The position numbers were made by a program, and so were the translations under genes. Source: Candidatus Saccharimonadota bacterium (GTDB lineage: Bacteria; Patescibacteriota; Saccharimonadia; Saccharimonadales; SLHW01). Taken from it: a stretch of DNA of 64,000 nucleotides. The stretch spans positions 3,966 through 67,965 of the forward strand of contig JAGXIU010000003.1 in the NCBI GenBank assembly GCA_024635455.1. The letters run 5' to 3'. The notes beneath the pieces were generated by a model. That model was not told the DNA's origin. It did not search any database and worked only from the letters and a program-made list of their open reading frames with translations. Position 1 is the first letter of the stretch, and every line of letters begins with the position of its first letter. Positions 1 to 64,000 of the stretch are shown piece after piece.

Positions 1-1
1 C

Positions 2-523
2 ACTCGGGCGCTTGAAGGGAAGATTAAGGTTGCTCAGTATGCACTGAAAAAAGGTGTGCCGTATCTTGGACTATGCCTTGGACTTCAGATGGCGGTAGTA
101 GCAGCTGCTCGGAACGGCGGCATAAAAGACGCAACATCGGCAGAGATAAATCCAAATGCTGAGCATCAAGTTATTCATACAATGGCGGATCAGCATGGCT
201 TAGAAAACACTGGTGGCACAATGCGCCTTGGGAATTATAATTGTCACCTAGAGAAAAGCTCCCGCAGCGCTAAGCTATATGGATCAACAAAAATCGCTGA
301 ACGCCATCGCCATCGCTACGAGTGCAATAATGCATACAGGGATTCATACGAAGGCTGGGGAATTCGCCCAGTCGGCATTAATCCAGAGAACAATCTAGTC
401 GAGGTAATTGAGGGCGTCGATCATCCGTTTTTTGTTGCGAGCCAGTTTCATCCTGAGTTTAGTTCACGGCCGAATCGACCAAATCCATTGTTCCGTGGTT
501 TCATCAAAGCACTATTGCGATAA
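2..523 (+). CDS. pyrG: CTP synthase, C-terminal glutamine-amidotransferase part (5' end lies outside window)
   Basis: Reading frame is open from the window edge. Has the PYLGLCLGLQ nucleophile-Cys motif and the HRHRYE and ASQFHPEF class-I GATase motifs. Confidence 0.9.
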   Translation, partial: TRALEGKIKVAQYALKKGVPYLGLCLGLQMAVVAAARNGGIKDATSAEINPNAEHQVIHTMADQHGLENTGGTMRLGNYNCHLEKSSRSAKLYGSTKIAERHRHRYECNNAYRDSYEGWGIRPVGINPENNLVEVIEGVDHPFFVASQFHPEFSSRPNRPNPLFRGFIKALLR

Positions 524-937
524 GTGATAAAACATACTATCATTAGCAGTATGGATGAACAAACAAAACTGAAGAAGATTTTATTAGTAGAAGACGATAA
601 CGCACTAGCGAGCGTGTATGAAACTAGGCTACAGGCTGAAGGTTTTGACCTGAAGCGTGTGCCAAACGGTGAAGACGCGTTAGCCGCGGCGACACAATAT
701 AAGCCAGACCTTATATTGCTTGATGTCATGATGCCGAAGGTAAGCGGTTTCGATGTACTCGATATTATTCGTAATACACCTGAAGTGGCCCAGGTAAAGA
801 TTATTATGCTCACTGCGTTGAGCCAAGATGCTGATCGTGAGCGAGCGGAGAGTCTCGGTGTTGATGACTATCTCGTGAAGTCACAAGTTGTTATATCTGA
901 TGTGGTTGATCGCATCAAGCAACGTCTTGAAATGTAG
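524..937 (+). CDS. Stand-alone response-regulator receiver domain (CheY-like, no output domain)
   Basis: Motifs LLVEDD, PDLILLDVMMPKVSG (phospho-Asp), IMLTA and YLVKS. Start is GTG 524 or ATG 551. Close paralog of the N-terminus of 42321-43787. Confidence 0.85.
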   Translation: MIKHTIISSMDEQTKLKKILLVEDDNALASVYETRLQAEGFDLKRVPNGEDALAAATQYKPDLILLDVMMPKVSGFDVLDIIRNTPEVAQVKIIMLTALSQDADRERAESLGVDDYLVKSQVVISDVVDRIKQRLEM

Positions 938-989
938 GCAATTTTATTCCTCTCTACTGGTCGACTGTTGTATAGCTAAAGGCTATTAA

Positions 990-1018
990 TTGACATTTAT
1001 GCAAATAAGTGCTACTAT
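990..1018 (+). promoter_or_regulatory. Sigma-70-type promoter candidate for the FHA-domain gene
   Basis: TTGACA (990-995), 17-nt spacer, TACTAT (1013-1018), about 35 nt upstream of ATG 1053. Confidence 0.4.
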
Positions 1019-1052
1019 TCTTGCTGTACACAAATAAAACAAAAACACCAAT

Positions 1053-2681
1053 ATGCAAAGTCCCGAACACATACCACGAGATGAATTTGCCCCACCACTT
1101 CCCGAAGGGGTGCGCCGTGTTGAATCGGACATTTTTAATAATATGGTAGGCAAATCTGGCGAAGAATACGAGCAAGAATACGCCGATGGCTTTAGTGAGC
1201 AGTTAGAGACGAGCGGTCTTGAACGACGACTACTGGACCATGAAGCCGCAGCGGTTGACCTAAATACGGCAATTGCCGGAGCTGATAACCATACGCAAAA
1301 AGTCCACTCGTCACTACATGGGGTGATACGAGCGGGGGATAGCTTTTTTTCGGTATTTTCGACCAGACTTGATAGTCTTGAAGCTGAACCACAGGTGGTG
1401 ATAAGTCAGATGCGACCTGATGCTACCAAGGCGCGCCGACCTTGGGTGGTTGGTGTTTTGCATAAAGATGAGCCGCTGCATCTAGGTAGAGATTATCAAG
1501 ACGATCTAAGTATGAGTACGTCTCGTGATCACTGCACCATTGAGCTAAAGGATGGCGTGCTGACGGTGACCGACGAATCGACCAACGGTACAGAACTGTA
1601 CCTTCAGTCACCTGAGTCAGAATCGGTGAATAACAAAACGGTTGATGAAGGCCGCTTTGGTATGCGCAGTCTGACGCATTGGCTTCGAGGGCGTAATACC
1701 GAGAAAGACGTAACTCAATCGACCGAAGATTCGCCACTCGACAGTATATATACCTGGGCGCCGCCATCAACAGATATAAAAGCCTCAATTACCGTTGATC
1801 AACATAACCAACTTGATGATGTGACCGACCACGAGAACACACTTGAGGATGAGGCAGCGCCACTCTGGCAAAAGATTGATCAGCTCGCGAGCCCTGAGGG
1901 GCGGCAGGCATTGATGCAGTCTTTGTCGGAGGAGCTTGCCACACCGGCGATGCGTTCAATTGCGGAAATGCAGCGAGGTATTGACGAGGTCTTTCAGCAG
2001 TACAAAAGTCGAGGCGCTCACCCTGAATTACACGATTATCGCCTAGATAAACGCGACCATGAAGAGATGAAGCGTTTGGAAGAAGAGATTATCGCGACTC
2101 ATGGTCAAGAAGCCTATCACGCCTACATGGATATGCATCAGCGCCTCGAGGCCACACAGGGAGGTGAGGTAGCCTATCTCTCTAACTCTGAATCTCTTGT
2201 TACGCTACATACCTTATTTGGGCAGGCAGAAAACGCCGCGACTGCTGAAACACCTCATCAGTTTGTGCCAAACGAGCGGGTTGACTTTATGCGCAAGCGA
2301 GCTCGTGGACAAATACGCACGATCCTTTCGCCGAAAGAGGAGCCAATTGATATCCCCATTGGGATGTTTATATCAGCAGAAAGTTTGCAGTCATGGGAGA
2401 ACGGCCGCGGAGAAGGTGAGCCGAAAAATGGCAGTACCAGTCGGGAAGAAATAGAGCGCTATGCTAGTCTACCGGCAGAAACCGCTCCGCCCGTTGATCA
2501 CGCTAATGCCTATATGCTACCAGATGGCCGCGTGTACGTATCATCAGAGAACGCCCATCGTGTTGCGGCTGCAGTACGTCGCGGGGACACACACGTCAAG
2601 TTTCGAGGCAGTATGGGTGTCTATGTACTCGACTCGACACCTGCTGTACTTGGCGAGAACTTGACGCCACCGAATCCATAA
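1053..2681 (+). CDS. FHA-domain protein with large uncharacterised C-terminal region
   Basis: FHA signature LHLGRDYQDDLSMSTSRDHCTIELKDGVLTVTDESTNGTELY. The remaining ~350 aa have no motif I recognise. Confidence 0.7.
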   Translation: MQSPEHIPRDEFAPPLPEGVRRVESDIFNNMVGKSGEEYEQEYADGFSEQLETSGLERRLLDHEAAAVDLNTAIAGADNHTQKVHSSLHGVIRAGDSFFSVFSTRLDSLEAEPQVVISQMRPDATKARRPWVVGVLHKDEPLHLGRDYQDDLSMSTSRDHCTIELKDGVLTVTDESTNGTELYLQSPESESVNNKTVDEGRFGMRSLTHWLRGRNTEKDVTQSTEDSPLDSIYTWAPPSTDIKASITVDQHNQLDDVTDHENTLEDEAAPLWQKIDQLASPEGRQALMQSLSEELATPAMRSIAEMQRGIDEVFQQYKSRGAHPELHDYRLDKRDHEEMKRLEEEIIATHGQEAYHAYMDMHQRLEATQGGEVAYLSNSESLVTLHTLFGQAENAATAETPHQFVPNERVDFMRKRARGQIRTILSPKEEPIDIPIGMFISAESLQSWENGRGEGEPKNGSTSREEIERYASLPAETAPPVDHANAYMLPDGRVYVSSENAHRVAAAVRRGDTHVKFRGSMGVYVLDSTPAVLGENLTPPNP

Positions 2682-2725
2682 AAGTTACTGCGCAAAGAAA
2701 AAAAAGTAGGGTTTTACTCCGCAGT

Positions 2726-2998
2726 CTATTCGACGGTAACTTCTGTGCGTGGTGCGGTTTTGCCGCTAAAGAGCTTGAAACGGCGTTTGTTAAAGCGTAC
2801 GACACCGTCTTTGGCAGCATGAATAGTGAAATCTCGGCTCATGAATGTACCGACACCTGGACGTTTATTTGATCCAGCTTGACGAATAATAATTTGACCA
2901 GTTTTGACTGGTTCACCACCAAATAGCTTAACGCCGAGTCGTCTACCGGCACTATCGCGGTTATTTCTGCTGGATCCACCTGCTTTTACTTTACTCAT
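2726..2998 (-). CDS. rpmA: 50S ribosomal protein L27
   Basis: [29 protein letters not shown]...IIIRQAGS is a typical L27 N-terminus. Length 90 aa. Confidence 0.95.
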
Positions 2999-3193
2999 TT
3001 TGACCTCTTGTCAGTCGGCCTGCTTGCTAGCGGAGCTATCAACCCCGCCGACTTCTCGGCACATTACTGCGTCAGAACCGTCGCTTTTCACTCAACGTAG
3101 TATGTCTACGTCTCGCTAAAAAAAGCTCGCTTCTTCCTTGTACTGTATCCAAGCAAGTGGCCAAAACTGTATTCTTAAATTACGTGCTATGTT

Positions 3194-4534
3194 TTACGTC
3201 CGGGTGAGGACGACGAGTTCACGCCCAACGATTTGACCTTCTCTGTGATAGATAAGCTCTGAATCTTTAGCATGCACAAAACTCACACGATTATAACCTA
3301 GTTCATCAAGAGATTCAAGCACTTTAAGGTGTCGAAACGAATTATGTACGCGCCAGGCCGGCACCGCAATACACATTCGAAAGCCAGCCTCGGTTTGTCG
3401 GGCAACGTTTCGGAGGAATTTTCGATGGATCGTATCGACATCCTGCATGACTTTTTGTAAGGTTCGATCATCTGGTAAAGCAGAGAAGGGGCGACCAAGA
3501 TACGTCTCGGCTGCAATTGTGTCGAACGTGGCATCCCAGGTAGCGCTTGTTGCGTCTGCCTCTAGAACTGTTATGTTGCTTTGCTCTATATCACCATCGG
3601 AAATATCATCGCTGAGGGCGTTGAGCCAGGCTAAGTTTTTTTGGCTATATGCAACCATGCGTTCATCAATGTCTGAGCCAATAGCTCCGTAGTTCATGAG
3701 TGTTGCTTCTTGCAGAATGACACCGGTGCCGCAAAAAGGATCCAACACAGTGATGAAGGTCTCGTTACTTTGCCAATCAAAGCTCGACATGTGACGAGGA
3801 TCTTGAGCGAGCTCTTTGTTCGTAGCGCTATCTTGTTCCTCAGGTTCTTTCTCTGTGATTGTAGATTTCTGTCGAGACGGCGTGAATGAGCTGGCGGCGA
3901 GGTTTATGATGATTTGCGCTAGCTTTGGTGGTAGCATACCGACTTTAGCGTCGCGCATTGGTCGAGCTTGGTCACGAGCAGCGTAGGCTTCAATATCTTG
4001 GACTGCGACCGTCTGTCCAAAATGCACCAAGCCATCTTGCTCCGATTTGCTGATAATGAGCTCTAAGCCTTTTTCTGCGGTAAGTTTGTTATGTATAACC
4101 TGTGCAGTAGAGAGCTCTAGGCTTTTGTTAGGAATAATACGGACTGACTTACCATCTGCGCGTAACTTCTTTTTGATACGTAAGAATGTTTTCTCGATTT
4201 GCTTAATCGGTACCTGCATGCCGTATACGCTACAGCCAAGTTTAATCTTGCCTTCTGGGTAATCTTTGAGCTGTAAGGGAAGTGTTTGTAGCAGATACTC
4301 CTCGATAGCGGGCCAGTTCGCCTTTGGGCTGCTGCTCAAGAGTCGGGCTATTTTTGTGGTGCCGCCTAATGAGTCGATCATTGCTCTCGTTGGGTGGACT
4401 CCCACTTCTGCAGCCTGTTTATTTTGCGCAACTACACTATCCGCACCAAAGCGACTCTCTAGCTCTACTAGACTAATGGCTGGTTGCCGGCCAAGGATAC
4501 AAAGTGATTTCATGTCTGTATTGTACCTGCTCAA
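3194..4534 (-). CDS. SAM-dependent RNA methyltransferase, UPF0020/Trm-G10-like (putative tRNA/rRNA N2-guanine MTase)
   Basis: SAM motif I LDPFCGTGVILQEA. Upstream PMRDAKVGMLPPKLAQIIINLA is typical of the UPF0020 family. Carries an acidic insertion before motif I. Confidence 0.6.
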   Translation of the reverse strand: MSRYNTDMKSLCILGRQPAISLVELESRFGADSVVAQNKQAAEVGVHPTRAMIDSLGGTTKIARLLSSSPKANWPAIEEYLLQTLPLQLKDYPEGKIKLGCSVYGMQVPIKQIEKTFLRIKKKLRADGKSVRIIPNKSLELSTAQVIHNKLTAEKGLELIISKSEQDGLVHFGQTVAVQDIEAYAARDQARPMRDAKVGMLPPKLAQIIINLAASSFTPSRQKSTITEKEPEEQDSATNKELAQDPRHMSSFDWQSNETFITVLDPFCGTGVILQEATLMNYGAIGSDIDERMVAYSQKNLAWLNALSDDISDGDIEQSNITVLEADATSATWDATFDTIAAETYLGRPFSALPDDRTLQKVMQDVDTIHRKFLRNVARQTEAGFRMCIAVPAWRVHNSFRHLKVLESLDELGYNRVSFVHAKDSELIYHREGQIVGRELVVLTRT

Positions 4535-4616
4535 TCAGTTCCTGCCACATATGTTTTATGCCGAACAGGGGTAGTAGAGTCGAGTAGGCTAGTATATACT
4601 AAGGTGCTAAGAGCAT

Positions 4617-5654
4617 ATGAAAAATCCGACTCGTCAACGAAAGATTAAGCTATACGTTACTGTCATAACATTTGTGGCACTGGTGGCGATATCTTTTTCC
4701 ATCAGAGACGAGATACTCGATACTATCGCCAATATCCGCACTGCCACGCTTTGGCCGATTATTGCTATATTTCCACTGGCTTTCCTGAACCATTTGGCCC
4801 TCGGTAAGTTATATCAAGCGGTGTTTCGAATACTCGGAGACAGGTTTCGGACACGTTCAATGGTGCGCTTGAGCCTTGAGCTTAATTTCGTCAACCTAGT
4901 ATTTCCATCAGCCGGTGTAAGCGGCTTCTCGTATCTTGGTATTCGCATGAAAGGCGAGGAGATAGAGCCAGGTAAATCAGCGCTAGTCCAGGCCATGCGC
5001 TTTACCATGCTATTTATATCATTCCAGATATTGCTGGGCATCGGACTATTGTTGCTGGCGCTAGTTGGCAGGGTGAACAACTTCGTTATATTGGTAGCGG
5101 CCTCTTTGTCGACATTGTTGTTCGTCGGTACGATTTTAGTTGGATTCATTGTTAGCAGTAAGAAGCGCATCAACGGTTTTTTCACCGGGCTCACAAAAGT
5201 GACGAATCGGCTTATACAGATTGTGCGCCCAAAACATCCTGAAACCATAAATATCAAGCGAGTAGAAAAGGTCTTCACAGACCTCCATAATAATTACAGA
5301 CTTATTCGTAATAATTTTACTGAGCTACGCCGACCAATCTTATTTGCATTTGCCTCAAATGTTACAGAGATTACATCGGTTTACTTGGCATTTATTGCTT
5401 TTGGCGCCACCGTGAATCCAGGAGCAATAATCATTGCTTATGCAGTAGCAAATTTCGCAGGCATAGTGTCTATATTGCCTGGGGGTATTGGTGTATATGA
5501 AGGCCTTATGACTGGAGTGCTTGTCGCTACTGGTGTGCCCGTGGCTGTTACTTTGCCAGGAATAATCACGTTCCGAGTAGTAAGTATGTTGAGCCAAGTT
5601 CCCGTCGGATACTATTTTTATCAAAAGAACCTTAGTTCACATACGCACTTATGA
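4617..5654 (+). CDS. Polytopic membrane protein, lysylphosphatidylglycerol-synthase-TM / UPF0104 flippase-like family
   Basis: About 8 predicted TM helices. C-terminal LPGGIGVYEG motif is typical of this family. Confidence 0.6.
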   Translation: MKNPTRQRKIKLYVTVITFVALVAISFSIRDEILDTIANIRTATLWPIIAIFPLAFLNHLALGKLYQAVFRILGDRFRTRSMVRLSLELNFVNLVFPSAGVSGFSYLGIRMKGEEIEPGKSALVQAMRFTMLFISFQILLGIGLLLLALVGRVNNFVILVAASLSTLLFVGTILVGFIVSSKKRINGFFTGLTKVTNRLIQIVRPKHPETINIKRVEKVFTDLHNNYRLIRNNFTELRRPILFAFASNVTEITSVYLAFIAFGATVNPGAIIIAYAVANFAGIVSILPGGIGVYEGLMTGVLVATGVPVAVTLPGIITFRVVSMLSQVPVGYYFYQKNLSSHTHL

Positions 5655-6784
5655 GCCAGGATCCTATATTTGCACCAAGCGACTTCGTAGCTGTATTAAA
5701 CCAAACGCTGGATTTTGCTTATCCAAGCGTACTGATACGTGGGGAAGTGGCTGAACTCCGTATTCGAAAGAATCGATGGGTGTACTTCAAGCTGGTTGAT
5801 AGCACTGCTTCAGTATCATTTTTTGGCACTGTCCAGCAGCTTTCACATGAGGTCCAAGAGGGGATGTTGTTTCAGGTACGTGGTTTTCCTCGGCTACACC
5901 AACTCTACGGCTTTAGTGTTCAAGTGCAGTTTATGCAACCGGTTGGCGAAGGCTCTATCAAAAAGTCAGCAGACATACTCATCGAAAAGTTGAAGAAAGA
6001 GGGTTTGTTCGACGCGAGCCGTAAAAAGTTTGTAGAAATTCCACCACAGCGCATTGGCTTGATTACATCAGCGGAGTCAGCTGCATACCAGGACGTCATT
6101 AAGATACTCAACCAACGTTGGGGTGGATTATCCATAGAGCTCATTGATGTACATGTACAAGGCGAGTCCGCTCAGAACGATATAATTGACGCGCTCTATA
6201 CCTTTGAGCAGCAAGACGTACCGCCTGATGCTGTGCTCATAACACGAGGTGGTGGTAGTGCTGAGGATTTGTCGGTTTTTAGCAGTGAGCATGTGACTCG
6301 GGCGGTGGCGGCAAGCTCGATTCCAACAGTAGTTGCGGTTGGCCACGAAACCGATGTGAGTCTGGCTGAACTGGCTGCTGATATGCGGGCCAGTACACCG
6401 AGTAACGCTGCAGAATTGCTTGTGCCAGATAGGAAAGATGTAGGGGAGTATGTTCGCCAATCTCGAGCAACTCTGCACTCTTACTTACAAAGAGCATTAC
6501 GGAGCGAGCGTGATGAGCTTGTGGCGCAACGCGAGCAATTGGATGCCTCACTACTATCGTGCTTAGACTGGCATAAGACCAACCTCAGTCGGACTAAGCA
6601 GATCGTTCGAGCGCTTGATCCATATGAGCTCCTTCAGCGGGGCTATAGTATTATTCGTGATGAGGTTGGGCAAGTAATCCGCTCAGGGTCCTCGCTACAA
6701 AAGAAAGATCTACTATCTATTCGATTTCATGACGCAGATGTGGGTGCCCTGGTACAATCAGTTCATAAGAATTCAAGCAAATAA
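5651..6784 (+). CDS. xseA: Exodeoxyribonuclease VII large subunit
   Basis: N-terminal OB-fold GEVAELRIRKNRWVYFKL, catalytic core ITRGGGSAEDL, 4-nt overlap with the upstream gene, followed by xseB. Confidence 0.9.
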   Translation: MSQDPIFAPSDFVAVLNQTLDFAYPSVLIRGEVAELRIRKNRWVYFKLVDSTASVSFFGTVQQLSHEVQEGMLFQVRGFPRLHQLYGFSVQVQFMQPVGEGSIKKSADILIEKLKKEGLFDASRKKFVEIPPQRIGLITSAESAAYQDVIKILNQRWGGLSIELIDVHVQGESAQNDIIDALYTFEQQDVPPDAVLITRGGGSAEDLSVFSSEHVTRAVAASSIPTVVAVGHETDVSLAELAADMRASTPSNAAELLVPDRKDVGEYVRQSRATLHSYLQRALRSERDELVAQREQLDASLLSCLDWHKTNLSRTKQIVRALDPYELLQRGYSIIRDEVGQVIRSGSSLQKKDLLSIRFHDADVGALVQSVHKNSSK

Positions 6785-6798
6785 CGAAAGGTATAACC

Positions 6799-7011
6799 AT
6801 GAGTAAAAAGCAAGTCAACTACAATAAACTTCGTGCTGAGCTAGACGAGATAATGGCGTCATTACAGGCTCCCACTATAGATATTGACCAGGCAACTGAG
6901 TTGCATGATCGTGCAAACAAAATCATTGACCAGCTTGAGGCATACCTAAATGAGACAGAAAATCACATAAAGCAATTGGAGAAAAAGAAAAAGCCAGAAA
7001 AGAAGACATAG
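6799..7011 (+). CDS. xseB: Exodeoxyribonuclease VII small subunit
   Basis: 70-aa helical protein immediately after xseA. ELDEIMASLQ...IDIDQATELHDRANKI matches the XseB pattern. Confidence 0.8.
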   Translation: MSKKQVNYNKLRAELDEIMASLQAPTIDIDQATELHDRANKIIDQLEAYLNETENHIKQLEKKKKPEKKT

Positions 7012-7508
7012 TGGCGGTAGTAATTGTCCTATTAATTTCGCTGGTATTTTTATTCGGCTTCGTGGTGTGGGTTGGCCCACCGTATTTACCAACCATGCGA
7101 CTACAAATTAAAACGGCGCTGGATATGTTAGATCTAAGCCCGGGCGAAACCATGATTGAGCTTGGTAGCGGAGATGGTCGAGTTGCTCGGGCAGCTGCTC
7201 AACGTGGCATCAAAGTAGTAGGTTATGAGATAAACCCACTCCTTGTGTTGTATTCTCGTATTATCACCTGGCGATACCGCGAAAACGTACGAATCATATG
7301 GGGGAACATGTGGACCAAGCAGTGGCCAGATGACGCTTCCGCTATATATACGTTTTTATTAGAAAAGTTTATGCAAAAGCTGGATAATAAAATTATTCAA
7401 ACATATAGTGGCAGAAACATCAAGCTTGTGAGCTTTGCGTTTTCCATCCCGGGTAAAACAGCAGTTCAGGATGAGAATGGCGTTCTGCTTTATGAATACA
7501 GTTCCTAA
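7011..7508 (+). CDS. Membrane-anchored class I SAM-dependent methyltransferase
   Basis: N-terminal TM helix followed by motif I IELGSGDGRVARAAAQRGIKVVGYEINP. Confidence 0.6.
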   Translation: MAVVIVLLISLVFLFGFVVWVGPPYLPTMRLQIKTALDMLDLSPGETMIELGSGDGRVARAAAQRGIKVVGYEINPLLVLYSRIITWRYRENVRIIWGNMWTKQWPDDASAIYTFLLEKFMQKLDNKIIQTYSGRNIKLVSFAFSIPGKTAVQDENGVLLYEYSS

Positions 7509-7553
7509 ACACATGGCATTAGGCAAATAGCTCGTGTTATCATAAGCACTAAT

Positions 7554-8300
7554 ATGCCACCACAACAACAGCAACCACCACCACAGGGTATGTATCCGAA
7601 TCAGCCAACACCGCCAGCAGGCCCACCGCCTGAGTATTCGTCAGCTTCTCAGAGCAAGCACCATCATGGTAAGGGCCTACTCATAACGGTGATTATACTC
7701 AGCATAGCTCTCGTAGGCGTCTCGGCCTTTGCTGTCTGGGCGTTCATGGAGCGTCAAGAGTACAAAAACAACGTAGATGGTATTGTAGCAACAGAGGTTG
7801 ATACGGCAGTATCTGAACGTGAGCAGCAGCTTGAGGCGGAATTTACTGAGCGCGAAAAAGAACCGCTCGATAGCTACACTAGCCCATCGGCATATGGAGA
7901 AGTTACCGTAGAATATCCAAAAACTTGGTCGGCTTATGTTGAGGAGACTGATAGCGGATCTACACCAGTTGAAGGATTCTTCCATCCCAGCTTTGTTCCT
8001 GATGAGAGCGATAATATAATTGCTCTTCGCCTAGAGATTTCAAATCGTTCATACGCTGACTCACTTCGACGTTTTGAGAGTCTAGCTCGGTCAGATAGGG
8101 TGAGCATTTCACCAATTGAAGCAGTCAATGTTGACGGTGTCGTCGGGTCACGCGTTGATGGCGAAATATCATCTGACCTTGAGGGGAGCGTTGTATTGTT
8201 TGAGCTTCGCGATAAAACACTATTACTTACAACTGAATCGACCGAGTTCAAGCAAGATTTCGACAACATTATCTTGAAAAACCTGACCTTTAACCCATAG
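7554..8300 (+). CDS. Hypothetical membrane-anchored protein with Pro/Gln-rich cytoplasmic N-terminus
   Basis: MPPQQQQPPPQG..., one TM helix (LLITVIILSIALVGVSAFAVWAF), extracytoplasmic domain. No motif recognised. Confidence 0.5.
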   Translation: MPPQQQQPPPQGMYPNQPTPPAGPPPEYSSASQSKHHHGKGLLITVIILSIALVGVSAFAVWAFMERQEYKNNVDGIVATEVDTAVSEREQQLEAEFTEREKEPLDSYTSPSAYGEVTVEYPKTWSAYVEETDSGSTPVEGFFHPSFVPDESDNIIALRLEISNRSYADSLRRFESLARSDRVSISPIEAVNVDGVVGSRVDGEISSDLEGSVVLFELRDKTLLLTTESTEFKQDFDNIILKNLTFNP

Positions 8301-8400
8301 TCTCTTGGGCGAATCTATTGCCGATAGCCGTTAGTAGCATAGACGTGTTCAAGTGCGTTATACTGGGTACTATTAAGGGGTAAAAGGTACGTCTAGCTAT

Positions 8401-9096
8401 ATGAAGAACGAACACACATTCAGTGCAGCTGATGCGTCACGAGTACCACTGGCGACGCTGGCACAGCATGTTCGGCAATCACTTCTACAGATAGCGCAGT
8501 ATGCTCAATCTGGGGTGGGGAATGAGTCGCAGATTGATACGATTGCTCGTACAACCACAAAGCTACTAGACTGCTACATCCTTAGTGGTCACAGCGAGCA
8601 GTTAGAGCTAGCTGTTGAGCCGGTATCACTCGGCTCTGTCCTGCAGGATGTGCTGCACGAGCTTACCCCAATTGCGAAGCAGCATGATTGCACTATGCAA
8701 TTTGTCTCCGCCGGCGCTAGTCAATTAGTCGCAACAAATCGTGCGTTTGCGCACGCTGCTTTCTTGTCTCTGGGGCATAGCTTTATCGAGGCGATTCATA
8801 CGGACAATCCAGCTGAGCGGACTATCATCTTTGCCTCGCGTCAGTATGGCGGTAACCAAACCGCAGGTGTTTTCTCGCCAGACGTGACACTGAACGCGCG
8901 GGCGCTAAGACAGATTCGTATGCTAGCCGGCACAGCAACGCAACAGAGTGGGGTAGTTCCAGGATCGAGTAGCGGCATAATTGTGGCTGATGCTCTCTTG
9001 AATCGAACCAATAACCAGCTATATGCAAGCAAATTTCAGAATACACCTGGTCTGGCTGCCGCGTTCATCAAGAATAAGCAGATGCAATTGGTGTAG
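8401..9096 (+). CDS. Soluble histidine-kinase-like protein with degenerate ATP-binding boxes
   Basis: By-eye colinearity with the DHp/CA layout: AQHVRQSLLQIAQYAQ as an H-box-like helix, then EPVSLGSVLQDVL...NRAFAHAAFLSLGHSFIEAI. The N, G1 and G2 boxes are not conserved. No TM segment. Confidence 0.4.
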   Translation: MKNEHTFSAADASRVPLATLAQHVRQSLLQIAQYAQSGVGNESQIDTIARTTTKLLDCYILSGHSEQLELAVEPVSLGSVLQDVLHELTPIAKQHDCTMQFVSAGASQLVATNRAFAHAAFLSLGHSFIEAIHTDNPAERTIIFASRQYGGNQTAGVFSPDVTLNARALRQIRMLAGTATQQSGVVPGSSSGIIVADALLNRTNNQLYASKFQNTPGLAAAFIKNKQMQLV

Positions 9097-9103
9097 TGCG
9101 CGA

Positions 9104-9493
9104 ATGGGCCGAATACTACTCATAGAACCAGATACAATCCTTGGCAAAAACTATCAAGCTGCGTTGAAGCGGGCTGGTCATGACGTGTACCGGAGTACGA
9201 GCGCTGGTGCTGCGTTGCAGATACTTGATGAGCAGGCAATCGAACTAATCGTACTTGAGTTGTTACTTGGTGCTCACAATGGAGTAGAGTTTCTATACGA
9301 GATTCGAAGTTATTCAGATCTGAAGAACATACCGGTAATTATTAACAGCAATGTCGCACCAGCAACTGTTCGCTCTTCGCCCGGGTATAAGCTATTGGGC
9401 GTTCAGCAGTATCTATATAAGCCACATACAAAGCAATCTGAGCTAGTTGAGGCAGCTGGGATTGTCTTTGATGCTGGCGTGGTGCGGCAGTGA
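9104..9493 (+). CDS. Atypical (pseudo-)receiver domain protein, phospho-acceptor Asp replaced by Glu
   Basis: ATG 9104 (MGRILLIEPD). Receiver fold motifs are present, but ELIVLELLLGAHNG replaces the usual DLxLLDxxLPxxxG. The conserved Lys is retained (YLYKPH). Confidence 0.6.
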   Translation: MGRILLIEPDTILGKNYQAALKRAGHDVYRSTSAGAALQILDEQAIELIVLELLLGAHNGVEFLYEIRSYSDLKNIPVIINSNVAPATVRSSPGYKLLGVQQYLYKPHTKQSELVEAAGIVFDAGVVRQ

Positions 9494-10188
9494 AGCGCGA
9501 GGTTACAACTGCAATAGTATTGCGGCGAACAGATTACGGTGAGGCCGATAGAATCGTTAGTCTGTTAACGCATAATCATGGCAAGATTACCGTGTTTGCC
9601 AAAGCTGTGCGTAAACCTAAGTCTCGGTTAGCAGGTGGTATTGAGCTGTTTTCTGTTAACGACATTACATTTATACCGGGCAAGGGAGACATGGCGACAC
9701 TTGTCTCTAGCAGAGTTCTTCAACACTTCGGTAACATCGTCCACGATTATGATGCGACTATGTATGCGTACAAACTTATCAAGGCAGTCGATGCACTAAC
9801 AGAAAACACCGTCAATGAAGAGTTTTTTATATTTCTACGAGAAGCACTGGCCTCGCTCGACAGCCAAAGCTTAAGCCTCGATAAAGTGCAACTCTGGGCG
9901 AGTCTACGCCTATTGGCACTACTAAGCGTGACGCCAAATTTACTAACAGACGAGAAGGGCCAGCAACTGGACTCATCTGCGCGCTATCGGTTTGATGTAG
10001 AAGACATGTGCTTCGTGAAACATCCTGATGGGATGTTTCATGCCCAACACATCAAGCTGATGCGTTTTTGCGTCGGGGCAGAGAGCGGTCTATTATTGCT
10101 GCGCTTACAGGCAGAGGAAGAGTTATTCCAGCCAGCCAAGGCTCTGATGCAGCAACTGGCTAGTGAAACTCTGCAAGTAGATCTGTAG
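9490..10188 (+). CDS. recO: DNA repair protein RecO
   Basis: N-terminal OB-fold pattern TTAIVLRRTDYGEADRIVSLLTHNHGKITVFAKAVRKPKSRLAGGIELFS. 4-nt overlap with the upstream gene. Confidence 0.85.
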   Translation: MKREVTTAIVLRRTDYGEADRIVSLLTHNHGKITVFAKAVRKPKSRLAGGIELFSVNDITFIPGKGDMATLVSSRVLQHFGNIVHDYDATMYAYKLIKAVDALTENTVNEEFFIFLREALASLDSQSLSLDKVQLWASLRLLALLSVTPNLLTDEKGQQLDSSARYRFDVEDMCFVKHPDGMFHAQHIKLMRFCVGAESGLLLLRLQAEEELFQPAKALMQQLASETLQVDL

Positions 10189-10234
10189 CCGTCAGCTATC
10201 GCATTACAGAAGTTTTTCGCTATAATGTGTACTA

Positions 10235-11536
10235 ATGAGTAAAGAAGTATCACTAGAAGACATTGTTAGTTTGTGCAAACGCCGGGGCTTCATTTATCAA
10301 GGCTCTGAGGTTTATGGAGGCTTGGCTGGCACCTGGGACTATGGTCCGTTGGGTGTGCAGCTCAAACGAAACGTCATGAATCTGTGGTGGAAGACGTTTG
10401 TCGATGATCGTGAGGATATGTACGGCGTCGATGCGGCAATTTTAATGAACCAAAAAGTATGGCAGGCGAGTGGTCACACCGATACGTTTACCGACCCTCT
10501 GGTCGAGTGTAATAACTGTCAGTCACGCTTTCGTGCTGACCACCTAGAGGGCGACACCTGTCCAACCTGTGGCCAGAAAGATACCTTTGGCGAGCCGCGC
10601 CAGTTCAATATGATGTTCGAGACACACGTTGGTCCGACTGCAAGCGAGGAGGCCAGGAGCTACCTGCGCCCAGAAACCGCCCAGGGAATTTTTACGAACT
10701 TCAAGCATGTCGTCGATAGCTTCTATCCGGACTTACCATTTGGTATTGCACAGCAGGGTAAAGCCTTCCGTAATGAGATATCACCGCGAGATTTTGTGTT
10801 TCGAAGCCGTGAGTTTGAGCAAATGGAGGTTGAATATTTTGTTCATCCAGACACTTGGGAGCAGGCTTTTGAACAGTGGCGAATAGACATCAAAGCATTT
10901 TTGAACAACCTAGGTTTGCCAGAAGACAAGCTACATGAGCTAGAAGTACCTGAGGATGAGCGTGCACACTACAGTAAGCGTACTATCGACTTTGAGTTTG
11001 ATTACCCGCACAAGCGTGATGAGCTGCTAGGGTTGGCGTACCGCACCGACTTTGACCTAAAGAACATTGAAAAAGCCAGCGGAAAAAAGATGGACTACAC
11101 CGTCAAGGGAACCAATGAGCGTTTTGTGCCTCACGTCATCGAGCCGAGCTTTGGAGTTGAGCGTGCATTAATGGCAGTCTTAGTTAGCGCCTATCAACAA
11201 GATGAAGTAAACGGAGAACAACGATCCTACCTCAAATTACCGCACCATCTCGCGCCAGTGCGCGTCGCCGTTAGCCCATTACTTAAGAATAAAGAAGAGC
11301 TGGTCAAGAAGGCGCGTGAAGTCTACGACTTACTGAAGAAACAATTTGGTAATGTTATGTGGGATGATAACGGTAACATCGGCAAGCGCTACCGCCGTCA
11401 AGACGAGATCGGTACGCCGCACTGCGTTGTCATCGACTTCGACACCCTAGAAGACAGCACCGTCACCATCCGTAACCGCGACACCACCGAGCAAGAACGA
11501 GTCGCCATTTCTGAACTGACAGATAAACTTTCTTAA
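10235..11536 (+). CDS. glyQS: Glycine--tRNA ligase (homodimeric alpha2 type)
   Basis: RGFIYQGSEVYGGLAGTWDYGPLG, class II motifs (RPETAQG, FRNEISPR), anticodon-binding C-terminus. Confidence 0.95.
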   Translation: MSKEVSLEDIVSLCKRRGFIYQGSEVYGGLAGTWDYGPLGVQLKRNVMNLWWKTFVDDREDMYGVDAAILMNQKVWQASGHTDTFTDPLVECNNCQSRFRADHLEGDTCPTCGQKDTFGEPRQFNMMFETHVGPTASEEARSYLRPETAQGIFTNFKHVVDSFYPDLPFGIAQQGKAFRNEISPRDFVFRSREFEQMEVEYFVHPDTWEQAFEQWRIDIKAFLNNLGLPEDKLHELEVPEDERAHYSKRTIDFEFDYPHKRDELLGLAYRTDFDLKNIEKASGKKMDYTVKGTNERFVPHVIEPSFGVERALMAVLVSAYQQDEVNGEQRSYLKLPHHLAPVRVAVSPLLKNKEELVKKAREVYDLLKKQFGNVMWDDNGNIGKRYRRQDEIGTPHCVVIDFDTLEDSTVTIRNRDTTEQERVAISELTDKLS

Positions 11537-11545
11537 AAGTAGATA

Positions 11546-12073
11546 ATGAAGCACGTCGCGATTATTGGATCACCGGGGTCGGGTAAATCGACGTTTGCTC
11601 GCAAGCTTGGCGCAGCAACGGGTTTGCCGGTCGTCCATCTCGATACAGAGCATCATCGGCAAGACAAAGACTACTACACGAATATCGGTTCATGGGATCG
11701 GTATGTACTGTCCGAGATAAAAAAAGAGACGTGGATTATCGAGGGTAACTTTAGCTCTACTTTTGAGCAAAGATTTGCGAAAGCCGACACGATTATATAT
11801 ATTGACACACCACGCTGGTTGACCATTCCGCGTCTGTTTAGGCGCTTGTTCCATCGTTCACCAGAGCGCAGGCCAGAGATGCCAGAGGGCTGGAGCGAGA
11901 AGTTTAATTATAAGTTTTTTCGATACGCATGGCGTTTTAAATATCGCCGCCGACCAATATATATGGATATGCTTCAACAACTACCAAAAACCAAGAGCGT
12001 ATATATACTCAAAAATAAACGAGAAGTGAATAATTTTTTGATTAATGTAATGGCTCAGAACAATTCTGAATAA
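11546..12073 (+). CDS. P-loop kinase, topology-modulation protein (FlaR)/adenylate-kinase-like
   Basis: Walker A IIGSPGSGKSTFARKL. WIIEGNF and ADTIIYIDTPR match the FlaR family pattern. Confidence 0.75.
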   Translation: MKHVAIIGSPGSGKSTFARKLGAATGLPVVHLDTEHHRQDKDYYTNIGSWDRYVLSEIKKETWIIEGNFSSTFEQRFAKADTIIYIDTPRWLTIPRLFRRLFHRSPERRPEMPEGWSEKFNYKFFRYAWRFKYRRRPIYMDMLQQLPKTKSVYILKNKREVNNFLINVMAQNNSE

Positions 12074-12223
12074 ATCACAGAACTAGTCCTACTGGTCGGT
12101 CTTCTGGATTTCGATAGGTTTAAAAAACGAAGCTCCTGGCTTGATCCATCAGCATACTAATTGCTCGCATCGGTTCTCCTGAAGCCTAAAAGGCGATCAG
12201 CCTGAAATCGTAAGGTAACACAG

Positions 12224-12877
12224 ATGCTTGACTTTATTAATATATTGTGCTTAAATATATATATGTCAATAAAAAACAAAAACACACCACATTCAAATAA
12301 CGAAGAAAATATTAACACCACAAAAAGGGTTATCGCTGGAGCTGGAGCTGCTTTGGCGCTTTCTGCAGGGCTTGGAAGTGCTTCAGAGCTACCGCCTGAG
12401 CCAATTAACGCTAATAGCACAATGACCTTTGAAGAATCCGATGCTCCAGTTGAGCAAGATTTACCTGCGCCGAGTGCTATTACTAACCAGCCACAAGAAA
12501 AACTGAGCCTTTCGGAGCTTGATAAACCTGATGATAAAGAAGCACCAGAGCCACATGACGAGCCTAAGAAGGCGGACGCTACTGAAAAGGTCGATCCTGA
12601 AACCAAAACCGATACTCCTGACGGATTTGAGTCTGAACAAGTACATTCGCCTCCAGTTGAAAGCAGTCAAGATAGCTCAGACCAAGCAGAACTACCACCA
12701 GTAAAAGGTGGCCCCGAAGACGTAATTATCCCTCCAAAGGGTGGCCCTCGAGACTTAGTAGGTACTCCATATGAAGTAGAACAGAACGACGCAATACCGC
12801 GTAAGGGTGGCCCCGAAGATTTGGTAGGCACTCCCTATGAGCTCGACGCAGAGCAAGAAAATCCACCTACCAGTTAA
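12224..12877 (+). CDS. Hypothetical secreted acidic repeat protein
   Basis: Signal/TM-like AGAGAALALSAGLG. Three KGGP(E/R)D...VGTPYE(V/L) repeats at the C-terminus. Alternative start ATG 12263. Confidence 0.5.
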   Translation: MLDFINILCLNIYMSIKNKNTPHSNNEENINTTKRVIAGAGAALALSAGLGSASELPPEPINANSTMTFEESDAPVEQDLPAPSAITNQPQEKLSLSELDKPDDKEAPEPHDEPKKADATEKVDPETKTDTPDGFESEQVHSPPVESSQDSSDQAELPPVKGGPEDVIIPPKGGPRDLVGTPYEVEQNDAIPRKGGPEDLVGTPYELDAEQENPPTS

Positions 12878-12966
12878 GAATGGTCCGAAAGGTGTGCAGC
12901 AGTAGTTAGGTAGGTTAGACAAGAATAACCCACTGCTAAATACTAAAAAATATTTATTTTGAGTTT

Positions 12967-12990
12967 TCGCCTCACAGGCGACCTCTTTTT
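12967..12990 (+). terminator. Rho-independent terminator candidate
   Basis: Stem TCGCCT/AGGCGA with a 3-nt loop, followed by CCTCTTTTT. Lies about 90 nt after the stop at 12877. Confidence 0.4.
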
Positions 12991-13200
12991 GTCTGCAGTA
13001 ACAAAAAGTGACAAAAAATACCACAGGCGACAGAAATTTCGTGGCGTATTTGTTGATGCAAAACAGGCTTGCTGCGGAACTTGACGATAAATTGCCGCTG
13101 GCAACTTAGACATTTCGAACAGTTGCAATTAGATTCTTACGATAATTTTCAAACAAACAAATCACATTATCCGCACACTCGTAAAATTAATAAGTTAGAA

Positions 13201-13443
13201 ATGGCCATACTTAGGCTAAGGTCCAACTTGGCTCAAGCGGAAGGGCGTCCTGCAGATTCTAACGAATATATGCGTATGGTTAATAATCTTGACCCCGAGC
13301 ATAGTCATGACAAAAAGTCACTAGACATGGACAATTTAGTAGAGCAAACTATTAAATTTGTTGCAGGATTTTTATTACCGGGAATAATTATCTACGCTTA
13401 CGTGCTATATTTTTTGGAAATTATAAATGCACCAATCTCTTGA
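13201..13443 (+). CDS. Hypothetical small tail-anchored membrane protein
   Basis: ATG 13201 (MAILRLRSNL...). C-terminal TM helix FVAGFLLPGIIIYAYVLYFL. No homology recognised. Confidence 0.3.
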   Translation: MAILRLRSNLAQAEGRPADSNEYMRMVNNLDPEHSHDKKSLDMDNLVEQTIKFVAGFLLPGIIIYAYVLYFLEIINAPIS

Positions 13444-13516
13444 TCAGCTAAAACGCTGATTGCTCGCATTGGTTTCCCTGAGCCTGGCGAGCAACAAAAC
13501 ATGTATAATCAAACAT

Positions 13517-13798
13517 ATGTATTCTTTGATTGTTACGTTGTTGGCGGTGGTGATACTTATCTATATGTTCGAAGTGTTGCGAAGGAAGTCATCGCCCCGA
13601 GTAAAGCGGACCGGTTTATTAGCTTGGCTAGCGATAGGGGTGATAGTGGCTGGCTACGGCTTCTACATGGCATGGTTGCGAAGCGAGCCAGCTGGTATTG
13701 GTTTTGTCATATTATTTGCAATGACCTTGTTATTTTGGGTACTGCCAACAGGGCTTTTGCTCTGGCTAGATATCCGACCAGATACACCAGAGAAATAA
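13517..13798 (+). CDS. Hypothetical small polytopic membrane protein
   Basis: ATG 13517 (MYSLIVTLLAVVILIYMF...), three hydrophobic helices. The longer TTG-13460 ORF would read through a conserved non-coding motif. Confidence 0.45.
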   Translation: MYSLIVTLLAVVILIYMFEVLRRKSSPRVKRTGLLAWLAIGVIVAGYGFYMAWLRSEPAGIGFVILFAMTLLFWVLPTGLLLWLDIRPDTPEK

Positions 13799-13806
13799 GT
13801 CAAAGG

Positions 13807-14403
13807 TTATTCAATGTCGTCAAAGAGCCCTGCGAGTTCTTCGCCGTATTGAGCTTCAAGCGAGGAAATATTGATTGCTCGTTCGGCGAGTGCATTTGGG
13901 TTGAGCGCTTGTTCTGCTAGCATTTCGCCATAGCCGACTCCTGCACGCATGGCCATTGGGTCGTAGTTATCACCGGGGTGAGCGAACACTGCATAATTTG
14001 CACAAGACGCCATAGCGTCATCATGGCCTAATACATCTGCGCCAAGTCGGATAGCGGCAGCGGCCATAGTCTCTTCGTTATCACGACGATAGTCGTTCAG
14101 TGCGTAGAAATGATCTCGAAAGGCATCGTCATCCATAACCACATCTGACTTAATAGCAACGAAAGCAAGGCCGAGACACGCTCCGCGTTTGAAAGAACGT
14201 TCTTCTGCTGGCGATTTCATGCGTAGCGCCATCCGGTGAAAGTGTGATGGAACCATAACGCTACCAGCACGCAATACTTTACGACCAATATTTATTATAA
14301 ATGATTTATCACTGTATATAAGCAGCGATTCCGCTTCTTTGACATGCCATGCTTCTAGTCGAGCTTCGCGTGGTTCAGGGAATGGGTTAAGTGGTTCTGC
14401 CAT
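13807..14403 (-). CDS. Hypothetical protein (198 aa, soluble)
   Basis: Long ORF with normal codon usage. No motif recognised. Confidence 0.5.
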   Translation of the reverse strand: MAEPLNPFPEPREARLEAWHVKEAESLLIYSDKSFIINIGRKVLRAGSVMVPSHFHRMALRMKSPAEERSFKRGACLGLAFVAIKSDVVMDDDAFRDHFYALNDYRRDNEETMAAAAIRLGADVLGHDDAMASCANYAVFAHPGDNYDPMAMRAGVGYGEMLAEQALNPNALAERAINISSLEAQYGEELAGLFDDIE

Positions 14404-14496
14404 AACGATATTTCCTTATAAACCACTATACCAGAATACTTATGTAATATCATATGATTGACAAACTGCAAGGCATCGGTACATAGTAGAGGTATT

Positions 14497-15075
14497 ATGA
14501 TAGAAAAGTGTACACACCTGCCATGCGGGTTTGAAAACCGGCTTGAATACTGCGAGCTGGAGGCGCGAGACGAGCAGAACGCAGAGATAGTCGCTGCATT
14601 GCTTGATGATCTCCTATTTGAAAGCGACGATGTAAGTAGTAGTCAGTATAAGCACGAAAACACCAGCAAGAGCGGCTTATCTGAGCGATCATTCAGCTTC
14701 ATGTCGGCAGACGGCGGCAGGCTGCAAGAGCTAGACGTAACACTCCGCCATGAGCGGAAGTATGCAGTCCAATTAGATTGCTATAAAGTTGAAGTTGCTC
14801 GTCGTCAATCAAATATAGCTAGCATGGGAAGCAATTGGCAAAAAAATCAATATGTTATTGAAATATACCCGAAGGGTAGGGTCCACGGAACAATAGATCG
14901 TATCAACCCATTCGTTACGCGTAGCGGAGAAATTGAAGAAGGTAGCGGCATAGACATTATGCGTGGATACGACTATGTACAATTATTCGAAGAGCTGGCT
15001 AACGTGTGCGAGCTACATGAAATCGAACAAGTTGATAACCACAATAGTCTCCGTGCGGGAGTAGAGCTCGAGTAG
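14497..15075 (+). CDS. Hypothetical protein (192 aa, acidic)
   Basis: ATG 14497 preceded by an AGAGG Shine-Dalgarno sequence. The TTG at 14458 is less likely. No motif recognised. Confidence 0.5.
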   Translation: MIEKCTHLPCGFENRLEYCELEARDEQNAEIVAALLDDLLFESDDVSSSQYKHENTSKSGLSERSFSFMSADGGRLQELDVTLRHERKYAVQLDCYKVEVARRQSNIASMGSNWQKNQYVIEIYPKGRVHGTIDRINPFVTRSGEIEEGSGIDIMRGYDYVQLFEELANVCELHEIEQVDNHNSLRAGVELE

Positions 15076-15355
15076 AGTTTTCTTGCAAAACGCACTCAGC
15101 TAAGACATAATGACATGCAACGACCACGTATCATGCGCGGCCTACTTACAGCAAATATCAACAGTAATACATAACAAACATCACCAAAATATACCGATCG
15201 TGATGTAAAGAAAGGTACATATTAAGTCCGCCATTATAATTCAAGATAAGGGTATCGAGCATTGCGATGCAGGGCAGGCTAGTCAGTCGTTTGCCGAACA
15301 ATGGTATGGCTGGGTCGGTCAAAGCATCACCGAACAATCGCATGCTGATGTAGCA

Positions 15356-15832
15356 GTGCCACACATGCCAAATCCATGCATTCCCAAATATGATGCTTGG
15401 AAGCAAAGCTTAGAAGAACTTGATGTTGATGACGAGACGGTCCTTATAGGACATGGACTTGGCGCGAGCTTCCTTACGCGCTGGTTATCAGAAAGGGGGC
15501 GGCGTGACGTCACACCAGAACAACTTGTACTTGTCGGTCCGTGGCATCGACATCGACAGCGACAGGTTGGTGCGGAATTTTTACATTATGATATTGATAG
15601 GAATCTGGCAAAACGGGTTGGACGAATCAGCCTTCTAACTTCAGTGGACAGCAGCGTCAACCTACTTATTAGCGCAAATCATCTTTATAAAAAGCTCGGT
15701 ACAGATATTGACCACTATTCTTTTGACGGGTTCGGAAATTTTATTGTTGGCAATAGTATGAGCGCTGAGCCATTTCCTGAATTACTTCAGATTGTTAATG
15801 CTCAGGATAACGTCAATAACCAAGACTTTTAA
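15356..15832 (+). CDS. YdeN/COG3545-like alpha/beta serine-hydrolase homolog, catalytic residues degenerate, N-terminus possibly decayed
   Basis: MPNPxxPxxxxW and LIGHGLGASFL (usual GHSLG, so Ser is replaced by Gly). GFGNF sits where the catalytic GH is expected. Family-like sequence continues upstream to the stop at 15206 without an ATG/GTG/TTG. Confidence 0.4.
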   Translation: MPHMPNPCIPKYDAWKQSLEELDVDDETVLIGHGLGASFLTRWLSERGRRDVTPEQLVLVGPWHRHRQRQVGAEFLHYDIDRNLAKRVGRISLLTSVDSSVNLLISANHLYKKLGTDIDHYSFDGFGNFIVGNSMSAEPFPELLQIVNAQDNVNNQDF

Positions 15833-16659
15833 AAAAGTCTGAGCGAGCGAATGATACCCAGTGCTTGTTTATATGCGTTCGTAGACTGAAATACCTGTGG
15901 TGACATCGAGTGCATTTCTAAGTCATCTTCTAGTGCAGGTGAGCTGTAGCCGCCAGCGATTATGTATGTATCTGGAGCCTGACCAAAATCTGGACCTAGT
16001 GTATCACCTACGCTGAGTGAGAAGTTACCAGCAATGAACAAGAAGGATATGTGATCTGATCGATCAAGTCCAAAGAATGAGACATTTGTATCCTCGCGCT
16101 GCCCAAGTGCTGGATCGGTGTAGGTTAGTGACTCTGAGGCGAGTGATGCCACTCCTCGTCCAATATAATTACTATCCGATTCCCGTGCTCCTTGGCGAAG
16201 ATAGAGCCGAAAGACACCATCATCGATAACTGTATTGTTTGCAGTGGTAAAACCAAAAGCAGGTGATTCTATAGTGACGTCGTCTTCACCTTCAGTTAAC
16301 GTCCAGTTTGTTGGATAGGTCACTTCCATACGTGGGCTAGAAGTTTTAGCTTGCTCGGTGCTTGTTACGGCCGGTATGTCATCTTCGCTAGCTCCGGGCT
16401 CTGCTTGGTTGCTTGCAGCGGGGGTTGGCGCAACTTGCTCGGTTGCTTGGTCAGTCGTATCAGTATCATTTGTATCAGTAAGTAGTTGCCAAGCAAAAAA
16501 GCCGCCAAATACAATAAGAATGATCACAACAGCAATAATAATCGGTCGTTTCCAGGAACGCTTCGGCATAGAGCTTACCCAGTCATCAGTATCTGGCTCG
16601 CCGGGCAGATCAAGTGGTTCGTTAAAGAACTCTTCATCTGATTGTTTATTGTCTTCCAT
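15829..16659 (-). CDS. Hypothetical membrane-anchored extracytoplasmic protein
   Basis: Acidic N-terminus, one TM helix (IIIAVVIILIVFGGFFAWQLL), Thr/Asp-rich linker, about 170-aa domain. Confidence 0.55.
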   Translation of the reverse strand: MEDNKQSDEEFFNEPLDLPGEPDTDDWVSSMPKRSWKRPIIIAVVIILIVFGGFFAWQLLTDTNDTDTTDQATEQVAPTPAASNQAEPGASEDDIPAVTSTEQAKTSSPRMEVTYPTNWTLTEGEDDVTIESPAFGFTTANNTVIDDGVFRLYLRQGARESDSNYIGRGVASLASESLTYTDPALGQREDTNVSFFGLDRSDHISFLFIAGNFSLSVGDTLGPDFGQAPDTYIIAGGYSSPALEDDLEMHSMSPQVFQSTNAYKQALGIIRSLRLF

Positions 16660-16696
16660 CGAGTCTCCCTCGTTTATGCTTACATAATACCATCTT

Positions 16697-17338
16697 GTGT
16701 ATTATAGGGGTATGAGTAGAGAAGATAGACAACAACAAATTCAAACTGGTATACATCATTTGTCCTCACATGACCCTCGCCTAGCGAACGCCATAGAAGA
16801 AACAGGTGTTATATTCAGCGTTGAACCACATGATCGATACTATGAAGCGCTTGTGCGTGCAATCATATCGCAGCAGCTTAGTGTAGCGGCTGCCAATACT
16901 ATTGAGATGAGGCTACGACAGTTGTTTGTAGGCGATACGTTTACAGCACAAGAATTACTTAAGCTATCAGACGAGGAACTAAAGAGTGTTGGGATTTCCC
17001 GTAATAAGGTGACCTACTTAAAGGATCTAGCAAGTCATATAGATAGCGGTGAAATAATGGTACATGATTTCTCGACCGCTTCAGACGAAGCAGTGGTCGC
17101 TTCTTTAACGGCAGTGAAGGGGATAGGGGTATGGACTGCCCAGATGTTCCTAATATTTTGCTTGGGTAGGCTCAACGTATTGCCTTCGGCTGACTTAGGA
17201 ATACAGGTTGGCATACAGCAGACATACGAATTAAACGAGAGACCAACACCTAAGCAAGTTGAAGAGCTAGCGAATAACAACACGTGGTACCCTTACGCAA
17301 GTATTGCTAGCTGGTATCTGTGGAAGAATAAGGAGTAA
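16697..17338 (+). CDS. HhH-GPD DNA glycosylase (AlkA / 3-methyladenine DNA glycosylase II-like)
   Basis: Helix-hairpin-helix VKGIGVWTAQMFLIF, then LPSADLGIQ containing the catalytic Asp. Start is GTG 16697 or ATG 16712. Confidence 0.8.
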   Translation: MYYRGMSREDRQQQIQTGIHHLSSHDPRLANAIEETGVIFSVEPHDRYYEALVRAIISQQLSVAAANTIEMRLRQLFVGDTFTAQELLKLSDEELKSVGISRNKVTYLKDLASHIDSGEIMVHDFSTASDEAVVASLTAVKGIGVWTAQMFLIFCLGRLNVLPSADLGIQVGIQQTYELNERPTPKQVEELANNNTWYPYASIASWYLWKNKE

Positions 17339-17375
17339 AATTATAATATTATTATAATTGTGTTATAATAAAATC

Positions 17376-17570
17376 ATGAAATCACAATCTACACAAAAGG
17401 TAATTCAGATAGGTTCAAGTATTGGTGTCACTATACCAATACGCGAGGCTCGTTATCATGGTATCAAGACAGGGCAGAAAGTGCGAATGAGTGTAGAGAG
17501 CCATAACGATGGTGAGACTATTATACGTATATTTAAACCATCTTGGTGGCGCCGCCTCTTCTCGCGTTAA
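17376..17570 (+). CDS. AbrB/MazE/SpoVT-family small DNA-binding protein (orphan antitoxin-like)
   Basis: Swapped-hairpin motif KVIQIGSSIGVTIPIREARYHGIKTGQKV. No adjacent toxin ORF. Confidence 0.6.
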   Translation: MKSQSTQKVIQIGSSIGVTIPIREARYHGIKTGQKVRMSVESHNDGETIIRIFKPSWWRRLFSR

Positions 17571-17631
17571 TGTGCACCGGTTATCAAAAAATAATCTGCT
17601 AAACTTAGTCACATAAGTTTAAAGGAGGCAT

Positions 17632-18405
17632 GTGGTGTTCCAAAAAAAGAAAATTCAGAAACTTATTCGCTTCAATATGGTTATGTCAGCTATCCATGCG
17701 TCTCAAGGATTATTAGTTTTATTCATTAGTAGTAGCTTTAGTCTACCGATAACTTCAAGCTATCTAGCCTTTAACGAAACAACCGAATCGCTCGAGCAAG
17801 CTTCAAAGGTGTTGTTTGATCTGCCTCTCGCTCCACTGGTGGCACTATTCTTCTTCATCTCTGCTGGTTTTCATTTATTTATAGCCACGGCTGGTAAGAA
17901 GCAATATTCTCGTGACCTGAAACAAGGCATCAATCGATTCCGTTGGTATGAATACGCCATCTCTGCTTCTATTATGATGGTTGCTATCGCTATGTTAGCT
18001 GGTGTTTATGAGCTGTCACTTCTTATTGCAGTATTCGGCTTTACTGCGATTATGAACCTACTGGGCCTCGTAATGGAAGTACACAATCAGACAACGAAGC
18101 AAACCAATTGGTTGAGCTATGTAGTAGGTTGTGTTTCTGGCATCGTGCCGTGGATTATTGTGGCGATATATTTCTGGGGTACTGCGAGTGAGAGCGGAGC
18201 GAGCGCTATCCCTACATTTGTGTATTGGATATATGTATCGATATTCTTGTTCTTTAATGCCTTTGCGCTAAATATGGTGCTCCAATACAAGAAAATCGGT
18301 AAATGGAAGGACTATCTGTATGGAGAAAAATCCTACATTGTACTTAGCCTTGTGGCAAAATCGTTACTAGCTTGGCAAGTATTCGGTGGTACGCTGCAGC
18401 CTTAA
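17632..18405 (+). CDS. Heliorhodopsin (7-TM retinal protein)
   Basis: End-to-end by-eye match to heliorhodopsin 48C12: FRWYEYAISASIMM, GIVPWI, FLFFNAFAL, GEKSYIVLSLVAKSLLAWQVFGGTLQP (Schiff-base Lys in LVAKS). AAAGGAGG Shine-Dalgarno sequence upstream. Confidence 0.85.
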   Translation: MVFQKKKIQKLIRFNMVMSAIHASQGLLVLFISSSFSLPITSSYLAFNETTESLEQASKVLFDLPLAPLVALFFFISAGFHLFIATAGKKQYSRDLKQGINRFRWYEYAISASIMMVAIAMLAGVYELSLLIAVFGFTAIMNLLGLVMEVHNQTTKQTNWLSYVVGCVSGIVPWIIVAIYFWGTASESGASAIPTFVYWIYVSIFLFFNAFALNMVLQYKKIGKWKDYLYGEKSYIVLSLVAKSLLAWQVFGGTLQP

Positions 18406-18450
18406 TCGGGACACGTTATAATGATGAACAGAAAAAACAAGGAGGGAACT

Positions 18451-19272
18451 ATGGAAACAGTAGAGTATAGAAATGGCGATATCGTGCCAGCGATTGGCTT
18501 TGGTACGTCTCACGCTGGTGATGAAGATGATGTGGTGCGTGTTGTGACAGATGCACTGCAATCAGGTTACCGACTTATAGATAGTGCAAAAATGTATGGC
18601 AACGAAGCTGAAGTCGGTAAGGCAGTACGTGAATCTGATATACCTCGCGAGGATATTTTTGTGACGACTAAACTCCGCAAGGAAGATCTTGGTTATGAGT
18701 CGGCATTTACTGCGTACGAATCATCTATAAAAGAGCTCGGACTTGATTATGCTGATCTGTATCTAATACATTGGCCAACCAATGATAGCAGTCGAAACGA
18801 CAGCTGGCGGGCAATCGTCGAGATGCAGGCAGATGGTCGCATACCACATATCGGTGTATCAAACTTTACAGTTGATCATCTGGAGGAGCTCAAGACAGTC
18901 TCTGACGTTGTACCTGAAGTAAACCAGATTGAACTACATCCGTATATCTGGGAAGAGCAGCGCGCGATAGTTGAATATTGCCAGAAAAACGGCATTATCG
19001 TGCAAGCATACAGCCCGCTACTTCGTGGCGGTGCACTGGACGACCAAACGGTCGGTAGCATTGCAGGGTTGCATCACAAAACTCCAGCTCAAGTACTATT
19101 GCGTTGGGTGGTTCAGCACGGAGCAGTGCCATTGCCAAAAACAACAAAGCCGGAGCGAATGAAGCAGAACATTGACATATATGACTTTGAACTTACTGAG
19201 GAACATATGGCCTCACTCGACGGCTTGACCAATGGTCAACGCTTTGCAGCAGATCCGCACAACATTGCCTAA
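18451..19272 (+). CDS. Aldo/keto reductase (DkgA / 2,5-diketo-D-gluconate reductase-like)
   Basis: ATG 18451 after AAGGAGGG. IGFGT, GYRLIDSAKMYGNE, FVTTKL, LDYADLYLIHWP and IGVSNF are AKR signature blocks. Confidence 0.9.
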   Translation: METVEYRNGDIVPAIGFGTSHAGDEDDVVRVVTDALQSGYRLIDSAKMYGNEAEVGKAVRESDIPREDIFVTTKLRKEDLGYESAFTAYESSIKELGLDYADLYLIHWPTNDSSRNDSWRAIVEMQADGRIPHIGVSNFTVDHLEELKTVSDVVPEVNQIELHPYIWEEQRAIVEYCQKNGIIVQAYSPLLRGGALDDQTVGSIAGLHHKTPAQVLLRWVVQHGAVPLPKTTKPERMKQNIDIYDFELTEEHMASLDGLTNGQRFAADPHNIA

Positions 19273-19276
19273 GTAT

Positions 19277-20164
19277 CTATTCTCCTGGGTGGTATTCTTT
19301 GATATATCCAACGAGTAAACTAAGCGCACCGACTGCTTGTTCAGTTTGAGGTTTAGTACGCTCTGCTTCATGGAGGAAGTCGGTTTTTTCTGCTGGGGTT
19401 GCGTGGAGCAGGGTGTTGCCAATATGAGCTATGAGTTCGTTTCTTCTTGGTGAGTCTGGATATTCCATTAGTAATTCGAGGTCGGTACGTCGCTGCTGGA
19501 CCAGCTGACCCTCTGGCTTTGTATCGCCGGCCATAATCTGCGCCCGCAAGAGGAGGTCCTCGCGCCAGATATCTATGGTGGACTGCAGTCTTTCTGCGAT
19601 ATCGGGGTCATCTTGATGCATGTGTAAAATATGGTTCTTTACTTCTGTACTACGATGGTCGAAACTGTTGACGCTGTTGTCTCTAGCCACATCTTCAGGT
19701 ATAGAGAAAAATATTTCATCAAGTAAGTCACGAGTTTCATGTTCATCAAAGTCTAGGTATTTTATAAAATCACTCGGCAAACCAGATTTATGGAGAATCT
19801 TAGAAGTAATTTCTTGCTTACCTTTTCTGCGGGCTGCTTCATAGGCTTCTGAACCGATAACGTTATTACAAAGACCTCCTTCCGTATTTGCAGAGTATAG
19901 CTCTGTATAACGTTCCTCCATGAGTTCATGGGTGAGGGGATCCGTATATTCATCAAGTGGTCTTGTCTCTGGTATAGCAATTCGTTGGCCTGTATTATTT
20001 TTGGCCTCAGGTGCACGGCGGTTCACGTTCTCTTCTACGAGGCTATCTAGCTGCGGCGGTCGTGATCCATCTGTCATCTCAACCAATTCACCAGAGATTA
20101 CTTTCGGCGCTTTGGGTTCTGTAAGATCAATTAGCGTACCGCGGGGAAAAAATTCTGAACTCAT
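19277..20164 (-). CDS. Hypothetical protein (295 aa, acidic, soluble)
   Basis: Long ORF. No motif recognised. Confidence 0.5.
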   Translation of the reverse strand: MSSEFFPRGTLIDLTEPKAPKVISGELVEMTDGSRPPQLDSLVEENVNRRAPEAKNNTGQRIAIPETRPLDEYTDPLTHELMEERYTELYSANTEGGLCNNVIGSEAYEAARRKGKQEITSKILHKSGLPSDFIKYLDFDEHETRDLLDEIFFSIPEDVARDNSVNSFDHRSTEVKNHILHMHQDDPDIAERLQSTIDIWREDLLLRAQIMAGDTKPEGQLVQQRRTDLELLMEYPDSPRRNELIAHIGNTLLHATPAEKTDFLHEAERTKPQTEQAVGALSLLVGYIKEYHPGE

Positions 20165-20374
20165 AAATTAAAAAGACCTGCTACTAGCAGGGCCTCCATG
20201 GATAATATTTGTTTCGTGGGGGTCGACCGTTTTATTTTGGTCTGTGTTACGCGTTTGTTTCATAGTTTTATTGAACTATGACTATAAGTAATACTCTCCT
20301 AATTATCTCGTGTCAATGCCAACTTTGTCACACAAAAATAGGATTGCCAATATCTAAAATGCTATGATAGCCCT

Positions 20375-21043
20375 ATGCCAAAAGTTAATCTACCAGCCTG
20401 GAAGCGTAAAAAACAGGCTAAGAAACGCAACAATGTTTACGCATTTATCGATAGTCAAAACTTAAATGTCGGCACGCAACGAGTTGGCTGGAAGATGGAC
20501 TGGAAAAAGTTCCGCCAGTACCTCCAGGACGAGCAGGGTGTTACTGAGGCCTTTATGTTTATCGGCTATATGCCAGAGTTTGAAGACCTTTATATGCAAA
20601 TGCACGAGGCTGGATATAAGGTAGTGCTAAAGACAACCTATGACTTAACACGCCCGCACCCAGAGATGCAGCCCGATGACGAGACAGCCAAGAAAGAGTC
20701 CGAACATAAGAAGGACGGCAAAAAAAGTGAGGAAGAAGATAAGCACATCAAGGGCAATATTGATGCCGATTTAGTGCTGTGGGCAATGAAAGAAATACCA
20801 AACTACGATAAGGCGATATTAGTCTCAGGGGATGGTGATTTCTACGCACTGATTGAATATTTAGAAAAGCAAGACAAGCTAAAGCACATCATGACCCCAA
20901 ATTCACACTATTCTAGTCTATTCAATGCATTTGATACGTATGTAGTTCGTCTTGACAAGCTCCGCAGTAAGCTTGCTTACAGGGATAAACGACGCCGAAA
21001 ACAAGGGTCTCGGAACAATAATCAAAACAACAAAAAAAGCTAA
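20375..21043 (+). CDS. NYN (LabA-like) domain putative ribonuclease with Lys/Glu-rich insertion and basic tail
   Basis: VYAFIDSQNLNVG and ILVSGDGDFYALIEYL are NYN acidic-residue motifs. Insertion KKESEHKKDGKKSEEEDK. C-terminus RDKRRRKQGSRNNNQNNKKS. Confidence 0.7.
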   Translation: MPKVNLPAWKRKKQAKKRNNVYAFIDSQNLNVGTQRVGWKMDWKKFRQYLQDEQGVTEAFMFIGYMPEFEDLYMQMHEAGYKVVLKTTYDLTRPHPEMQPDDETAKKESEHKKDGKKSEEEDKHIKGNIDADLVLWAMKEIPNYDKAILVSGDGDFYALIEYLEKQDKLKHIMTPNSHYSSLFNAFDTYVVRLDKLRSKLAYRDKRRRKQGSRNNNQNNKKS

Positions 21044-21063
21044 GCCTTGCTATACTGCCTGAC

Positions 21064-22329
21064 ATGAAAGAAGACAAAAACCTAGATGTATTTCCGGACC
21101 AGTTCTTTTGGGGAGCAAGTACTGCCAGTCATCAAGTTGAAGGCGGCAATGCAAACCAGTGGTCTGCATGGGAGCTTGAGTATGCCAAAGAGTTAGCTCA
21201 AACAGCACATACTCGCTTATCATATTTGCCAAACTGGAATGATATAAAGCAGCAAGCACAAGACCCAGATAACTACGTATCAGGTAAAGGTATTGAGCAC
21301 TATAGGCGTTTTGAGGAAGACTTTGAATTACTAGATCAGTTGAACATGAATTCTTTTCGCTTTGGTGTCGAATGGTCACGTTTAGAGCCCGAGGAAGGCA
21401 AGTGGAATAGTGAAGCCTTCGCTCATTATAAGCGTTATATCGCCCAGCTACGTAAGCGAGGCATTGAGCCATTCTTGAACATTTGGCATTGGACAGTACC
21501 GGTCTGGTTCGCAGAAAAAGGCGGGTTTGAGAAGCGAGCTAACCTTATTTACTTTGATAGGTTTGTGCAGAAGCTAACTGAAGAGTTGCTGGAGGACGTA
21601 ACTTATGTCATAACCCTTAATGAGCCAAACGTCTACGCTAGTTTTAGCTACTTAACTGGGGAGTGGCCGCCGCAAAAAAAGAACCCAATAATGTTCATGA
21701 AGGTATACTGGAACTTAACGAGGGCTCATCGCAGAGCATATCGGATATTAAAAAAGGCTAAACCGAGCTTACAAATTGGGCTGGCGGCACAACTAGCTAA
21801 CATGCAGGCGAAGCGACCTCACAGTGTTTTGGACGGCGTATCAACAAAATGGATGCGTTATTTCTGGAACTGGTGGTTTTTGAACCGAGTGCGTCGGTAC
21901 CAGGACTTCGTAGGTTTTAACTATTACTTTACTGATTACTTCACAGGGCTTATGAAACGAAGTAACCCAGATGTACCCGTAAGCGACCTAGGCTGGTATA
22001 TGGAGCCAGAGGGTTTGTATCCAATTTTGCTGCGGTTATGGTCGCATTATAAAAAGCCAATTTTTGTAACCGAAAATGGCGTCGCAGACAAAGATGATCA
22101 ATACCGCCGCTGGTGGATTGAGGAGACAATTGTTGCTATGGAAAGAGCAATCAGTGAAGGGGTCGATATTCGCGGCTATTTCTATTGGAGCTTGCTTGAT
22201 AATTTTGAGTGGAAATACGGTTGGTGGCCGAAGTTCGGGCTCGTGGCAGTCGACCGTGAGCATGATATGAAGCGGACGATACGACCAAGTGCGAAATGGT
22301 TCGCCGAGAAGATAAAGAATATATCCTAG
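21064..22329 (+). CDS. Glycoside hydrolase family 1 beta-glucosidase
   Basis: FPDQFFWGASTASHQVEGG, acid/base TLNEPN, nucleophile VTENG, YFYWSLLDNFEW. Confidence 0.9.
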   Translation: MKEDKNLDVFPDQFFWGASTASHQVEGGNANQWSAWELEYAKELAQTAHTRLSYLPNWNDIKQQAQDPDNYVSGKGIEHYRRFEEDFELLDQLNMNSFRFGVEWSRLEPEEGKWNSEAFAHYKRYIAQLRKRGIEPFLNIWHWTVPVWFAEKGGFEKRANLIYFDRFVQKLTEELLEDVTYVITLNEPNVYASFSYLTGEWPPQKKNPIMFMKVYWNLTRAHRRAYRILKKAKPSLQIGLAAQLANMQAKRPHSVLDGVSTKWMRYFWNWWFLNRVRRYQDFVGFNYYFTDYFTGLMKRSNPDVPVSDLGWYMEPEGLYPILLRLWSHYKKPIFVTENGVADKDDQYRRWWIEETIVAMERAISEGVDIRGYFYWSLLDNFEWKYGWWPKFGLVAVDREHDMKRTIRPSAKWFAEKIKNIS

Positions 22330-22409
22330 CAGGTATATTTTGAGCCTTATCTGACGGGTACTATTATTTTGATAGCAATTCCTAAAACTATCCTGCTAGA
22401 GTGCTATAT

Positions 22410-23414
22410 ATGAGCTCTTTTGAAAAGTCAGATAAAAAACTGGTGGTAATTGGCGGTGGTACCGGCAGCTTTGAGCTGCTCAGCGAACTGAAGCATCACT
22501 TTCGTGACATTACTGCACTTGTAAACATGGTAGATGACGGCGGTTCAACCGGTGTCCTCCGAGACGAGCTTGGCGTCTTACCGCCCGGTGATGTTCGTCA
22601 GTGCTTAGTCGCTTTGAGTGATGCTCCGGAAAAACTGCGCCGGTTATTTAACTTTCGCTTTGCGCAGGGGACGTTTGCCGGACATTCTTTTGGTAATATC
22701 TTCCTCAGTGCAGTAGAACGTATGACCGATAGCTTTGATGAAGCGGTTACGATGACGAGCGATATCCTGAAAATCCACGGCAGGGTACTACCCATGACGG
22801 TTGATAATTGCCAGCTTCAGATGAAAGTTGATGGCAAAGTTATATCAGGTGAGTCAGCTATCAGCAATTCGGCTATACCGGCGCACGCCAAGCCGGATAT
22901 ATGGATAAAGCCACCAGCTAGTATGACGCCACTGGCACGAGATGCGCTTGAGGCGGCTGACATGATTGTTATAGCACCAGGAAATCTTTATTGTTCGTTG
23001 ATACCGTCCTTATTAGTTGACGGTGTAGCCGAGTGCTTGATCTCCGCGAAAGCAGAACTTGTTTATGTAGCTAACCTCGTAAATAAGCCGAATCATACCC
23101 AAGATTTTACAGTTGTAGATTATACAGAGGAACTGGAGCGTTTTATTGGTGCAAAACGCATAGATACGGTGTTGTATAACACTGACGCGCCAGATGAGAG
23201 GCTTATGAAGCGTTACGCTCTCGAAGGAGAATACCCTATACGAACAGATAAAAAGAGCATAACCGGCAAACACTTCACAGCCATTGGCGGGGCGTTTTTG
23301 CGGCAAGGTAATATTGAGCAAAGTAAGAATGACACGCGGATACCGAGGTCCTACATCCGCCACGATGGTTCGGCGGTAGCCAAAGCACTCAGGAAACGCA
23401 TTGATAAACAATAA
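22410..23414 (+). CDS. YvcK/CofD-like gluconeogenesis-factor family protein (UPF0052)
   Basis: VVIGGGTGSFELL and VNMVDDGGSTGVLRDELGVLPPGDVRQCLVALS. Confidence 0.85.
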   Translation: MSSFEKSDKKLVVIGGGTGSFELLSELKHHFRDITALVNMVDDGGSTGVLRDELGVLPPGDVRQCLVALSDAPEKLRRLFNFRFAQGTFAGHSFGNIFLSAVERMTDSFDEAVTMTSDILKIHGRVLPMTVDNCQLQMKVDGKVISGESAISNSAIPAHAKPDIWIKPPASMTPLARDALEAADMIVIAPGNLYCSLIPSLLVDGVAECLISAKAELVYVANLVNKPNHTQDFTVVDYTEELERFIGAKRIDTVLYNTDAPDERLMKRYALEGEYPIRTDKKSITGKHFTAIGGAFLRQGNIEQSKNDTRIPRSYIRHDGSAVAKALRKRIDKQ

Positions 23415-23456
23415 ACTAACATTGACAAATAAGCACGCTTATGCTAATATAGAATC

Positions 23457-23723
23457 ATGAATAACAAGCCCGAAAAAAACAATCAAGATATTCCAACTAA
23501 AAAACCAGTCCTCGACTCTAGTGAAGAAATTTCTCTAGACACAGAAGCCGGCACCATTAATCCTGAAGGCGCACCAAATGCCGAATTATTTAAAACGGAA
23601 GATGGACAGGTTAACCCGCAGCACGACGAATCAATTGACGGATATGAAGGTACCAACTACGGCATTCAGAATCCCGAACAAACTGAAGTATCTGACGTGC
23701 TAAAGGAGGAGAGACATGTCTGA
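23457..23723 (+). CDS. Hypothetical small acidic protein
   Basis: 88-aa ORF overlapping the next gene by 8 nt. No motif recognised. Confidence 0.4.
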   Translation: MNNKPEKNNQDIPTKKPVLDSSEEISLDTEAGTINPEGAPNAELFKTEDGQVNPQHDESIDGYEGTNYGIQNPEQTEVSDVLKEERHV

Positions 23724-24060
23724 ATTAAAACGAAACGTACCAGAAAAACGACCTAAACATAGCCTTTCTACGAAAATTGCCGCTGGGGCGCTTGTTCTTG
23801 GAGCAGGCTTGGGTGCGCATAATGTCTACACAGATATTCGTGAGCTGAGTGAAAACCCAATAGAATACGGTGATGAGGATAACAATACATACGTTGTAGA
23901 GCCGGGCGATACTCCTTGGACGATTGCTCGTAATTACTGGGGTGAGGAGAAAGATATCCGTCCGCTGGTCCATGGTATTACCGAGCAAATAGATATGCGT
24001 GGTAAGGATTTCTTGATGCCTGGTGATGTTATCGAGCTACCTCCTATAGACGCCGAATAG
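23716..24060 (+). CDS. Membrane-anchored LysM-domain protein
   Basis: TM helix IAAGALVLGAGLGA. LysM-like YVVEPGDTPWTIARNYWG...GDVIELP. Confidence 0.65.
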   Translation: MSELKRNVPEKRPKHSLSTKIAAGALVLGAGLGAHNVYTDIRELSENPIEYGDEDNNTYVVEPGDTPWTIARNYWGEEKDIRPLVHGITEQIDMRGKDFLMPGDVIELPPIDAE

Positions 24061-24320
24061 AAACGGCAATCGTTTTACGTTGGGCGCGTACACATAAGTT
24101 TAAGAGCTTATCGTATAAAAACACTTGATCACTCGACTGAGACGATGTTTATGGCCAGAATATCTGCTACGTAGTAAAACGCTGAATTAAGTACATGAAA
24201 ATTGTGCTTTCGGCTGTTTAATTAATGACGCTAACTCGTTATTGGTATTCGTTGTATTGCAATTATTGTTGTATTGTTGTATTGTAAGTACAATAAATAA
24301 TAAGAGGAAATGTAAATGCT

Positions 24321-25031
24321 ATGAGCAAACGTGCCAAAGCTGAATCAGATAAATCACTACATGAACAATCAGAGCCTAAAAAACCCAATCATCGACTTAG
24401 ACAGGCTGTAGCAGCCACCGCTTTGTTGGCGACCGCAGGAGGGGTATTTGGTAGTTTCAGAGTAGTAGATAACTTTTGGTTTAAACCAGATAGGGAGCGA
24501 AACGCGGAGGAGGCAACACTGTTCGAGGAGGTACGCAGTGGCGAGCGAGCAATTGAGGTCGAAGATGCATTAGTAGTGCTGCGTTCTGGAGTACAGTTGC
24601 GGGAGACACCACATATGGCATCAGCATCGTTTGGCAGAAATAATGAGGTGAGAGAGATTAGAGATGGAGAAAATATAGTCATTGACTATCCATTAGCTTA
24701 CACAGACGAAGTCAATCATACTTGGTACGGATTTAGCCTAGAAACTTCCATCGATGAAATCGTTGATAACGCAGACGAGCCAGCTGTCTCCGCTGACGCA
24801 ATTAGCGATAATACGCTATGGGTAAACGCTACAGCGCTAAATGGCCAACAAACAGCCGATGAATTACCGTATATAGAAATTCTTTTTCCTGGGGGTGGAG
24901 ATAACCCACTTGTAAATATAGACTCACGTGGGAACATTACAAACGGAGAAGATACAGAGACACCAATAGCAGTAGCAAGAGAAATAGACGATGATGTTGC
25001 GGAGTTTTTCATTCGTTCATACAGACGTTAA
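24321..25031 (+). CDS. Hypothetical membrane-anchored protein
   Basis: AAGAGGAAA Shine-Dalgarno sequence, TM helix AVAATALLATAGGVFG, acidic ectodomain. Confidence 0.5.
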   Translation: MSKRAKAESDKSLHEQSEPKKPNHRLRQAVAATALLATAGGVFGSFRVVDNFWFKPDRERNAEEATLFEEVRSGERAIEVEDALVVLRSGVQLRETPHMASASFGRNNEVREIRDGENIVIDYPLAYTDEVNHTWYGFSLETSIDEIVDNADEPAVSADAISDNTLWVNATALNGQQTADELPYIEILFPGGGDNPLVNIDSRGNITNGEDTETPIAVAREIDDDVAEFFIRSYRR

Positions 25032-25059
25032 CAATTTCTAGCGCTGAGCGATGCAACTA

Positions 25060-25090
25060 ATCCACCACATGTAGTGGTGGATTTTTTATT
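25060..25090 (+). terminator. Rho-independent terminator
   Basis: 9-bp stem ATCCACCAC/GTGGTGGAT, 5-nt loop, then TTTTTTATTTT. Confidence 0.75.
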
Positions 25091-25151
25091 TTCTTATTCC
25101 TGTGGATAAGTCATGTGGTTTATAGATAGAAACTATAAAAAAGACTTGCAT

Positions 25152-25199
25152 GTGGGTATAGGTGGGTAGTATGCTGGTGTTAGTGGGTAATCGTGGGTA
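25152..25199 (+). promoter_or_regulatory. MraZ operator-like array of phased GTGGGTA direct repeats overlapping the mraZ promoter
   Basis: Perfect GTGGGTA at 25152, 25162, 25183 and 25193, plus degenerate GCTGGTG at 25173. Spacing is 10-11 bp. TTGCAT (25146) and TAGTAT (25167) are hexamer candidates. Confidence 0.65.
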
Positions 25200-25262
25200 A
25201 GCCAAAACAGCCTACCGAACGACAAAAATAAAAACCACTGTAATTTAAACTATCAAATATAT

Positions 25263-25622
25263 ATGGCCACACTAGACTACTTCGAACGCAAGCTTGACAG
25301 CAAGCGACGGTTAACCATACCAGTCGAGCTTCGAGACGAACTTGCATCAGGGGTAGTAATCACTCGTGGGTTCCAGAAATACCTTCATCTTTACCCGAAG
25401 TCGGTATGGGATGAGCAGGTAGAAGCTAAGTTGAATGGAGATATTCTCGATGAGAGAATAGCTGACCTCAACGTTCAGTTTCGTACCGGCAAATCCGAAG
25501 GAGCTTTAGACGGGAAGCAGGGTCGCATCAGTATAGATCAACATTTGTTGGACTACGCTGGTATCGATCATTCATTAGTGGCAATCCGAGTTGGTCGCTA
25601 TTGGCGACTTGTCGCAGCATAG
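25263..25622 (+). CDS. mraZ: Transcriptional regulator MraZ (short form)
   Basis: Two SpoVT/AbrB-like halves with the motifs DSKRRLTIP and DGKQGRISI. First gene of the dcw cluster. Confidence 0.85.
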   Translation: MATLDYFERKLDSKRRLTIPVELRDELASGVVITRGFQKYLHLYPKSVWDEQVEAKLNGDILDERIADLNVQFRTGKSEGALDGKQGRISIDQHLLDYAGIDHSLVAIRVGRYWRLVAA

Positions 25623-25989
25623 CTTGAGTCCACGGATATTCTGAGTTTGGTAGTAGTTCGTTAAAAATTAAATATTAAACAGGTAGATAACAAAAGCAAC
25701 AAACGGCTCGAAGTTAGCTATCTGGCAGTCAACATGTGGCCGAAGGTAACCACACAAAAAACCTTTGTTCCTTACACTAAAACACCTCCCAAAACTCCAC
25801 CTCACACATAAGTCTCTCAAAACTTGATTGCAGAAGTAGAGGAAGTAGGGCATTCGAGGATTTTTAAAATCCTACAAGTAACTGTCCGCACATACGGCCT
25901 CACGGAAGCACTCACATAAAAACAAAAACGTATAAAAAACAAAAAGTTGACTGCTGGATAGGTGACTTTGTAACAAAAACAAAAACAAT

Positions 25990-26934
25990 ATGCACCAAAA
26001 CCAAAACAAAAACACAAACAATCATATACCGGTATTGCTCGAAGAAGTACTGACATATCTAGACCCAAAGCAGGGCGAGGCATACCTCGATCTGACGGCT
26101 GGATACGGCGGACACGCCGAAGAGGTACTACGGCGAACTCAGGCTACTAACACAGCAGTGCTAGTAGACAGAGACGAGCAAGCGGTTGCACACTTGAAAA
26201 AGAAGTTTGCAAAAACTCCGCCAGAGATTCGTCATATGGATTTCTATGGAGCTAGTAAGCAGCTCAGTCAAGAGGAGAGAACATTTGATTGTATTTTGGC
26301 AGATTTGGGCCTATCGTCACCGCACCTTGACAAGGCGAGTCGTGGTTTTAGCATCCGCACCGATGCACCGCTCGATATGCGTATGGATCAACGCCAGACG
26401 CTGAGTGCAGAACTAGTTCTTAATACGTACGGCGAAGAAGAATTAGCTGACATACTGCACCAGTACGGCGAAGAGCCAAAAGCTCGAGCTATCGCACGGC
26501 GGATAGTCGCAAAACGACCACTCCATACTACGAAAGAATTGGCGGACCTAGCTTCGTCAGTTTGGCCGGGTAGAAGCAAACAGCATCCAGCCATTCGCAC
26601 CTTTCAGGCTATTCGTATAGCCGTGAACGATGAGATTGAGCAACTTAAAGCAGCAATGCCAGAGTGGATATCTATGCTTAAGCCAGGCGGTAGAATTGTG
26701 GTCATCAGTTTCCATAGCTTAGAAGATCGGGTTGTGAAGCAAACATTTGCCGAACACTCTAAACACCCATATGAGGCGGATCTTCAGCTTTTGACCAAAC
26801 GACCAGTAACCGCTCGTCACCATGAAATAGTTTTTAATCCGCGAGCACGTAGCGCAAAGCTACGAGCCGCAGCGAAAATAAAAATAAACAAAAATAGGAA
26901 GCATAAAAAGCTTCCAAATACGGAAAGGGGATAG
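25990..26934 (+). CDS. rsmH: 16S rRNA (cytosine1402-N4)-methyltransferase
   Basis: HIPVLLEEVL, YLDLTAGYGGH, ILADLGLSSPHLD, SFHSLEDRVVK. Confidence 0.95.
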   Translation: MHQNQNKNTNNHIPVLLEEVLTYLDPKQGEAYLDLTAGYGGHAEEVLRRTQATNTAVLVDRDEQAVAHLKKKFAKTPPEIRHMDFYGASKQLSQEERTFDCILADLGLSSPHLDKASRGFSIRTDAPLDMRMDQRQTLSAELVLNTYGEEELADILHQYGEEPKARAIARRIVAKRPLHTTKELADLASSVWPGRSKQHPAIRTFQAIRIAVNDEIEQLKAAMPEWISMLKPGGRIVVISFHSLEDRVVKQTFAEHSKHPYEADLQLLTKRPVTARHHEIVFNPRARSAKLRAAAKIKINKNRKHKKLPNTERG

Positions 26935-27094
26935 AGGATTATGCCAATTCAGGTAAAAAACCTCTCCCGAGCTTACAAAGTACGCGTCCGCGTAATGTAG
27001 TAAGCGCATAGTGGTTAGCCTGGCGCTATGGTTTGGTTTCCATAATACAGCGCCAGGCTGCAACGCTCTGCAAAAACAAACACAGGTTAAACGT

Positions 27095-27439
27095 ATGACA
27101 TATTCAAGTTCATTAGCAGTAGGACGGCAACGTGCAATGGGGCGTAACAAAAACGTTACATCCTATAGAGCGCAAGCACGTACGATAGGTCCGGTTAGTA
27201 ATACCGTAATTATTGTTGTGCTCGTTTGCTTATTAGGGCTGTTGTATTTGTCTCAGGTGACCAAGACCAATGCCTACGGCTTTGAGATAGATAATCTAGA
27301 GACGCAACAATCACAGCTTATTAGTGAGTATCAAGAGCTAGAGCTGAACGCTGCTCGACTACAATCGGTAGATAGAGTCCAAAACAGTGGGGTAGCCCAA
27401 GGACTGGTTCCAGCTCAACCAAAATCTATCGTACAATAG
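27095..27439 (+). CDS. ftsL: FtsL-like cell-division protein
   Basis: ATG 27095. One TM helix (VIIVVLVCLLGLLYL) followed by a coiled coil. Lies between rsmH and ftsI. Confidence 0.55.
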   Translation: MTYSSSLAVGRQRAMGRNKNVTSYRAQARTIGPVSNTVIIVVLVCLLGLLYLSQVTKTNAYGFEIDNLETQQSQLISEYQELELNAARLQSVDRVQNSGVAQGLVPAQPKSIVQ

Positions 27440-27489
27440 TAACAGCTGCTTGCTGTATCATTTGAATGCGCACAGTAAAATAAATATAT

Positions 27490-29274
27490 ATGTACGAAGA
27501 TAATACAAATCAGACGAATCCTATAGCACGTACCCGACTTTGGTATGTGTTTTTGTTATTGTTGTCATGTCTGGTATTAGTGCGTGTGTTTTATCTGCAA
27601 GTCATTCAGCACGATTACTATACAAGTGCGGCCCGTAGTGGTCAGTTCAAGGAATACGAAATTCCAGCTTCACGCGGCATCATAGAAGCGCACGACGGTG
27701 GTCGGGTCGTCCCAATTGTATTAAATGAACCAAAGTATACCTTATTTTTTGATCCACTTCATATAGAAGACTATCAAACAACTGCAGACACAATTCTAGC
27801 TGCAGTGCCGAGCATAGCTATCGATAGAGCTGATCTTTTAAGTATGATGCAACAAGATAGTCGTTACGTTATCGTCGCTAAGAAATTATCAGAAGAAAAA
27901 GCTGAGGAGCTTACAGCACTAGAGCTTCGGGGTGTAGGTTTACGTGAGGAGTCACAAAGAGCCTACCCACAGGGCGATTTAGCTGCTCAGGTGCTTGGAT
28001 TTGTGAATGACGAGGACCAAGGTGTCTACGGAGTGGAACAAGCTCTCAACGACGCATTGCGTGGTGTACCCGGCGAACTGCGGGCTGTGACAGACGCTCG
28101 CGGAGTTCCTCTGGCGGCCAATCCAGAGAACATTAGCGTTGAACCAAAGCAGGGAAGTCGAGTGCTGCTCACACTAGATGTCGGCTTACAAAAGCAACTT
28201 GAGGATATTTTAGAAAGTGGGCTCGAACATGCTGGCTCAGACACTGGCGGAGCGCTTATAATCGATGCCAATACAGGTGCAATAAAGGCTATGGCTAATT
28301 TACCGAGCTATAATCCAGCCCGCTTTACAGAAGTATCACAAGAAGAAAGTCACGTATTTACAAACGATCTGATTGCGTCCCCGCTAGAAATAGGGTCTAT
28401 CATGAAACCGTTTACGATGGCGGCAGCGTTGGACAGCGGAGTCGTGGATAAAAACACGACTTACTATGACCCGAATCAATTCACTATCGATGGGGCAACG
28501 ATTACAAACGTTGCAGAATCTAGCGGCGTTGGTATAAGGAGCATGGAAGATATTCTGCAGCTATCACTTAACACTGGTGCCACGTGGCTTCTGAAACAAA
28601 TGGGTGGCGGCGAGATTAATGAGCAAGCTCGTACGACATGGCATTCGTACATGACTGAGAAGTACTTTTTTGGAAGTAAGACAGGCATAGAGCAAGGTTA
28701 TGAAGCTACTGGCTCAGTACCATCGCCCGTGGACGGATTCGGGCTAAATATTCAATATGCCAACACTGCATTTGGGCAGGGTATGACTGCAACACCACTG
28801 CAGGCTGCCGCAGCGTTTGCAGCGATTGTGAATGGAGGCACATATTATCAGCCGAGGCTTGTCGATGCAGTATCTGATAATAGCGGTGGAAATACCCAGC
28901 TAATTGAGCCAGTTGTGAAGAAAGCCAACATTATTTCTCCAACTGCAAGTCGGGATACTCGAGATCTTCTCCTCAATGCATTCTCAATAAATTATCGAAC
29001 CTACGGTCTGGATGGATTACGAGAAGGGTACGATATTGGTGGAAAAACAGGAACTGCACAGGTGCCAAATCCTGAAGGAGGCTACTATGATTATCGATTC
29101 AACGGTACGTTTATTGGATTTGTCGAGGGACTCGACAAGACGTATGTCATAATAGCTCGAGTAGATGACCCCAGTATTGGTGGCTATGCAGGGTCGACAG
29201 CTGCCGGACCAATTTTTACACAGTTAGCCGAGGTCATGATTGACTCTTATGGCTTACAGCCCAAAGCCCAATAA
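27490..29274 (+). CDS. ftsI: Class B penicillin-binding protein / peptidoglycan D,D-transpeptidase FtsI
   Basis: N-terminal TM helix and dimerisation domain. SIMKPF (SxxK), SLN (SxN), KTGTA (KTG). Confidence 0.9.
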   Translation: MYEDNTNQTNPIARTRLWYVFLLLLSCLVLVRVFYLQVIQHDYYTSAARSGQFKEYEIPASRGIIEAHDGGRVVPIVLNEPKYTLFFDPLHIEDYQTTADTILAAVPSIAIDRADLLSMMQQDSRYVIVAKKLSEEKAEELTALELRGVGLREESQRAYPQGDLAAQVLGFVNDEDQGVYGVEQALNDALRGVPGELRAVTDARGVPLAANPENISVEPKQGSRVLLTLDVGLQKQLEDILESGLEHAGSDTGGALIIDANTGAIKAMANLPSYNPARFTEVSQEESHVFTNDLIASPLEIGSIMKPFTMAAALDSGVVDKNTTYYDPNQFTIDGATITNVAESSGVGIRSMEDILQLSLNTGATWLLKQMGGGEINEQARTTWHSYMTEKYFFGSKTGIEQGYEATGSVPSPVDGFGLNIQYANTAFGQGMTATPLQAAAAFAAIVNGGTYYQPRLVDAVSDNSGGNTQLIEPVVKKANIISPTASRDTRDLLLNAFSINYRTYGLDGLREGYDIGGKTGTAQVPNPEGGYYDYRFNGTFIGFVEGLDKTYVIIARVDDPSIGGYAGSTAAGPIFTQLAEVMIDSYGLQPKAQ

Positions 29275-29297
29275 TGTTATACTAGGAGAAGCAATTT

Positions 29298-30341
29298 ATG
29301 ATTGAAACTATAGAAATTATCGTCGAAACTAGCGTAGTCTTGCAGATTTTATCACTGGCGTTCATAACCTTCATCGTCAGCATGTTGTTGACTCCAGTCT
29401 ATACATCGATAGCTTTTCGAGGAAAGTGGTGGAAGCAGCAACGTTCTGAAGCATGGTCGGGTGGCCAGGCCAGTGTATACAAGAAGCTGCATGCAGCTAA
29501 GCACAAACGTAACATTCCAACTATGGCTGGTATTATTTTTGTCACCAGCATCTTAATCGTGACGCTGCTGCTCAATTTAGACCGCGGTCAGACGTGGCTA
29601 CCACTAGCGGCTATGGTGGGATCTGGTTTAATCGGTTTCGTCGACGACTGGATAAATATTCGGGGTAAAAATAATGTACTTGCTGGCATGAAAGCTAAAA
29701 TTAAATTTGCACTACATAGTGCAGTTGCGCTCATTGGGGGTTGGTGGTTCTTCGCTAAACTTGATGTCTCTAGCATCAGCTTTCCTTTTTTCGGAGAAAT
29801 TGTGCTCGGCTTCGGTATTGTTATATTGTTTTGGTTTGTGGTCATCGCTACAGCGAATGCAGTTAATATAACTGATGGTTTAGATGGTCTAGCCGGTGGA
29901 TTGCTGGTGTCATCTTTTTCGGCATATACAGTAATTTGTATCATGCAAGGGCAGTATGCATTGGCGGCTTTTTGTTTAAGTATTGTTGGCGCGTTACTTA
30001 GCTACACCTGGTTCAATGTTTATCCAGCGCGCTTTTTTATGGGCGATGTAGGGTCATTCTCGCTCGGTACAGCGCTGGGTGTCATTGCTATGCAAACTGA
30101 CACGATATACGTATTACCAGTAATTGGCCTTGTATATGTCGCAGAAACTGGCTCAGTCATAATAAATCGTACATCAAAGAAGTTGAGAAAGGGCAAGAAG
30201 GTGTTTTTGTCTTCACCAATCCATCATCATTTTGAAGCAATTGGTTGGCCTGAAACGAAGGTAACCATGCGTTTTTGGATTCTCGGCCAAGTTTCAGCCG
30301 TTCTCGGTCTGATAGTATACGTGTTCGGCAGCATTTATTAG
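29298..30341 (+). CDS. mraY: Phospho-N-acetylmuramoyl-pentapeptide transferase
   Basis: NAVNITDGLDGLAGG, PARFFMGDVGS, HHHFE motifs. 10 TM helices. Confidence 0.95.
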   Translation: MIETIEIIVETSVVLQILSLAFITFIVSMLLTPVYTSIAFRGKWWKQQRSEAWSGGQASVYKKLHAAKHKRNIPTMAGIIFVTSILIVTLLLNLDRGQTWLPLAAMVGSGLIGFVDDWINIRGKNNVLAGMKAKIKFALHSAVALIGGWWFFAKLDVSSISFPFFGEIVLGFGIVILFWFVVIATANAVNITDGLDGLAGGLLVSSFSAYTVICIMQGQYALAAFCLSIVGALLSYTWFNVYPARFFMGDVGSFSLGTALGVIAMQTDTIYVLPVIGLVYVAETGSVIINRTSKKLRKGKKVFLSSPIHHHFEAIGWPETKVTMRFWILGQVSAVLGLIVYVFGSIY

Positions 30342-30359
30342 CATAATCACTAAAATCTA

Positions 30360-31637
30360 ATGAAAAACAAAAGAATCAGAAGAACAAGAAGCACGGTTTT
30401 CGGCCAGGATGTTGGGTCACGTCGACATCGGCCTGACTACGCTTTGGGTATCATCAGTCTAATTTTACTCAGTGTAGGTCTCGTTGTTGTGTATGCTATG
30501 AGCCCTGGACTTAGCACTCTTGCACAAGTTGAAGACACACACTTTATATACCGGCAAATGCTAGCAATTGGTTTGGCTTTAGTCGCTTTTATTATCTTTG
30601 CTCGGTTACCTTTTACATTCTGGCGGACACTCACGCGTCCCCTGATAGTAGTAACGCTGGTCGCTTTACTTGCAACACAGTTTATCGGTAGCGGTGGAGC
30701 TAATGCATCTCGTTGGGTGCAGATTGGTGGACTATCATTTCAGTCTGTCGAACTACTTAAATTCACCTTGATTATATGGTTGTCTGGATTTCTTGCCATG
30801 CGACAACGCAACCAAGAACTAAATGATATACAAAAAACCTTAAAGCCAATTGCCATAGTACTACTTGTCACCGGTTTTGTTGTTGCGGTCTTGCAAAGTG
30901 ACCTGGGCTCTATGGGGGTTGTCGCTGCCATTATTGTGGCAATGCTGTTTGTTGCTGGTCTATCATTCCGTTGGATGGCAGTTGGTCTCGCTAGCGTATT
31001 AATAGGCGGACTGGTGCTAATTGCTAGCAGCCCGTACCGACAAGAGCGGGTGGCTACGTTCTTGAACCCCCAGTCAGACTGCCTAGAAGAGGGTTATCAG
31101 GCTTGTCAGGCGCTTATTGCAGTAGGTTCAGGCGGTTTATTTGGTAAAGGAATAGATAGGAGCGCACAAGCGTACGGGTACTTACCAGAAGCTGCAAATG
31201 ACTCTATCTTCGCAGTGTTGGCGGAGATGTTTGGGTTCCTTGGTGTCGTTGCGGTCGTAGGACTATTCATTGCATTATTTACTCGTATGGTACGAATAAT
31301 AGAACGTGCACCAAATAATGAAAGTAGGCTAATCGTAGTTGGTGTATTAGCGTGGTTAAGTACACAGGCATTCATAAATATAATGGCAATGGTTGGCTTA
31401 TTTCCGCTCAAAGGAATTACGCTACCATTTATTAGTTATGGTGGTACGAGCTTAATTTTTGTAACGGCAGCAGTCGGCTTAGTGTTCAATATCTCTCGTT
31501 ATACGACGTATTCAGTACATGATGATATGCTAAGTAAAAGATTTCTAGGTAAGCGAAAGGAGCGGAGGCGTGAAGATTCTACTCAGCGGCGGCGGTACGG
31601 GAGGACACATTACTCCCATTCGCTCCATCGCTCATGA
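30360..31637 (+). CDS. ftsW: SEDS-family peptidoglycan glycosyltransferase FtsW/RodA
   Basis: Polytopic protein. SFQSVELLKF, PEAANDSIFAVLAEMFGF, PLKGITLPFISYGGTS. Confidence 0.9.
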   Translation: MKNKRIRRTRSTVFGQDVGSRRHRPDYALGIISLILLSVGLVVVYAMSPGLSTLAQVEDTHFIYRQMLAIGLALVAFIIFARLPFTFWRTLTRPLIVVTLVALLATQFIGSGGANASRWVQIGGLSFQSVELLKFTLIIWLSGFLAMRQRNQELNDIQKTLKPIAIVLLVTGFVVAVLQSDLGSMGVVAAIIVAMLFVAGLSFRWMAVGLASVLIGGLVLIASSPYRQERVATFLNPQSDCLEEGYQACQALIAVGSGGLFGKGIDRSAQAYGYLPEAANDSIFAVLAEMFGFLGVVAVVGLFIALFTRMVRIIERAPNNESRLIVVGVLAWLSTQAFINIMAMVGLFPLKGITLPFISYGGTSLIFVTAAVGLVFNISRYTTYSVHDDMLSKRFLGKRKERRREDSTQRRRYGRTHYSHSLHRS

Positions 31638-32736
31638 CTTGAAGCAACAGTCTCCTCGCGCACATATAACCTATGTAGGGGAGCGAAAGGGACGTTTTGC
31701 ACATGTGCTTGCAGGCAATAAAGATATTGATAAGACCTATAGCATTTTCTCTGGGAAGTATCGACGTTATCACGGCGAGACATTGCTGCAAAAAATGATC
31801 GATATTAAGACCATTGTATTAAATATTCGGGATGTTTTTTTCGTTGCTATAGGGGTTGTCCAGTCGCTCGTTTTGCTTGCATTGAATCGACCTGACGTTG
31901 TGTTTCTAAAGGGGGGTTATGTTGGCGTTCCAATCGGATTGGCAGCAGCGTTATATCGCATTCCAATTGTAACCCATGACTCTGATGCAGTTGCTGGCTT
32001 AGCTAACAGAATGGTGAGCCGTTGGGCAACCTTGCACGCAACTGCTTTGCCCGTCAACCAATACGCTTATCCAGAGAGTAAGACACTCGAAACAGGTGTT
32101 ATCGTTAGCAGTGAATATCGTCTTGTAGATAGCGATGCAAAGCAGGCTTTTCGTCGCGAATTGGCGTTACCACAAAATGCAAAAATATTATTTATCACCG
32201 GTGGTAGCAGCGGCGCGGCAGCTATAAACCAAACAGTCACCAGCATTATAGAAGATATTATTGACCTTGATCCTGATGTATATATTATCCACCAAGTAGG
32301 GAAGGGGAAGCAGGGGGTGTATAAGAGGACTGACTATAGGCAGCTTGAAGTCCATGAGTTTATTGACGGTTTATATAAGTATAGCGGTGCGGCAGATTTA
32401 ATTATCACGAGGGCAGGGGCAAATACACTGGCGGAGTTTGCTGTGCAGGCAAAGCCTTGCATCGTTATACCGAGCCCGCACTTTGCAGGTGGTCATCAAT
32501 TGGAAAATGCAAATTTTGTGCGTGAGCGCGAGGCTGCAGTTGTTTTAGATGAGCAGACAATATTGCAAGATCCGTCGCTGCTAAATCAATCAATCGCGAA
32601 CGTACTTCTTGATAAAAGAGCCCAGAAAAAACTAGCCGACAACATACATAAACTCGCTCGTCTGGACGCTAGTAGTGTCATTGCTCAAAAACTGCAGGAC
32701 ATAGCTACAAAAAGTAAAAAACACAACAAACTATAA
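31570..32736 (+). CDS. murG: UDP-N-acetylglucosamine--N-acetylmuramyl-(pentapeptide) pyrophosphoryl-undecaprenol GlcNAc transferase
   Basis: GTG start. KILLSGGGTGGHITP and the C-terminal GANTLAE...PSPHFAGGHQLENA motif. Overlaps the basic tail of ftsW by 68 nt. Confidence 0.9.
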   Translation: MKILLSGGGTGGHITPIRSIAHDLKQQSPRAHITYVGERKGRFAHVLAGNKDIDKTYSIFSGKYRRYHGETLLQKMIDIKTIVLNIRDVFFVAIGVVQSLVLLALNRPDVVFLKGGYVGVPIGLAAALYRIPIVTHDSDAVAGLANRMVSRWATLHATALPVNQYAYPESKTLETGVIVSSEYRLVDSDAKQAFRRELALPQNAKILFITGGSSGAAAINQTVTSIIEDIIDLDPDVYIIHQVGKGKQGVYKRTDYRQLEVHEFIDGLYKYSGAADLIITRAGANTLAEFAVQAKPCIVIPSPHFAGGHQLENANFVREREAAVVLDEQTILQDPSLLNQSIANVLLDKRAQKKLADNIHKLARLDASSVIAQKLQDIATKSKKHNKL

Positions 32737-32740
32737 GGTT

Positions 32741-33700
32741 ATGAAACTTTTTACTACCAAAAAAACTAACCAGAGAAACCGGTCGCGGATTCGGCCAAAA
32801 TCACCTGGCTCTAGTAAGGCAAGCAATACATACAGCACGCATAATCAGCCGCGACGATCACCAATCAGCGGTGATACAAGAACACGCAATAGTGTCGGTG
32901 GTGGAGCCCCTGCGTCAGGCCCGAAGTATCCATGGAGGTGGCTACCGCTTACCGTGATTGGTGTAGTGATTATTGGGCTTCTCCTTTATACAAGTTTTGT
33001 TGACGTAAGCAATCCTAAGGTGCGAATTATAGCTCCGAACCAAGCAGAAACATTTACGGTTGTGAAGGATGATATCCTAAGAGAGAACGCATATATGGAA
33101 GCAACAGCTGCAGCGCTTCGTGAGTCGATACTTAGCCGTAGTAAGTTTACCGTTAATAAGTCACGCATTGAATCGGCACTAATTGCAGAGTTCCCTGAGA
33201 TCCAGCTGGCTTCACTTCAATTTCATCTTATCGATAAAACACCAATAATTCGCCTCGTGCCACGTAATCCGGTGTTGTTGGTCGAGTCAACCCAAGACAA
33301 CACTCGTTATTATGTAGATGCAAATGGTGTTGTCATGGCTCAAAAATCAACGAATACAAGTGAAGATTCACCGTTAAGAACTGTGGTTGATGAGTCAGGC
33401 CTTGAGCTAATTCCGGGAAGCCGCGTCCTGCCGGTGGATACGATACGCTTTATTGATCAGGTTGAAGAACAGTTTAACGCGGCTGATCTACGTATTCAAT
33501 CGATGTCTTTGCCTGCCGTCGCGAATGAGCTGCATGTTCGGGTAGTGGGGGACGAATTTGTCGGTAAGTTTGATATAACTGCCGACGTTCGTATACAGGC
33601 CGGTACGTTTATTGCTGTTCGTGAACAATTAAACCAAGATAACATTCAGCCTCGCGAGTACATTGACGCGCGTATACAGGGAAGAGCCTACTACAGGTAG
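32741..33700 (+). CDS. ftsQ: FtsQ/DivIB-like cell-division protein
   Basis: Basic N-terminal tail, one TM helix (LPLTVIGVVIIGLLLY), POTRA-like region. Lies after murG. Confidence 0.6.
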   Translation: MKLFTTKKTNQRNRSRIRPKSPGSSKASNTYSTHNQPRRSPISGDTRTRNSVGGGAPASGPKYPWRWLPLTVIGVVIIGLLLYTSFVDVSNPKVRIIAPNQAETFTVVKDDILRENAYMEATAAALRESILSRSKFTVNKSRIESALIAEFPEIQLASLQFHLIDKTPIIRLVPRNPVLLVESTQDNTRYYVDANGVVMAQKSTNTSEDSPLRTVVDESGLELIPGSRVLPVDTIRFIDQVEEQFNAADLRIQSMSLPAVANELHVRVVGDEFVGKFDITADVRIQAGTFIAVREQLNQDNIQPREYIDARIQGRAYYR

Positions 33701-33738
33701 GCTCGCAATAAGCAATAATCCCCCAGCCTCTCCTGCTC

Positions 33739-34380
33739 AGTGTTCGCAATTTGTTCTATTTGATGAATATACTACTACGCTAAAAAACTATACAAAAATA
33801 TAAAAGCAGGGGAATGTCAAAAAAATATATATAAAACAGGAAAGTGGGGAAATTGCAAACTTTTATAATGGATCAGAGTAAAAAGCAAATGTTTTCACGT
33901 ATAAAGCGACATAACTGTGGATAAGTCAAATATGATGTAAATATACACACGTTTCTATGCCCATAGTCGAGGGGGGCATACTTGAGGCTATAACAGCTGA
34001 GCATAACGTACAGTGCAGTTAATAGCATCTGAGCTTGGTGTAAACCGACACATACACCACAAAACAGAAATCCCCTGTAGTAGTAGATGATTGCTTATAC
34101 CTGGGTAACAATGAATACTAAGTCGTAAAAGATATATTGTGCGACGTTGTAGTTAGCGCTCCGGGGTAGTGCTCTGCTAGCTGGTTTGTGCTTTGTTTTG
34201 AGCTTCTATTCTTCTATTATTTATATTTTTCGTTATGTTTGTGCGCTGGTATCTTTTTTCTGCTACTTTCCTACTTTGATCTCTATACGATTAGTCCTAC
34301 AACTAATTTTACGTTTTACCTGTATTTAGTTCATTATTTGGCTACACTTATCCTACTATAAAAGTGTTCGCAATTTGTTC
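33739..34380 (+). repeat. 18-bp perfect direct repeats (AGTGTTCGCAATTTGTTC at 33739-33756 and 34363-34380) bounding an ORF-free segment
   Basis: Exact 18-mer read twice in the same orientation, 624 bp apart, inside the ftsQ-downstream non-coding region. Confidence 0.8.
33770..34085 (+). ncRNA. Candidate structured RNA with RNase P-like P4 signature (very tentative)
   Basis: ACAGGAAAGUGGGGA (33836-33850) and ACAGAAAUCCCCU (34064-34076) carry the GGAAAGU and ACAGAA motifs next to complementary GGGGA/UCCCC. Flanking 9-bp helix UACUACUAC/GUAGUAGUA. The region is AT-rich and other RNase P conserved regions were not found. Confidence 0.2.
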
Positions 34381-34596
34381 ATTAATATTGCAGTTTTTGT
34401 TAGCACGTCTGAAAGAGCATACTCTCCTAACCTGCCAACAGGCACACAAGTCGGCTGTTGCTACTTATCAATCTTAGCTTTGGGTTTATTACGACTAGTT
34501 CTACCTTAAGTGTAGCCACTACTGATACTGCCCTTAAGTCTTGTAAGCAGATACTGCACAGCAGCAGATGTATTCTTATAGAAAATGGAAGCTTTT

Positions 34597-35634
34597 CTAT
34601 TGCTCAGCGACGGTGTAGGTGGCTTTAGCAACCCGCTTGAACTGAGGTTTACCTTGAAGGTTCAGTAATATAGTAGTCTCTTTAACATAGCGACTTTTCA
34701 GGACTTCCCGAACAATATCATCGCGGTGGAGTGGCGCACCGGCTTTCTTTAAGACGTCAGTGATGGTATCAGCGACGGTGCCTTTCTTGAAGCCCCATTC
34801 CTTGAGCGCATATATACCACGGCCGACGAGCACGAATCGCTTATCTTTGATAAGTTCATTATGGATAGCTTGTACAGTAACGTCGTTTCGTTTGAAGCCA
34901 CTTTCTTGAATTGCTTTGGCGATTTCATTGAAGTGCAGGTGTTTGCCGTTTTCGTATAGAATAACGTATATCTTGTCTCGAATGTTCTTTGGGTTGACCA
35001 TAGGCCATTTCGTAAGCCCCCAGCGGCCATTTAGCGTTGCGATATGCTTCGAGGCACGAGCTAAGCCTTCTACGTGCTTTTCGTCAGTGATCTTTGCTTG
35101 TTTCGCAATTGCAGCTATGGTGGTTGGTTTACCAATATCTTTTACTGCTGTTAAGACTTGGTCTACTCTTGCTTTTAACTGTTTTTCGTCGTGCTCGGAT
35201 TTAAGCCCAGTTACTTGGTAGAATGTGTCGTTTTCGTCAACTACTACAAGGTCTGCGCAGAGTGATGCAATAAATGCGACGCGAGCATGCTCGATACGAC
35301 TTGGCTTTTCAACGAATTGCTGTGTAAGGTCTTTGATACGTGCTACTTTTGTAGTGTTTTTGAGGTGGTCAATAAGTTCTATTTGTAGATTCTTGACGTG
35401 AGGAACGTTCCCCTCCTCTGCCTGCATCTTCAATCGGATAACAACGGCCTTTTCTAACTGACGAACACGCTCTCTGGTGATGCCAAGTAGCTCACCGATT
35501 TGCTCTAGTGTTTCCTTGCGATCAAACAATCCAAATCGGCGTGACACGATTTCTCGTTCACGTTCTCGTTCTATAGTTTGTAAAATGTCGGTAACGATTT
35601 TCTCGGTGTTACGTTCAGATTTAGGCTCTGTCAT
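34597..35634 (-). CDS. Sigma-70 region-4 HTH protein fused to three HARE-HTH/RpoE(delta)-N-like winged-helix repeats
   Basis: N-terminus EIVSRRFGLFDRKETLEQIGELLGITRERVRQLEKAVVIRLK (sigma region 4.2). Then three repeats ending in WGLTKW / YALKEWGF / ATYTV. Confidence 0.6.
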   Translation of the reverse strand: MTEPKSERNTEKIVTDILQTIEREREREIVSRRFGLFDRKETLEQIGELLGITRERVRQLEKAVVIRLKMQAEEGNVPHVKNLQIELIDHLKNTTKVARIKDLTQQFVEKPSRIEHARVAFIASLCADLVVVDENDTFYQVTGLKSEHDEKQLKARVDQVLTAVKDIGKPTTIAAIAKQAKITDEKHVEGLARASKHIATLNGRWGLTKWPMVNPKNIRDKIYVILYENGKHLHFNEIAKAIQESGFKRNDVTVQAIHNELIKDKRFVLVGRGIYALKEWGFKKGTVADTITDVLKKAGAPLHRDDIVREVLKSRYVKETTILLNLQGKPQFKRVAKATYTVAEQ

Positions 35635-35850
35635 TTCTATTCATTCCTTGCCCACCAACGCTTACGTTTTATTAATTGTAAAACATATATACAGAAAAGT
35701 CAACTCGGACTTGTACTAGATATATTTTAGCATGAAATGGACGTTTATACCTAATACATGACATGTTAATATCTGCAGATAACGATAGTCAGCTCATATC
35801 AAGTATCCGCATATAAAACCAGATGTAGAATATTAGTGTAGTACTGACTG

Positions 35851-38142
35851 TTATTTTTTCTTTTTATAGCGTTTTTTACGTGTTGGCGCTTTATCGATCA
35901 TTTCTTGTGCTTGCTTCTCGGTGATGTCCTTTGGTTCAACATTTTTCGGGATACGCACGTTTTTTTTGCCATTGGTAACGTATGGTCCATACGGGCCTTT
36001 TATAATTTCGATGCCATTTGCGAACGCTTGAATCTTCCTATCCTTGATTTGCTGTAGTTTCTCTGCGTATAGCTTTCGAGACTCTTCAATAGTGATCTTC
36101 ATTGGGTCACGCGGCTTTATTGCTACATATGTCTTATCAACCTGTATATAGGGACCAAATCGGCCAATGTTTGCTTTAATGTCTTGACCGTCCTCAGTCT
36201 GTCCGACAATACGAGGTAGCTTGAACATCTCCATAGCTTCATCAAATGTGACAGTTTCGATATCTTTTCCTTCTGGCATCGGCGCAAAATCAGGTTTTTC
36301 ATCGTCCTCAGTCTCACCACGCTGGAGCATTGGACCGTATCTGCCAAATCGCGCATAGATAGTTTTGCCGTTCGCAGGATCAACACCAATTTTTTTTGCC
36401 TGCATACTATCTTTTTTACTGACAGATTCAGACTTTTCGACGAGGGGTGCAAATGTTTCGTAGAATTCATCAAGCATTTTGACCCAATCGAGCTTTCCTG
36501 CGGCGACCTCATCGAAACGTGCCTCTGCATTCGCGGTAAACTCATAATCGACAATGTATGAAAAGTGCTTCATAAGAAAATCAGTTGTCACTAGGGCTAC
36601 TGATGTTGGTAATAGTTTGCTTTTATCGGAGCCGTATTCACGTGACTCCTCAGATTCTTTTATGGAATCATCTACAAGCTCTATTAATTGGTGTTTTCGT
36701 GAAATTCCTTCTATATCAGCCTTCTCTACGTAACCTCGAGCCTGAATGGTTGAGATTGTCGGCGCGTAGGTGCTTGGGCGTCCGATACCGAGATCTTCCA
36801 GCTTCTTAACGAGACTTGCTTCTGAGTAGCGGGCAGGTGGTTTAGAGAAGGCCTCTTCAGCTGAAACTGTTTGTCGATCGAGTGCATCACCTACGCTGAC
36901 GTCTGGCAAATTAACATCTTCTCTGATACCGCCATACACCTTCAGGAAACCGTCAAAGCGTAACACCTCACCCTTTGCAACAAACACGATGTCATCGTGT
37001 TGGTCTGGCTTGATTGATACATTTGTTTTGTCGGTGCGGGCTGGCGACATTTGGCTCGCGACAGTACGTTTCCAGATAAGGCTATAGAGTTTTTGTTGTT
37101 GCTCGTCTTTGCCAGCACTGGTTGTCTTTACGTCAGTTGGGCGTATAGCTTCGTGCGCTTCTTGGGCCGATGATTGCTTAGTCTTGTATTGTCGTAAGGT
37201 GTAGTATTCTTTGCCAAACTGACTTGTTATATAAGCGCTGGTAGCATCAATTGCGGTTTTAGATAATGTAGTACTATCGGTACGCATATAGGTGATCAAA
37301 CCACTTTCATACAGTCGCTGAGCGACGGTCATAGTTTGCCGAACGCTAAAGCCGAGTTTGCGGGCAGCTTCTTGTTGCAGGCTACTGGTTGTGAACGGTG
37401 CCGCTGGGTTGCGGTTACTTGGTTTTTGTTCGACTGAGGTAACATGAAAGTCTGCTGAGGTCAGCTTTTTGAGTAGATCGAGTACCTCTGCCTTGGAATC
37501 AAGCTTGGTCTTTAGCTCAGCGCGTAGTTGTTCAGCTGGTTGCTTAACGGTATTAAACTCAGCACTAACCTTAAAAGAAGAGGCGGGTGTGTAGGCTTGT
37601 ATCTCGCGCTCTCGCTCAACAATGAGCCGAACAGCTACAGACTGGACACGTCCAGCTGATAATCCCGGTCGAATCTTCTTCCATAGAACTGGTGATAATT
37701 GGTAGCCGACAATACGATCGAGAATGCGGCGGGCTTGCTGTGCCTCTACTAATTCCTCGTTAATAACGCGTGGTTTCTTGATTGCATTCTTTATGGCTGG
37801 TTCGGTAATCTCATGAAATACGATACGATTCGTTGTCTTTGGGTCTATTTTAAGCGCTTGGCAGAGATGCCAGGCAATCGCCTCCCCTTCTCGGTCTTCA
37901 TCACTTGCGAGCCAGACTGTTTTATCTTTGGCAGCTTTTCTCAAATCAGTAACGACCTTCTTCTTATCGCTCGTAGTCTCATACTGGGGCTTGAAGCCGT
38001 TTTCTATATCTATACTCAACTTTTTTCGCGGTAAGTCACGAATGTGACCATAGCTACTCTTGACCTCATAATCTTTACCGAGGTATTTTTTTATGGTTTC
38101 TGCTTTAGCAGGACTCTCAACTATAACGAGATTCTTTGACAT
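35851..38142 (-). CDS. topA: DNA topoisomerase I
   Basis: TOPRIM MSKNLVIVESPAKA...DEDREGEAIAWH, catalytic Tyr block GLITYMRTDS, C-terminal repeated domains and a Lys-rich tail. Confidence 0.95.
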   Translation of the reverse strand: MSKNLVIVESPAKAETIKKYLGKDYEVKSSYGHIRDLPRKKLSIDIENGFKPQYETTSDKKKVVTDLRKAAKDKTVWLASDEDREGEAIAWHLCQALKIDPKTTNRIVFHEITEPAIKNAIKKPRVINEELVEAQQARRILDRIVGYQLSPVLWKKIRPGLSAGRVQSVAVRLIVEREREIQAYTPASSFKVSAEFNTVKQPAEQLRAELKTKLDSKAEVLDLLKKLTSADFHVTSVEQKPSNRNPAAPFTTSSLQQEAARKLGFSVRQTMTVAQRLYESGLITYMRTDSTTLSKTAIDATSAYITSQFGKEYYTLRQYKTKQSSAQEAHEAIRPTDVKTTSAGKDEQQQKLYSLIWKRTVASQMSPARTDKTNVSIKPDQHDDIVFVAKGEVLRFDGFLKVYGGIREDVNLPDVSVGDALDRQTVSAEEAFSKPPARYSEASLVKKLEDLGIGRPSTYAPTISTIQARGYVEKADIEGISRKHQLIELVDDSIKESEESREYGSDKSKLLPTSVALVTTDFLMKHFSYIVDYEFTANAEARFDEVAAGKLDWVKMLDEFYETFAPLVEKSESVSKKDSMQAKKIGVDPANGKTIYARFGRYGPMLQRGETEDDEKPDFAPMPEGKDIETVTFDEAMEMFKLPRIVGQTEDGQDIKANIGRFGPYIQVDKTYVAIKPRDPMKITIEESRKLYAEKLQQIKDRKIQAFANGIEIIKGPYGPYVTNGKKNVRIPKNVEPKDITEKQAQEMIDKAPTRKKRYKKKK

Positions 38143-38191
38143 ATTGCTCTAGTGTACAGACAATGTCTATATATCTGCAACTGCTTATTAT

Positions 38192-39055
38192 TTATCGAAG
38201 TGCCCAATGATCAGCCCCAAGTGGCTTAATCTTGTCAGAAATCTCGAGCATGGTCATGGTTTGCGCGTATTCCTTGGTAGGTAGTTTGCTTTGTTCAAGC
38301 AGCGTCTTGCCGTCACTCACTCCTTCTTGTAGGAGGCTGATGATACGAGACTCTGCCTCTGTTTCGCCTAGAATGATTTGTTGCTGTTGAGCCTGTTCAC
38401 TGATGTTGCATTCATCGAGTATATCCTGAGCGCTCCGGGCTGCTCGTGCTCCTTGGGCTATAAGGTTATTTGTACCCTGACTCATTTGATTGGTGATATT
38501 TCCTGGCACTGCAAGTAGTGGCTTGCCTTGATCAAGGGCAAACCGAGCAGTATGTAGCGTGCCACTTTTCTTGGCAGCCTCAGTTATTAATACAGCGTCA
38601 CTTAAGCCTGATACGATACGGTTACGTTCAACAAAGTTCTGGCGTAGGGGTGGAGTACCTGGTTCATATTCGCTAACAAGTGCCCCACCGGCTGCAATAA
38701 TATCCTTTGCTATATTTCGATGGGCTGCCGGGTAGATTTTATCGAGACCACATGGCAGGACTGCTATCGTGGGCATTCCTTCGGCCAGTGCGGTTTTGTG
38801 AGCAGTGATATCGACCCCGAAGGCCAGGCCACTTACAACGGAGATGTCATATGCCGCTAGATCTGAAATAAATTTTTGTGTCACTTCCCTGCCGTAAGGC
38901 GTGATTTTGCGTGAACCAACCACTGCTACCATTGTTTTTGCTGACAACGCTTCAGGAGATCCTCGGACGTACAGTTGCTTCGGAGGTTGTGGAATATGAC
39001 GCAGCACCCCTGGAAAATCGTTTGATTGTAGCGTAAGCTTATTGACTTTATGCAT
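38192..39055 (-). CDS. dprA: DNA processing protein DprA (Smf)
   Basis: VVGSRKITPYG, SGLAFGVDITAHKTAL, GTLHTARFALDQGKPLLAVPG. Confidence 0.9.
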   Translation of the reverse strand: MHKVNKLTLQSNDFPGVLRHIPQPPKQLYVRGSPEALSAKTMVAVVGSRKITPYGREVTQKFISDLAAYDISVVSGLAFGVDITAHKTALAEGMPTIAVLPCGLDKIYPAAHRNIAKDIIAAGGALVSEYEPGTPPLRQNFVERNRIVSGLSDAVLITEAAKKSGTLHTARFALDQGKPLLAVPGNITNQMSQGTNNLIAQGARAARSAQDILDECNISEQAQQQQIILGETEAESRIISLLQEGVSDGKTLLEQSKLPTKEYAQTMTMLEISDKIKPLGADHWALR

Positions 39056-39072
39056 AGATTAGGTTTTTAGTA

Positions 39073-39101
39073 TTGACATATAACGTTTTATTTGCTAAAG
39101 T
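39073..39101 (+). promoter_or_regulatory. Sigma-70-type promoter candidate driving a non-coding transcript
   Basis: TTGACA (39073-39078), 17-nt spacer, TAAAGT (39096-39101). There is no plus-strand ORF downstream. Confidence 0.4.
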
Positions 39102-39107
39102 ATGTTC

Positions 39108-39563
39108 TTGTAAACGCCGTAAAGGTGATTTACGCACCTTATATCCCCCATTCTAGCAATTATGTTGCTAGAAAACATTGTTAGATTGTTTTAGAGCACG
39201 CCTGCAAACGTCATAATACGTCTTACCCTCCACGTGTATGAATATGCATGCATTCTGTCGAGCGTTTTTGCTCAATACAATACATGCTCTAAAACAAACT
39301 AACCCCTTTAACGCCCCAGCTCTTTTTATAAGGAGTCGGGTGCCAGGAGTCTTTGAGAGACGACCGGCCCAAACAAAATGGTGAATATACAGTATTCCGT
39401 CGTTTACGTGCGGAGGCGCGGGCGATGAGTAAATCTATCGCAATCCGACGCTTCACCGGGGTGGGTTGAAGGGAATGTGCGAGGCATTGGCGTTTTAATA
39501 ACGTTCAATGCCTCATGAAACGAGCTTCTAGCGGTGCCCACCCCCTCTAGAAGCTCGTTTTTT
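39108..39563 (+). ncRNA. Candidate ~455-nt structured ncRNA of unknown class
   Basis: Bounded by the promoter candidate and a strong terminator. No ORF of 60 aa or more on either strand. Hairpins at 39122-39140, 39153-39171 and 39481-39514. 11-bp long-range pairing between 39188-39198 and 39285-39295. Confidence 0.35.
39519..39563 (+). terminator. Rho-independent terminator (strong on the plus strand, may also serve pth on the minus strand)
   Basis: 13-bp stem AACGAGCTTCTAG/CTAGAAGCTCGTT followed by TTTTTTGTTT. Lies directly beside the pth stop codon. Confidence 0.7.
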
Positions 39564-39565
39564 GT

Positions 39566-40204
39566 TTAGAGAATATTACGCGTTTCTTTTGGTAGCGGCG
39601 ATCCGCTGAAGATGTACTCAGTTAGGATTGCTGTGGTCTCTTTTATTATACTGGGTAATACTTCTTGCTCGTCTTTACTGAATCGGCTAAGTACAAAACG
39701 CGAAGTGTCTTCTACTAGCTCTTCCCTGCCGATGCCAACCCGAACCCTGCCAAATTCTGAACCGATAGCATCAATAATAGACGTAACGCCGTTGTGTCCG
39801 GCCGACGATCCACCGACTTGTGTTCGTATTTGCCCAAGTTGTACATCCTTATCGTCGTATATAACGATAATGTTGCTGGGTGATATTTTATAAAATTGAG
39901 CTACCGAGGCTGTGGCATCGCCGCTCTTGTTCATATAAGTCGTTGGCTTGATTAGAATAATCTGGTTATTTGCGAGCTGCTGGTTAGCTATATCAGAACG
40001 CTGGTCACTCTTATGGCTCCATTTTGGAAAGTCGTGCTCAATTGCAAATGCGTCAACGCAGCTAAAACCAATATTGTGCCGCGTCCCGTCGTATTTTTTT
40101 TCTGGGTTGCCAAGCCCAATTACTAGAAATCGGTTATCGCCGATACCAGTTGTATAAAGCGGGAGGCTGCTACTTAGTTGGGGTTTCTTTTGCAGTAAGG
40201 CCAT
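39566..40204 (-). CDS. pth: Peptidyl-tRNA hydrolase
   Basis: VIGLGNPEKKYDGTRHNIGF and the GHNG motif (SAGHNGVTSI). Confidence 0.9.
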   Translation of the reverse strand: MALLQKKPQLSSSLPLYTTGIGDNRFLVIGLGNPEKKYDGTRHNIGFSCVDAFAIEHDFPKWSHKSDQRSDIANQQLANNQIILIKPTTYMNKSGDATASVAQFYKISPSNIIVIYDDKDVQLGQIRTQVGGSSAGHNGVTSIIDAIGSEFGRVRVGIGREELVEDTSRFVLSRFSKDEQEVLPSIIKETTAILTEYIFSGSPLPKETRNIL

Positions 40205-40231
40205 CTAGATACAGCATACTACAGGTTGTGA

Positions 40232-41557
40232 TTATTTTTCTCGATTGGTTTTTCCATCGAAGAACCAAAAACGTATCGCGACACCTTCATAGCCGAAGCG
40301 TTCTCGAAACTCTCGTTCCATAAATCGCTTATAACTCCAGTGAAGAAGCCGAGTTTGCTTGCCAAAGACTTTAAAATTGGTCGGATTATCATCTTCTTGA
40401 ATCATATACTGTAGCCGAGGCTGTGAATTTTTCAGTCCTGCTGGTGGGTGTTTTTCACAGACTTCCCGTAGCCAACGGTTGAGCTCAGGTGTCTTAATGC
40501 GCTGTTGTTGGTTGTTGTAAAGTTCAGTAATCAGACTGAATAATTTCGTAACGTTTTGGCCGTCAACACTACTGGTAAATATCAAAGGTGCCCATGGCAC
40601 AAAGTCAAACTCTCGTTGCAAACGCGCTGCAATTTGATCGCGCGTGTAGGCATCTTTTTCTAGACTGTCCCACTTGCTTATAACTAATACTAGTCCCCGA
40701 TTTGCCTCTTTAACCATGCCAGCTATCTTTTGATCAAGCGCCACAGCTGGCTCATTTGCATCGATGACCAACAGACAGATATCAGCTGATTCGATTGCGG
40801 CGATGCTTCTGAGTACGCTGAATTTTTCGACGCCTTTTTCAATCTTACCTGGCTTTCTGATGCCGGCAGTATCAGCTAGTTCTATGGAGCGGTTTTCATA
40901 ACGAACACTCGTTTTATTAACATCTCTTGTTGTGCCTGCTACGTCAGCGACCAATGCTTGTTGTTTTTTTGCGAGCGCATTAAACAAGCTTGATTTGCCA
41001 ACGTTCGGTCGACCAATCAGTGAAGCTCGAATGACATCGTGTTCTGTATTGTCTTGTTTTTTCGGTATCTCCTCTATAAGTACATCGAGTAGATCGGCAA
41101 TACCTGATCGTTGTGTTGTGCTCGTCATGACAATTGGCGTGATGCCAAGTGAGCGATAATCTTCAGGAGTTGCCCGCGGTGTTTTGTCGGCTTTGTTGAC
41201 AACCAACATAACCTGCTTCTTACTTTTCAGTGCGGTCTTGGCTACGCGCCGGTCCTCGCTAGTAATAGGCGTATCGGCCTCAATCACTACCCAAATAATA
41301 TCAGCGCTAATCGAAGCTTCCTTGATCTGGTCCTGAATCGTAAGCTCGAATTCATCTTCAGCTGGTTTCATGCCAGCGGTATCGATTAACCAGAAGTGAT
41401 GATTCTGGTATTGGGCTCGTTCCCATATGGCATCACGAGTGGTTCCAGCCTCACGGGCTACGATGGTTTCTCTCTTGCCGATTACAACATTAAACAAGCT
41501 TGATTTGCCTACATTGGCACGTCCAACAATAGCTACGATAGGTAGTCGATTCTTCAT
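40232..41557 (-). CDS. der: Ribosome-biogenesis GTPase Der (EngA)
   Basis: Two G domains (GRANVGKSSLFN, DTAG; GRPNVGKSSLFN, DTAG) and a KH-like C-terminus. Confidence 0.95.
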   Translation of the reverse strand: MKNRLPIVAIVGRANVGKSSLFNVVIGKRETIVAREAGTTRDAIWERAQYQNHHFWLIDTAGMKPAEDEFELTIQDQIKEASISADIIWVVIEADTPITSEDRRVAKTALKSKKQVMLVVNKADKTPRATPEDYRSLGITPIVMTSTTQRSGIADLLDVLIEEIPKKQDNTEHDVIRASLIGRPNVGKSSLFNALAKKQQALVADVAGTTRDVNKTSVRYENRSIELADTAGIRKPGKIEKGVEKFSVLRSIAAIESADICLLVIDANEPAVALDQKIAGMVKEANRGLVLVISKWDSLEKDAYTRDQIAARLQREFDFVPWAPLIFTSSVDGQNVTKLFSLITELYNNQQQRIKTPELNRWLREVCEKHPPAGLKNSQPRLQYMIQEDDNPTNFKVFGKQTRLLHWSYKRFMEREFRERFGYEGVAIRFWFFDGKTNREK

Positions 41558-41592
41558 ATTCTATCTATTATCCCAAAAAAATTGCTCAGGTG

Positions 41593-42279
41593 CTAATATT
41601 CCGCCTTATTTAATCCATTTATGAGCTCATATGAGCCTACAGGAAGCTTGTTTAGCTTATAATCGCCGAATGATATGCGGTGTAGCTTCTGGACCTTGTA
41701 ACCGAGCGCTGCAAAGGTTTTTCTGATTTGCCGGTTTCTGCCCTCTTCTAGTGTTGCCTGCCATTGTCTTCCTGCTTTATCAAGTGGCCGCAGCTGAAAG
41801 CTGCTCGGTCTATTATCGCCAATATTAACACCCGTTGTTGCTATCGTTTTGTTGTCCGAGCTCTCTAGCGGCTTATTTATGGCTACCTTATAGACTTTTT
41901 GTTTTTTGTAGCGTGGATGGGTTAGCTGGTTTGAAAAGTGGCCATCATTGGTTAATAAAAGTAACCCCGAACTATCTTTATCGAGTCGACCAACTGGCTT
42001 TAGATCACTGAATTCTTTTGGGATGAGGTCATAAATAGTACTACTGCCCTGTCCATTCCGTGAACATACGTATCCAATTGGCTTATGGAGCATAATCGTT
42101 TGTGATTTTGCTGGGGGTTTTATAGCTTTGCCTTCGAGCTGTACAACGTCGCCAGGCTCTATGCTCTGCCCGATTTGAGGGAGAGCTCCGTTTACCTTGA
42201 CTGCGCCATTCTGAATGCGCTTATCGACAGTTCTACGTCCGAGACCAGTCGCTTTAGCTATGTATGAATTAATACGCAC
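41593..42279 (-). CDS. Pseudouridine synthase, RsuA/RluB family
   Basis: N-terminal S4 domain (RINSYIAKATGLGRRTVDKRI). Catalytic motif GRLDKDSSGLLLLTNDG. Confidence 0.85.
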   Translation of the reverse strand: MRINSYIAKATGLGRRTVDKRIQNGAVKVNGALPQIGQSIEPGDVVQLEGKAIKPPAKSQTIMLHKPIGYVCSRNGQGSSTIYDLIPKEFSDLKPVGRLDKDSSGLLLLTNDGHFSNQLTHPRYKKQKVYKVAINKPLESSDNKTIATTGVNIGDNRPSSFQLRPLDKAGRQWQATLEEGRNRQIRKTFAALGYKVQKLHRISFGDYKLNKLPVGSYELINGLNKAEY

Positions 42280-42320
42280 AATACGTACTAGGATAACAGG
42301 TTATGTGCAGCAAGTTGATC

Positions 42321-43787
42321 TTAAAGGGCTATATTGTTCGGGTCATCGTTGCCTGGAGCCGGTGTGTTCTGGTTTTGGCCACCAGGTTGAATTACGTTTC
42401 CAGGGCTTGTGTTATTTGGATCTTGGTTGGGGCTCGGCGGTGTCGTGGTTTGGCCATTCGGTGATACTACTGATGAGGCTGGGAGAGGTGATTGTTGGTT
42501 ATTCTTCTCGTCTTCTTGGTTGGCAAGGTCGTTAATGTTGGCTTTGTTATCTGGTGAGCTTGGTAGTGGTTGGATCACTCTCTGACCACCAGCTGCACTT
42601 GGTGCAGTATTGTTCGGGTCTTCCTGTTTAGGCGGAGCTGGCTGCGGTTGCGGTTGTTGTTGTGGTTCGGGCACAGGAGCTGGTTGTGCAGGTGGTGGTG
42701 TGCTCTGGTTAGTAGTGTTGTCTTCTGGCGCTTGTTTTACATTGAGTGTTGGTGTGGTGCTTGCTGCATTGGCAAGAGTTACACCGCTACCTTGATCGAG
42801 CTCTGCCTCGGGCTGTTGCTGTGGTTCAGCTTTCTTCTCTGGTTCTGGCTGAGGGGGCTCGTTACTCTGTAGTTGGTTTTTGACAAAATCATCTATTTTA
42901 GCGTCGACGGCTTGTTCTTCTTCAGCTGTTGTTTGGGCATTATCAGTCGATGGGCTAGCAACAGGATTTGTTGGCTGGGTTGTACTCTGCGGTGCGGGAG
43001 TCGGCTGCTGAGCTTGAGAGCTCGTGTTGTCAGCTTGTTGTGTGGCGTCATCATCCTGAGCAGGTTGTGTTGACGGTGGACTTTGGTTCGTTGCCGTATC
43101 TGCTGCTGGAGCTTGAGTCTGAGCGCTTTGATCACCCTGAACTGGCGTACTGTCGGTATTTACTTCTGGCATAACTGCTGTTGGCGCTGGAGGTGGAGCT
43201 TGATTTTGTGCTGGCTCGTTTGGCTGCACTGGGGTTTCTGGTGGACTTTGGTTCGTTGCCGTATCTGCTGCTGGAGCTTGAGTCTGAGCGCTTTGATCAC
43301 TCTGTTCTGGTTCAACTGTATTTGCGGGTGCTGGTGTTGGCTCTTCCGCGGCTTGTCGATCTGCTGTTTCCTGAGCGGGCTGGCTCGCTTGATTTTCCTC
43401 AGTATCGCTTGCCTCAGACGTGCCGTTTAAGAGTTCATCAGCGACGCGCGCAACGTCTTCTAGGGTAACCTGTGATTTGACTAGGTATTTGTTAGCGCCA
43501 AGTTTATCTGCTCGTTCTTTGTCCTCAGCTTGTGAAAGTGCGGTCATCATGACGACTTTCGTGTTTTCGATTCCCGGTGTACTCCGGAGAATATCAAGCA
43601 TGTCAAAGCCACTGATTTTCGGCATCATCACATCGGATATAATAAGATCTGGTTTTTCTTTGGTTGCCAGCGCGAGTGCTTCTTCGCCGTCTTTGGCTGA
43701 AATAATTTGATAGCCCTCGGCGAGCAAACGAGCTTCATAGATTTCTCGTAGGTTGTTGTCGTCTTCGACGAGCATTATTTTTGACAT
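42321..43787 (-). CDS. Response-regulator receiver domain fused to ~360-aa Pro/Gln/Thr/Asn-rich low-complexity tail
   Basis: IMLVEDD, PDLIISDVMMPKISG, VMMTA, YLVKS. The tail contains a duplicated GDQSAQTQAPAADTATNQSPP block. Confidence 0.8.
   Translation of the reverse strand: MSKIMLVEDDNNLREIYEARLLAEGYQIISAKDGEEALALATKEKPDLIISDVMMPKISGFDMLDILRSTPGIENTKVVMMTALSQAEDKERADKLGANKYLVKSQVTLEDVARVADELLNGTSEASDTEENQASQPAQETADRQAAEEPTPAPANTVEPEQSDQSAQTQAPAADTATNQSPPETPVQPNEPAQNQAPPPAPTAVMPEVNTDSTPVQGDQSAQTQAPAADTATNQSPPSTQPAQDDDATQQADNTSSQAQQPTPAPQSTTQPTNPVASPSTDNAQTTAEEEQAVDAKIDDFVKNQLQSNEPPQPEPEKKAEPQQQPEAELDQGSGVTLANAASTTPTLNVKQAPEDNTTNQSTPPPAQPAPVPEPQQQPQPQPAPPKQEDPNNTAPSAAGGQRVIQPLPSSPDNKANINDLANQEDEKNNQQSPLPASSVVSPNGQTTTPPSPNQDPNNTSPGNVIQPGGQNQNTPAPGNDDPNNIAL
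43075..43300 (-). repeat. 61-bp perfect direct repeat (43075-43135 and 43240-43300, period 165 bp) inside the receiver-tail coding region
   Basis: Identical 61-mers read directly from the sequence. They correspond to an in-frame 55-aa duplication unit. Confidence 0.9.
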
Positions 43788-43886
43788 GTTGCTGGTTGCT
43801 CCTTCGTAAATACTAGCATAATGCTTATGTTAGTTGTATTGTACCATGATTTATTCCGTATACGCGACCATTTAAGAGCTTGGGGA

Positions 43887-45656
43887 TTACTTTTGATTTG
43901 TCATTGCTTCCTGTGAGGAAATCCTCGGTAGGTTTATGTAAAAGGTGCTTCCCTCGCCTACTTTGCTTTCTACCCATATTCGGCCATTGTAGATTTCTAT
44001 AATTTTTCGGCAAATAAATAAGCCAAGACCCGTGCCGCCAATGGTACGAGTCGCAGAATTGTCTACTCGGTAGAACTTTTGGAACAGGTGAGGTACATCC
44101 TCGGCTGGTATGCCTGGGCCGGTATCTTTAATGAATAGTTGAATGATGTCGTTGTTGCCAGTCAGGCCGATTGAGATTTTGCCCGACTCAGTGTATTTCA
44201 CCGCGTTGTCAAATAAGTTGGTTATAACCTCACTAAGCCTGTCCGGGTCAGCCATCGCGTAGTAGAGAGGTTTTATTGTCTTTCCGCCGGCCACAGATCC
44301 ATCAGCGTCTGTATTCTCAGCAGAGCCAACTACAACATCAACCAACAGGCCCTTCTTCTCTGCTGTAAATCGCAGATCATCGGCTAATTTTTCTATGTAT
44401 TCACCAATCTCTACAACTGTCGGGTGGCTGACTAGTCGGCCATCTTCGGCTTTTGCGCTGGTTAATAAGTCCTGGAACAGTTTCCCGAGGTGTTTCGTAC
44501 TGGAATAAGCCTTGTTTAGGTAGTTTCTGGCGCTATTATCAATTTTGCTTACCTTTTCGTTCAGGGCGAGTGCGAGGTACCCTTCAATTGCAGCTACCGG
44601 TGTGCGCATTTCGTGGCTTGCAGTACTAATAAAGTCTGCGCGCCGAGCCTCTTCTTCTCTAGCGGCACTGACATCACGTACGACCGCGACAGCTCCAGCC
44701 AGCTCTTCGTTGCCAGGAATATTTATTGGAGAAACAGCTATCGATACTGTGCGTTTTTTGTCATCTCTGCCAATCAGTTGAGCGATCTTTTCGATAGATT
44801 GTCGGCTTGCTAGTACTTGAGTAAATATATTTTCTTGTTCAGGTATCTCTTTGCCATCTTCTTCGCGTAGATCCATGACTGTCTTCACATCAATATTGGC
44901 TGACTCATCAACTGGCCATCCAGTCATTTCAGCTGCCGCTGGGTTAGTGATCGAAATCTTTCCTTTGGTGTCTGTTACAACAATACCATCAGTTATTGAC
45001 TGAATGAGGACGTCAGAAAGCTGCTGACGACTTTTCAATTGTCCGGTTAAGCGCTCGACCTCGACATCTTTTGGATCGACATAAAAACGTCGCCAAACAA
45101 ACCAACTTACATACGACAATACATAGGTACCGACCAGGACGATTATTCCTCGAGTATCCAGTAAGGGTTTTGATTCGTTCACGCCATTGAAGGCAGATAC
45201 TTTCAGTAAGACAAAATAAAACGTCATAATGAATGAAGGTGCTGCCGCTATGGCTGGTCCAAGTATGCCACCCAGAAGACAAATTATTGCCCATACTAAT
45301 ACCCAATCAGAGTGTAGTCCTCCGCTAGCATGCATTAGGCTCACAACATTAAGGGTAAGCAGAGCCCCGAGGATTGCCGGTGGGAGGTGTCGGCTTGTCC
45401 GCTCTGCAAAAGCGTAGAATGCCAGGCCAAAAACAATTGCAATAAAAGCAATACCAGCCTGCAGTGGAGTAATTGCTGTCAGTAAATCGAGAAAATCAGG
45501 AAAGCGGTCGCTATACACAAATTGAGCACCAAATGCGACGAGTAGAAGACCTTGTATGCCGATTGTTGTGTATTTGTATAAATGTAGCCAGCGTTCGCTT
45601 GCAATATGCATTTTGTGAACAGCCCACCTGTCGTTATGGTTTATAAGCTTAAACAC
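43887..45656 (-). CDS. Sensor histidine kinase (polytopic N-terminus, PAS, HisKA, HATPase_c)
   Basis: About 6 TM helices, PAS-like ITDGIVVTDTKGKISITNPAAAEMTGW, H-box FISTASHEMRTPVAAIEGY, N box NLFDNAVKY, G boxes DTGPGI and GGTGLGL. Confidence 0.85.
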   Translation of the reverse strand: MFKLINHNDRWAVHKMHIASERWLHLYKYTTIGIQGLLLVAFGAQFVYSDRFPDFLDLLTAITPLQAGIAFIAIVFGLAFYAFAERTSRHLPPAILGALLTLNVVSLMHASGGLHSDWVLVWAIICLLGGILGPAIAAAPSFIMTFYFVLLKVSAFNGVNESKPLLDTRGIIVLVGTYVLSYVSWFVWRRFYVDPKDVEVERLTGQLKSRQQLSDVLIQSITDGIVVTDTKGKISITNPAAAEMTGWPVDESANIDVKTVMDLREEDGKEIPEQENIFTQVLASRQSIEKIAQLIGRDDKKRTVSIAVSPINIPGNEELAGAVAVVRDVSAAREEEARRADFISTASHEMRTPVAAIEGYLALALNEKVSKIDNSARNYLNKAYSSTKHLGKLFQDLLTSAKAEDGRLVSHPTVVEIGEYIEKLADDLRFTAEKKGLLVDVVVGSAENTDADGSVAGGKTIKPLYYAMADPDRLSEVITNLFDNAVKYTESGKISIGLTGNNDIIQLFIKDTGPGIPAEDVPHLFQKFYRVDNSATRTIGGTGLGLFICRKIIEIYNGRIWVESKVGEGSTFYINLPRISSQEAMTNQK

Positions 45657-45740
45657 GATTATACGTTAAAAACCGACATTTTTACATGGTATATCTGGGA
45701 AAATTACCTACAACTGTGGTAGTATAGGGCTCGAACTTAT

Positions 45741-45815
45741 GGCCTCATCGTCTAACGGCTAGGACACCAGGTTCTCATCCTGGCAATCGGGGTTCGATTC
45801 CCCGTGAGGTCACCA
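45741..45815 (+). tRNA. tRNA-Glu (anticodon CUC), CCA encoded
   Basis: Manual cloverleaf: acceptor GGCCUCA/UGAGGUC, anticodon stem CCAGG/CCUGG with loop UUCUCAU, T arm CGGGG-UUCGAUU-CCCCG, discriminator A, CCA. Confidence 0.9.
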
Positions 45816-45824
45816 ATGAAAGTG

Positions 45825-45847
45825 CCCCACCTTGTGTGGGGTTTTTT
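45825..45847 (+). terminator. Rho-independent terminator after tRNA-Glu
   Basis: Stem CCCCAC/GTGGGG, then TTTTTT. Nested within a longer helix CACCAATGAAA/TTTCATTGGTG (45811-45855). Confidence 0.7.
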
Positions 45848-45855
45848 CATTGGTG

Positions 45856-46037
45856 CGTTCCATGCAATGGAACAATCGAACACCCAGGTTCGAAGACAAG
45901 GAGCTCACGCAGATGCTTGCATCGAGTAAGCTCCGCAGGCGCATCGACTGAAAGGAGATATTCCCCGTGAGGTCACGCGCAGAAGTTTACTTCGAGCATG
46001 GCAAAGCAATCTTTCCTCCTCTTCTCATCCTGGCAAT
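45856..46037 (+). repeat. Structured module carrying duplicated tRNA-Glu fragments (att-scar / CIME-like)
   Basis: ATTCCCCGTGAGGTCAC at 45960-45976 equals tRNA positions 45797-45813. TTCTCATCCTGGCAAT at 46022-46037 equals 45772-45787. Conserved core at 45887-45926 is shared with the tRNA-Ser locus. Confidence 0.6.
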
Positions 46038-46094
46038 ATCGCCAAAAATGAAGGATGCTACACTAGTGTTATACTGAAGCGTAAGGAGAATGCT

Positions 46095-46802
46095 ATGAAA
46101 TTAAATCAAAAGGGCTATAGCGTAATCGAAATAGTACTCGTATTAGTTATAGTTGGGTTAATCGGAACAGTTGGGTGGCTGGTATACGATCGCCAAAATA
46201 ATAAAGCAGAAAATAATGAGACCACTAACGCACGACAGGCAGAAGATGATGAGACTACCAGCGCACAACAGGTAGAAGATGATGATTCCCGAGAAACCAC
46301 TAAGGAGTCTGACTATAAGACGCATGATGGTATCAAATATACAGTGCCAACAGATTGGGTAGGTGCTAAGGGGCCATTCAAAGATTCTGAAATAGAGGTC
46401 GGTGGTCAATATCTCCTAAGTCCTGATTACGAGGAAGCTGGTGGAGGACAACTATTCATAGAGGCCGGTGCTTATATAAACTTTCAGAAACTTGAGTGGG
46501 CTGGTATAGATAAAAACACTTCGGTAGAACAGGCCGCAAGTGTCGTAAAAAATGGTGAAGGCGGTTATCTTGACTCGGATTCAGTAGAGGTATCAAAAGT
46601 AGGAGATGTTCAGGTTGTCATGTTTGACGCTGGGCATACGACTGACGGTGTAACCGTATTTTATAAAACATCTAACGGTCAGTGGTTGGACGCAAGTTTC
46701 AGCACCACAACAGGCGGTGACGGAAACTATAATGCTCAAGACAGCCCACACTATAAGACCTTTCTTGCGTGGCTAGAGTTATTCACTGAACTTAACTCAT
46801 AG
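46095..46802 (+). CDS. Type IV pilin-like (prepilin N-terminal motif) protein
   Basis: AAGGAGAA Shine-Dalgarno sequence. MKLNQKGYSVIEIVLVLVIVGLIG resembles the class III signal G|(F/Y)(S/T)xxE plus a hydrophobic helix. Acidic NETT/DDETT repeat follows. Confidence 0.65.
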   Translation: MKLNQKGYSVIEIVLVLVIVGLIGTVGWLVYDRQNNKAENNETTNARQAEDDETTSAQQVEDDDSRETTKESDYKTHDGIKYTVPTDWVGAKGPFKDSEIEVGGQYLLSPDYEEAGGGQLFIEAGAYINFQKLEWAGIDKNTSVEQAASVVKNGEGGYLDSDSVEVSKVGDVQVVMFDAGHTTDGVTVFYKTSNGQWLDASFSTTTGGDGNYNAQDSPHYKTFLAWLELFTELNS

Positions 46803-46892
46803 CACAACATTGGCCATCAGTCTTAGCTAGTAATCTATTCCAGCGTATAATCTTGTGACAGAATAAGCTCTATTCCCCCGTGAAGGATAAAT

Positions 46893-46922
46893 AAACCCGA
46901 CAATCTATAGTGTGTCGGGTTT
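46893..46922. repeat. Palindromic hairpin element AAACCCGACA-N10-TGTCGGGTTT (probable bidirectional terminator), copy 1
   Basis: Lies between convergent genes (46802 and 46944). Near-identical copy at 62514-62543. Confidence 0.65.
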
Positions 46923-46943
46923 AGCCAGTTTTACGATTTTGTG

Positions 46944-47345
46944 TTAGCCAACGCCATTAAGAAACTCAACCAGTTGCTTAGGGGTAATCTCAGCTTTAAT
47001 AATATAAGCATCTGCTTGACGTTCAATAGCTGTCTTGTTTTCTTCGCTTTGCTCTAAGTTTGTGGTGACGATTATTTTCGCCCGAATTGGTTTCTCTGCC
47101 TTATCGCGTAGTTTTTCCAGTATCTCCGTCCCAGTAATTGTAGGCACCATGATATCGAGTAGGATAATATCGTAGGCATCGGTTTGAGCCTTCTGTAGAC
47201 CAGCGGCGCCGTCAATCGTTAAATCAACTTCATAACCAGCTCGTTTGAGTGCTCGGACATACAGCTCACTAATGAAGTACTCGTCCTCAATGATGAGTAC
47301 TTTTCTGCTGATTTGTTCGGCTGGTGCTGTTTGTTCTTGGTCCAT
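46944..47345 (-). CDS. Stand-alone response-regulator receiver domain
   Basis: VLIIEDE, YDIILLDIMVPTITG, IIVTT. Lies immediately downstream of a histidine kinase gene. Confidence 0.85.
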   Translation of the reverse strand: MDQEQTAPAEQISRKVLIIEDEYFISELYVRALKRAGYEVDLTIDGAAGLQKAQTDAYDIILLDIMVPTITGTEILEKLRDKAEKPIRAKIIVTTNLEQSEENKTAIERQADAYIIKAEITPKQLVEFLNGVG

Positions 47346-47350
47346 CGTCG

Positions 47351-48895
47351 CTATCTCCGATACATTGAGTGGTTTTTTACCCAGCCATGTGACTGTCGAA
47401 TAATCTCTTTATTTCCAGTTTCTTGTAACTCTTTATCGAGTTGAGCATATGGTACCACACTGAAGCCGAAGGTACTGCCCTCCCCTTCCTTCGAATTGAC
47501 CCAAACTTGTCCACCGTGTGCGGAAATGATTGCTTTGGTCAAATAAAGCCCTAAACCAGTGCCGCTGATTTTATTACGAGTCCGGTGGTTTCGATAAAAT
47601 TTCTCAAATAAATTAGTAGTTACACTGCTTGGCATACCGACACCGAAATCTTGAACAGTTGTATGTATAAGACCGTTACTGCCAACTTTTGAAGTGACGA
47701 TAATCTTCTTGGAGTCACCACGATACTTAATGGCATTATCGATAAGGTTGGCTATTACTTCATAAATACTAACTCGGTCTATTCCAACTGACGGAATATT
47801 ATCGTCAATATGTCGCTCGAGCGTTATATCGTAAATATCTGTGCGAATCTGTATGTCGTCCAGCATGGCTTTCAGTGCTTTATTCCAATCAGCCTCTTGG
47901 AGCTGCATCATGAGCTGGTTTTGTTCGATGCGAGCAACGTTGAGGATATTGTTGACAAATATTGTAAGCTGCCCAGCTGCAACCTCCATTTTGTGCATAA
48001 AGTCCTGGAGCTCTTCGCTTAAGTTCTCACCCAGTTCGTCTTCAAATACTTCAATGTAGCCTCGCAACATAGTAACTGGAGTACGTAATTCGTGCACTGC
48101 CATGGCAACAAAGTTAAGCGAATCGTCGTCTTGCTGGTAATGCTCGGTTCGGTCGAACATGGTGATAATAAAATCCGCGCCGCTCGGATTGTCACGGTTA
48201 TATTGCGCGCTTAGGTCACATTGCTTTTCTGATTGGTCTGGTAGCGTGACACGAACTCGTTCCCAGAAGCCGGTAGTTGTGACCTTGTTCTTCTGGCACT
48301 CCTCCATCCATTGATTCAACGTATGCTCACTCGGGAAAGTAAGCCGTACTGCATCTTCTAGGGTTTGGCCAAAGAGCTTCGAGGTTTCTGTGTCAACGTA
48401 CGTAATAGCTGATTCACTGGCGTTGGTGATAATTCTCTGAGTATTGAGTACAAACATAGGTAGCGGTAAGTGATTGACGATATTGATAGCCTGTATGAGC
48501 TCTTTTCGGTGAGACGTAGTGTCCGCTGTCTGCGAGGAGCCATAGCTTGCCAATTGGTATACCTGCATAGCCATATTATTAATAAGTTCTTTGCCCGTAC
48601 GGATTGCTTCAAGGTTTGGTGGACTTGAGGCGCTATGCTCGTGCCCTGGCGCAACATGCATGATTGCCTGTACTAGCGTATTAAGAGGCTCAAGAACTGC
48701 CTTGAGTACGAATTCGCTCAAGATGAGCGAAAACCCTATTACGGATACAAAGCAAATAATTATCGCCAGAAGTGAATCGACCGCAAAGACCTCAAACAGC
48801 ATGTACCATGCAACTATCGAAAAAATTCCAACGAGAATCAGGGCGCTCGCGATATAGGTATAGACTTGTGCTCGTAACCGTTTGGAATGATCCAT
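47351..48895 (-). CDS. Sensor histidine kinase
   Basis: Two N-terminal TM helices, H-box FVAMAVHELRTPVTMLRGY, N box NLIDNAIKY, G boxes DFGVGM and GTGLGL. Confidence 0.85.
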   Translation of the reverse strand: MDHSKRLRAQVYTYIASALILVGIFSIVAWYMLFEVFAVDSLLAIIICFVSVIGFSLILSEFVLKAVLEPLNTLVQAIMHVAPGHEHSASSPPNLEAIRTGKELINNMAMQVYQLASYGSSQTADTTSHRKELIQAINIVNHLPLPMFVLNTQRIITNASESAITYVDTETSKLFGQTLEDAVRLTFPSEHTLNQWMEECQKNKVTTTGFWERVRVTLPDQSEKQCDLSAQYNRDNPSGADFIITMFDRTEHYQQDDDSLNFVAMAVHELRTPVTMLRGYIEVFEDELGENLSEELQDFMHKMEVAAGQLTIFVNNILNVARIEQNQLMMQLQEADWNKALKAMLDDIQIRTDIYDITLERHIDDNIPSVGIDRVSIYEVIANLIDNAIKYRGDSKKIIVTSKVGSNGLIHTTVQDFGVGMPSSVTTNLFEKFYRNHRTRNKISGTGLGLYLTKAIISAHGGQVWVNSKEGEGSTFGFSVVPYAQLDKELQETGNKEIIRQSHGWVKNHSMYRR

Positions 48896-48908
48896 GCCCG
48901 CCCCCTTA

Positions 48909-50153
48909 TTACTTAGTAGTTACGTCTCCTGCGCTTGTAGCTAGTGTCACCCATGTCTTGCCAGGATTCAAGCCGACCGGTAACCCGTCCGCGTTACCAA
49001 AGCGTACGTTTTCCTTTTGGCTTGGCTTTTCCCAGATACCACGGGTCATTGTGCCATCTTGGAATATAAATGCAGTATTGCTGCCAGTTAAATCGTATAC
49101 AGAATAAATACCATCACGCTTATAATCTGCCACCATAACAACCACAACATCAGATGTAATTTGTTTATTGGTTTGCTCATCAACATGCGGCACGCCAGCC
49201 ATAAACCGTTTATAAGTATTGTTCTTGGCGTCATAGACGAAGCGGACATTATATAGCGGTGAAGATATTCGTACACTCACCTCTGTTACATCTGGTTTTT
49301 CTGCTGGTTCGGGGTTTTTTCGGACAAATCCATTAAAGTCACTTTTGTTGTAGCCGCGTTTTTCGTGGACCTTTAACAAATCAGCCCGCGTTGAGTACAT
49401 ATTATGAGGCGCGAAGCGTGTGTTGACGCGTCGATAGGCCTCAGGGTTCTGGAATTGATCTAAGTCCTTCACGCCTAAGCTGCGTACGCGTGATAGTGCG
49501 TACGGACTACCGCCAACATGAGCTAATGCGGCGTCATGCGCCAATATCCAATCAATATGATTCCGCCGAACCGAACGGATTGGTCCAATTTGCTCTGGCT
49601 TGTCTTCCTGATAGAGGGCGAGGAAACGAGTGATACTTCCCTCCACCATTGCCTCAAACACAACACCAGCATCAGCTAGCCCTGATTGTGGTCTAGCATC
49701 AGGGCTATTTTCAATAGTAACTGCGGTTACAGGTAAGCTTGCTAGCTGAGGGGAGACCTCCACACCAGTTAGCTCTGATGGTATGGTCTTCGGTTCCGGC
49801 GGTGGCAATGGCTCCTCCGGTTGTTCTACCGCGACTGGTTCTGGCTCAGGCGGAGCTGGCTGAAGGGCAAAAACGAGCCCGACTGTAATAGTCGTGAAAA
49901 ATGCCAGCAAAACAGCAATAGTGATAAGTCGCTTCTTCTTGCTTGCTTCTCGCCAATACTGTTTTATAAATGCAATTGGATGTACTCTCGATTTTTTATT
50001 CTCTGGTTTGTCATATACGGTTGACTCGATCATTTCTTCAACTTGCTCTTCGTGTCGCTGTATTGGTACGTTGCTAGGCTCACGATCACTATCATCGTGT
50101 AACCGAGTTGTGTGGTTCCGCTCTGATTTCGGCGGTCGTACGTCGTCCATCAT
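48909..50153 (-). CDS. Membrane-anchored DUF3048 (YerB-like) protein
   Basis: One TM helix, Pro-rich linker, then PVTAVTIENSPDARPQSGLADAGVVFEAMVEGSITRFLALY and IGPIRSVRRNH, typical of DUF3048. Confidence 0.7.
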   Translation of the reverse strand: MMDDVRPPKSERNHTTRLHDDSDREPSNVPIQRHEEQVEEMIESTVYDKPENKKSRVHPIAFIKQYWREASKKKRLITIAVLLAFFTTITVGLVFALQPAPPEPEPVAVEQPEEPLPPPEPKTIPSELTGVEVSPQLASLPVTAVTIENSPDARPQSGLADAGVVFEAMVEGSITRFLALYQEDKPEQIGPIRSVRRNHIDWILAHDAALAHVGGSPYALSRVRSLGVKDLDQFQNPEAYRRVNTRFAPHNMYSTRADLLKVHEKRGYNKSDFNGFVRKNPEPAEKPDVTEVSVRISSPLYNVRFVYDAKNNTYKRFMAGVPHVDEQTNKQITSDVVVVMVADYKRDGIYSVYDLTGSNTAFIFQDGTMTRGIWEKPSQKENVRFGNADGLPVGLNPGKTWVTLATSAGDVTTK

Positions 50154-50182
50154 AATTTTTCTCTATTATAGCAGAATTCTGC

Positions 50183-51634
50183 TTATGCCTTGAGCGCATT
50201 TATTTGATTGTCGATTCGCTGGAGGGTGCGTTCTTTACCCAATATTGCCATAGTCTCAGCTAACCCTGGTGAAGCTGGTGCTTGGGTCGTCGCGATTCGA
50301 ACTAAGCTAAACAGTACTGCGGGCTTTTCTCCTGTAGATTCTAAGAGCTGGTTTAGTTCACGCTGCAATGGATCTACATCAAATACTACTGCCGTCAGCG
50401 CGGTACGAGCCGTATTTAGTAAGTCTACTAAGTCCGATTGGTCATATTTTTTGAGCTTTTTATGCTCGCTAAGGAGTGATGGGTCAATAGGTAAGTCGGT
50501 ATAAAAGAATTGCGTTAGCTCTGGTAGCTCAGCAAAATATTTGAGTCGTTCTTGCAACGCTCCGACTACAGCTTTGTTGTAGGCTTCATCAAATGACTGC
50601 GCTTCGGGAGGTAAGAATTTTTGGGCTTGCTCATAAAGTGTATCAAGATCCATCTGACGTATGAAACTTCCATTCACCCATTGCAGTCGCCGTTCGTCGA
50701 ACACAGCACCACCTCGCCCAACGTGATTTAGTGAGAACTTGCTCATAAGTTCGTCTACAGAAAATAACTCTTGTTCAGTGCCGTCGTTCCAGCCTAGTGT
50801 TGCAATGAAGCTAAGTAGTGCTTCTGGCAGAAAGCCTTGTCGTAGATAGTCAAGCATATCTCGAGCACCATCACGTTTACTGAGCTTCTTTTTTCCATCA
50901 GGTCCAAGAATCGGTGGTAAGGTTGCCATAGTCGGAACTTCTAGGGCTAGTGCTTCGTACAGGTTCATATAGTTCGGGACGCTAGCGATAAATTCTTGAC
51001 CGCGTACGATATGACTCACCTTCATCAGATAGTCATCAACTATGTGGGCGAAATTGTAGGTAGGATATCCATCAGACTTAATCAATATAAAGTCATCGAT
51101 GACTTCGGGGCCAGTCGCTAACTCACCCATAACAGTGTCTTTCCACTTGTATGATTTTGGATCTGACTTGAAGCGTAGTGGTGTTGATCCGTCCCATTTT
51201 GGCGGATTTTCTGGACGATGATTTCGATATAAAAATGGCTTTTTTTGTTGCTGGGCTTGCTCACGAAGGTCCTGGAGATCCGCTGCTGTATAAGGGTCAG
51301 CGTAGGCTCGACCATCGTCTATTAACTTCTGTGCCCACTGTTTATATATGTCCAAACGTTCGCTCTGTCGGTATGGCCCATAGTCGCCATCTATATCAGG
51401 ACCTTCATCATAACCAAGTCCAACAGCGTGGAGTGTGCGCATAATGTGTTCATCAGCGCCAGCAACTTCACGTTTTTTATCCGTATCTTCAAGTCGAAGG
51501 ATAAAGTCCCCATTGTTTTGTCGGGCAATGAGCCAAGCAAACAAAGCAGTACGCACTGCACCAACATGCAACATGCCAGTTGGGCTTGGCGCAAACCGAG
51601 TTCGAGTTAGATGTGTATCTTCCACGTCAACCAT
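50183..51634 (-). CDS. gltX: Glutamate--tRNA ligase
   Basis: ATG 51634. RFAPSPTGMLHVG (HIGH region) and KLSKR (KMSKS). Confidence 0.93.
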   Translation of the reverse strand: MVDVEDTHLTRTRFAPSPTGMLHVGAVRTALFAWLIARQNNGDFILRLEDTDKKREVAGADEHIMRTLHAVGLGYDEGPDIDGDYGPYRQSERLDIYKQWAQKLIDDGRAYADPYTAADLQDLREQAQQQKKPFLYRNHRPENPPKWDGSTPLRFKSDPKSYKWKDTVMGELATGPEVIDDFILIKSDGYPTYNFAHIVDDYLMKVSHIVRGQEFIASVPNYMNLYEALALEVPTMATLPPILGPDGKKKLSKRDGARDMLDYLRQGFLPEALLSFIATLGWNDGTEQELFSVDELMSKFSLNHVGRGGAVFDERRLQWVNGSFIRQMDLDTLYEQAQKFLPPEAQSFDEAYNKAVVGALQERLKYFAELPELTQFFYTDLPIDPSLLSEHKKLKKYDQSDLVDLLNTARTALTAVVFDVDPLQRELNQLLESTGEKPAVLFSLVRIATTQAPASPGLAETMAILGKERTLQRIDNQINALKA

Positions 51635-51679
51635 TGTAGTACAGACCTGCGTAATTATCCGCAAGAATATTTATTACCA

Positions 51680-52801
51680 TCAGAGACTATTAGCTAGGCG
51701 TAGTAACTGGTCACTGTTTAGTGAGGATGACCCTTCGATGTTGTACCATATCCCACCATCTACCCAGGTAGCGTTGGACTCATTATATATGTATATCGTT
51801 TTCCCGTTACTCGGCACTGCTTGGTACAAGCCTTTTGTCTCTACGAATGAGCTACGAAGGCTTTCACTAGTCCAATCAGTCTTTTCTTTGTTGATACTGA
51901 AGGTTCGGCCATCGCTCACGGAATCATACTGCAGCGCTATGTGATCTGGGCTATATTCAACATTATTACTCAATTGAAAGCCAGAGGGCTTGTACTCTGG
52001 CAAGCTTGCACTAACACCAGATCGTGAGGAAGCAACCTGTACAGATAAGTACGGCATACTACTGTAGCCAATTATAGCTAGTCCGCCGACCATTAGTAAA
52101 CCTGCTAGGCCGTAGCGAACTGCATTTGGTGCTTCGGCAAGCTTATTCCATAGTCGAGAGATGCGTGATTGGCTCGGGCCATCGTAGGTTTGTTCGTGAC
52201 TATTAGCATTGTCTATTGCACGTTCAGTTAGAGTTGGTGCTTGTTTCGTAGATTGTTGTTGGCTGGATTGTGATTGGGTCGTTGGATCTGCGTTAGCTTG
52301 GTCGGTCTTCGCACTGGCGGGCGCTTGATGGGCAGATGACGGATTGTTCTGTGTATGAGCGTCATGAAACTTCTGTACGTGCGCGCTTCTAACTGCTTTT
52401 GAGGCGCGTTCCAGTCGTGAGAAGTTCGTCAATGGCTTTTTCTGTAACTCGGGCGCCTGTTGGGCATCCTGAGCTGTGTTAGCGGTATCGGGCTTTGCTA
52501 CTGATGTTCGCATCAGAGTTTGCGATTTATGCGGTTGTTTTTTTATTGAGTTCTCTGCAGGGCGATTATCTGTGCGTTGTTGTTTAATGGGTTTACTATA
52601 ACCATCGATTGATTGGTTACTTTGTTTATTGTTGGGCTGTTTATTATCAGCTGGAGAAGCTTCTGTTTGTGCAGAACGAACCATTTCACCCGTACGAATA
52701 TCGTAGGTATTACCGTTTAGCTCTATAATATTTTTTGTCATAAATTGTGTTCGTCTTACCTTCGCCATGTCAGGAATACATGTTAGAAATAGCTTATGCA
52801 C
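51680..52801 (-). CDS. Hypothetical membrane-anchored protein, Gln/Asn/Ala-rich linker, DUF4367-like C-terminal domain
   Basis: One TM helix (YGLAGLLMVGGLAIIGY). C-terminus ...WVDGGIWYNIEGSSSLNSDQLLRLANSL. Start uncertain: three in-frame Met codons at 52801, 52768 and 52741. Confidence 0.45.
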   Translation of the reverse strand: MHKLFLTCIPDMAKVRRTQFMTKNIIELNGNTYDIRTGEMVRSAQTEASPADNKQPNNKQSNQSIDGYSKPIKQQRTDNRPAENSIKKQPHKSQTLMRTSVAKPDTANTAQDAQQAPELQKKPLTNFSRLERASKAVRSAHVQKFHDAHTQNNPSSAHQAPASAKTDQANADPTTQSQSSQQQSTKQAPTLTERAIDNANSHEQTYDGPSQSRISRLWNKLAEAPNAVRYGLAGLLMVGGLAIIGYSSMPYLSVQVASSRSGVSASLPEYKPSGFQLSNNVEYSPDHIALQYDSVSDGRTFSINKEKTDWTSESLRSSFVETKGLYQAVPSNGKTIYIYNESNATWVDGGIWYNIEGSSSLNSDQLLRLANSL

Positions 52802-52885
52802 TATCTTAGCGCCTATTAAGTTTTCTTACAAGCAATTGAAATACATGATTTATAGGCGCTATACTACACTGAGTAAAATATTTAT

Positions 52886-54394
52886 ATGGATTATCTTGAC
52901 CCAGACAAAAAACGCCAGCATACGCAACGACTATTTATTGGCTACGGCCTCATGGCCGTGCTCATTGGTCTTGGCACAATTCTTCTCGTACTATTTGCCT
53001 ACGGCTTTAGCTTTGATAGGTCGACCGGTTCTATTATCCAGAACGGCCTAGTGTTCGTAGACACGAATCCAGTCGCATCCAATGTATATATTGACGGCGA
53101 GCTACGCGGGAGGGGTGACCAACGCTTGGTCCTACCATCAGGAGACTATAGTATAGAAATCCAAGAACCCGGCTATCGTAGTTGGCACAAGGATATATCC
53201 TTGCTTGGCGGTAGCTTACTACGGTTTTCATACCCCCTGTTGATACCCGAGGATGTTGAAACGTCTGTCTACAGACGGTTTGATGCAGCTCCAAATATTT
53301 TGAGCACCAGCCCAGATAGGCGTTGGTTGCTTTTGCAAGAGTCAAGCCAAGTTGATGCTTTTGTCTTGTATGACCTAAATCAGGGAATAAACCTACCAAC
53401 GTTTTTTTCATTACCAGTTGGTGTACTAGAGCAGGAGGTCGACAACAGCGAGTTGACTATTGTCGAGTGGTCAAACGATAACCGACACGTCATCGTTAAA
53501 CATAGTTTTGACGGGGGCGAAGAGTTTGTCCTGCTAGACATTGACGAGCCTAACAGAAGCCAGAATTTAACAGACCGGTTCTCCAACATACCGTTCACTG
53601 ACATTTCCCTAGTTGATAAACAATTCGATCAATACCATTTATTCAATAGGTCCCTCGGTGTATTGCAGCGAGCTGGGCTTGAGCAAGATGATCCGAGTAT
53701 TGTGCTTGAGGATATCATTACGTACCGCTCACACGGTGACGATGCCTTAGTTTACGCAAAGGAACTCCCAGTAATCGAAAAAGAATCTACTGACGATATA
53801 CAAAGAAAAGCAGTGGGTATATTTATGTCGCTGGAAGACCGAACATATCAAATTGACGCATTACCAAAAGCGCCTGCCTCAGATTATCTTCTCGACATTG
53901 CTCAGTTTGATGAGTCTTGGTACGTTGTGATCGGCTTTACGGGTAACAAGCAGGCTCTTGTCTACCGAGACCCTGTCGCATTACTAGAAGAGGATCAGCT
54001 CCGCACTTTATTGCCAGTTACTACGCTTCGTACAGAGGGAGAGCCGACGTACGTTTCATTCTCTGGTAACGCACGTAATATTGCACTGCAAGCAGGCACA
54101 GAGTTCTCTGTGTATGATGCGGAGCGTGAGCAGTCCCATACATTTCGTGTCAATGACCAAGAAGCTATTCCGCGGGCTCAGTGGATGGATGGCCATCGCT
54201 TGGTTTATATCCAGAACGAGGAGATGTATGTAATCGACTTTGACGGTACGAATCAGCAATCGATAGCCGAATGTTTGCCTGGCTATCAGCCGCTGTTCGA
54301 TACTGAATATAGGTTTTCTTACTGTATCGGCTCGCCTGATGACAGCGACCGATTCGGTTTGTTGCACCGACTGTCGTTACGAGTTGAAGAATAG
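52886..54394 (+). CDS. Membrane-anchored PEGA-domain protein with beta-rich C-terminal region
   Basis: One TM helix, then the PEGA motif VFVDTNPVASNVYIDGELRG...LPSGDYSIEIQEPGYRSW. Confidence 0.65.
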   Translation: MDYLDPDKKRQHTQRLFIGYGLMAVLIGLGTILLVLFAYGFSFDRSTGSIIQNGLVFVDTNPVASNVYIDGELRGRGDQRLVLPSGDYSIEIQEPGYRSWHKDISLLGGSLLRFSYPLLIPEDVETSVYRRFDAAPNILSTSPDRRWLLLQESSQVDAFVLYDLNQGINLPTFFSLPVGVLEQEVDNSELTIVEWSNDNRHVIVKHSFDGGEEFVLLDIDEPNRSQNLTDRFSNIPFTDISLVDKQFDQYHLFNRSLGVLQRAGLEQDDPSIVLEDIITYRSHGDDALVYAKELPVIEKESTDDIQRKAVGIFMSLEDRTYQIDALPKAPASDYLLDIAQFDESWYVVIGFTGNKQALVYRDPVALLEEDQLRTLLPVTTLRTEGEPTYVSFSGNARNIALQAGTEFSVYDAEREQSHTFRVNDQEAIPRAQWMDGHRLVYIQNEEMYVIDFDGTNQQSIAECLPGYQPLFDTEYRFSYCIGSPDDSDRFGLLHRLSLRVEE

Positions 54395-54415
54395 TCTGAG
54401 CTTTCTTGTTTACGC

Positions 54416-55669
54416 CTAGCTACCGAAAAGCCGACTCCATAGGCTAGGAGAGTTACTCGGTAGTGTTTCTGGCTGTCGTCGTTCATCTGGTGCTGGTGCA
54501 GAGCTTTCGGTGTTGTCTATTGGGTTGGGGCTAATCTGCTCTCCTGTAACCACAAGTCGATTAATAGCAGTACCAGGTGGATCGCACGTAATCAATGTTG
54601 CCACTGATGAGTGTTCATCGTTGGGTTGCAATACGCTCAAATCACTTGGAGGCACAACCTTGGTGTCGAATACACGGTATACATAGCGTGTTCCGTCCTT
54701 TTCTAACATAAACGTATCCCCTTCTTCGAGCTGGTTGAGTAATACAAAGGCAAACTTATACTTACCACGATTGAGTATATTATTGCTTGAGTGGCCAAAA
54801 AAGACACTATTGCCTCTTTCGCCAGGTTCTGCTGTGGTTGGATAATGCAGTACACCATCTTCTAGTGCACGTTGAACGGCATCCTCTTGAATTGATTCTT
54901 CCCCGTATACAACTGGTATTTCAACATTTATCTTTGGAATAATAATCTTGGGCTCGTCACCAACTGGTGTGTCTTCACCAATGATTAATGGCGTAGAGCT
55001 TAGAACCCGACTAGGGGTTATAAACGGTGCAATAAACCGCTCATTAAAAAAGCTAAAAGTTGTTATCAGTAAAACAAGGCCGCCCATCGAGAGTCCGAAC
55101 AGGAGTGATTTTAGATTAGATTTATGTTTACTGCTTTGCTGAGACACCTTTGTGCGGATACGTTGCTGTATGTCATTAGCCGTTCGCTGCGTATAGGAGC
55201 TTGCACCGAACGGGCGACGTGTTGGCGCAGGCGGTTGTTGCTGGCTTGTTGATCCCGTTTGCAGCGTTGTAGTGTAGCTTTGTTCGGGTGGTTGAACATT
55301 GTTCTTACGCTGAGAGCCGTGCTCTGAATAAAACTCTTGCCAAACTTCGTGCTTTTCGTGGTCCGGGAGTTCCGCATAATACTCGTGCCAAGCTATCTGA
55401 ATCTCAGCCAACGACTTGCCAGAATTACTTAACTCATACATAAAAGCTTGGTGTTTAGAGCGTTGCTTTGCTGGCACGTCTTCAGCAATTGTTGCCTCTG
55501 TTTTTGCCGCTGGCTCAGACTCGTAGAGACTATTAATTTTTTGTCGAATCAAATCTACTGCAGCGGCTGATTCGCTGTCGTTGTTGTCTGGAGATATTTT
55601 CTTCGTAGACTTAGGCGGCAATATATATCCGTTCGAATTGTCATCTTGATATGGCATATGCTCTAGCAA
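54416..55669 (-). CDS. Sortase-family transpeptidase with long N-terminal extension
   Basis: One TM helix. Catalytic His (VFFGHSS), Cys (ATLITCDP) and Arg (NRLVVTG). Confidence 0.75.
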   Translation of the reverse strand: MLEHMPYQDDNSNGYILPPKSTKKISPDNNDSESAAAVDLIRQKINSLYESEPAAKTEATIAEDVPAKQRSKHQAFMYELSNSGKSLAEIQIAWHEYYAELPDHEKHEVWQEFYSEHGSQRKNNVQPPEQSYTTTLQTGSTSQQQPPAPTRRPFGASSYTQRTANDIQQRIRTKVSQQSSKHKSNLKSLLFGLSMGGLVLLITTFSFFNERFIAPFITPSRVLSSTPLIIGEDTPVGDEPKIIIPKINVEIPVVYGEESIQEDAVQRALEDGVLHYPTTAEPGERGNSVFFGHSSNNILNRGKYKFAFVLLNQLEEGDTFMLEKDGTRYVYRVFDTKVVPPSDLSVLQPNDEHSSVATLITCDPPGTAINRLVVTGEQISPNPIDNTESSAPAPDERRQPETLPSNSPSLWSRLFGS

Positions 55670-55799
55670 GTATAGTACAATATGCCCGGTAGTTCATAGG
55701 GCTGAGGGCTCGATGCACATTTTTGCGATAGGAGTTGCGCGACATAGCAGGTCGAACTCATATCGTGGTACATTTAGCGAAGTAAGAACAAATACATGT

Positions 55800-55884
55800 G
55801 GCGCTGTGGCGGAATTGGTATACGCGCATGACTCAAAATCGTGTGGGGCAACCCTTGTCGGTTCGAGTCCGACCAGCGCTACCA
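55800..55884 (+). tRNA. tRNA-Leu (anticodon CAA), CCA encoded
   Basis: Manual fold: acceptor GGCGCUG/CAGCGCU, anticodon stem CAUGA/UCGUG with loop CUCAAAA, long variable arm, T arm GUCGG-UUCGAGU-CCGAC. Confidence 0.9.
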
Positions 55885-55929
55885 GTGATGATATTTGACA
55901 ATTATTGAATATGTTTTTACAATTTCTTC

Positions 55930-56268
55930 ATGAAACGTGCAAAACCTCGAAAAAGACATTTTTTTAAGGGTGGTGAAGCCAAGAAAAATTCATGTGACGG
56001 CTTACAAGACCCGAGTTTGGAGTTAGATAGGTCAGATCCAGGTTGGCGTCGGCTGGCTCGCCGTCGCATTGACGCGTCCATATTGATACCTGATCCAGAA
56101 GTGTATAGTCAACCATTGGTTAGTCTAGATACTCTTGTAGATCAGGAAGAGAAGCCACGCAGTGAAGAAATAACAAGTACTGGCAAGGTCTTAGTTGACG
56201 TGAGCGTAGAGTTAGTTACGATCACGCTGCCTGAACTGTCTGCGAACTCAGCCACACAGCAGATGTAA
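55930..56268 (+). CDS. Hypothetical protein (doubtful ORF)
   Basis: 112-aa ORF. Its 3' end overlaps the convergent gene by 47 nt. No motif recognised. Confidence 0.25.
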   Translation: MKRAKPRKRHFFKGGEAKKNSCDGLQDPSLELDRSDPGWRRLARRRIDASILIPDPEVYSQPLVSLDTLVDQEEKPRSEEITSTGKVLVDVSVELVTITLPELSANSATQQM

Positions 56269-57031
56269 TAGCTTCAAAACTCACCTCAGGCTGTTGGATG
56301 AGCCAAACAGCGGCATAACTCGCTAGGACAGTAGTTGCTGGCTGTTTGTCCGCTTCTATCTCAGTAAAAGAAACCGTACCTTCGCAAGCTGCTAATATGC
56401 CATCGTTGTATTGCAGGATAAGTATCATACCTAGTGTTTGGCTTAATTCAGTCATGAGTGGGACCAGTTGGGATAACCCCATATCATGTGCGACAGGCCT
56501 CGGTAATTTCAACTCTTTTATCAATGCTTGTAGCTGGGCAATAGAAATCACCAAAACTGCTCTACTTTGTTTTTTTAGCGCCTCATGATGTCGGATTATG
56601 GCATCAACTGCATCATTGCAATATAGAATCCAGCTAGGATACTCCTCAACAAAGCGTTCCATAACTATCATCGTCTCACTGTTTTTAGCGAGATCTCCAG
56701 CGAACAGTGCTCCGTCTGCCCATTGGGCAGTGTCGATCATTACAGCAAGTGCTTCTTTACTGAAACCACCGCTTGGGTTTCTTGGAGCATAGGTCCCGTG
56801 CTCGAGGATTTTGCCAGTGACTGATTTTAGGGAGTCAGGCAACACTACGCGCATATCTCCAATACCTGCCTGTTGGCTGGCGCCGTACGCGTTCATAATG
56901 CTAGATACGCCGTTAGCGTTCCCCCCAATAATAACTAGTTTGCCTCGTCGAGCTGCCTGCTCGGGCTGACTCCAGATGCGCTCTGGGAAGGCTGGCTCAG
57001 TGACTGTTTGCTTGTGATAAGGTGTATTCAT
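56222..57031 (-). CDS. Hypothetical protein with weak YjeF-C/ribokinase-like layout
   Basis: RRGKLVIIGGNANG...AGIG resembles the start of NAD(P)HX dehydratases, but the C-terminal GGxGD motif is absent. Confidence 0.35.
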   Translation of the reverse strand: MNTPYHKQTVTEPAFPERIWSQPEQAARRGKLVIIGGNANGVSSIMNAYGASQQAGIGDMRVVLPDSLKSVTGKILEHGTYAPRNPSGGFSKEALAVMIDTAQWADGALFAGDLAKNSETMIVMERFVEEYPSWILYCNDAVDAIIRHHEALKKQSRAVLVISIAQLQALIKELKLPRPVAHDMGLSQLVPLMTELSQTLGMILILQYNDGILAACEGTVSFTEIEADKQPATTVLASYAAVWLIQQPEVSFEAITSAVWLSSQTVQAA

Positions 57032-57764
57032 CAGTTCCCTTCTCTAATTCATAAATCATATTCTTTCGTTCAATGACAATCTTCCAACTATTCCTTATCG
57101 CAGTTTGGTAGAGGTTATTCTCTGGGTTGAACGCAATCGGCTGCTCGACCATTGACAACATATCGATATCGCCGCCTGAATCGCCAACCGCAATGCTATC
57201 TGTAAGCGACAGGTTTTTTTCGTGGATAATTTCACTCAAAAACTTATCTTTTCCCTTATGAGTTTTTCGTATGTGGCCAGTAAAATATTTTGTGCCGCGT
57301 TCGTACTGCTGGCCAACCCAATAATCAAATCCGTAATGCTGAGCAAATGGCTCAAGCACTTCAGTTTGCGAGCCTGATATAGCTATCAAGAAAAAGCCTT
57401 GTTTCCCCAGGGACTTCACTAGATTTCTCGTATAGACGTAAACATTATCCTTGTGCTGATTAATAACCCGCTCAGCCGCCTGTTCAAAGTCACTAATTTT
57501 TAGATTCGGTAATTGTTCATCGAAGATTTCTGCCATAGATTGTTCAAACTCACCAAACGCTCGTCCATGAGCTCTTTTTTGCCAAGCAGTCTCTTTATCG
57601 GCAAGTTGCTGGTGGAGCTTTTCTGGCAGTGCTCCCATGCGGATAAGTTCAAAAAAGACTTCTCTGTACAGCCCACTCCGAAATAAGGTCCCGTCGATGT
57701 CGAAAACGGCAAACCGCTTGCCTTTCGAAGATTGTGGATTTTCCACTGTCGTCACCTTTCTCAC
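56997..57764 (-). CDS. HAD-superfamily hydrolase, subfamily IB (phosphoserine-phosphatase-like)
   Basis: Motif I FAVFDIDGTLFRS, motif II ISGS, motif IV VGDSGGDIDML. Confidence 0.8.
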   Translation of the reverse strand: MRKVTTVENPQSSKGKRFAVFDIDGTLFRSGLYREVFFELIRMGALPEKLHQQLADKETAWQKRAHGRAFGEFEQSMAEIFDEQLPNLKISDFEQAAERVINQHKDNVYVYTRNLVKSLGKQGFFLIAISGSQTEVLEPFAQHYGFDYWVGQQYERGTKYFTGHIRKTHKGKDKFLSEIIHEKNLSLTDSIAVGDSGGDIDMLSMVEQPIAFNPENNLYQTAIRNSWKIVIERKNMIYELEKGTDEYTLSQANSH

Positions 57765-57870
57765 TACTCAGGTTATCCTGTATTGATTAGTATACCAGTT
57801 CATTGACTAATATTTATCACAGACGTTATCTATCTGTTTGAAAATGGGCTTTCGCCGTTGTTAGCAATAC

Positions 57871-58668
57871 CTAAATGTCAATCTCTATACTTACTGGGCA
57901 ATGATCAGAGCCGGTAATTTCGGGGTGTATGTCCGCGGAACGTACTTTATTAGCAAGTTTTTCTGACACTAAAATATAATCAATCCGCCAGCCAACATTG
58001 CGCGCTCGAGCGTTTGCCCAGTGAGTCCACCAGCTATAATGGCCGTTACCTTCGGTAAAAATCCGAAACGTATCGACGAATCCGGCATCTATGAATTTTT
58101 GAAACCCGGCTCGTTCTTCATCTGTGAAGCCGTGTTTGCCGACATTGTCTTTTGGGCGAGCTAGATCGTCTTCGGTATGTGCAACGTTGAGGTCACCACA
58201 AAAGATAACCGCCTTATCTACATTTAGTCGAGTGATGTACTCTAGGAAAGCAGGATCCCAGTGCTTGTCGCGTAACTTGAGGCGCGACAAATCACCTTTG
58301 CTATTGGGCGTATAGACGGTGACGATATAAAAGTTCTTGTACTCCGCAGCAACAACACGCCCTTCGGTTGCCGGATTGCCATAATCATCCTCGCCAAGAT
58401 GATATTTTTTAACAATGTCTTCTGGCAGGCCATTCGTGACGTTTAGCGGAGTTGGTTTAGAAAAAATTGCAGTACCGCTGTAGCCTTTTTTCTCAGCTGA
58501 GCACCAGTATTCTTCGTAATCAAGTAGGTCAACTTCAACTTGTTCTTTATTAGCCTTGGTTTCCTGCAAACATAATATATCCGGCTGGTGTTCGCCAATA
58601 AAGGGCTGCAACGCCTCTTTTTTAATGACGGCTCGGATGCCGTTCACGTTCCAGGAATATAGCTTCAT
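57871..58668 (-). CDS. xth: Exodeoxyribonuclease III (AP endonuclease)
   Basis: MKLYSWNVNGIRA, LCLQETK, GDLNVAH, SDHCPV. Confidence 0.93.
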   Translation of the reverse strand: MKLYSWNVNGIRAVIKKEALQPFIGEHQPDILCLQETKANKEQVEVDLLDYEEYWCSAEKKGYSGTAIFSKPTPLNVTNGLPEDIVKKYHLGEDDYGNPATEGRVVAAEYKNFYIVTVYTPNSKGDLSRLKLRDKHWDPAFLEYITRLNVDKAVIFCGDLNVAHTEDDLARPKDNVGKHGFTDEERAGFQKFIDAGFVDTFRIFTEGNGHYSWWTHWANARARNVGWRIDYILVSEKLANKVRSADIHPEITGSDHCPVSIEIDI

Positions 58669-58716
58669 ACTTTGTAGTATAGCGATTACGTTCGCAATCT
58701 GCTACCATAGCTCCCA

Positions 58717-59421
58717 ATGTATAAACGCGTACTGATAAAGTTTTCTGGTGAACAATTAACTGGTGAGCATGAATTTGGCGTTGATCCAAACATTGCAAAA
58801 TACATTGCAACTGAACTAAAACAGGCGCAGCAAACTGGTTGTGAAATAGTCCTCGTCGTTGGTGGTGGCAATATGGTGCGCGGAGCTGAAATCGCTGGTA
58901 AAGGCATACGCCGTGTTACTGCGGATCAAATGGGTATGCTGAGCGGCTTGATTAACGCTATGGCGTTGACGGATATCTTTGAGCACGAAGGTTTACCGAC
59001 GCGTTGCACCAGCAATATATATGCTGAACAGGTAGCTGAGAGCTACTCATATCGCTTAGCAGAGAAACACCTCGAGCGTGGCCGCGTATTAATAATTGCA
59101 GGTGGTTTAGGCCGACCATATTTCACTCATGACACCGCTGCTGTGTCGCTAGCGCTTGAGCTTGATTGTCAGGCTGTGCTGAAAGCGACGAAAGTCGATG
59201 GCGTATACAATAAGGACCCACAGGAGCACGCCGACGCTAAAAAGTTTGACTCACTTAGTTACCAGCACGCCGTTGAAAACGGTGCTATTAAGGTTATGGA
59301 CAAGGCTGCACTCGGGCTTGCTATGGAACAGCAGATGCCAGTGGTGGTGTTTGATTCCACTGAGCCAGGCAATATCGCGAAGATATTAGCTGGTGAGCAG
59401 ATTGGCACAAAAGTCAGCTAG
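58717..59421 (+). CDS. pyrH: UMP kinase
   Basis: YKRVLIKFSGEQL, VVGGGNMVRG, KATKVDGVY. Confidence 0.95.
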   Translation: MYKRVLIKFSGEQLTGEHEFGVDPNIAKYIATELKQAQQTGCEIVLVVGGGNMVRGAEIAGKGIRRVTADQMGMLSGLINAMALTDIFEHEGLPTRCTSNIYAEQVAESYSYRLAEKHLERGRVLIIAGGLGRPYFTHDTAAVSLALELDCQAVLKATKVDGVYNKDPQEHADAKKFDSLSYQHAVENGAIKVMDKAALGLAMEQQMPVVVFDSTEPGNIAKILAGEQIGTKVS

Positions 59422-61778
59422 CGAGCTGTAATATCATCTTCATCTAGGGTAACGTGGTCGCCAGGATTTACTTCTTTTTTCAGAATAAGTTTAGCAATGG
59501 TGTCTTCGATTGTTTGTTGAATCATGCGTCGCATTGGTCGAGCACCGAGCCGTGGATCGTAGCCAAGGTGGACGACTTTCTTGGTGGCTTCAGGCGTTAG
59601 CGCAACGGATATGTTCTGCTGAGATAAGGTTTGGTTGACGTCACCTATCATGAGTCCGACTACCTGCTCAAGCTCAGTTTCATTCAGCGGACGGAACAGA
59701 ACAATTTCGTCGTAGCGGTTCAGGAGCTCAGGCTTAAATTGCCCACTATTAATAAGCTCATCGATAAATGGTTTCTCAAATTCTTCGAGCGGCTTACCCT
59801 GCTCTACCTGGCTACGTATAGATTGGGCACCAGCGTTCGAAGTAGTGATGATTATGCAGTCACGGAAGGATGCAGACTTGCCTGAAGAGTCACTTAATTG
59901 TCCTTCATCGAGTAGTTGCAGTAATAAGTTCAAGATATTGGTGTGGGCCTTCTCAATCTCATCAAGTAAAATCACCGAATATGGCTGACTGCGAACTGAC
60001 ATAATCAAGCTGTTACTGTCAGTGGTTCCATCAGAGAGGAGCCTGTGTACGTCCTCAGCTTGCTGATACTCACTCATATCTAACCGAATCATTTGTTTTT
60101 CATCACCGAAGTAAACAGCGCTGAGTGCTTTTGCGAGCTCAGTTTTACCAACGCCAGTTGGGCCGAGGAACAGGAAACTACCCATTGGCCGGTTTGGGTT
60201 TGCTACACCGGCGCGAGAGCGACGTAAGGCATTGGACACAACTTCAACTGCTCTGGTTTGGTTGACCATCCGCTCGTGAATTTTAGCTTCTAGATTAATC
60301 AATGTATCTGATTCAGCCTCAGTTACAGACGTGAGCTTAACACCCTGAGTTTCTTCGATTGATTGTTGCACTGAGCGGTCAGTAATAATGCCGTCGTCAG
60401 GATACGCAAGTGCTTGTTCTAGTACGCGAATAGATCGACCCGGCTCAGTCAAATCTTGCATATAGCGTTCACTCAGCGTTCGTGCTTCGGTAAGGGCGCG
60501 GTAGGTTATTAGTGTCTGTTGCTGGTGCTCAAGCTTAATGGCGGTGTCCTGGAGGATTTCAAGAACCTTTTTTGGTTCTGGTTCTTGAATCACAACTGAG
60601 GTGAGGCTGCTCGCGAATGATGGGCTACGAGCTTTGAGCTCCTGGAGGTTACGAGGCGTCATGGCAAGAACTAGTTGGAGAGATTTGGATTGAGCAGCAG
60701 GTAGTAGCAGATGTGTTGCGTCAAATGTTCCATTGCCGTCACGCAAGAACAAGTCAGCATTGTCCAGAAATAATACAATATTGCCCGCATGAGACGCCTC
60801 CTGCAGCAATGTGTCTACAATATGCTCTAGTTCACCTTGTCGTTGTGCGCTGGAGATAATTGCCGATGCGTCAAGCCCAATAATTTGTTTGTGCCGCAGC
60901 TTTGGATCATGGGCTTCTGCTAGTAATGATTGGGCTAAGGCATACACATGACTGGTCTTACCGGCGCCTTCACCTCCGATCAGGGCAACAGTACCATTTC
61001 CTTTGGTTAAGGCGCTTCGTAGCGCATGTACGCCGGGCGACGTCGTCAGAGCGCCAAAATGAGCATTATGTCGCTGGATAGCTTGGCTGATATTGACACC
61101 AAACATTTGCAGCGTTGGAGTGAAGCCACTCGCCCAATCTCGCCCAATACCACCAAAATAGGGTTTTTCTGCCCGCTGGGCTTCAATAATCCGATCAAGC
61201 CAGAGTTGAATACTTTCTATATCACTATCAGAAATATTGAGACGACTACAAAGATCACTGATTGCTTTCGTATTGCGGAGCAACGCAGAGATTATATGAC
61301 CGACTTCAATCGTCCCTGTAGGTGACGCTTGTGCACTTGCCTTCTCTAAGTAGGCTGGCAAATTTGTCTCTTCGTCACTTATTAATTCAGCAATAACATC
61401 AGAGGGGAGCAACAACCGGTTTGTAAAAAACCGCGACTGCCAATTATCCAGATAGGCTTGCCATAATCGCCTCGGCGTCAATGAGCCGTGCTTTGGTAAG
61501 AGGGCTAATGCGTCAATTGATAGCCGTTCATTGATTGCTGGCCCATTCGGTTTAAGTATCGCGAGATCACGCTTATACCAGGTGGCAAACATCCATACGC
61601 TAAGCGTGATGGCACCCAGTAAATATGCAATAGTAGCACCACCACTTACCAGCAGGGTAAGTGTGACGCCGAAGCCGAGCCAGTAAAGTACTCGTAATAT
61701 CGTATAGCCGCGAGAGCCAACATGACGTGCTAACCGAGCTTTCCTGGCGCGTAAGCTGTTGCTGTTTATACTGTTCAT
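59418..61778 (-). CDS. Membrane-anchored two-ring Clp/Hsp100-family AAA+ ATPase (D1 degenerate)
   Basis: ATG 61778 (ATGA overlap with the upstream gene). Two TM helices. D1 has Walker A GGEGAGKT and Walker B VLFLDNAD. D2 has GPTGVGKT and VILLDEIEKAH. C-terminal GARPMRR. No M-domain or IGF-type loop seen. Confidence 0.8.
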   Translation of the reverse strand: MNSINSNSLRARKARLARHVGSRGYTILRVLYWLGFGVTLTLLVSGGATIAYLLGAITLSVWMFATWYKRDLAILKPNGPAINERLSIDALALLPKHGSLTPRRLWQAYLDNWQSRFFTNRLLLPSDVIAELISDEETNLPAYLEKASAQASPTGTIEVGHIISALLRNTKAISDLCSRLNISDSDIESIQLWLDRIIEAQRAEKPYFGGIGRDWASGFTPTLQMFGVNISQAIQRHNAHFGALTTSPGVHALRSALTKGNGTVALIGGEGAGKTSHVYALAQSLLAEAHDPKLRHKQIIGLDASAIISSAQRQGELEHIVDTLLQEASHAGNIVLFLDNADLFLRDGNGTFDATHLLLPAAQSKSLQLVLAMTPRNLQELKARSPSFASSLTSVVIQEPEPKKVLEILQDTAIKLEHQQQTLITYRALTEARTLSERYMQDLTEPGRSIRVLEQALAYPDDGIITDRSVQQSIEETQGVKLTSVTEAESDTLINLEAKIHERMVNQTRAVEVVSNALRRSRAGVANPNRPMGSFLFLGPTGVGKTELAKALSAVYFGDEKQMIRLDMSEYQQAEDVHRLLSDGTTDSNSLIMSVRSQPYSVILLDEIEKAHTNILNLLLQLLDEGQLSDSSGKSASFRDCIIITTSNAGAQSIRSQVEQGKPLEEFEKPFIDELINSGQFKPELLNRYDEIVLFRPLNETELEQVVGLMIGDVNQTLSQQNISVALTPEATKKVVHLGYDPRLGARPMRRMIQQTIEDTIAKLILKKEVNPGDHVTLDEDDITAR

Positions 61779-62137
61779 GTAATCACCGCCAATAAGAAAA
61801 GCCCGATAACGCCAGCAGGTATAAACACCCATAAAACGATTTCAAGTAAACTCACGATGCTGGCAACTGATATTACGAAAGCCGAAGTAACTAGTACGAT
61901 AAACCGAGCGAGAAATCCCACGAGACGACTTACTGTGTTATCTATAACGGCACGTAATATGCCGTCAACACCTGGTCCAGGGTTTGTGGTGACGCGTCGC
62001 CAGGGTGAAAAAAGTGTCCGCAAGATAATCGGCACCGAGAAAAGTCGGTAGGCATCAAATATGCGCTTCTCGCCGTGTCGTATGGCGGATTTCCAGCCCG
62101 CACCATACCACCATTGGAACAGAGACAATGCAATCAT
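61775..62137 (-). CDS. Small polytopic membrane protein translationally coupled to the Clp-like ATPase
   Basis: 120 aa with two or three hydrophobic helices. Its TGA stop overlaps the downstream ATG. Confidence 0.55.
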   Translation of the reverse strand: MIALSLFQWWYGAGWKSAIRHGEKRIFDAYRLFSVPIILRTLFSPWRRVTTNPGPGVDGILRAVIDNTVSRLVGFLARFIVLVTSAFVISVASIVSLLEIVLWVFIPAGVIGLFLLAVIT

Positions 62138-62171
62138 GGGTCATATTGTAGCACCAAACACCTCTAGCCAG

Positions 62172-62358
62172 AAGATATGACCACCCCTCTCCTGGCGGAG
62201 AGGGAGGGATGACATCGTTGCCACTGCACTGATGCTCGATGCAAGCATCTGCGCGTCAGCTTGCGTCACCGAACCCTTCCGCTTCCAGCGGATACGGGTT
62301 CGTATCCTTTCTCCAAAAGAGAAACGGCCATACCATAAAGATATGACCGCTTCTCTCC
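62172..62358 (-). repeat. Structured module ending in a duplicate of the tRNA-Ser 3' end plus flank (att-scar / CIME-like)
   Basis: 62172-62210 is 35/39 identical to 62338-62376 (tRNA-Ser T-loop to CCA plus 21 nt of 3' flank), a direct repeat with a 166-bp period. Core at 62235-62275 is homologous to 45887-45926. Confidence 0.65.
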
Positions 62359-62448
62359 TGGCGGAGAGAGAGGGATTCGAACCCTCGAAACGGTTGCCCG
62401 TTTACACGCTTTCCAAGCGTGCGCCTTCAGCCACTCGGCCACCTCTCC
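62359..62448 (-). tRNA. tRNA-Ser (anticodon GGA), CCA encoded
   Basis: Manual fold of the reverse complement: GGAGAGG acceptor, anticodon stem CACGC/GCGUG with loop UUGGAAA, long variable arm, T arm GAGGG-UUCGAAU-CCCUC. Confidence 0.9.
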
Positions 62449-62513
62449 ACAGTGCTATATCCTAACAGCTTTCTTACCGCGAGACCACGTAATTACGACA
62501 ATTGAGCGCCCCT

Positions 62514-62543
62514 AAACCCGACAGACTATAGTCTGTCGGGTTT
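62514..62543. repeat. Palindromic hairpin element AAACCCGACAGACTA/TAGTCTGTCGGGTTT, copy 2
   Basis: Perfect 15+15 palindrome, followed by AGC as in copy 1. Lies between the divergent tRNA-Ser and the ABC transporter genes. Confidence 0.65.
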
Positions 62544-62666
62544 AGCAAAGTCTTCAAAATAGTAACCAAAAACCAAACATAATGAGTCTAATCAATACGC
62601 ATAAACAAAAAAATACCACAATAACACCTTGAATTATCTTGTGGAAAAGAAGTACAATTATAAAGA

Positions 62667-63539
62667 GTGAACAATATTATCCAACTACAAGACGTAAGCA
62701 AACTTTACGGCTTTGGCGATGCTACGACGGTAGCCGTTGAAGACGTTAGTTTGCAGGTGCGCAAGGGCGAGTTCATCGCTGTTATGGGTCCGAGTGGTTC
62801 TGGCAAGTCTACGTTAATGAATTTAATCGGCTTGCTCGATCGCCCTACTGAGGGCATGTATATGCTGCAAGGTAGAAAAGTCTCACGGCTCAGCGCCTGG
62901 CGACGGGCCCGCTACCGTCGAGACTGCATTGGCTTTGTATTCCAGTCGTTTAATTTACTCGCAACAATGACCTCGCTCGAGAACGTGGCGCTTCCCCTTG
63001 CCTACAAAGGTATGACGCAGACTCGTCGACTCAAGCAAGCTGGAAATGCGCTTGAGCGAGTTGGTCTGGCTGACCGCGAATATTACTATCCGAATCAGTT
63101 AAGCGGTGGACAGATGCAGCGTGTCGCAATTGCGCGGGCTTTGGTTAATAACCCAGAAATTATTATCGCTGATGAACCAACCGGGAATCTAGACAGCGCG
63201 TCGAGCCGAGTTGTACTGGAGTTATTGAGTGATTTACATAAATCTGGTCACACTATCCTGATGGTAACGCATAACCCGGAATTAACTCGCTACGCGACTC
63301 GTGTAGTATTCATGCACGACGGAACCATTGTTGCTGATCAAAGTTCCAGTATCGGTACCGTTCCTGACATTGCGAAAAAGATGTATCTAAAGCCCAAAAA
63401 GACCGAAGAGGATGACCTCGAGGGTGTATCAGCTCTCATGGACGCTGTTCCCCAGAAAGATGAGAAGAGTGCCAAAAAAACCAAAAAACCAAAAAAGAAG
63501 TCAAAGTCTAGCAAAAAATCGAGGAGCAAGAAGTCATGA
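62667..63539 (+). CDS. ABC transporter ATP-binding protein (MacB/LolD/FtsE-like) with Lys-rich C-terminal tail
   Basis: Walker [10 protein letters not shown], signature LSGGQMQR, Walker [13 protein letters not shown]. Tail [21 protein letters not shown]. Confidence 0.9.
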
Positions 63540-64000
63540 TGCTCAAAAATAACCTACGCATGGCACTTGGCTCGCTTCGCTCTTCACGGGGCAGAAGTTT
63601 TTTGACTATGCTCGGTATTATCGTGGGCATCGTATCGGTGGTGACGATCGTTTCAGTTGGCGAAGGGGTAAAACGAAGTATTGCCGGCGAAGCTGATTCA
63701 CTTGGCGCAGAGACGATTACTGTATTACCTGGGAACCAGGTGGAGCGTGACGAAACCGGCACCATAACCAGCTATAATCCGCTTCAATCAGTTGGCTATT
63801 CTCTGACAGAAACTGACCTTGCAGAAATAAAAAAGCTAGATGGTATTTCAGAAGTTGTGCCGTTTGTGCGGGTTTCTGGCATACCGCAGCTCGACGAACA
63901 AACACAAATGCCGAGTGCAGATGTATTGGCGGTATCTGGTGATGTCCCACAAGTACTCAATCAGGAGGTACGTTTTGGTACCTGGCTTGAAGAAGACACT
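63536..64000 (+). CDS. ABC transporter permease, MacB/FtsX-type (3' end outside window)
   Basis: ATGA overlap with the ATPase gene. [36 protein letters not shown] is a typical MacB N-terminus and TM1. Reading frame is open to the window edge. Confidence 0.8.
   Translation, partial: MMLKNNLRMALGSLRSSRGRSFLTMLGIIVGIVSVVTIVSVGEGVKRSIAGEADSLGAETITVLPGNQVERDETGTITSYNPLQSVGYSLTETDLAEIKKLDGISEVVPFVRVSGIPQLDEQTQMPSADVLAVSGDVPQVLNQEVRFGTWLEEDT

What the first reader, a model, noticed from the sequence alone, without database searches (positions are those of the whole stretch)
17632..18405. Full-length heliorhodopsin in a probable CPR/Saccharibacteria genome
The 257-aa 7-TM ORF is colinear from end to end with heliorhodopsin 48C12, recalled from memory. 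Matching blocks are FRWYEYAISASIMM versus FRWVEYSLSSSVM (counter-ion Glu), GIVPWI, FLFFNAFAL, and GEKSYIVLSLVAKSLLAWQVFGGTLQP versus GERAYIVLSLVAKSALAWQIFSGTLIP. The last block includes the Schiff-base Lys (LVAKS). Both conserved His positions are present (AIHAS, GFHLF). Heliorhodopsin function is still unsettled. No carotenoid or retinal biosynthesis gene (crtEBIY, blh) is visible in this 64 kb. In a reduced episymbiont this raises two questions: where the chromophore comes from, and what light-dependent process is being controlled.
Basis: partly seen in the sequence, partly recalled or inferred. Interest (0 to 1): 0.7.

Follow-up and report, generated by a model that had tools for sequence, protein, structure and literature searches.

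The report
Heliorhodopsin gene in a Saccharibacteria genome
The ORF is a genuine, complete heliorhodopsin (a light-sensing retinal membrane protein with inverted orientation) in a Saccharibacteria-type genome, but such genes are already known to be common in this group, so it is a correct but largely ordinary find.

Summary
Window 17632-18405 (+) encodes a 257-aa protein that matches the heliorhodopsin (HeR) models end to end: Pfam PF18761 at 325 bits, and the NCBIfam HeR equivalog at 329 bits against a cutoff of 100. It is 54% identical to the crystallised TaHeR and 45% identical to 48C12. The Schiff-base Lys (K243), counter-ion Glu (E107), both His (H22, H81), the SxxxK Ser (S239) and the six lateral-fenestration residues all align. 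An AlphaFold model superposes on TaHeR (TM 0.88). K+R counts (16 versus 1) predict a cytoplasmic N-terminus. No retinal or carotenoid gene and no type-1 rhodopsin is found in the 64 kb. The nearest relatives and the flanking synteny are Saccharibacteria. This is not new: 80 HeRs in Saccharimonadia were published in 2022, hundreds of Saccharibacteria MAGs carry one, and retinal scavenging has already been proposed. The most likely role is a slow light sensor that loads external retinal and modulates cytoplasmic partners. No neighbour is conserved across about 170 HeR loci. In the closest sub-clade an AbrB-type small protein always precedes HeR, and alkylpurine DNA glycosylases, a YvgN-like aldo-keto reductase and a PIF1 helicase recur nearby. 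That pattern gives a modest, testable damage-response hypothesis.

The parts
17632..18405 (+). Heliorhodopsin gene, 257 aa plus stop. Start is GTG at 17632 (or GTG at 17635). Key codons: H22 17695-97, H81 17872-74, E107 (counter-ion) 17950-52, S111 17962-64, Y163 18118-20, C167 18130-32, G170 18139-41, F208 18253-55, N209 18256-58, A212 18265-67 (fenestration residues), S239 18346-48, K243 (Schiff base) 18358-60.
17623..17628 (+). Shine-Dalgarno AGGAGG, 3-6 nt before the GTG start codons. It supports the long (257-aa) form over the 240-aa database gene call.
   Evidence: sequence. N-terminal residues 3-17 are conserved, with L11 and N15 at 90% or more.
17376..17570 (+). 64-aa AbrB/MazE (SpoVT-AbrB) family small DNA-binding protein with a basic aromatic C-terminal tail (SWWRRLFSR). 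It lies directly upstream of HeR on the same strand, 61 nt before the HeR start. TATAAT-like boxes lie at 17340-17370.
   Evidence: PF04014 matches 8 of 8 family members, best E=3.5e-7; the window copy scores E=0.004, below cutoff. The best PDB matches are AbrB-family regulators at marginal E=0.02. It sits upstream of HeR in 7 lineages.
18451..19272 (+). Aldo-keto reductase of the YvgN/DkgA type, 273 aa from the ATG at 18451 that follows AAGGAGGG; the longest ORF starts at 18421. It begins 15-45 nt after the HeR stop, and no terminator is predicted between them.
   Evidence: Pfam PF00248 E=1.5e-55. PDB YvgN E=7.5e-73. NCBIfam DkgA 237 bits, below the equivalog cutoff of 425. One search finds no terminator. 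It is adjacent to HeR in 4 lineages and within 1.4 kb in a fifth.
16697..17338 (+). 3-methyladenine DNA glycosylase of the HhH-GPD superfamily (AlkA/Mag type), upstream of the AbrB-HeR pair on the same strand.
   Evidence: Pfam PF00730 E=4.9e-17. PDB 2h56 'DNA-3-methyladenine glycosidase' E=7e-35, plus Mag1/Mag2/AlkA2. It is present at this position only in the window lineage and L083-85.
15829..16659 (-). 276-aa single-pass membrane protein of unknown function. It forms the conserved left boundary of the slot that holds the HeR cassette.
   Evidence: No Pfam hit. Homologues lie at the same position in L002, L082, L083, L086 and L170.
19277..20164 (-). 295-aa protein of unknown function. It forms the conserved right boundary of the slot and is followed by NYN, GH1 and CofD genes.
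   Evidence: No Pfam hit. Same position in L001, L002 and L083. NYN/GH1/CofD are shown.

Best explanation
The ORF encodes a functional TaHeR-like heliorhodopsin of a Saccharibacteria (CPR) bacterium.

Shown by computation:
- It has seven helices with a beta-hairpin in the first external loop.
- The N-terminus is predicted to be cytoplasmic.
- A retinal Schiff-base Lys (K243) sits in helix 7 within SLVAK, and a single Glu counter-ion (E107) sits in helix 3.
- The two conserved His residues (H22, H81) are present.
- The lateral opening between helices 5 and 6 is intact: Y163, C167, G170, F208, N209, A212, identical to TaHeR.

Inferred from characterised relatives:
- The genome region, and Saccharibacteria generally, lack retinal synthesis. 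The apoprotein therefore probably loads all-trans-retinal made by other organisms (host or community) through that lateral opening.
- It probably absorbs green light (about 540-550 nm), has a slow photocycle and transports no ions.
- It probably signals by changing how its strongly basic cytoplasmic loops bind a soluble or membrane partner. Loop 1 is residues 85-103 and loop 3 is residues 218-235, with 5 K/R each. Such binding has been demonstrated for glutamine synthetase, photolyase and an ABC transporter in other bacteria.

Inferred from gene context in the closest sub-clade only: the gene forms a unit with an upstream AbrB-type DNA-binding protein. That unit sits among genes for alkylated-base DNA repair and reactive-aldehyde reduction. 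The most likely physiological output is therefore a light-cued response to photo-oxidative or electrophile damage.
For: Identity: HMM and PDB matches; all catalytic and fenestration residues conserved; these residues are invariant in 32 homologues; model pLDDT 84, TM 0.88 to 6IS6; K+R 16 versus 1; purifying selection.

Exogenous retinal: no blh/crt/polyprenyl or type-1 rhodopsin domain in any window ORF. No blh-like family recurs next to HeR in 79 genome loci. PMC9296517 reports no blh in rhodopsin-bearing Saccharibacteria and describes fast retinal uptake by TaHeR through a small opening. The fenestration residues are listed in bioRxiv 10.1101/2025.11.27.691015.

Partner regulation: PMC11109279 shows that positive residues in ICL1 and ICL3 mediate binding. 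GS, photolyase and ABC transporter cases appear.

Context: AbrB-HeR adjacency in 7 lineages; PF08713 (AlkD-like) directly downstream in 3 independent lineages; HhH-GPD 3mA glycosylase upstream in 2; AKR in 5; PIF1 in 4; DJ-1 in 1. This theme agrees with the oxidative-stress proposals of PMC8612252 and PMC9166423.
Against: - No spectroscopy, photocycle, transport or binding data exist for this protein or, as far as the searchable literature shows, for any CPR HeR.
- No neighbour is conserved across about 170 Saccharibacteria-type HeR loci; the largest neighbour family occurs in 7 of 79. Context therefore cannot define a general partner.
- The sub-clade associations may only reflect inherited synteny in gene-dense genomes. 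The unrelated flanking genes are conserved in the same lineages, and several loci come from one metagenome (3300076002).
- Only 64 kb of the genome was available, so absence of blh genome-wide is inferred from the literature, not tested here.
- The two-component systems in the window lie 24-31 kb away, outside the 10-kb range used in published associations.
Confidence: 0.6

Rival explanations
1. The protein is a light-harvesting 'two-antenna' heliorhodopsin. The lateral fenestration is a carotenoid-binding site that recruits exogenous xanthophylls from the environment or host. This reading is compatible with a sensory role and not strictly exclusive of the best explanation.
For: The motif defined in the 2025 preprint is fully present: an aromatic pair at 48C12 positions 162/206, small residues at 166/210, Gly169 and Asn207. 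Here these are Y163, F208, C167, A212, G170 and N209. Saccharibacteria are monoderm and cannot make carotenoids.
Against: The proposal rests on structure comparison and docking in one preprint; no carotenoid binding to a HeR is demonstrated there. The same opening was earlier interpreted as the retinal entry port. No energy-conserving output (ion transport) is known for TaHeR-type HeRs.
Confidence: 0.15
2. The protein is a light-activated ion (proton) transporter or channel, like the viral heliorhodopsin V2HeR3. In that case it contributes to membrane energetics in an organism with few ways to make a proton gradient.
For: A viral HeR transports protons (PMC9448325). CPR bacteria have ATP synthase but few proton pumps.
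Against: The protein belongs to the TaHeR/48C12 branch (54% and 45% identity), not the viral subfamily. The 2025 preprint places the transporting viral subfamily among the HeRs that lack the fenestration motif; that motif is present here. Published descriptions of TaHeR and 48C12 report no ion transport (Pushkarev 2018 and Shihoya 2019, from my own knowledge).
Confidence: 0.05
3. The gene is effectively chromophore-less in vivo: a relic, or a protein with a light-independent structural role, because the cell cannot make retinal.
For: No retinal pathway is found in the window or reported for the group.
Against: There is strong purifying selection, and the Schiff-base Lys, the counter-ion and the retinal-pocket residues are invariant across 32 homologues and thousands of relatives. 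The gene has a strong ribosome-binding site. TaHeR, also from an organism without retinal synthesis, binds added retinal quickly.
Confidence: 0.05
4. The contig is not from Saccharibacteria. In that case the HeR belongs to another monoderm lineage, or to a mis-assembled or mis-binned fragment.
For: The organism is not given. A few related HeR contigs are labelled Burkholderiaceae, Thermoplasmatales, Dormiibacterota or Izimaplasma.
Against: More than 60 of the 80 best genome hits are labelled Saccharibacteria, Saccharimonadales or Saccharimonas. More than 10 flanking genes on both sides of HeR are syntenic with, and 55-89% identical to, a Saccharibacteria MAG. Composition is uniform across the window. 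The gene content is typical of the group: a reduced dcw cluster, sortases, DUF3048, and use of TGA as a stop codon.
Confidence: 0.03

Closest known systems
TaHeR, heliorhodopsin of Thermoplasmatales archaeon SG8-52-1 (PDB 6IS6, 7CLJ, 7U55)
   Same: 54% identity with one 6-residue indel. All pocket residues are the same (H23/H82/E108/S112/S234/K238 correspond to H22/H81/E107/S111/S239/K243). The fenestration residues are the same (Y164, C168, G171, F203, N204, A207). The fold matches at TM 0.88. Both come from organisms without retinal synthesis.
   Different: TaHeR comes from an archaeal MAG, this one from a CPR bacterium. The loop between helices 5 and 6 is 6 residues longer here. Nothing has been measured for the window protein.
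Heliorhodopsin 48C12 (PDB 6SU3, 6UH3), the founding member
   Same: Colinear over 250 residues at 45% identity. E107, and K241 corresponding to K243. Same length.
   Different: More distant than TaHeR. F162 is Y163 here, N138 is T, and Q213 is M.
Saccharimonadia/CPR heliorhodopsins surveyed by Chiriac et al. 2022 (PMC9166423) and Bulzu et al. 2021 (PMC8612252)
   Same: Same taxon, same family and the same SLVAK retinal motif. A role in oxidative-stress mitigation was proposed.
   Different: Those were surveys. The sub-clade cassette described here (AbrB-HeR with alkylpurine glycosylases and AKR) is not mentioned in the searchable literature.
Regulatory heliorhodopsins with demonstrated partners: AbHeR-glutamine synthetase (PMC9529153), TfHeR-photolyase (PMC9769723), OcHeR-OmrDE ABC transporter (PMC11109279)
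   Same: Same family. The cytoplasmic loops 1 and 3 that mediate binding are basic here too. A DNA-repair neighbour parallels the photolyase case.
   Different: None of the ten published neighbour classes lies next to this gene: GS, NAD synthetase, photolyase, MerR, TerC, ABC, SDR, alpha/beta hydrolase, DUF2177, DUF2238. The neighbours here are an AbrB-type protein, an AKR and a 3-methyladenine glycosylase.
Saccharibacteria type-1 rhodopsins (SacR; Jaffe et al. 2022, PMC9296517)
   Same: Same host phylum. They also have no blh, take up external retinal rapidly, and the host is hypothesised as the retinal source.
   Different: SacRs are DTS-motif outward proton pumps with normal topology. The window protein has SxxxK rather than DxxxK, is inverted, and matches no bac_rhodopsin model.

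Membership tests
Heliorhodopsin (PF18761 / NCBIfam NF038020) | Full-length match to the family HMMs above the curated cutoffs | tested here: met
   Pfam: 325.2 bits against 26.7, profile positions 1-242 of 242. NCBIfam equivalog: 329.4 bits against 100.
Heliorhodopsin (PF18761 / NCBIfam NF038020) | Seven transmembrane helices with the rhodopsin fold, plus a long beta-hairpin in the first extracellular loop | tested here: met
   The AlphaFold2 model (pLDDT 84, pTM 0.82) has helices at 2-32, 66-85, 102-122, 128-154, 160-188, 195-220 and 225-255, and strands at 37-48 and 53-65. Foldseek gives TM 0.88 to 6IS6, against 0.63 or less to type-1 rhodopsins.
Heliorhodopsin (PF18761 / NCBIfam NF038020) | Inverted topology (N-terminus cytoplasmic, C-terminus outside) | tested here: met
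   Positive-inside rule: 16 K+R in the N-terminus and loops 2, 4 and 6, against 1 in the other loops. This is a prediction only, not an experimental topology.
Heliorhodopsin (PF18761 / NCBIfam NF038020) | Retinal Schiff-base Lys in helix 7 within SxxxK (not DxxxK) | tested here: met
   S239-L-V-A-K243 aligns with S234/K238 of TaHeR and S237/K241 of 48C12. It is invariant in 32 homologues.
Heliorhodopsin (PF18761 / NCBIfam NF038020) | Single Glu counter-ion in helix 3 (RWxEY) and the two conserved His residues | tested here: met
   R104-W105-Y-E107-Y108, H22 and H81 all align and are all invariant.
Heliorhodopsin (PF18761 / NCBIfam NF038020) | Lateral fenestration between helices 5 and 6 (aromatic pair, Cys, Gly, Asn, small residue) | tested here: met
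   Y163, C167, G170, F208, N209 and A212 are identical to TaHeR Y164, C168, G171, F203, N204 and A207 (residues defined). The actual opening was not measured on the model.
Heliorhodopsin (PF18761 / NCBIfam NF038020) | Binds all-trans-retinal, absorbs near 550 nm, has a second-scale photocycle and no ion transport | not testable with these tools
   Requires expression, spectroscopy and electrophysiology.
Type-1 microbial rhodopsin (PF01036) | Match to the bac_rhodopsin model, DxxxK in helix 7, and carboxylate acceptor/donor motifs (DTD/DTE/DTS etc.) | tested here: not met
   No PF01036 hit at E of 0.01 or lower. Ser, not Asp, lies four residues before the Lys. Structural similarity is only at superfamily level, TM 0.5-0.63.
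HeR-partner regulatory pairs (GS, photolyase, ABC transporter type) | A partner gene co-transcribed with HeR and conserved next to it | tested here: inconclusive
   No partner is conserved over about 170 loci. Within the closest sub-clade, the AbrB-like gene is upstream in 7 lineages, AKR is present in 5, and alkylpurine glycosylases (two unrelated families) in 5. Flanking backbone genes are conserved in the same lineages, so inherited synteny is not excluded. No terminator is predicted within the cassette.
HeR-partner regulatory pairs (GS, photolyase, ABC transporter type) | Basic residues in intracellular loops 1 and 3 that bind the partner | tested here: met
   Loop 85-103 has K89, K90, R94, K97 and R102. 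Loop 218-235 has K220, K221, K224, K226 and K233. K221 and W225 are invariant, as in the OcHeR mutagenesis.
AbrB/MazE (SpoVT-AbrB, PF04014), for the upstream 64-aa protein | Match to the swapped-hairpin DNA-binding domain model | tested here: inconclusive
   The window copy scores 17.4 bits, below the cutoff of 24.7. All 8 family members hit PF04014, best E=3.5e-7. The profile's best PDB hits are AbrB-family regulators at E=0.02. JGI names a homologue a PrlF-type antitoxin/regulator. No toxin gene is adjacent.

The most novel reading that the evidence does not exclude
In one Saccharibacteria lineage, heliorhodopsin and the AbrB-type protein encoded just upstream form a minimal light-to-transcription switch. 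In this model, illuminated HeR binds or releases the small DNA-binding protein at the membrane. The released protein then controls a variable 'light-damage islet' that carries alkylpurine DNA glycosylases (HhH-GPD or AlkD-like), a PIF1 helicase and reactive-aldehyde reductases (YvgN-like AKR, DJ-1). The AKR might also buffer free retinal or retinol scavenged from the host. This would be a new output class for heliorhodopsins and the first defined light response in a CPR bacterium.
Probability: 0.1. Interest if true: 0.6.

Novelty: new member of a known kind. Interest (0 to 1): 0.3.

Why it matters
No heliorhodopsin from a CPR bacterium has been characterised, as far as I could find. These organisms have tiny genomes, live on other cells and cannot make retinal. 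A conserved photoreceptor therefore implies both a metabolite dependency on neighbours and a behaviour tuned to light. However, the presence of HeR in Saccharibacteria, the missing retinal pathway and a link to oxidative stress are all already in the literature, so this locus does not open a new question. Its practical value is as a well-defined test case. It is a full-length HeR very close to the crystallised TaHeR. It sits in a compact cassette with candidate partners: an AbrB-type protein, an AKR and a 3-methyladenine glycosylase. These could be tested directly for light-dependent binding or regulation.

Tried and rejected
1. Exact look-up of the 257-aa protein found nothing. The databases hold a 240-aa call starting at M18. 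I judged that call truncated, not the ORF over-extended.
2. I looked for a conserved HeR neighbour across 79 species-level genome loci by ORF clustering. None was found; the largest family (cupin) occurs in 7 loci, followed by DUF308, ABC ATPase, sortase, CFA synthase, VKOR, TldD and HxlR. A general operon partner is therefore rejected.
3. jackhmmer searches with the window's AbrB-like, AKR and HhH-GPD proteins over those loci found only the nearest relatives.
It was used only as background, and there the sub-clade neighbours are absent.
5. A link to two-component systems was considered. The window's HK/RR pairs lie at 42-49 kb, 24-31 kb away, too far to argue linkage.
6. The promoter and terminator scan was uninformative. 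There were fewer promoter-like sites than in shuffles, and one terminator-like site inside the HeR ORF.
7. dN/dS could not be computed because synonymous sites are saturated; pN and pS are reported instead.
8. A whole-genome blh/crt scan was not possible, because only the 64-kb window and flanks of 10 kb or less of related loci were accessible.
Full report
**Observation.** The window holds a 257-aa ORF at 17632-18405 on the + strand.
- It matches Pfam PF18761 (Heliorhodopsin) over the whole model, positions 1-242 of 242, at 325 bits and E=3e-97.
- It matches NCBI's 'heliorhodopsin HeR' equivalog NF038020 at 329 bits against a cutoff of 100.
- Against solved structures, the best matches are the Thermoplasmatales heliorhodopsin TaHeR (6IS6, E=1.7e-84) and 48C12 (6SU3/9LJJ, E about 1e-58). 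Both are colinear from about residue 6-9 to the last residue.

**Residue mapping**.
- H22, H81, R104, W105, E107, Y108, S111, S239 and K243 correspond to the conserved His pair, the counter-ion Glu, the SxxxK Ser and the Schiff-base Lys of both reference proteins.
- Identity is 54% to TaHeR and 45% to 48C12.
- These positions are invariant in an alignment of 32 homologues.

**Start codon.** An AGGAGG at 17623-17628 precedes GTG codons at 17632 and 17635. Residues 3-17 (basic, then L11 and N15) are conserved among homologues. The identical protein in public databases (P0001, 240 aa, from M18) is therefore very probably a truncated gene call.

**Structure and topology.**
- An AlphaFold2 model built on that alignment has pLDDT 84 and pTM 0.82. 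It shows seven long helices and a two-stranded sheet (37-48, 53-65) in the first loop, which is the heliorhodopsin hallmark.
- The model superposes on TaHeR with TM 0.88 and on 48C12 with TM 0.83. Type-1 rhodopsins reach only 0.5-0.63.
- The N-terminus and alternate loops hold 16 Lys+Arg, against 1 on the opposite face. This predicts the N-in, C-out orientation that defines the family.
- Non-synonymous divergence from relatives is 0.07-0.18 while synonymous sites are saturated at about 0.8. The gene is therefore under purifying selection.

**Organism.**
- A scan of one genome per species found more than 425 relatives. The best 80 (56-79% identity) are almost all Saccharibacteria, Saccharimonadales or Saccharimonas MAGs.
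- At least ten genes flanking HeR in the window have syntenic homologues at 55-89% identity in a Candidatus Saccharibacteria MAG, L002.
- Window content fits the group. It includes a reduced dcw cluster (mraZ to ftsQ, 25263-33700), sortase, DUF3048 and PEGA proteins, a standard genetic code with TGA stops, and uniform composition of about 45% GC.

**Chromophore supply.**
- Pfam scans of essentially every ORF in the 64 kb found no beta-carotene dioxygenase, no crt or polyprenyl synthase, and no type-1 rhodopsin.
- No blh-like family recurs beside HeR in 79 other genome loci.
- The six residues that form the lateral fenestration in HeR structures are all present and identical to TaHeR: Y163, C167, G170, F208, N209 and A212 (residues defined).
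- Jaffe et al. 2022 found no blh in rhodopsin-bearing Saccharibacteria. They showed fast uptake of external retinal by the Saccharibacteria type-1 rhodopsins, noted the same behaviour for TaHeR via a small opening, and proposed actinobacterial hosts as the source.
Genome-wide absence of blh could not be tested here.

**What is known.**
- Chiriac et al. 2022 screened 1326 CPR genomes and found 80 HeRs in Saccharimonadia with SLVAK-type motifs. They suggested a role in mitigating oxidative stress.
- Bulzu et al. 2021 listed Patescibacteria among HeR-bearing monoderm phyla and argued for a sensory role.
- Since 2022, HeRs from other bacteria have been shown to bind and regulate glutamine synthetase, photolyase and an ABC transporter through basic intracellular loops. 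A viral HeR conducts protons.
- A 2025 preprint proposes that the fenestration binds exogenous xanthophylls.
- The finding is thus a correct identification of a member of a known and already surveyed group.

**Gene context.**
- In the window the order is 3-methyladenine DNA glycosylase (HhH-GPD, 16697-17338; PDB 2H56 E=7e-35), then a 64-aa AbrB/MazE-type protein (17376-17570), then HeR, then a YvgN/DkgA-like aldo-keto reductase (18451-19272). All are on one strand with gaps of 15-61 nt downstream of the glycosylase, and no predicted terminator lies between them.
- Across 79 genome loci and 80 metagenome loci no neighbour is conserved. There is no general operon partner.
- Twelve independent lineages have HeRs 68-88% identical to this one. 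There the cassette sits in a slot between conserved flanking genes.
- In those lineages, the AbrB-like gene lies directly upstream of HeR in 7, and nothing is ever inserted between the two.
- The variable genes around them are: an AKR (5 lineages), PF08713 AlkD-like alkylpurine glycosylase immediately downstream (3 independent lineages, gaps of 10-13 nt or overlapping), HhH-GPD glycosylase (2), PIF1 helicase (4), CYTH (2), and DJ-1/PfpI plus a metallo-beta-lactamase-fold protein (1).
- Two unrelated families of alkylated-base glycosylases at the same locus, together with aldehyde-detoxifying enzymes, suggest a damage-response theme. That theme agrees with the photolyase precedent and the oxidative-stress proposals.
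- There are caveats. The backbone synteny is conserved in the same lineages, CPR genomes are gene-dense, and several loci come from one metagenome. Common descent could therefore explain much of the pattern.
- The searchable literature does not mention HeR together with AbrB. It mentions HeR with glycosylases only incidentally.

**Mechanism.**
- Most likely (about 0.6), the protein is a TaHeR-type photosensor. It loads scavenged all-trans-retinal through the lateral opening and undergoes a slow photocycle without ion transport. It signals through its basic cytoplasmic loops (85-103 and 218-235, five K/R each, with K221 and W225 invariant) to a cytoplasmic partner.
- In this lineage the best candidates are the AbrB-type protein, the AKR and the glycosylase.
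- The fold, topology, residues and context are computed here. Retinal binding, the photocycle, lack of transport and partner binding are inferred from characterised relatives.
- Rivals are a carotenoid-antenna role (0.15, not exclusive), ion transport (0.05), a chromophore-less relic (0.05) and a non-Saccharibacteria origin (0.03).

**Verdict.** The protein is a new member of a known kind and of low-to-moderate interest (0.3). The residual novelty lies in the lineage-specific AbrB-HeR cassette and its DNA-repair and aldehyde-reductase neighbours. This is a testable but weakly supported hypothesis: probability about 0.1 for the strong form, interest 0.6 if true.

Noticed in passing
window 17632-17685; proteins P0001 and P0003: The public gene calls for this HeR and for its 88%-identical relative are 240 aa and start at Met18. 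A strong AGGAGG at 17623-17628 and conserved residues 3-17 indicate that the true start is the GTG at 17632 or 17635, so the database entries lack the basic cytoplasmic N-terminus.
   Followed up: yes
window 15829-20164, compared with L002, L082, L083, L086 and L170: HeR lies in a variable slot between conserved flanks: a ~276-aa membrane protein on the - strand, and a ~295-aa protein on the - strand followed by NYN, GH1 and CofD. AbrB-HeR stays constant, while HhH-GPD, CYTH, AKR, AlkD-like PF08713, PIF1 and HAD genes come and go.
   Followed up: partly
L023, L037, L065, L071, L076: Contigs binned as Burkholderiaceae (a diderm), Dormiibacterota, Parcubacteria, Izimaplasma and Thermoplasmatales carry HeRs 57-62% identical to this one. 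The archaeal TaHeR is closer to Saccharibacteria HeRs (54%) than bacterial 48C12 is (45%). This suggests either mis-binned Saccharibacteria contigs or lateral transfer, and it raises the question of where the TaHeR clade originated.
   Followed up: no
window 42321-43787 (-): A response-regulator receiver domain (residues 4-105) is followed by a tail of about 370 aa rich in Pro, Gln, Thr and Ala, with a duplicated 21-aa block (GDQSAQTQAPAADTATNQSPP). No output domain was detected. The tail explains the extreme AT skew (-0.37) at 42-44 kb. A PAS histidine kinase lies next to it at 43887-45656.
   Followed up: partly
window 46944-48895 (-) and 524-937 (+): A second PAS histidine kinase and receiver-only response regulator pair, plus a third stand-alone receiver protein. 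That is three receiver-only regulators in 64 kb of a reduced genome, and none has a DNA-binding output domain.
   Followed up: no
window 33800-34597: A stretch of about 800 bp has no ORF of 60 aa or more. It lies where the long + strand gene run (4.6-33.7 kb, ending with the dcw cluster) meets the - strand run (34.6-45.6 kb). Cumulative GC skew rises up to about 34 kb and then flattens. No Rfam family matches there.
   Followed up: no
window 12224-16659 and 23457-25031: Runs of ORFs without any Pfam match (217, 124, 112, 198, 205, 158 and 276 aa; then 88, 114 and 236 aa). Several are predicted membrane or secreted proteins and are conserved only in the closest Saccharibacteria relatives.
   Followed up: no
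L087 3038-5513 and L136/L148: In other Saccharibacteria HeR loci, a PNPOx-like (pyridoxamine 5'-phosphate oxidase fold) gene abuts HeR in three loci. In L087 HeR is followed by DJ-1/PfpI and a metallo-beta-lactamase-fold gene. This is another small redox/aldehyde-detoxification association that was not analysed further.
   Followed up: no

What the first reader, a model, noticed from the sequence alone, without database searches (positions are those of the whole stretch)
33701..34596. 896-bp ORF-free, AT-rich region where ftsA-ftsZ normally follow ftsQ
In a window that is ~90% coding with typical gaps under 200 bp, no ORF of 60 aa or more exists on either strand for 896 bp. The region lies between the convergent ftsQ-like gene and the sigma-r4/HARE-HTH gene. 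The dcw cluster stops abruptly here without ftsA or ftsZ. The segment contains a perfect DnaA box, 18-bp direct repeats, a 7-bp GC hairpin (TATGCCC/GGGCATA, 33955-33979), and a ~140-nt pyrimidine-rich tract (34190-34330, with TTCTATT repeated). Possible explanations are one or more ncRNA genes, a replication-related site, or the remnant of an excised or decayed element.
Basis: seen in the sequence. Interest (0 to 1): 0.6.

Follow-up and report, generated by a model that had tools for sequence, protein, structure and literature searches.

The report
Replication-terminus gap holding a dif site
The 896-bp gene-free stretch is the place where the two halves of a Saccharibacteria (CPR) chromosome meet, and it holds a 28-bp site of the kind used to untangle joined daughter chromosomes; the same site recurs across the candidate phyla radiation and I found no published description of it.

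Summary
Window 33701-34596 is the largest ORF-free gap in the window (896 bp; median gap 48 bp) and has low GC (37% against 45%).

It is not a decayed ftsA/ftsZ, not an origin, and shows no sign of a structured RNA.

It lies at a convergent switch of gene orientation. At 34120-34147 it carries AAGTCGTAAAA|GATATA|TTGTGCGACGT, with 11-6-11 architecture. The 24-nt core occurs once each in 120 species genomes, all apparently Patescibacteria, and almost always between converging gene blocks.

Three findings support a dif-type Xer recombination site:
- In oral Saccharibacteria, 5.1-5.9-kb filamentous-phage-like elements (Zot-like ATPase, rolling-circle Rep, no integrase found) are inserted at the site. 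They are bounded by a full and a half site, as in IMEX elements.
- In six Microgenomates-type loci, a Xer-family recombinase gene lies 300-546 bp away.
- The site has the canonical arm-spacer-arm layout.

The left ~470 bp of the gap is conserved in relatives. Across 47 Saccharibacteria it contains two direct GTTC-N7-GTTC boxes bracketing the site, an AT-rich block, and a DnaA box that always points away from the site. The function of these elements is unknown. The right ~410 bp is unconserved.

Verdict: a new variant of a known kind.

The parts
32741..33700 (+). FtsQ, the last gene of the dcw cluster and left border of the gap
   Evidence: No Pfam, NCBIfam or PDB-sequence hit. The AlphaFold model (pLDDT 79) matches E. 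coli and Yersinia FtsQ: Foldseek E 1.4e-10 to 1.9e-9, probability 1.00.
33741..33756 (+). Box 1, TGTTCGCAATTTGTTC (GTTC-N7-GTTC direct half-repeats)
   Evidence: Exact repeat of box 2 and found only twice in the window. Across 110 loci, GTTC-N7-GTTY occurs 78 times on the + strand and 2 times on the - strand. 44 loci have a copy at -445 to -308 from the site.
33782..33853 (.). Conserved A/T-rich block (AAAAAAnTATAYAAAAATAT, AAATGTCAAA, AGGGGA)
   Evidence: About 90% identical to a relative whose FtsQ is 65% identical. Columns are 70-99% conserved across 47 Saccharibacteria.
33880..33932 (-). DnaA-box module: on the - strand, TTATCCACAG (box at 33916-33924), 16 nt, then CGTGAAAAC (33891-33899), then ATTTGCTTTTT
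   Evidence: Perfect DnaA box. Across 110 loci, all 59 TTWTCCACA 9-mers within -470 to +280 of the site point away from it: 47 on the left - strand, 12 on the right + strand, none otherwise. 19 loci also have the YGTGAAAA partner at 0-32 nt.
33955..33979 (.). GC hairpin TATGCCC/GGGCATA within a variable segment (33956-34050)
   Evidence: Folds, but the segment is not alignable even with the closest relative.
34120..34147 (+). dif-type recombination site: left arm AAGTCGTAAAA (34120-34130), central GATATA (34131-34136), right arm TTGTGCGACGT (34137-34147)
   Evidence: Single copy in the window with none in shuffles. The core is found once each in 120 different CPR assemblies. Information extends over 28 bp in an 11-6-11 layout. 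It lies at a convergent gene switch. Inovirus-like elements insert at it. A xer gene is adjacent in six loci.
34148..34187 (.). Right-flank block GTTGTAGTTAGCGCTCCGGGGTAGTGCTCTGCTAGCTGG, conserved only in the close family
   Evidence: Nearly identical in L002, L004 and L005, and diverged in L006 and beyond.
34190..34330 (+). T-rich, unconserved spacer
   Evidence: 52% T. No homologue in any fetched locus.
34365..34380 (+). Box 2, TGTTCGCAATTTGTTC, in the same orientation as box 1
   Evidence: 31 loci have a + strand copy at +182 to +274, and 29 loci have both boxes.
34381..34596 (.). Unconserved spacer up to the stop codon of the right-hand gene
   Evidence: No similarity to relatives or to the rest of the window.
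34597..35634 (-). Sigma70_r4 + HARE-HTH (RNAP-delta-like) protein, right border of the gap
   Evidence: Pfam and NCBIfam. It is the right-hand, - strand neighbour of the site in 39 loci.

Best explanation
The gap is the intergenic region at the replication terminus of a Saccharibacteria (Patescibacteria/CPR) chromosome. Its core functional element is a 28-bp dif-type site at 34120-34147: two inverted 11-bp arms around a 6-bp central region.

Proposed mechanism, inferred by analogy:
1. Xer-family tyrosine recombinase protomers bind the two arms on each sister chromosome.
2. They exchange strands within the central GATATA.
3. This converts chromosome dimers into monomers at division.

The same reaction is hijacked by integrase-less filamentous-phage-like elements. 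These carry a half-matching site (central region plus right arm).

The region stays non-coding because the site and about 450 bp of conserved flanking DNA are under selection as DNA. That flank includes the GTTC-N7-GTTC boxes, an AT-rich block and a polar DnaA box. The right ~410 bp is neutral spacer.

Shown here: conservation, copy number, position at the convergent switch, insertions at the site, and an adjacent xer gene in some lineages. Inferred: actual recombination, which recombinase acts in this genome, FtsK dependence, and any role of the flanking module.
For: (1) Orientation switch.
- In the window, long ORFs are mostly on + up to 33700 and mostly on - from 34597 to about 58 kb.
- GC skew falls from about +0.07 to about 0, and AT skew flips.

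(2) Distribution of the core.
- Nearly all are labelled Patescibacteria. There is one hit per locus.
- I estimate about 0.07 chance matches in that collection.

(3) Gene layout around the core.
- ORFs on the left are 91% on + (384 kb against 37 kb).
- ORFs on the right are 89% on - (313 kb against 38 kb).
- 75 of 98 loci with two neighbours are convergent, and 3 are divergent.
- Mean GC skew is +0.063 on the left and -0.031 on the right. In non-ORF DNA it is +0.056 and -0.037.

(4) Extent of the site.
- Information extends to R-n-GTCGYAAAA | KATAYA | TTGTGCGAC-R-T, an 11-6-11 layout.

(5) Insertions at the site.
- L141, L143, L146, L148, L149, L150 and L135 read: host murG and ftsQ, full site, 5.1-5.9 kb of + strand genes, a second site keeping only KATAYA+TTGTGCGAC, then host genes.
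- The insert encodes a Zot-like ATPase (E 6e-9) and a rolling-circle Rep (E 1.7e-13; Pfam G2P family E 2.5e-10). No integrase was detected among the 10 insert ORFs scanned.
- L031 carries the same host flanks (94-97% protein identity) without the 5,523-bp insert.

(6) Adjacent recombinase.
- In L048, L049, L086, L104, L116 and L119 the nearest gene, 300-546 bp away, is a tyrosine recombinase; L086's is a 101-aa truncated ORF. A more divergent one (Phage_integrase E 6e-23) lies 440 bp from the site in L057.
- The L104 and L048 proteins were scanned: Phage_integrase E 3e-42, plus Phage_int_SAM_1.
- NCBIfam scores for L104: XerC 254 bits and XerD 249 bits, both below cut-off; archaeal XerA 235.9 bits, above its cut-off of 220 (L048 scores 218.8, just below).
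- Linkage of gene and site is described as a hallmark of the single-recombinase XerS/difSL and XerH/difH modules (PMC5357621).
- A separate 'Cand' subgroup of Xer-related recombinases in candidate phyla is reported in PMC8138268.
Against: - Plain similarity to canonical dif is weak. The site matches B. subtilis dif at 18 of 28 positions, tied with four other places in the window, and it is not among the best matches to E. coli dif.
- Only 3 of 6 pairs are complementary at positions 7-12/17-22, which fails the threshold used in PMC3025954.
- No xer, ftsK or dnaA gene was seen in the 64-kb window.
- True terminus position could not be checked against oriC in a closed genome. The site lies at 48.7%, 75.8% and 68.4% of three complete records whose start points I could not verify.
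- GC3 skew does not differ between majority- and minority-oriented genes. The compositional evidence is therefore weak and confounded by gene orientation.
- The 24 core positions look invariant partly because the search required them.
- The site explains only 28 of the 896 bp.
Confidence: 0.8

Rival explanations
1. The conserved left half of the gap (33741-34120) is one or more non-coding RNA genes. The dif-type site merely lies beside or within them.
For: - Blocks of the gap are more conserved than the flanking coding sequence: about 90% against 65% protein identity.
- An imperfect inverted repeat with a variable loop (TTWTCCACAG ... YGTGAAAAC), followed on the - strand by ATTTGCTTTTT, resembles a weak terminator.
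- About half of 47 species have a GC hairpin roughly 50 nt left of the site, with different stem sequences.
Against: - No Rfam family matches even at E<=10.
- z-scores are -0.01, +0.46, +0.79 and +0.47 for both halves on both strands.
- RNAalifold finds only the invariant dif palindrome, with 0 compensatory pairs.
- The hairpin is absent in the window itself, at -1.7 kcal/mol and no better than shuffles.
- No convincing sigma-70 promoter: 2 weak matches against 3.0 expected.
- Conservation comes as short blocks separated by variable-length spacers, which is typical of protein-binding DNA.
Confidence: 0.1
2. The region is a replication origin (oriC) or origin-like element, made of a DnaA box, an AT-rich unwinding block and iteron-like repeats.
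For: - A perfect, E. coli R4-like DnaA box (CTGTGGATAAGT) is conserved near the site in 59 of 110 loci.
- An A/T-rich block is conserved.
- There are repeated AAAAGTCAAAT-like and GTTC-N7-GTTC motifs.
Against: - Genes converge on the site in the window and across about 120 species. An origin shows divergence.
- GC skew goes from + to -, the terminus pattern.
- The gap has a single DnaA box, and the window-wide count is at chance.
- No dnaA or dnaN lies within 30 kb on either side.
- Xer-exploiting phage insertions at the adjacent site point to dif. [quoted passage not shown]
Confidence: 0.03
3. The gap is a scar: decayed ftsA/ftsZ, or what is left after an integrated element excised or eroded.
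For: - The right ~410 bp is unconserved, T-rich and longer than in most relatives, where the distance from site to right gene is usually 200-300 bp.
- Related genomes do carry elements integrated at this very site.
Against: - Six-frame translations have no Pfam hit at E<=1.
- There is no second half-site in the window at up to 4 mismatches.
- There is no similarity to the inserted elements or to the rest of the window.
- The gap and synteny are ancestral: 667-1031 bp in relatives with 32-65% identical FtsQ.
Confidence: 0.05

Closest known systems
XerC/XerD-dif of E. coli and B. subtilis (28-bp chromosome dimer resolution site)
   Same: Both are 28 bp with an 11-6-11 layout. Both are single copy and lie in the terminus region between converging replichores. 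Both are exploited by integrase-less filamentous phages. Inner arm bases are alike: TCGCACAA-N6 here, GCGCATAA-N6 in E. coli.
   Different: Overall identity is not above background in the window. Dyad symmetry sits in the outer arm bases (GTCG/CGAC) rather than at positions 7-12/17-22. The linked recombinases seen in relatives score below the XerC and XerD equivalog cut-offs.
Single-recombinase modules XerS/difSL (streptococci, lactococci) and XerH/difH (epsilon-proteobacteria)
   Same: The arms are nearly palindromic and end in (G/Y)AAAA. The published arms are TTTCCGAAAA and AGTTATGAAAA (PMC5357621). The recombinase gene sits next to the site in six CPR loci.
   Different: The central region is 6 bp, against 11 bp in difSL. 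In Saccharibacteria, including this window, no recombinase gene is adjacent. The linked recombinases are about 310-320 aa, against about 355 aa.
Archaeal XerA/dif
   Same: The linked CPR recombinase passes the NCBIfam XerA model cut-off (235.9 bits against 220). The site is 28 bp.
   Different: The host is bacterial. FtsK dependence is unknown. I did not compare the site sequence with archaeal dif.
IMEX elements (CTXphi, VGJphi, TLCphi of Vibrio; gonococcal island)
   Same: The elements are 5.1-5.9 kb and encode a Zot-like ATPase and a rolling-circle Rep, with no integrase detected. They insert at the site and are bounded by one full and one arm-degenerate copy. Arrays of different elements occur.
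   Different: The hosts are oral Saccharibacteria. The window itself carries no such element. Integration was inferred from comparing sequences and was not observed.
Tus-Ter / RTP-Ter fork traps and the datA/DARS DnaA-binding loci
   Same: There are short polar protein-binding sites close to the terminus. The orientation of the DnaA box mirrors with the side of dif on which it lies. A DNA-binding protein gene is always adjacent in Saccharibacteria.
   Different: No homologue of Tus or RTP was looked for or seen. The two GTTC boxes are in direct, not opposed, orientation. No DnaA-binding locus at a terminus is known to me. This is a resemblance only.

Membership tests
dif / Xer chromosome dimer resolution site | Two inverted recombinase-binding arms of about 11 bp around a 6-11 bp central region | tested here: met
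   AAGTCGTAAAA | GATATA | TTGTGCGACGT. 10 of 14 mirror positions are complementary in the window. Positional information covers 28 bp across 110 loci.
dif / Xer chromosome dimer resolution site | One copy per chromosome | tested here: met
   There is one match in the 64-kb window at up to 3 mismatches and none in shuffles. There are 120 loci from 120 different assemblies with one match each. Limits: only exact matches were counted, the scan was truncated, and whole genomes were not read.
dif / Xer chromosome dimer resolution site | Located at the replication terminus (skew shift point, converging replichores) | tested here: met
   Gene blocks converge: 91% on + to the left and 89% on - to the right, with 75 of 98 loci convergent. 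GC skew is +0.063 on the left and -0.031 on the right, and the window agrees. Position relative to oriC in a closed genome could not be tested.
dif / Xer chromosome dimer resolution site | Cognate Xer-family tyrosine recombinase in the same genome | tested here: inconclusive
   None is present in the 64-kb window. One lies next to the site in six related CPR loci. The rest of this genome was not available.
dif / Xer chromosome dimer resolution site | Canonical XerCD-type dyad: at least 5 complementary pairs between positions 7-12 and 17-22 (PMC3025954) | tested here: not met
   The window has 3 of 6 pairs, and the GTCGC variant has 4 of 6. Identity to B. subtilis dif is 18 of 28, no better than other places in the window. 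It is therefore not a canonical XerCD dif.
dif / Xer chromosome dimer resolution site | Serves as an attachment site for integrase-less mobile elements (IMEX) | tested here: met
   This holds in related Saccharibacteria but not in the window. Occupied sites (L141 and others) compare with the unoccupied L031. The insert is 5,523 bp, and attR keeps GATATATTGTGCGAC only.
dif / Xer chromosome dimer resolution site | Recombination by Xer at the site resolves dimers | not testable with these tools
   This needs biochemistry or genetics.
oriC | Cluster of DnaA boxes with an unwinding element, usually beside dnaA/dnaN, with diverging genes and a skew minimum | tested here: not met
   There is one box in the gap, and the window count is at chance. 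No dnaA or dnaN was found. Genes converge.
Known structured RNA families (Rfam 15) | Match to a covariance model; stable or covarying structure | tested here: not met
   No match at E<=10. z-scores range from -0.01 to +0.79. No compensatory pairs were found.
Integrated element or remnant in this window | Second (half) site bounding foreign DNA, or phage/plasmid gene remnants | tested here: not met
   There is no half-site at up to 4 mismatches in 33000-35500. Six-frame translations give no Pfam hit. There is no similarity to the inserts.

The most novel reading that the evidence does not exclude
The conserved DNA around the site may be a terminus apparatus of a kind not described before. A high-affinity DnaA box always points away from dif, on whichever side it lies. 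It is paired with an inverted partner and an AT-rich block, and the whole is bracketed by two direct GTTC-N7-GTTC boxes.

This would mean that in CPR bacteria DnaA, or another protein that reads these boxes, acts at the terminus. Possible roles are a polar fork barrier that fixes termination next to dif, an accessory factor that controls Xer recombination, or a terminus-timed sink for DnaA.
Probability: 0.15. Interest if true: 0.8.

Novelty: new variant of a known kind. Interest (0 to 1): 0.6.

Why it matters
CPR/Patescibacteria are a large, mostly uncultured part of bacterial diversity, and their chromosome biology is almost unstudied. A phylum-wide, single-copy 24-28-bp marker of the terminus would have several uses:
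- It gives a simple way to orient and check CPR genome assemblies.
- It locates termini without relying on weak GC skew.
- It helps recognise integrated filamentous phages and other Xer-dependent elements in these genomes.
- It is a natural candidate docking site for genetic tools in the few cultivable Saccharibacteria.
- It supplies the likely DNA partner for the 'Cand' group of Xer-related recombinases (PMC8138268).

The polar DnaA box and the paired GTTC boxes next to the site are unexplained. They are directly testable by ChIP, 2D gels and deletion in the genetic system of PMC10633639.

Tried and rejected
- **Rfam.** Searching at gathering threshold over the window and at E<=10 over the gap found only three tRNAs elsewhere.
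- **Promoter and terminator scan of the gap.** The result was at or below shuffle expectation.
- **Exact-protein lookup of the right-hand gene.** It is not on record.
- **First genome scan with the FtsQ protein.** It returned no relatives. I switched to protein homologues and their contigs.
- **Small-ORF reading of ATG TTT TCA CGT ... TGT GGA TAA (33888-33924).** I rejected it because indels are not multiples of three and the start and stop are lost in L005 and L006.
- **NrdR-box reading of ATATATTGTG.** I rejected it from the sequence and my own knowledge of NrdR boxes. There is a single copy between converging genes, with no nrd gene or promoter.
- **Identity scan against E. coli and B. subtilis dif.** It did not discriminate the site, so I do not rest the case on similarity.
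- **GC3 and AT3 skew of majority against minority genes, to separate replication from transcription bias.** This was inconclusive.
- **CCCC...GGGG hairpin left of the site.** It is present in about half of the species and absent in the window.
- **Alignment-based RNA structure.** No covariation was found.
- **Search for dif-like half-sites or phage-gene similarity in the right half of the gap.** Nothing was found.
- **Literature searches.** I searched for the site sequence, for dif in CPR, and for DnaA boxes at termini. No prior description turned up.
Full report
**1. The observation**

No ORF of 60 aa or more lies on either strand in window 33701-34596. When the window is tiled with ORFs of 60 aa or more, 91% is covered. 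This is the largest gap at 896 bp; the next is 510 bp and the median is 48.5 bp. GC is 37.2% in the gap and 45.4% in the window.

- TGTGGATAA at 33916-33924.
- An exact 18-bp direct repeat at 33739-33756 and 34363-34380.
- The hairpin TATGCCC/GGGCATA.
- A tract at 34190-34330 that is 52% T.

The flanks are as described. On the + strand lie mraZ, rsmH, an FtsL-like gene, ftsI, mraY, ftsW, murG and a 319-aa protein. On the - strand lie a Sigma70_r4 + HARE-HTH protein, topA, dprA and pth.

The 319-aa protein has no Pfam, NCBIfam or PDB-sequence match. A model built on 17 homologues (pLDDT 79) matches E. coli and Yersinia FtsQ with Foldseek E 1.4e-10 to 1.9e-9. Calling it 'ftsQ-like' is therefore correct by fold.

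No FtsA or FtsZ domain was found in any ORF I scanned in the 64 kb.

**2. The organism, and whether the gap is ancestral**

Homologues of the FtsQ protein come from Patescibacteria and Saccharibacteria assemblies. Contigs that encode FtsQ proteins 65%, 46%, 42% and 32% identical to the window's show the same order: murG, ftsQ, a gap of 1031, 763, 704 or about 670-940 bp, then the Sigma70_r4/HARE-HTH gene and topA. The dcw cluster therefore ends without ftsA or ftsZ in this whole lineage. It is not a local accident.

Six-frame translations of the gap give no Pfam hit at E<=1. This argues against degraded coding sequence.

**3. Conservation inside the gap**

I compared the window with the relative whose FtsQ is 65% identical. 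Window 33720-33955 and 34050-34187 are about 90% identical, which is more conserved than the flanking genes. In contrast, 33956-34050 (with the GC hairpin), the T-rich tract and 34381-34596 are not alignable.

With more distant relatives, short blocks persist. The strongest is GTCGTAAAAGATATATTGTGCGAC at 34122-34145.

**4. A CPR-wide site**

I scanned one genome per species (185,579 species) with the pattern GTCGYAAAAKATAYATTGWGCGAC. They come from 120 different assemblies, with one match each.

Nearly all are labelled Saccharibacteria, Paceibacterota, Nomura-, Kaiser-, Shapiro-, Beckwith-, Campbell-, Yonath- or Moranii-bacteria, or 'Patescibacteria group'. A few carry other labels, such as Gammaproteobacteria or Bdellovibrionales. 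These share flanks and neighbouring proteins with the Shapiro- and Beckwith-bacteria loci. I infer that they are mislabelled bins.

For a pattern of 20 fixed and 4 two-fold positions in 596 Gb, I calculate about 0.07 chance matches.

In the window the site is unique at up to 3 mismatches, and none appear in shuffles. Outside the 24 required positions, information is seen at -2 (R), +24 (R) and +25 (T). This gives R-n-GTCGYAAAA | KATAYA | TTGTGCGAC-R-T, two inverted 11-bp arms around 6 bp. Conservation within the 24 positions is partly forced by the search.

**5. The site is at a terminus-type switch**

In the window, long ORFs are mostly on + up to 33700 and mostly on - from 34597 to about 58 kb. 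GC skew drops from about +0.07 to about 0, and AT skew changes sign.

I oriented all loci by the site and obtained the following:

| Measure | Left of site | Right of site |
|---|---|---|
| ORF bases on majority strand | 384 kb on + | 313 kb on - |
| ORF bases on minority strand | 37 kb on - | 38 kb on + |
| Mean GC skew | +0.063 | -0.031 |

Of 98 loci with a neighbour on each side, 75 are convergent and 3 are divergent. Non-ORF DNA shows GC skew of +0.056 and -0.037.

By the established rule that bacterial genes are preferentially co-oriented with replication, a point on which about 90% of genes converge is the terminus.

The compositional evidence is weaker. Coding-strand GC skew is 0.043 for majority genes and 0.017 for minority genes, but GC3 skew does not differ.

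I could not place the site relative to oriC in a closed genome. It lies at 48.7% of CP064960.1, 75.8% of CP023991.1 and 68.4% of CP174360.1. I do not know where those records start.

**6. Evidence that it is a recombination site used by Xer-type enzymes**

*(a) Insertions at the site.* Twenty-three IMG/VR contigs contain the site. In L141, L143, L146, L148, L149, L150 and L135 the order is as follows:
1. Host murG and ftsQ.
2. The full site.
3. 5.1-5.9 kb of + strand genes.
4. A second site that keeps only the central region and right arm (for example TTCCTACTT-GATATATTGTGCGAC).
5. Host - strand genes.

The insert encodes a Zot-like ATPase (phrog_197, E 6e-9) and a rolling-circle replication initiator (phrog_3419, E 1.7e-13; Pfam REP_ORF2-G2P, E 2.5e-10). 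No integrase was detected among the 10 insert ORFs scanned.

L031, a genome contig, has the same host genes at 94-97% protein identity. Its right-hand gene lies 414 bp from the site, against 5,941 bp in L141. This amounts to a 5,523-bp insertion at the site.

Different insert types follow one another behind successive sites, as in IMEX arrays. This is the signature of filamentous phages that use the host Xer system, such as CTXphi, VGJphi and TLCphi (PMC5357621).

*(b) An adjacent recombinase.* In L048, L049, L086, L104, L116 and L119 the gene nearest the site, 300-546 bp away, is a tyrosine recombinase; L086's copy is a 101-aa truncated ORF. A more divergent one (Phage_integrase E 6e-23) lies 440 bp from the site in L057. 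I scanned the L104 and L048 proteins:
- Pfam: Phage_integrase (E 3e-42) plus Phage_int_SAM_1.
- NCBIfam XerC: 254 bits, below the 335 cut-off.
- NCBIfam XerD: 249 bits, below the 330 cut-off.
- NCBIfam archaeal XerA: 235.9 bits for L104, above the 220 cut-off; 218.8 bits for L048, just below it.

Linkage of recombinase gene and site is described as a hallmark of the single-recombinase XerS/difSL and XerH/difH modules (PMC5357621). A separate 'Cand' subgroup of Xer-related recombinases from candidate phyla has been reported (PMC8138268).

*(c) Architecture.* The 11-6-11 layout is that of dif. The arm ends (G/Y)AAAA recall the published difSL and difH arms (PMC5357621).

**7. What speaks against a canonical dif**

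Identity to B. subtilis dif is 18 of 28, tied with four other places in the window. The site is not among the best matches to E. coli dif.

Dyad symmetry lies in the outer bases GTCG/CGAC. Only 3 of 6 pairs are complementary at positions 7-12/17-22, below the threshold used in PMC3025954.

I therefore file it as a dif-type site of a distinct variant, not as a member of the XerCD-dif sequence family.

No xer or ftsK gene is in the window. In Saccharibacteria the recombinase is not linked to the site.

**8. The rest of the gap**

Across 47 Saccharibacteria species the left part keeps a fixed series of short blocks, separated by spacers of variable length:
- Box TGTTCGnnnTTTGTTC.
- An A/T-rich block with AAATGTCAAA.
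- AGGGGA.
- AAAAAGCAAAT.
- CTGTGGAWAAGTCAAAT.
- A variable 100-150 bp segment.
- CCCC...GGGG, GGTAT, AATCATCT.
- The site itself.
- A second box about 230 bp to its right.

GTTC-N7-GTTY occurs 78 times on the + strand and twice on the - strand in 110 loci. There are 44 copies at -445 to -308 and 31 at +182 to +274, and 29 loci have both.

DnaA-box 9-mers (TTWTCCACA) occur 59 times within -470 to +280 of the site in 110 loci, where I calculate about 1 expected. All 59 point away from the site: 47 on the left - strand and 12 on the right + strand. They fall in at least three separate arrangements:
- About -200 in Saccharibacteria.
- About +190 in the Microgenomates-type loci.
- +35 to +71 in L011, L047, L054, L074 and L092.

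Because the Saccharibacteria loci share ancestry, the number of independent cases is small.

In 19 loci the box is followed at 0-32 nt by YGTGAAAA, which forms an imperfect inverted repeat.

I have no tested function for these elements. A lone DnaA box, converging genes and no dnaA or dnaN nearby argue against an origin.

**9. The ncRNA hypothesis**

I found no support for a structured RNA:
- No Rfam hit at E<=10.
- Minimum free energies no better than shuffles on either strand for 33720-33960 and 33930-34190, with z of -0.01 to +0.79.
- RNAalifold on 47 sequences predicts only the site's own palindrome, with no compensatory change.
- The GC hairpin left of the site is present in about half of the species and is not detectable in the window.

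An unstructured or lineage-specific transcript cannot be excluded without RNA-seq.

**10. Is an element or scar present in this window?**

No second half-site is present. The right half of the gap has no nucleotide or translated similarity to the inserts, to other loci or to the rest of the window.

The only repeat with the rest of the window is the 14-mer CTGTGGATAAGTCA at 25100-25113, upstream of mraZ, with E 0.57.

The site in this window is therefore unoccupied. Whether the unconserved right 410 bp is neutral spacer or an old scar cannot be told.

**11. Verdict**

The gap is explained in outline. It is the terminus intergenic region of a Saccharibacteria chromosome, with a dif-type site at 34120-34147.

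The kind of thing is known. This sequence variant, its spread across the CPR and its use by inovirus-like elements did not appear in the papers I could search.

The flanking polar DnaA box and the paired boxes remain unexplained. They are the part most likely to hold something new.

Noticed in passing
window 17632-18405 (+): A 257-aa ORF is a full-length heliorhodopsin (Pfam PF18761, E 3e-97) in what is otherwise a small-genome Saccharibacteria contig.
   Followed up: no
window 25100-25200: Upstream of mraZ (25263-25622) lie four GTGGGTA repeats at about 10-nt spacing. The window's only other perfect DnaA box is also here, within a 14-mer (CTGTGGATAAGTCA) identical to 33915-33928. The repeats look like MraZ operator boxes; that is from memory and was not tested.
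   Followed up: partly
window 32741-33700 (+): This FtsQ is invisible to Pfam, NCBIfam and PDB-sequence profiles. It is recognised only by predicted fold. Residues 1-58 are predicted to be disordered.
   Followed up: yes
L141 2211-7757; also L143, L146, L148, L149, L150, L135: Inovirus-like elements of 5.1-5.9 kb (Zot-like ATPase, rolling-circle Rep, no integrase detected) are inserted at the site in oral Saccharibacteria. At least three interchangeable end modules occur, and elements appear in tandem.
   Followed up: partly
L031 2179-2412; L143 2300-; L146 2163- and 7579-: A 77-78-aa ORF (MNKNQL...YFVDPKDKFGLKDAI...) follows each site in the phage arrays. It also follows the 'unoccupied' site of genome contig L031, so that site may retain a mini-element or a domesticated phage gene.
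   Followed up: no
L048, L049, L086, L104, L116, L119: about +170 to +330 from the site: In Microgenomates-type loci with xer next to the site, a conserved block lies about 190 bp on the other side. It reads TT(A/T)TCCACAGAGACTATATCA..., then two or three CGTGAAAA(n)TATTATAGG repeats. The DNA beyond it has very strong negative GC skew, -0.31 to -0.49.
   Followed up: partly
L032 and 16 other Saccharibacteria loci, first gene right of the site: A ~900-aa membrane ATPase of the type IV secretion coupling-protein / HerA-FtsK superfamily (TrwB_AAD_bind, DUF87, T4SS-DNA_transf) is the immediate right-hand neighbour of the site in many Saccharibacteria. In the window that position is held by the Sigma70_r4/HARE-HTH gene.
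   Followed up: no
L018 and 24 other non-Saccharibacteria CPR loci, left of the site: A coiled-coil + Peptidase_M23 protein, which is EnvC-like by architecture, is the commonest left neighbour of the site outside Saccharibacteria.
   Followed up: no
window 34597-35634 (-): The right-hand gene fuses sigma-70 region 4 (residues 24-68) with a HARE-HTH domain. That domain scores just below the RNAP delta-subunit model cut-off (39.6 bits against 42). The gene keeps its place next to the site in 39 loci.
   Followed up: partly
L013, L030, L048, L049, L052, L110, L116, L119: These are assemblies labelled Bdellovibrionales, Gammaproteobacteria or Pseudomonadales. L048, L049, L116 and L119 carry the CPR site with the same neighbours as Shapiro- and Beckwith-bacteria loci and are probably mislabelled bins; the other four were not compared beyond the site itself.
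   Followed up: partly
window 39056-39565 and 45657-46094: These are the next largest ORF-free gaps, at 510 and 438 bp. The second contains a tRNA at 45741-45812. The first, between dprA and pth, was not examined.
   Followed up: no

Follow-up and report, generated by a model that had tools for sequence, protein, structure and literature searches.

The dprA-pth intergenic region

In the window, by which we mean the whole 64,000-nucleotide stretch of DNA that was analysed, the minus-strand genes dprA (38192-39055; Pfam DNA_processg_A, E = 1e-76) and pth (39566-40204; Pfam Pept_tRNA_hydro, E = 4e-58) are separated by an intergenic gap of 510 bp. The source organism is a Saccharibacterium, which bears out the guess of a CPR origin made when the DNA was read from its letters alone (hereafter, the sequence-only reading). 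Saccharibacteria live as ultrasmall epibionts and have genomes of 0.7-1 Mb. The sequence-only reading had given the gap its correct size and had placed in it a plus-strand promoter, a terminator, no sizeable ORF and many helices. From these it proposed a candidate novel structured non-coding RNA (ncRNA), and it suggested a search of Rfam, an nhmmer search of relatives and an analysis of covariation as checks. The features of the transcription unit, as they stand after our analysis, are collected in Table 1.

Promoter and terminator were both recovered at the positions that had been proposed. The promoter, TTGACA-17-TAAAGT, scored 10/12 and was the joint best match in a 3-kb scan; a TGc at the end of the spacer, directly upstream of the -10 hexamer, makes it a promoter of the extended -10 type. 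Among the matches listed, the exact TTGACA was present in 84/92 relatives, the TGn extended -10 in 92/92 and the 17-nt spacer in 91/92, these 92 having been chosen with a loose promoter regular expression. At the other end, the 3' hairpin has the make-up of an intrinsic terminator, with a stem of 12-14 bp followed by T6, and it abuts the pth stop codon (39566-68). Transcription probably starts at about position 39108, and we infer that the promoter is active and that the transcript ends at the terminator.

The longest ORFs inside the gap comprise 48 aa on the plus strand and 55 aa on the minus strand, in agreement with the sequence-only reading. No conserved ORF was found across the 92 relatives among the matches listed: conserved blocks contain stop codons in all frames, and variable regions are full of indels.

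Table 1. Features of the dprA-pth gap. Helix names are ours, and positions are those of the window.
Feature	Position	Strand	Description
ncRNA transcription unit	39073-39563	+	Promoter through terminator, without a conserved ORF
ncRNA promoter	39073-39101	+	-35 TTGACA (39073-78), 17-nt spacer, -10 TAAAGT (39096-101)
Primary transcript (predicted, ~456 nt)	39108-39563	+	Extent from promoter and terminator positions
H1, 5' hairpin	39110-39133	+	GUAAACGCC / GGUG-A-UUUAC
J1/2, C-rich conserved strand	39134-39151	+	GCACCUUAUAUCCCCCAU; GCACC complementary to terminal-loop GGUGC
P2 hairpin	39152-39185	+	Window version UCUAGCAA/UUGCUAGA (39152-72)
P3 helix	39188-39295	+	39188-98 with 39285-95; closes the domain holding P4 and P5
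P4 hairpin	39212-39240	+	Loop 39222-31 = CUUACCCUCC, bearing invariant UACCCUCCAC
P6 long-range helix	39304-39473	+	CCCUUUAAC (39304-12) with GUUGAAGGG (39465-73); encloses the variable E domain
P7 helix, inside the E domain	39381-39456	+	GUGAA (39381-85) with UUCAC (39452-56)
G-run	39458-39465	+	GGGGUGGG; complementary to terminal-loop CCCACCCC; proposed pseudoknot, just before the P6 3' strand
F hairpin, optional	39481-39514	+	GAGGCAUUG/CAAUGCCUC
Terminal hairpin and T-run	39518-39563	+	Stem 39518-31/39547-60, 15-nt loop 39532-46, T6 39558-63

Conservation and predicted fold

A scan with the Pth protein, covering one genome per species, identified five Saccharibacteria/Saccharimonadales metagenome-assembled genomes (MAGs) as the sources of the closest loci, with Pth identities to the window of 70% and about 50%. 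When the region was searched with nhmmer, it matched all 5/5 of these loci (E 1e-105 to 4e-9), always on the strand opposite pth, and it was absent from 75/75 other pth loci examined over 3 kb on each side. In the relative L001 the intergenic DNA is 85% identical to that of the window, compared with 70% for the adjacent Pth protein. A six-way alignment revealed invariant blocks alternating with segments of variable length. The sequence conservation on which the nhmmer check turned is thus seen in every Saccharibacteria MAG locus of this set.

A metagenome collection was then searched with a degenerate 24-nt pattern taken from one conserved block. At least 120 stretches matched, and at least 102 loci had the full suite of motifs in the correct order. 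The loci among the matches listed were reduced to 92 representatives less than 92% identical to one another, in which the length of the homologue ranged from 314 to 635 nt. In the five reference MAGs the gene order is sigma/topA/dprA on one side and pth/der/rluB on the other, with dprA pointing away from the RNA and pth converging on it. The same order is nearly fixed in the metagenome relatives among the matches listed (sigma/HARE-HTH, topA, dprA, RNA, pth, der, rluB), although the flanking proteins share only 45-55% identity with their counterparts in the window. Across Saccharibacteria the predicted RNA has kept its sequence, its structure and its synteny.

The plus strand folds at -179.5 kcal/mol (z = -9.8), a value that none of 100 shuffled sequences equalled; for the minus strand, z = -7.2. 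Base pairs were counted in two ways, from anchors and by pair-counting on a MAFFT alignment (A2), and the results agree. Over the whole structure 86.1% of cells were paired vs 78.3% in shuffles, 449 vs 150 cells were changed on both sides, and the covariation score was 0.232 vs 0.094. These values were reached by 0/500 shuffles, and a control in which the 3' partners were slid by 1-3 columns gave at most 52% paired. The compensatory changes that the covariation analysis was meant to reveal are present, in P3, P6, P7, H1 and the terminator stem. One strand each of P3 and P6 lies inside the search pattern; their partner strands lie outside it, and it is in these partner strands that the compensating changes are located. 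In the helices, G·U pairs number 178 vs 23 A·C pairs, and the RNA is therefore the plus strand. Compensatory changes on one strand combined with a lack of coding potential are what is generally found in structured ncRNAs.

The individual helices differ in how they vary. H1 is variable in sequence and keeps its pairing, with changes on both sides in 6/6 outer pairs. In P2 the family version is UCUAAC/GUUAGA plus an insertion of variable size, 97.8% of cells being paired (A2); the insertions form hairpins whose length runs from 0 to about 200 nt. P3 is 98% paired, with U:A replaced by A:U in 16 sequences and inner pairs varying among G:C, A:U and G:U, and it possibly extends to 39180-87/39296-303. 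The inner 4 pairs of the P4 stem are 91-98% canonical, with some compensatory changes, while its loop motif UACCCUCCAC, which lies outside the search pattern, occurs in 91/91 relatives among the matches listed. P6 is 100% canonical in 91-92 sequences among the matches listed; C:G is replaced by G:C in 9 of them and by U:A in 1, and, coupled to this, U·G gives way to U:A in 9. P7 alternates between GCGAG/UUCGC and GUGAG/UUCAC across relatives, U·G also occurring and no C·A combination being found among the motif-matched rows. In the terminal stem 12/12 pairs covary in 91 relatives among the matches listed. The F hairpin is optional: a longer F-segment insert (>20 nt) is found in 58/91 relatives among the matches listed, all inserts of >35 nt fold stably (58/58), and L001 has compensatory changes (GAGGUAUUG/CAAUACCUC).

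All the helices named in the sequence-only reading exist where it had drawn them, and most proved to belong to the family. Its CTAGCAA/TTGCTAG helix is P2, its 11-bp long-range pairing GTTTTAGAGCA/TGCTCTAAAAC is the covarying P3, and its GAGGCATTG/CAATGCCTC helix (39481-39514) is the F hairpin, present with compensatory changes in L001 and optional as described. The domain of ~85 nt is indeed closed by P3, to which we add the hairpin with the invariant CCCUCC loop inside it. The pairing AAGGTG/CACCTT is found in the sequence and is the sole helix of that reading that is not conserved, its 5' arm occurring in 2/91 relatives among the matches listed; it is a lineage-specific helix. The comparative data favour H1 in its place and leave GCACCUU unpaired, as part of the invariant unpaired J1/2 element GCACCUU(A/U)UA(Y)CCCC. 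Two further pairings of J1/2, that of UUAUA with UGUAAU and that of the C-run with the G-run, were rejected, as neither had correlated variation. In the resulting model, the 5' half would be built from H1, the C-rich strand that joins it to P2, P2 itself and the domain closed by P3, on which the invariant CCCUCC loop is displayed, and the 3' half from the domain closed by P6, with P7 and hairpins that vary.

The terminal loop and its copies in phages

The terminal loop reads C-GGUGCCCACCCCC-U, with a 13-nt core GGUGCCCACCCCC, and is identical in 88/91 relatives among the matches listed; the invariant element is GGUGCCCACCCCCUC. Such invariance over 15 nt is more than an ordinary terminator needs. 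Two stretches elsewhere in the RNA are complementary to the loop. The duplex of its CCCACCCC part with the G-run has a predicted energy of -20.3 kcal/mol in the window and a mean of -16.5 in 91 relatives among the matches listed, compared with about -8.8 in controls. Its GGUGC part is complementary to the GCACC of J1/2, where the sole variation is C/U opposite G (GCACC in 55 and GUACC in 35 of 91 relatives among the matches listed), a change compatible with pairing to G. We infer that the loop docks on the G-run and J1/2 GCACC, which would jointly cover all 13 nt. The G-run varies across relatives (GGGG/AAGG/ACGG-UGGG) and is degenerate in two of them, L101 and L134. Since the loop is invariant though this partner varies, it must be under a constraint beyond the internal pseudoknot. 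Judged by its conservation, the terminator loop is a functional module in its own right, and it probably serves as a recognition element for a conserved partner.

A viral collection was searched with the exact 17-mer of the terminal loop, which occurred 54 times in 53 viral contigs, many of phage-genome size. The raw count was dropped as evidence, since it was not above that of a shuffled control 17-mer (53 vs 42); the hairpin context alone discriminates. In 49/54 occurrences the 17-mer lay inside a flanking inverted repeat of at least 5 bp, with variable stems of median 9 bp, compared with 2/42 for the shuffled control. The G+C of the contigs was 45% for the loop 17-mer vs 62% for the control. 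Only one viral contig, L245, contains the whole RNA, and it bears an extra hairpin as well. In the others, about 50 phage contigs, the 17-mer forms the loop of a hairpin that stands alone. These contigs come from genuine phages and carry genes for portal, major head protein, endolysin and methyltransferase. Their hosts may be Saccharibacteria, to which two things point: the match in G+C with these hosts, and L245.

The phage hairpins lie between a portal or small gene and scaffold or head genes, after endolysin or methyltransferase genes, and between tRNA genes. About a quarter directly follow a -10-like hexamer, and a few (6-10 of about 50) have a T-run. Copies placed after such a hexamer or before a T-run may therefore be expressed as small RNAs. 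Many other copies sit inside operons (portal-scaffold/capsid, tRNA arrays), which suggests that a host factor is used, and that the copies are not only decoys. No local complement to the loop was found around the phage hairpins. An attP reading of the hairpins was discarded, since no integrase is adjacent and the neighbours are the portal, scaffold, head, endolysin and methyltransferase genes. The 17-mer of the P4 loop was also considered as a second phage module. It matched 19 further viral loci (18 contigs), 0 of them with other motifs of the RNA, mostly in one phage family of low G+C (0.34-0.37) and antisense to the start region of a tail-fibre gene; these matches were judged to be due to chance.

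Identity and possible role of the RNA

At the gathering score, Rfam 15 returned tRNAs alone in the window and in 10 large related loci (137 kb). At E<=10, chance hairpin matches alone were obtained for the window region and L134 (23S-methyl, sau-19, miRNAs), and likewise for the 314-nt minimal member; the same was true at E<=1 for 20 other loci of the RNA. The Rfam check thus gave no family match to the RNA in the window or in related loci. With this result, conservation and covariation, the candidate novel structured ncRNA of the sequence-only reading is well supported. On such comparisons we rate the RNA as a new class, unmatched in Rfam 15. No description of it was found in the full-text literature outside subscription journals, sequence strings included. 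According to a 2022 TM7x transcriptome preprint, TM7x has no currently validated small RNAs, and the main text of a Patescibacteria genetics paper (PMC10633639) makes no mention of non-coding RNAs.

We put at about 0.9 the probability that positions 39108-39563 of the plus strand encode a trans-acting, highly structured ncRNA, the founding member of a family that occurs throughout Saccharibacteria. The fuller account, an ncRNA gene with the fold and the loop-based mechanism set out here, is the best overall explanation and has somewhat better than even odds. The RNA would be made from the near-consensus extended -10 promoter and ended by the intrinsic terminator. Its 13-nt loop GGUGCCCACCCCC would pair with the G-run before P6 and with J1/2 GCACC and so tie the two halves together. 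More tentatively, and with the odds somewhat against us, we propose that the RNA is a housekeeping RNP subunit or scaffold, or a "hub" RNA, with the loop of the terminal hairpin as its recognition module. The partner of this loop would be either a conserved host factor that binds it or a bipartite receptor in the RNA itself, and phages, which copy the loop, would add it to their transcripts in order to use or jam the same partner.

A further version of this proposal, which we regard as unlikely, makes the RNA a receptor, or "hub" RNA, whose GCACC strand and G-run form a 12-13-nt bipartite receptor for GGUGCCCACCCCC, on which phage loops dock in trans. The receptor of the resting RNA would be filled by its own terminal hairpin, and phage transcripts or small RNAs with an orphan loop would dock in trans, exploiting or disabling the RNP. 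Exploitation could mean processing, stabilisation or translation of late genes and tRNA arrays. If true, Saccharibacteria and their phages would share a new code of RNA-RNA recognition.

The main rival to an RNP subunit or hub RNA is a regulator that, like RNAIII or RsaE/RoxS, acts globally by base-pairing; we consider it unlikely, if less so than the other alternatives. Its C-rich strands (the CCCUCC loop, CACCUU...CCCCC and the CCCACCCCC loop) would pair with G-rich SD-like sites on mRNAs and control translation. As in RNAIII and RsaE/RoxS, several unpaired C-rich motifs (CCCUCC, CCCCC, CCCACCCCC) sit on a stable scaffold and could pair with G-rich ribosome-binding sites; these three invariant elements lie in loops or joining strands, two of them resemble an anti-SD, and, like sRNAs, the RNA is served by a promoter and a terminator of its own. 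A strong complement (-28 kcal/mol) falls on the SD and start codon of a histidine kinase gene (47351-48895), but it is matched by an equally good intragenic site. When the three elements were run through RNAduplex against the 56 translation-initiation regions of the 64-kb window, no enrichment was found: 4-5 regions fell below the 5th percentile of the background vs 2.8 expected. Most genes in the window have no SD and look leaderless, and SDs are few in the genome. The RNA has no homology to RNAIII or RsaE/RoxS, complementary sites are not enriched at the start codons of the window, and its conservation is far deeper. One of its C-rich loops, that with CCCACCCC, already has a conserved cis partner, and an architecture of ~10 helices that is invariant across the phylum goes far beyond the needs of a pairing sRNA. 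A reading as a cis element carries much less weight, and we consider it highly improbable. The region would then be a riboswitch or leader of a plus-strand gene, a source of read-through antisense to pth-der, or a control of the divergent dprA. It has an aptamer-like, pseudoknot-rich and highly conserved core followed by a terminator, the RNA is convergent with pth with its hairpin against the pth stop codon, and in many relatives a plus-strand gene starts 35-300 nt after the RNA, beyond the terminator. Such genes are, however, absent in the window and at many loci, and the downstream proteins of 10 relatives (membrane protein, MMPL-like, hypothetical) are mutually unrelated; the RNA is therefore not a leader. 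The sequence-only reading had come to the same conclusion from the lack of a downstream plus-strand gene; the conclusion stands on a broader basis, since such genes do follow in many relatives and are unrelated to one another. No alternative anti-terminator pairing is conserved, and the 12-bp stem of the terminator is intact in every case, as a rule with a T-run after it. Regulation of a neighbouring gene in cis is not the role of the RNA. Least credible of all is a conserved structure on the minus strand (a pth 3'UTR or dprA 5'UTR) or a hidden small protein gene. The minus strand also folds well, and it has an ORF of at least 60 aa in 24/92 relatives among the matches listed, but these ORFs are not conserved, the conserved blocks are interrupted by stops in all frames and the variable regions by indels, the excess of G·U over A·C marks the plus strand, and the conserved promoter and T-run are both on that strand.

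A diverged universal housekeeping RNA (RNase P RNA, tmRNA, SRP RNA or 6S RNA) that Rfam misses in CPR is very unlikely, although the fixed synteny, strong promoter and size of 314-635 nt are housekeeping-like. The sequence-only reading could match none of the four by eye, and their defining motifs proved to be absent. These families were unmatched at E<=10 in three members and at E<=1 in 20 loci. No tmRNA was found by ARAGORN, permuted forms included, and the alignment has no T-loop motif, T-arm (GGUUCGAnUCC), CCA end or conserved tag ORF. For SRP RNA, the conserved blocks lack the helix 8 hairpin, the Ffh site with its GNAR tetraloop and its conserved internal loops, symmetric and asymmetric, as well as the GNAR/AGCA motif, and Rfam SRP is unmatched. 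6S RNA, whose Rfam family is likewise unmatched, is a single extended hairpin of about 180-200 nt that has a central bubble and is closed by its two ends; the present RNA is instead multidomain, 314-635 nt long and pseudoknotted, and it has unpaired ends and no 5'/3' closing stem. RNase P RNA was weighed seriously, because the RNase P RNAs of CPR are known to be diverged and can score below Rfam thresholds (PMC8172020). The order of P6/E1/P7 loosely recalls that of RNase P P2/P3/P4, and, as in bacterial RNase P RNA (RF00010/RF00011), the RNA is of housekeeping type and similar size, with long-range helices, a pseudoknot and a GGU in a loop, to which an ACC 3' end might in principle pair. Unlike RNase P RNA, it has no P4 consensus, no P1-type 5'/3' closing pairing, no S-domain and no match to the RF00010/11 models. 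The P4 helix of RNase P RNA has a bulged U, and its motifs GGAAAGUCC / ACAnAAnnCGGCUUA (or GGAAAGUCC / ACAnAA..GGCUUA) are absent from the family consensus and occur in the loci at scattered positions only. The register of P7, set by covariation, differs from that of P4, and its strands are only ~65 nt apart. Moreover, RF00010 was still able to recover the RNase P RNAs of CPR in the work of Lui et al. (PMC8172020).

The closest parallels of the proposed RNP or hub RNA are OLE, GOLLD, ROOL and the raiA motif RNA. Like them, it is large (314-635 nt) and intricately folded, has invariant junctions and loops with variable peripheral hairpins, forms its own transcription unit, and was recognised through comparison of relatives. 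It matches none of these families in Rfam 15. As far as seen, it is restricted to Saccharibacteria and keeps one fixed position in the core genome, whereas several of the others occur in variable or prophage contexts. A further difference is that phages share the loop of its terminal hairpin. Phage mimics of host RNA modules exist, for example the solitary CRISPR-repeat 'RNA anti-CRISPRs', and here too a module of a host RNA recurs in phages as a short copy that stands alone, with an identical loop. In this case, by contrast, the host RNA is no CRISPR RNA, and it lies in the core genome rather than in a defence island. The P3 strand GUUUUAGAGC resembles a type II CRISPR repeat; a CRISPR link was rejected, as neither an array nor cas genes occur in the window.

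New classes of large RNA are seldom found, and time and again they have opened the way to new biochemistry. An RNA of ~400 nt at one locus across a phylum, with ~70 invariant nucleotides, likely has a central role that is missing from models of CPR. The family would offer Saccharibacteria genomics a marker gene and a probable hot spot of island insertion. The phage-borne copies of the loop are an immediate experimental handle on the RNA, and cultivated, naturally transformable strains exist for Saccharibacteria genetics (PMC10633639).

Sequence 3' of the RNA gene, and contigs L170 and L245

In many genomes, plus-strand cargo genes lie between the terminator of the RNA (the predicted ncRNA between dprA and pth) and pth; the window has none at this place. 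These genes are mutually unrelated, encoding a membrane protein, an MMPL-like transporter and hypothetical proteins. The sequence 3' of the RNA gene resembles an insertion hot spot of the kind seen at tRNA and tmRNA genes. Past the terminator, at least 11 of 89 loci repeat part of the loop sequence, as (G)GUGCCCA(C/G)..., and in some of them this second copy runs into a recurrent element, GGUGCCCAGYCRCC...GGCGRCCCC.... This copy could be an att-like duplication or else a further small RNA.

Contig L170 is palindromic, with the RNA region present twice in inverted orientation, and is probably chimeric. Contig L245 is labelled viral; besides the complete RNA it has an additional loop-bearing hairpin, which is on the opposite strand and lies upstream of a gene about the size of dprA.

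Positions of the features in the window and in the retrieved loci (L, relatives; L201-L270, viral contigs)
Feature	Position or locus	Strand	Remark
P3 strand GUUUUAGAGC	39188-39197, 39286-39295		
Near-match to GUUUUAGAGC	32682-32692		one mismatch
AGGGGGCGGGC	48896-48906	-	covers SD and start codon of histidine kinase 47351-48895
TAnnnT, no SD (examples)	upstream of 10235, 40232, 43887, 48909, 57871		window
Partial loop copy	L002, L095, L083, L085, L098, L108, L117, L131, L150, L178, L183		5-70 nt past T-run
Cargo genes	L003, L083, L095, L108, L122, L127, L146, L164, L180, others	+	terminator to pth
GCGGUGCCCACCCCCUC hairpins (examples)	L203:2332, L208, L217:5112, L222/L223, L246		phage

Loop-bearing hairpins in phages and complements of the RNA

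In about 50 phage contigs (among L201-L253), the exact loop GCGGUGCCCACCCCCUC caps stand-alone hairpins whose stems vary. These hairpins are located in the gaps that separate portal from scaffold/capsid genes, where lysis or methyltransferase genes end, and within tRNA arrays; some directly follow a -10-like hexamer. None of them has a partner in cis for its loop.

At 10 of 11 positions, AGGGGGCGGGC agrees with the reverse complement of the terminal loop, giving a duplex of -28 kcal/mol. Since a site of equal strength lies inside gene 21064-22329, the match at the histidine kinase start was judged to be due to chance. In viral contigs L254-L270, AAGUGGAGGGUAACAACU-AUG, in the start region of a tail-fibre-like gene of ~1200 aa, is complementary, without a mismatch over 17 nt, to the loop and stem of hairpin P4. 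This match is probably due to chance as well, because these contigs represent a single phage family, differ in G+C (0.34-0.37) and contain no terminal-loop motif. The strand GUUUUAGAGC of helix P3 is identical to the CRISPR repeat of the S. pyogenes type over its initial 10 nt. The likeness is probably coincidental, given that the sole other near-match in the window is within chance expectation and that neither a CRISPR array nor cas genes were noted there.

Promoters and translation starts

In the promoters of 68 of the 92 representative family members, that of the window not being among them, the extended -10 and the discriminator are covered by an inverted repeat, TTGCTAnnnTAGCAA. This repeat may be an operator or a mere by-product of the promoter consensus.

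Across the window, most genes have no Shine-Dalgarno sequence, and in many a TAnnnT hexamer stands 5-12 nt 5' of the start codon. This spacing suggests that leaderless or very short-leader mRNAs would be widespread in the window.
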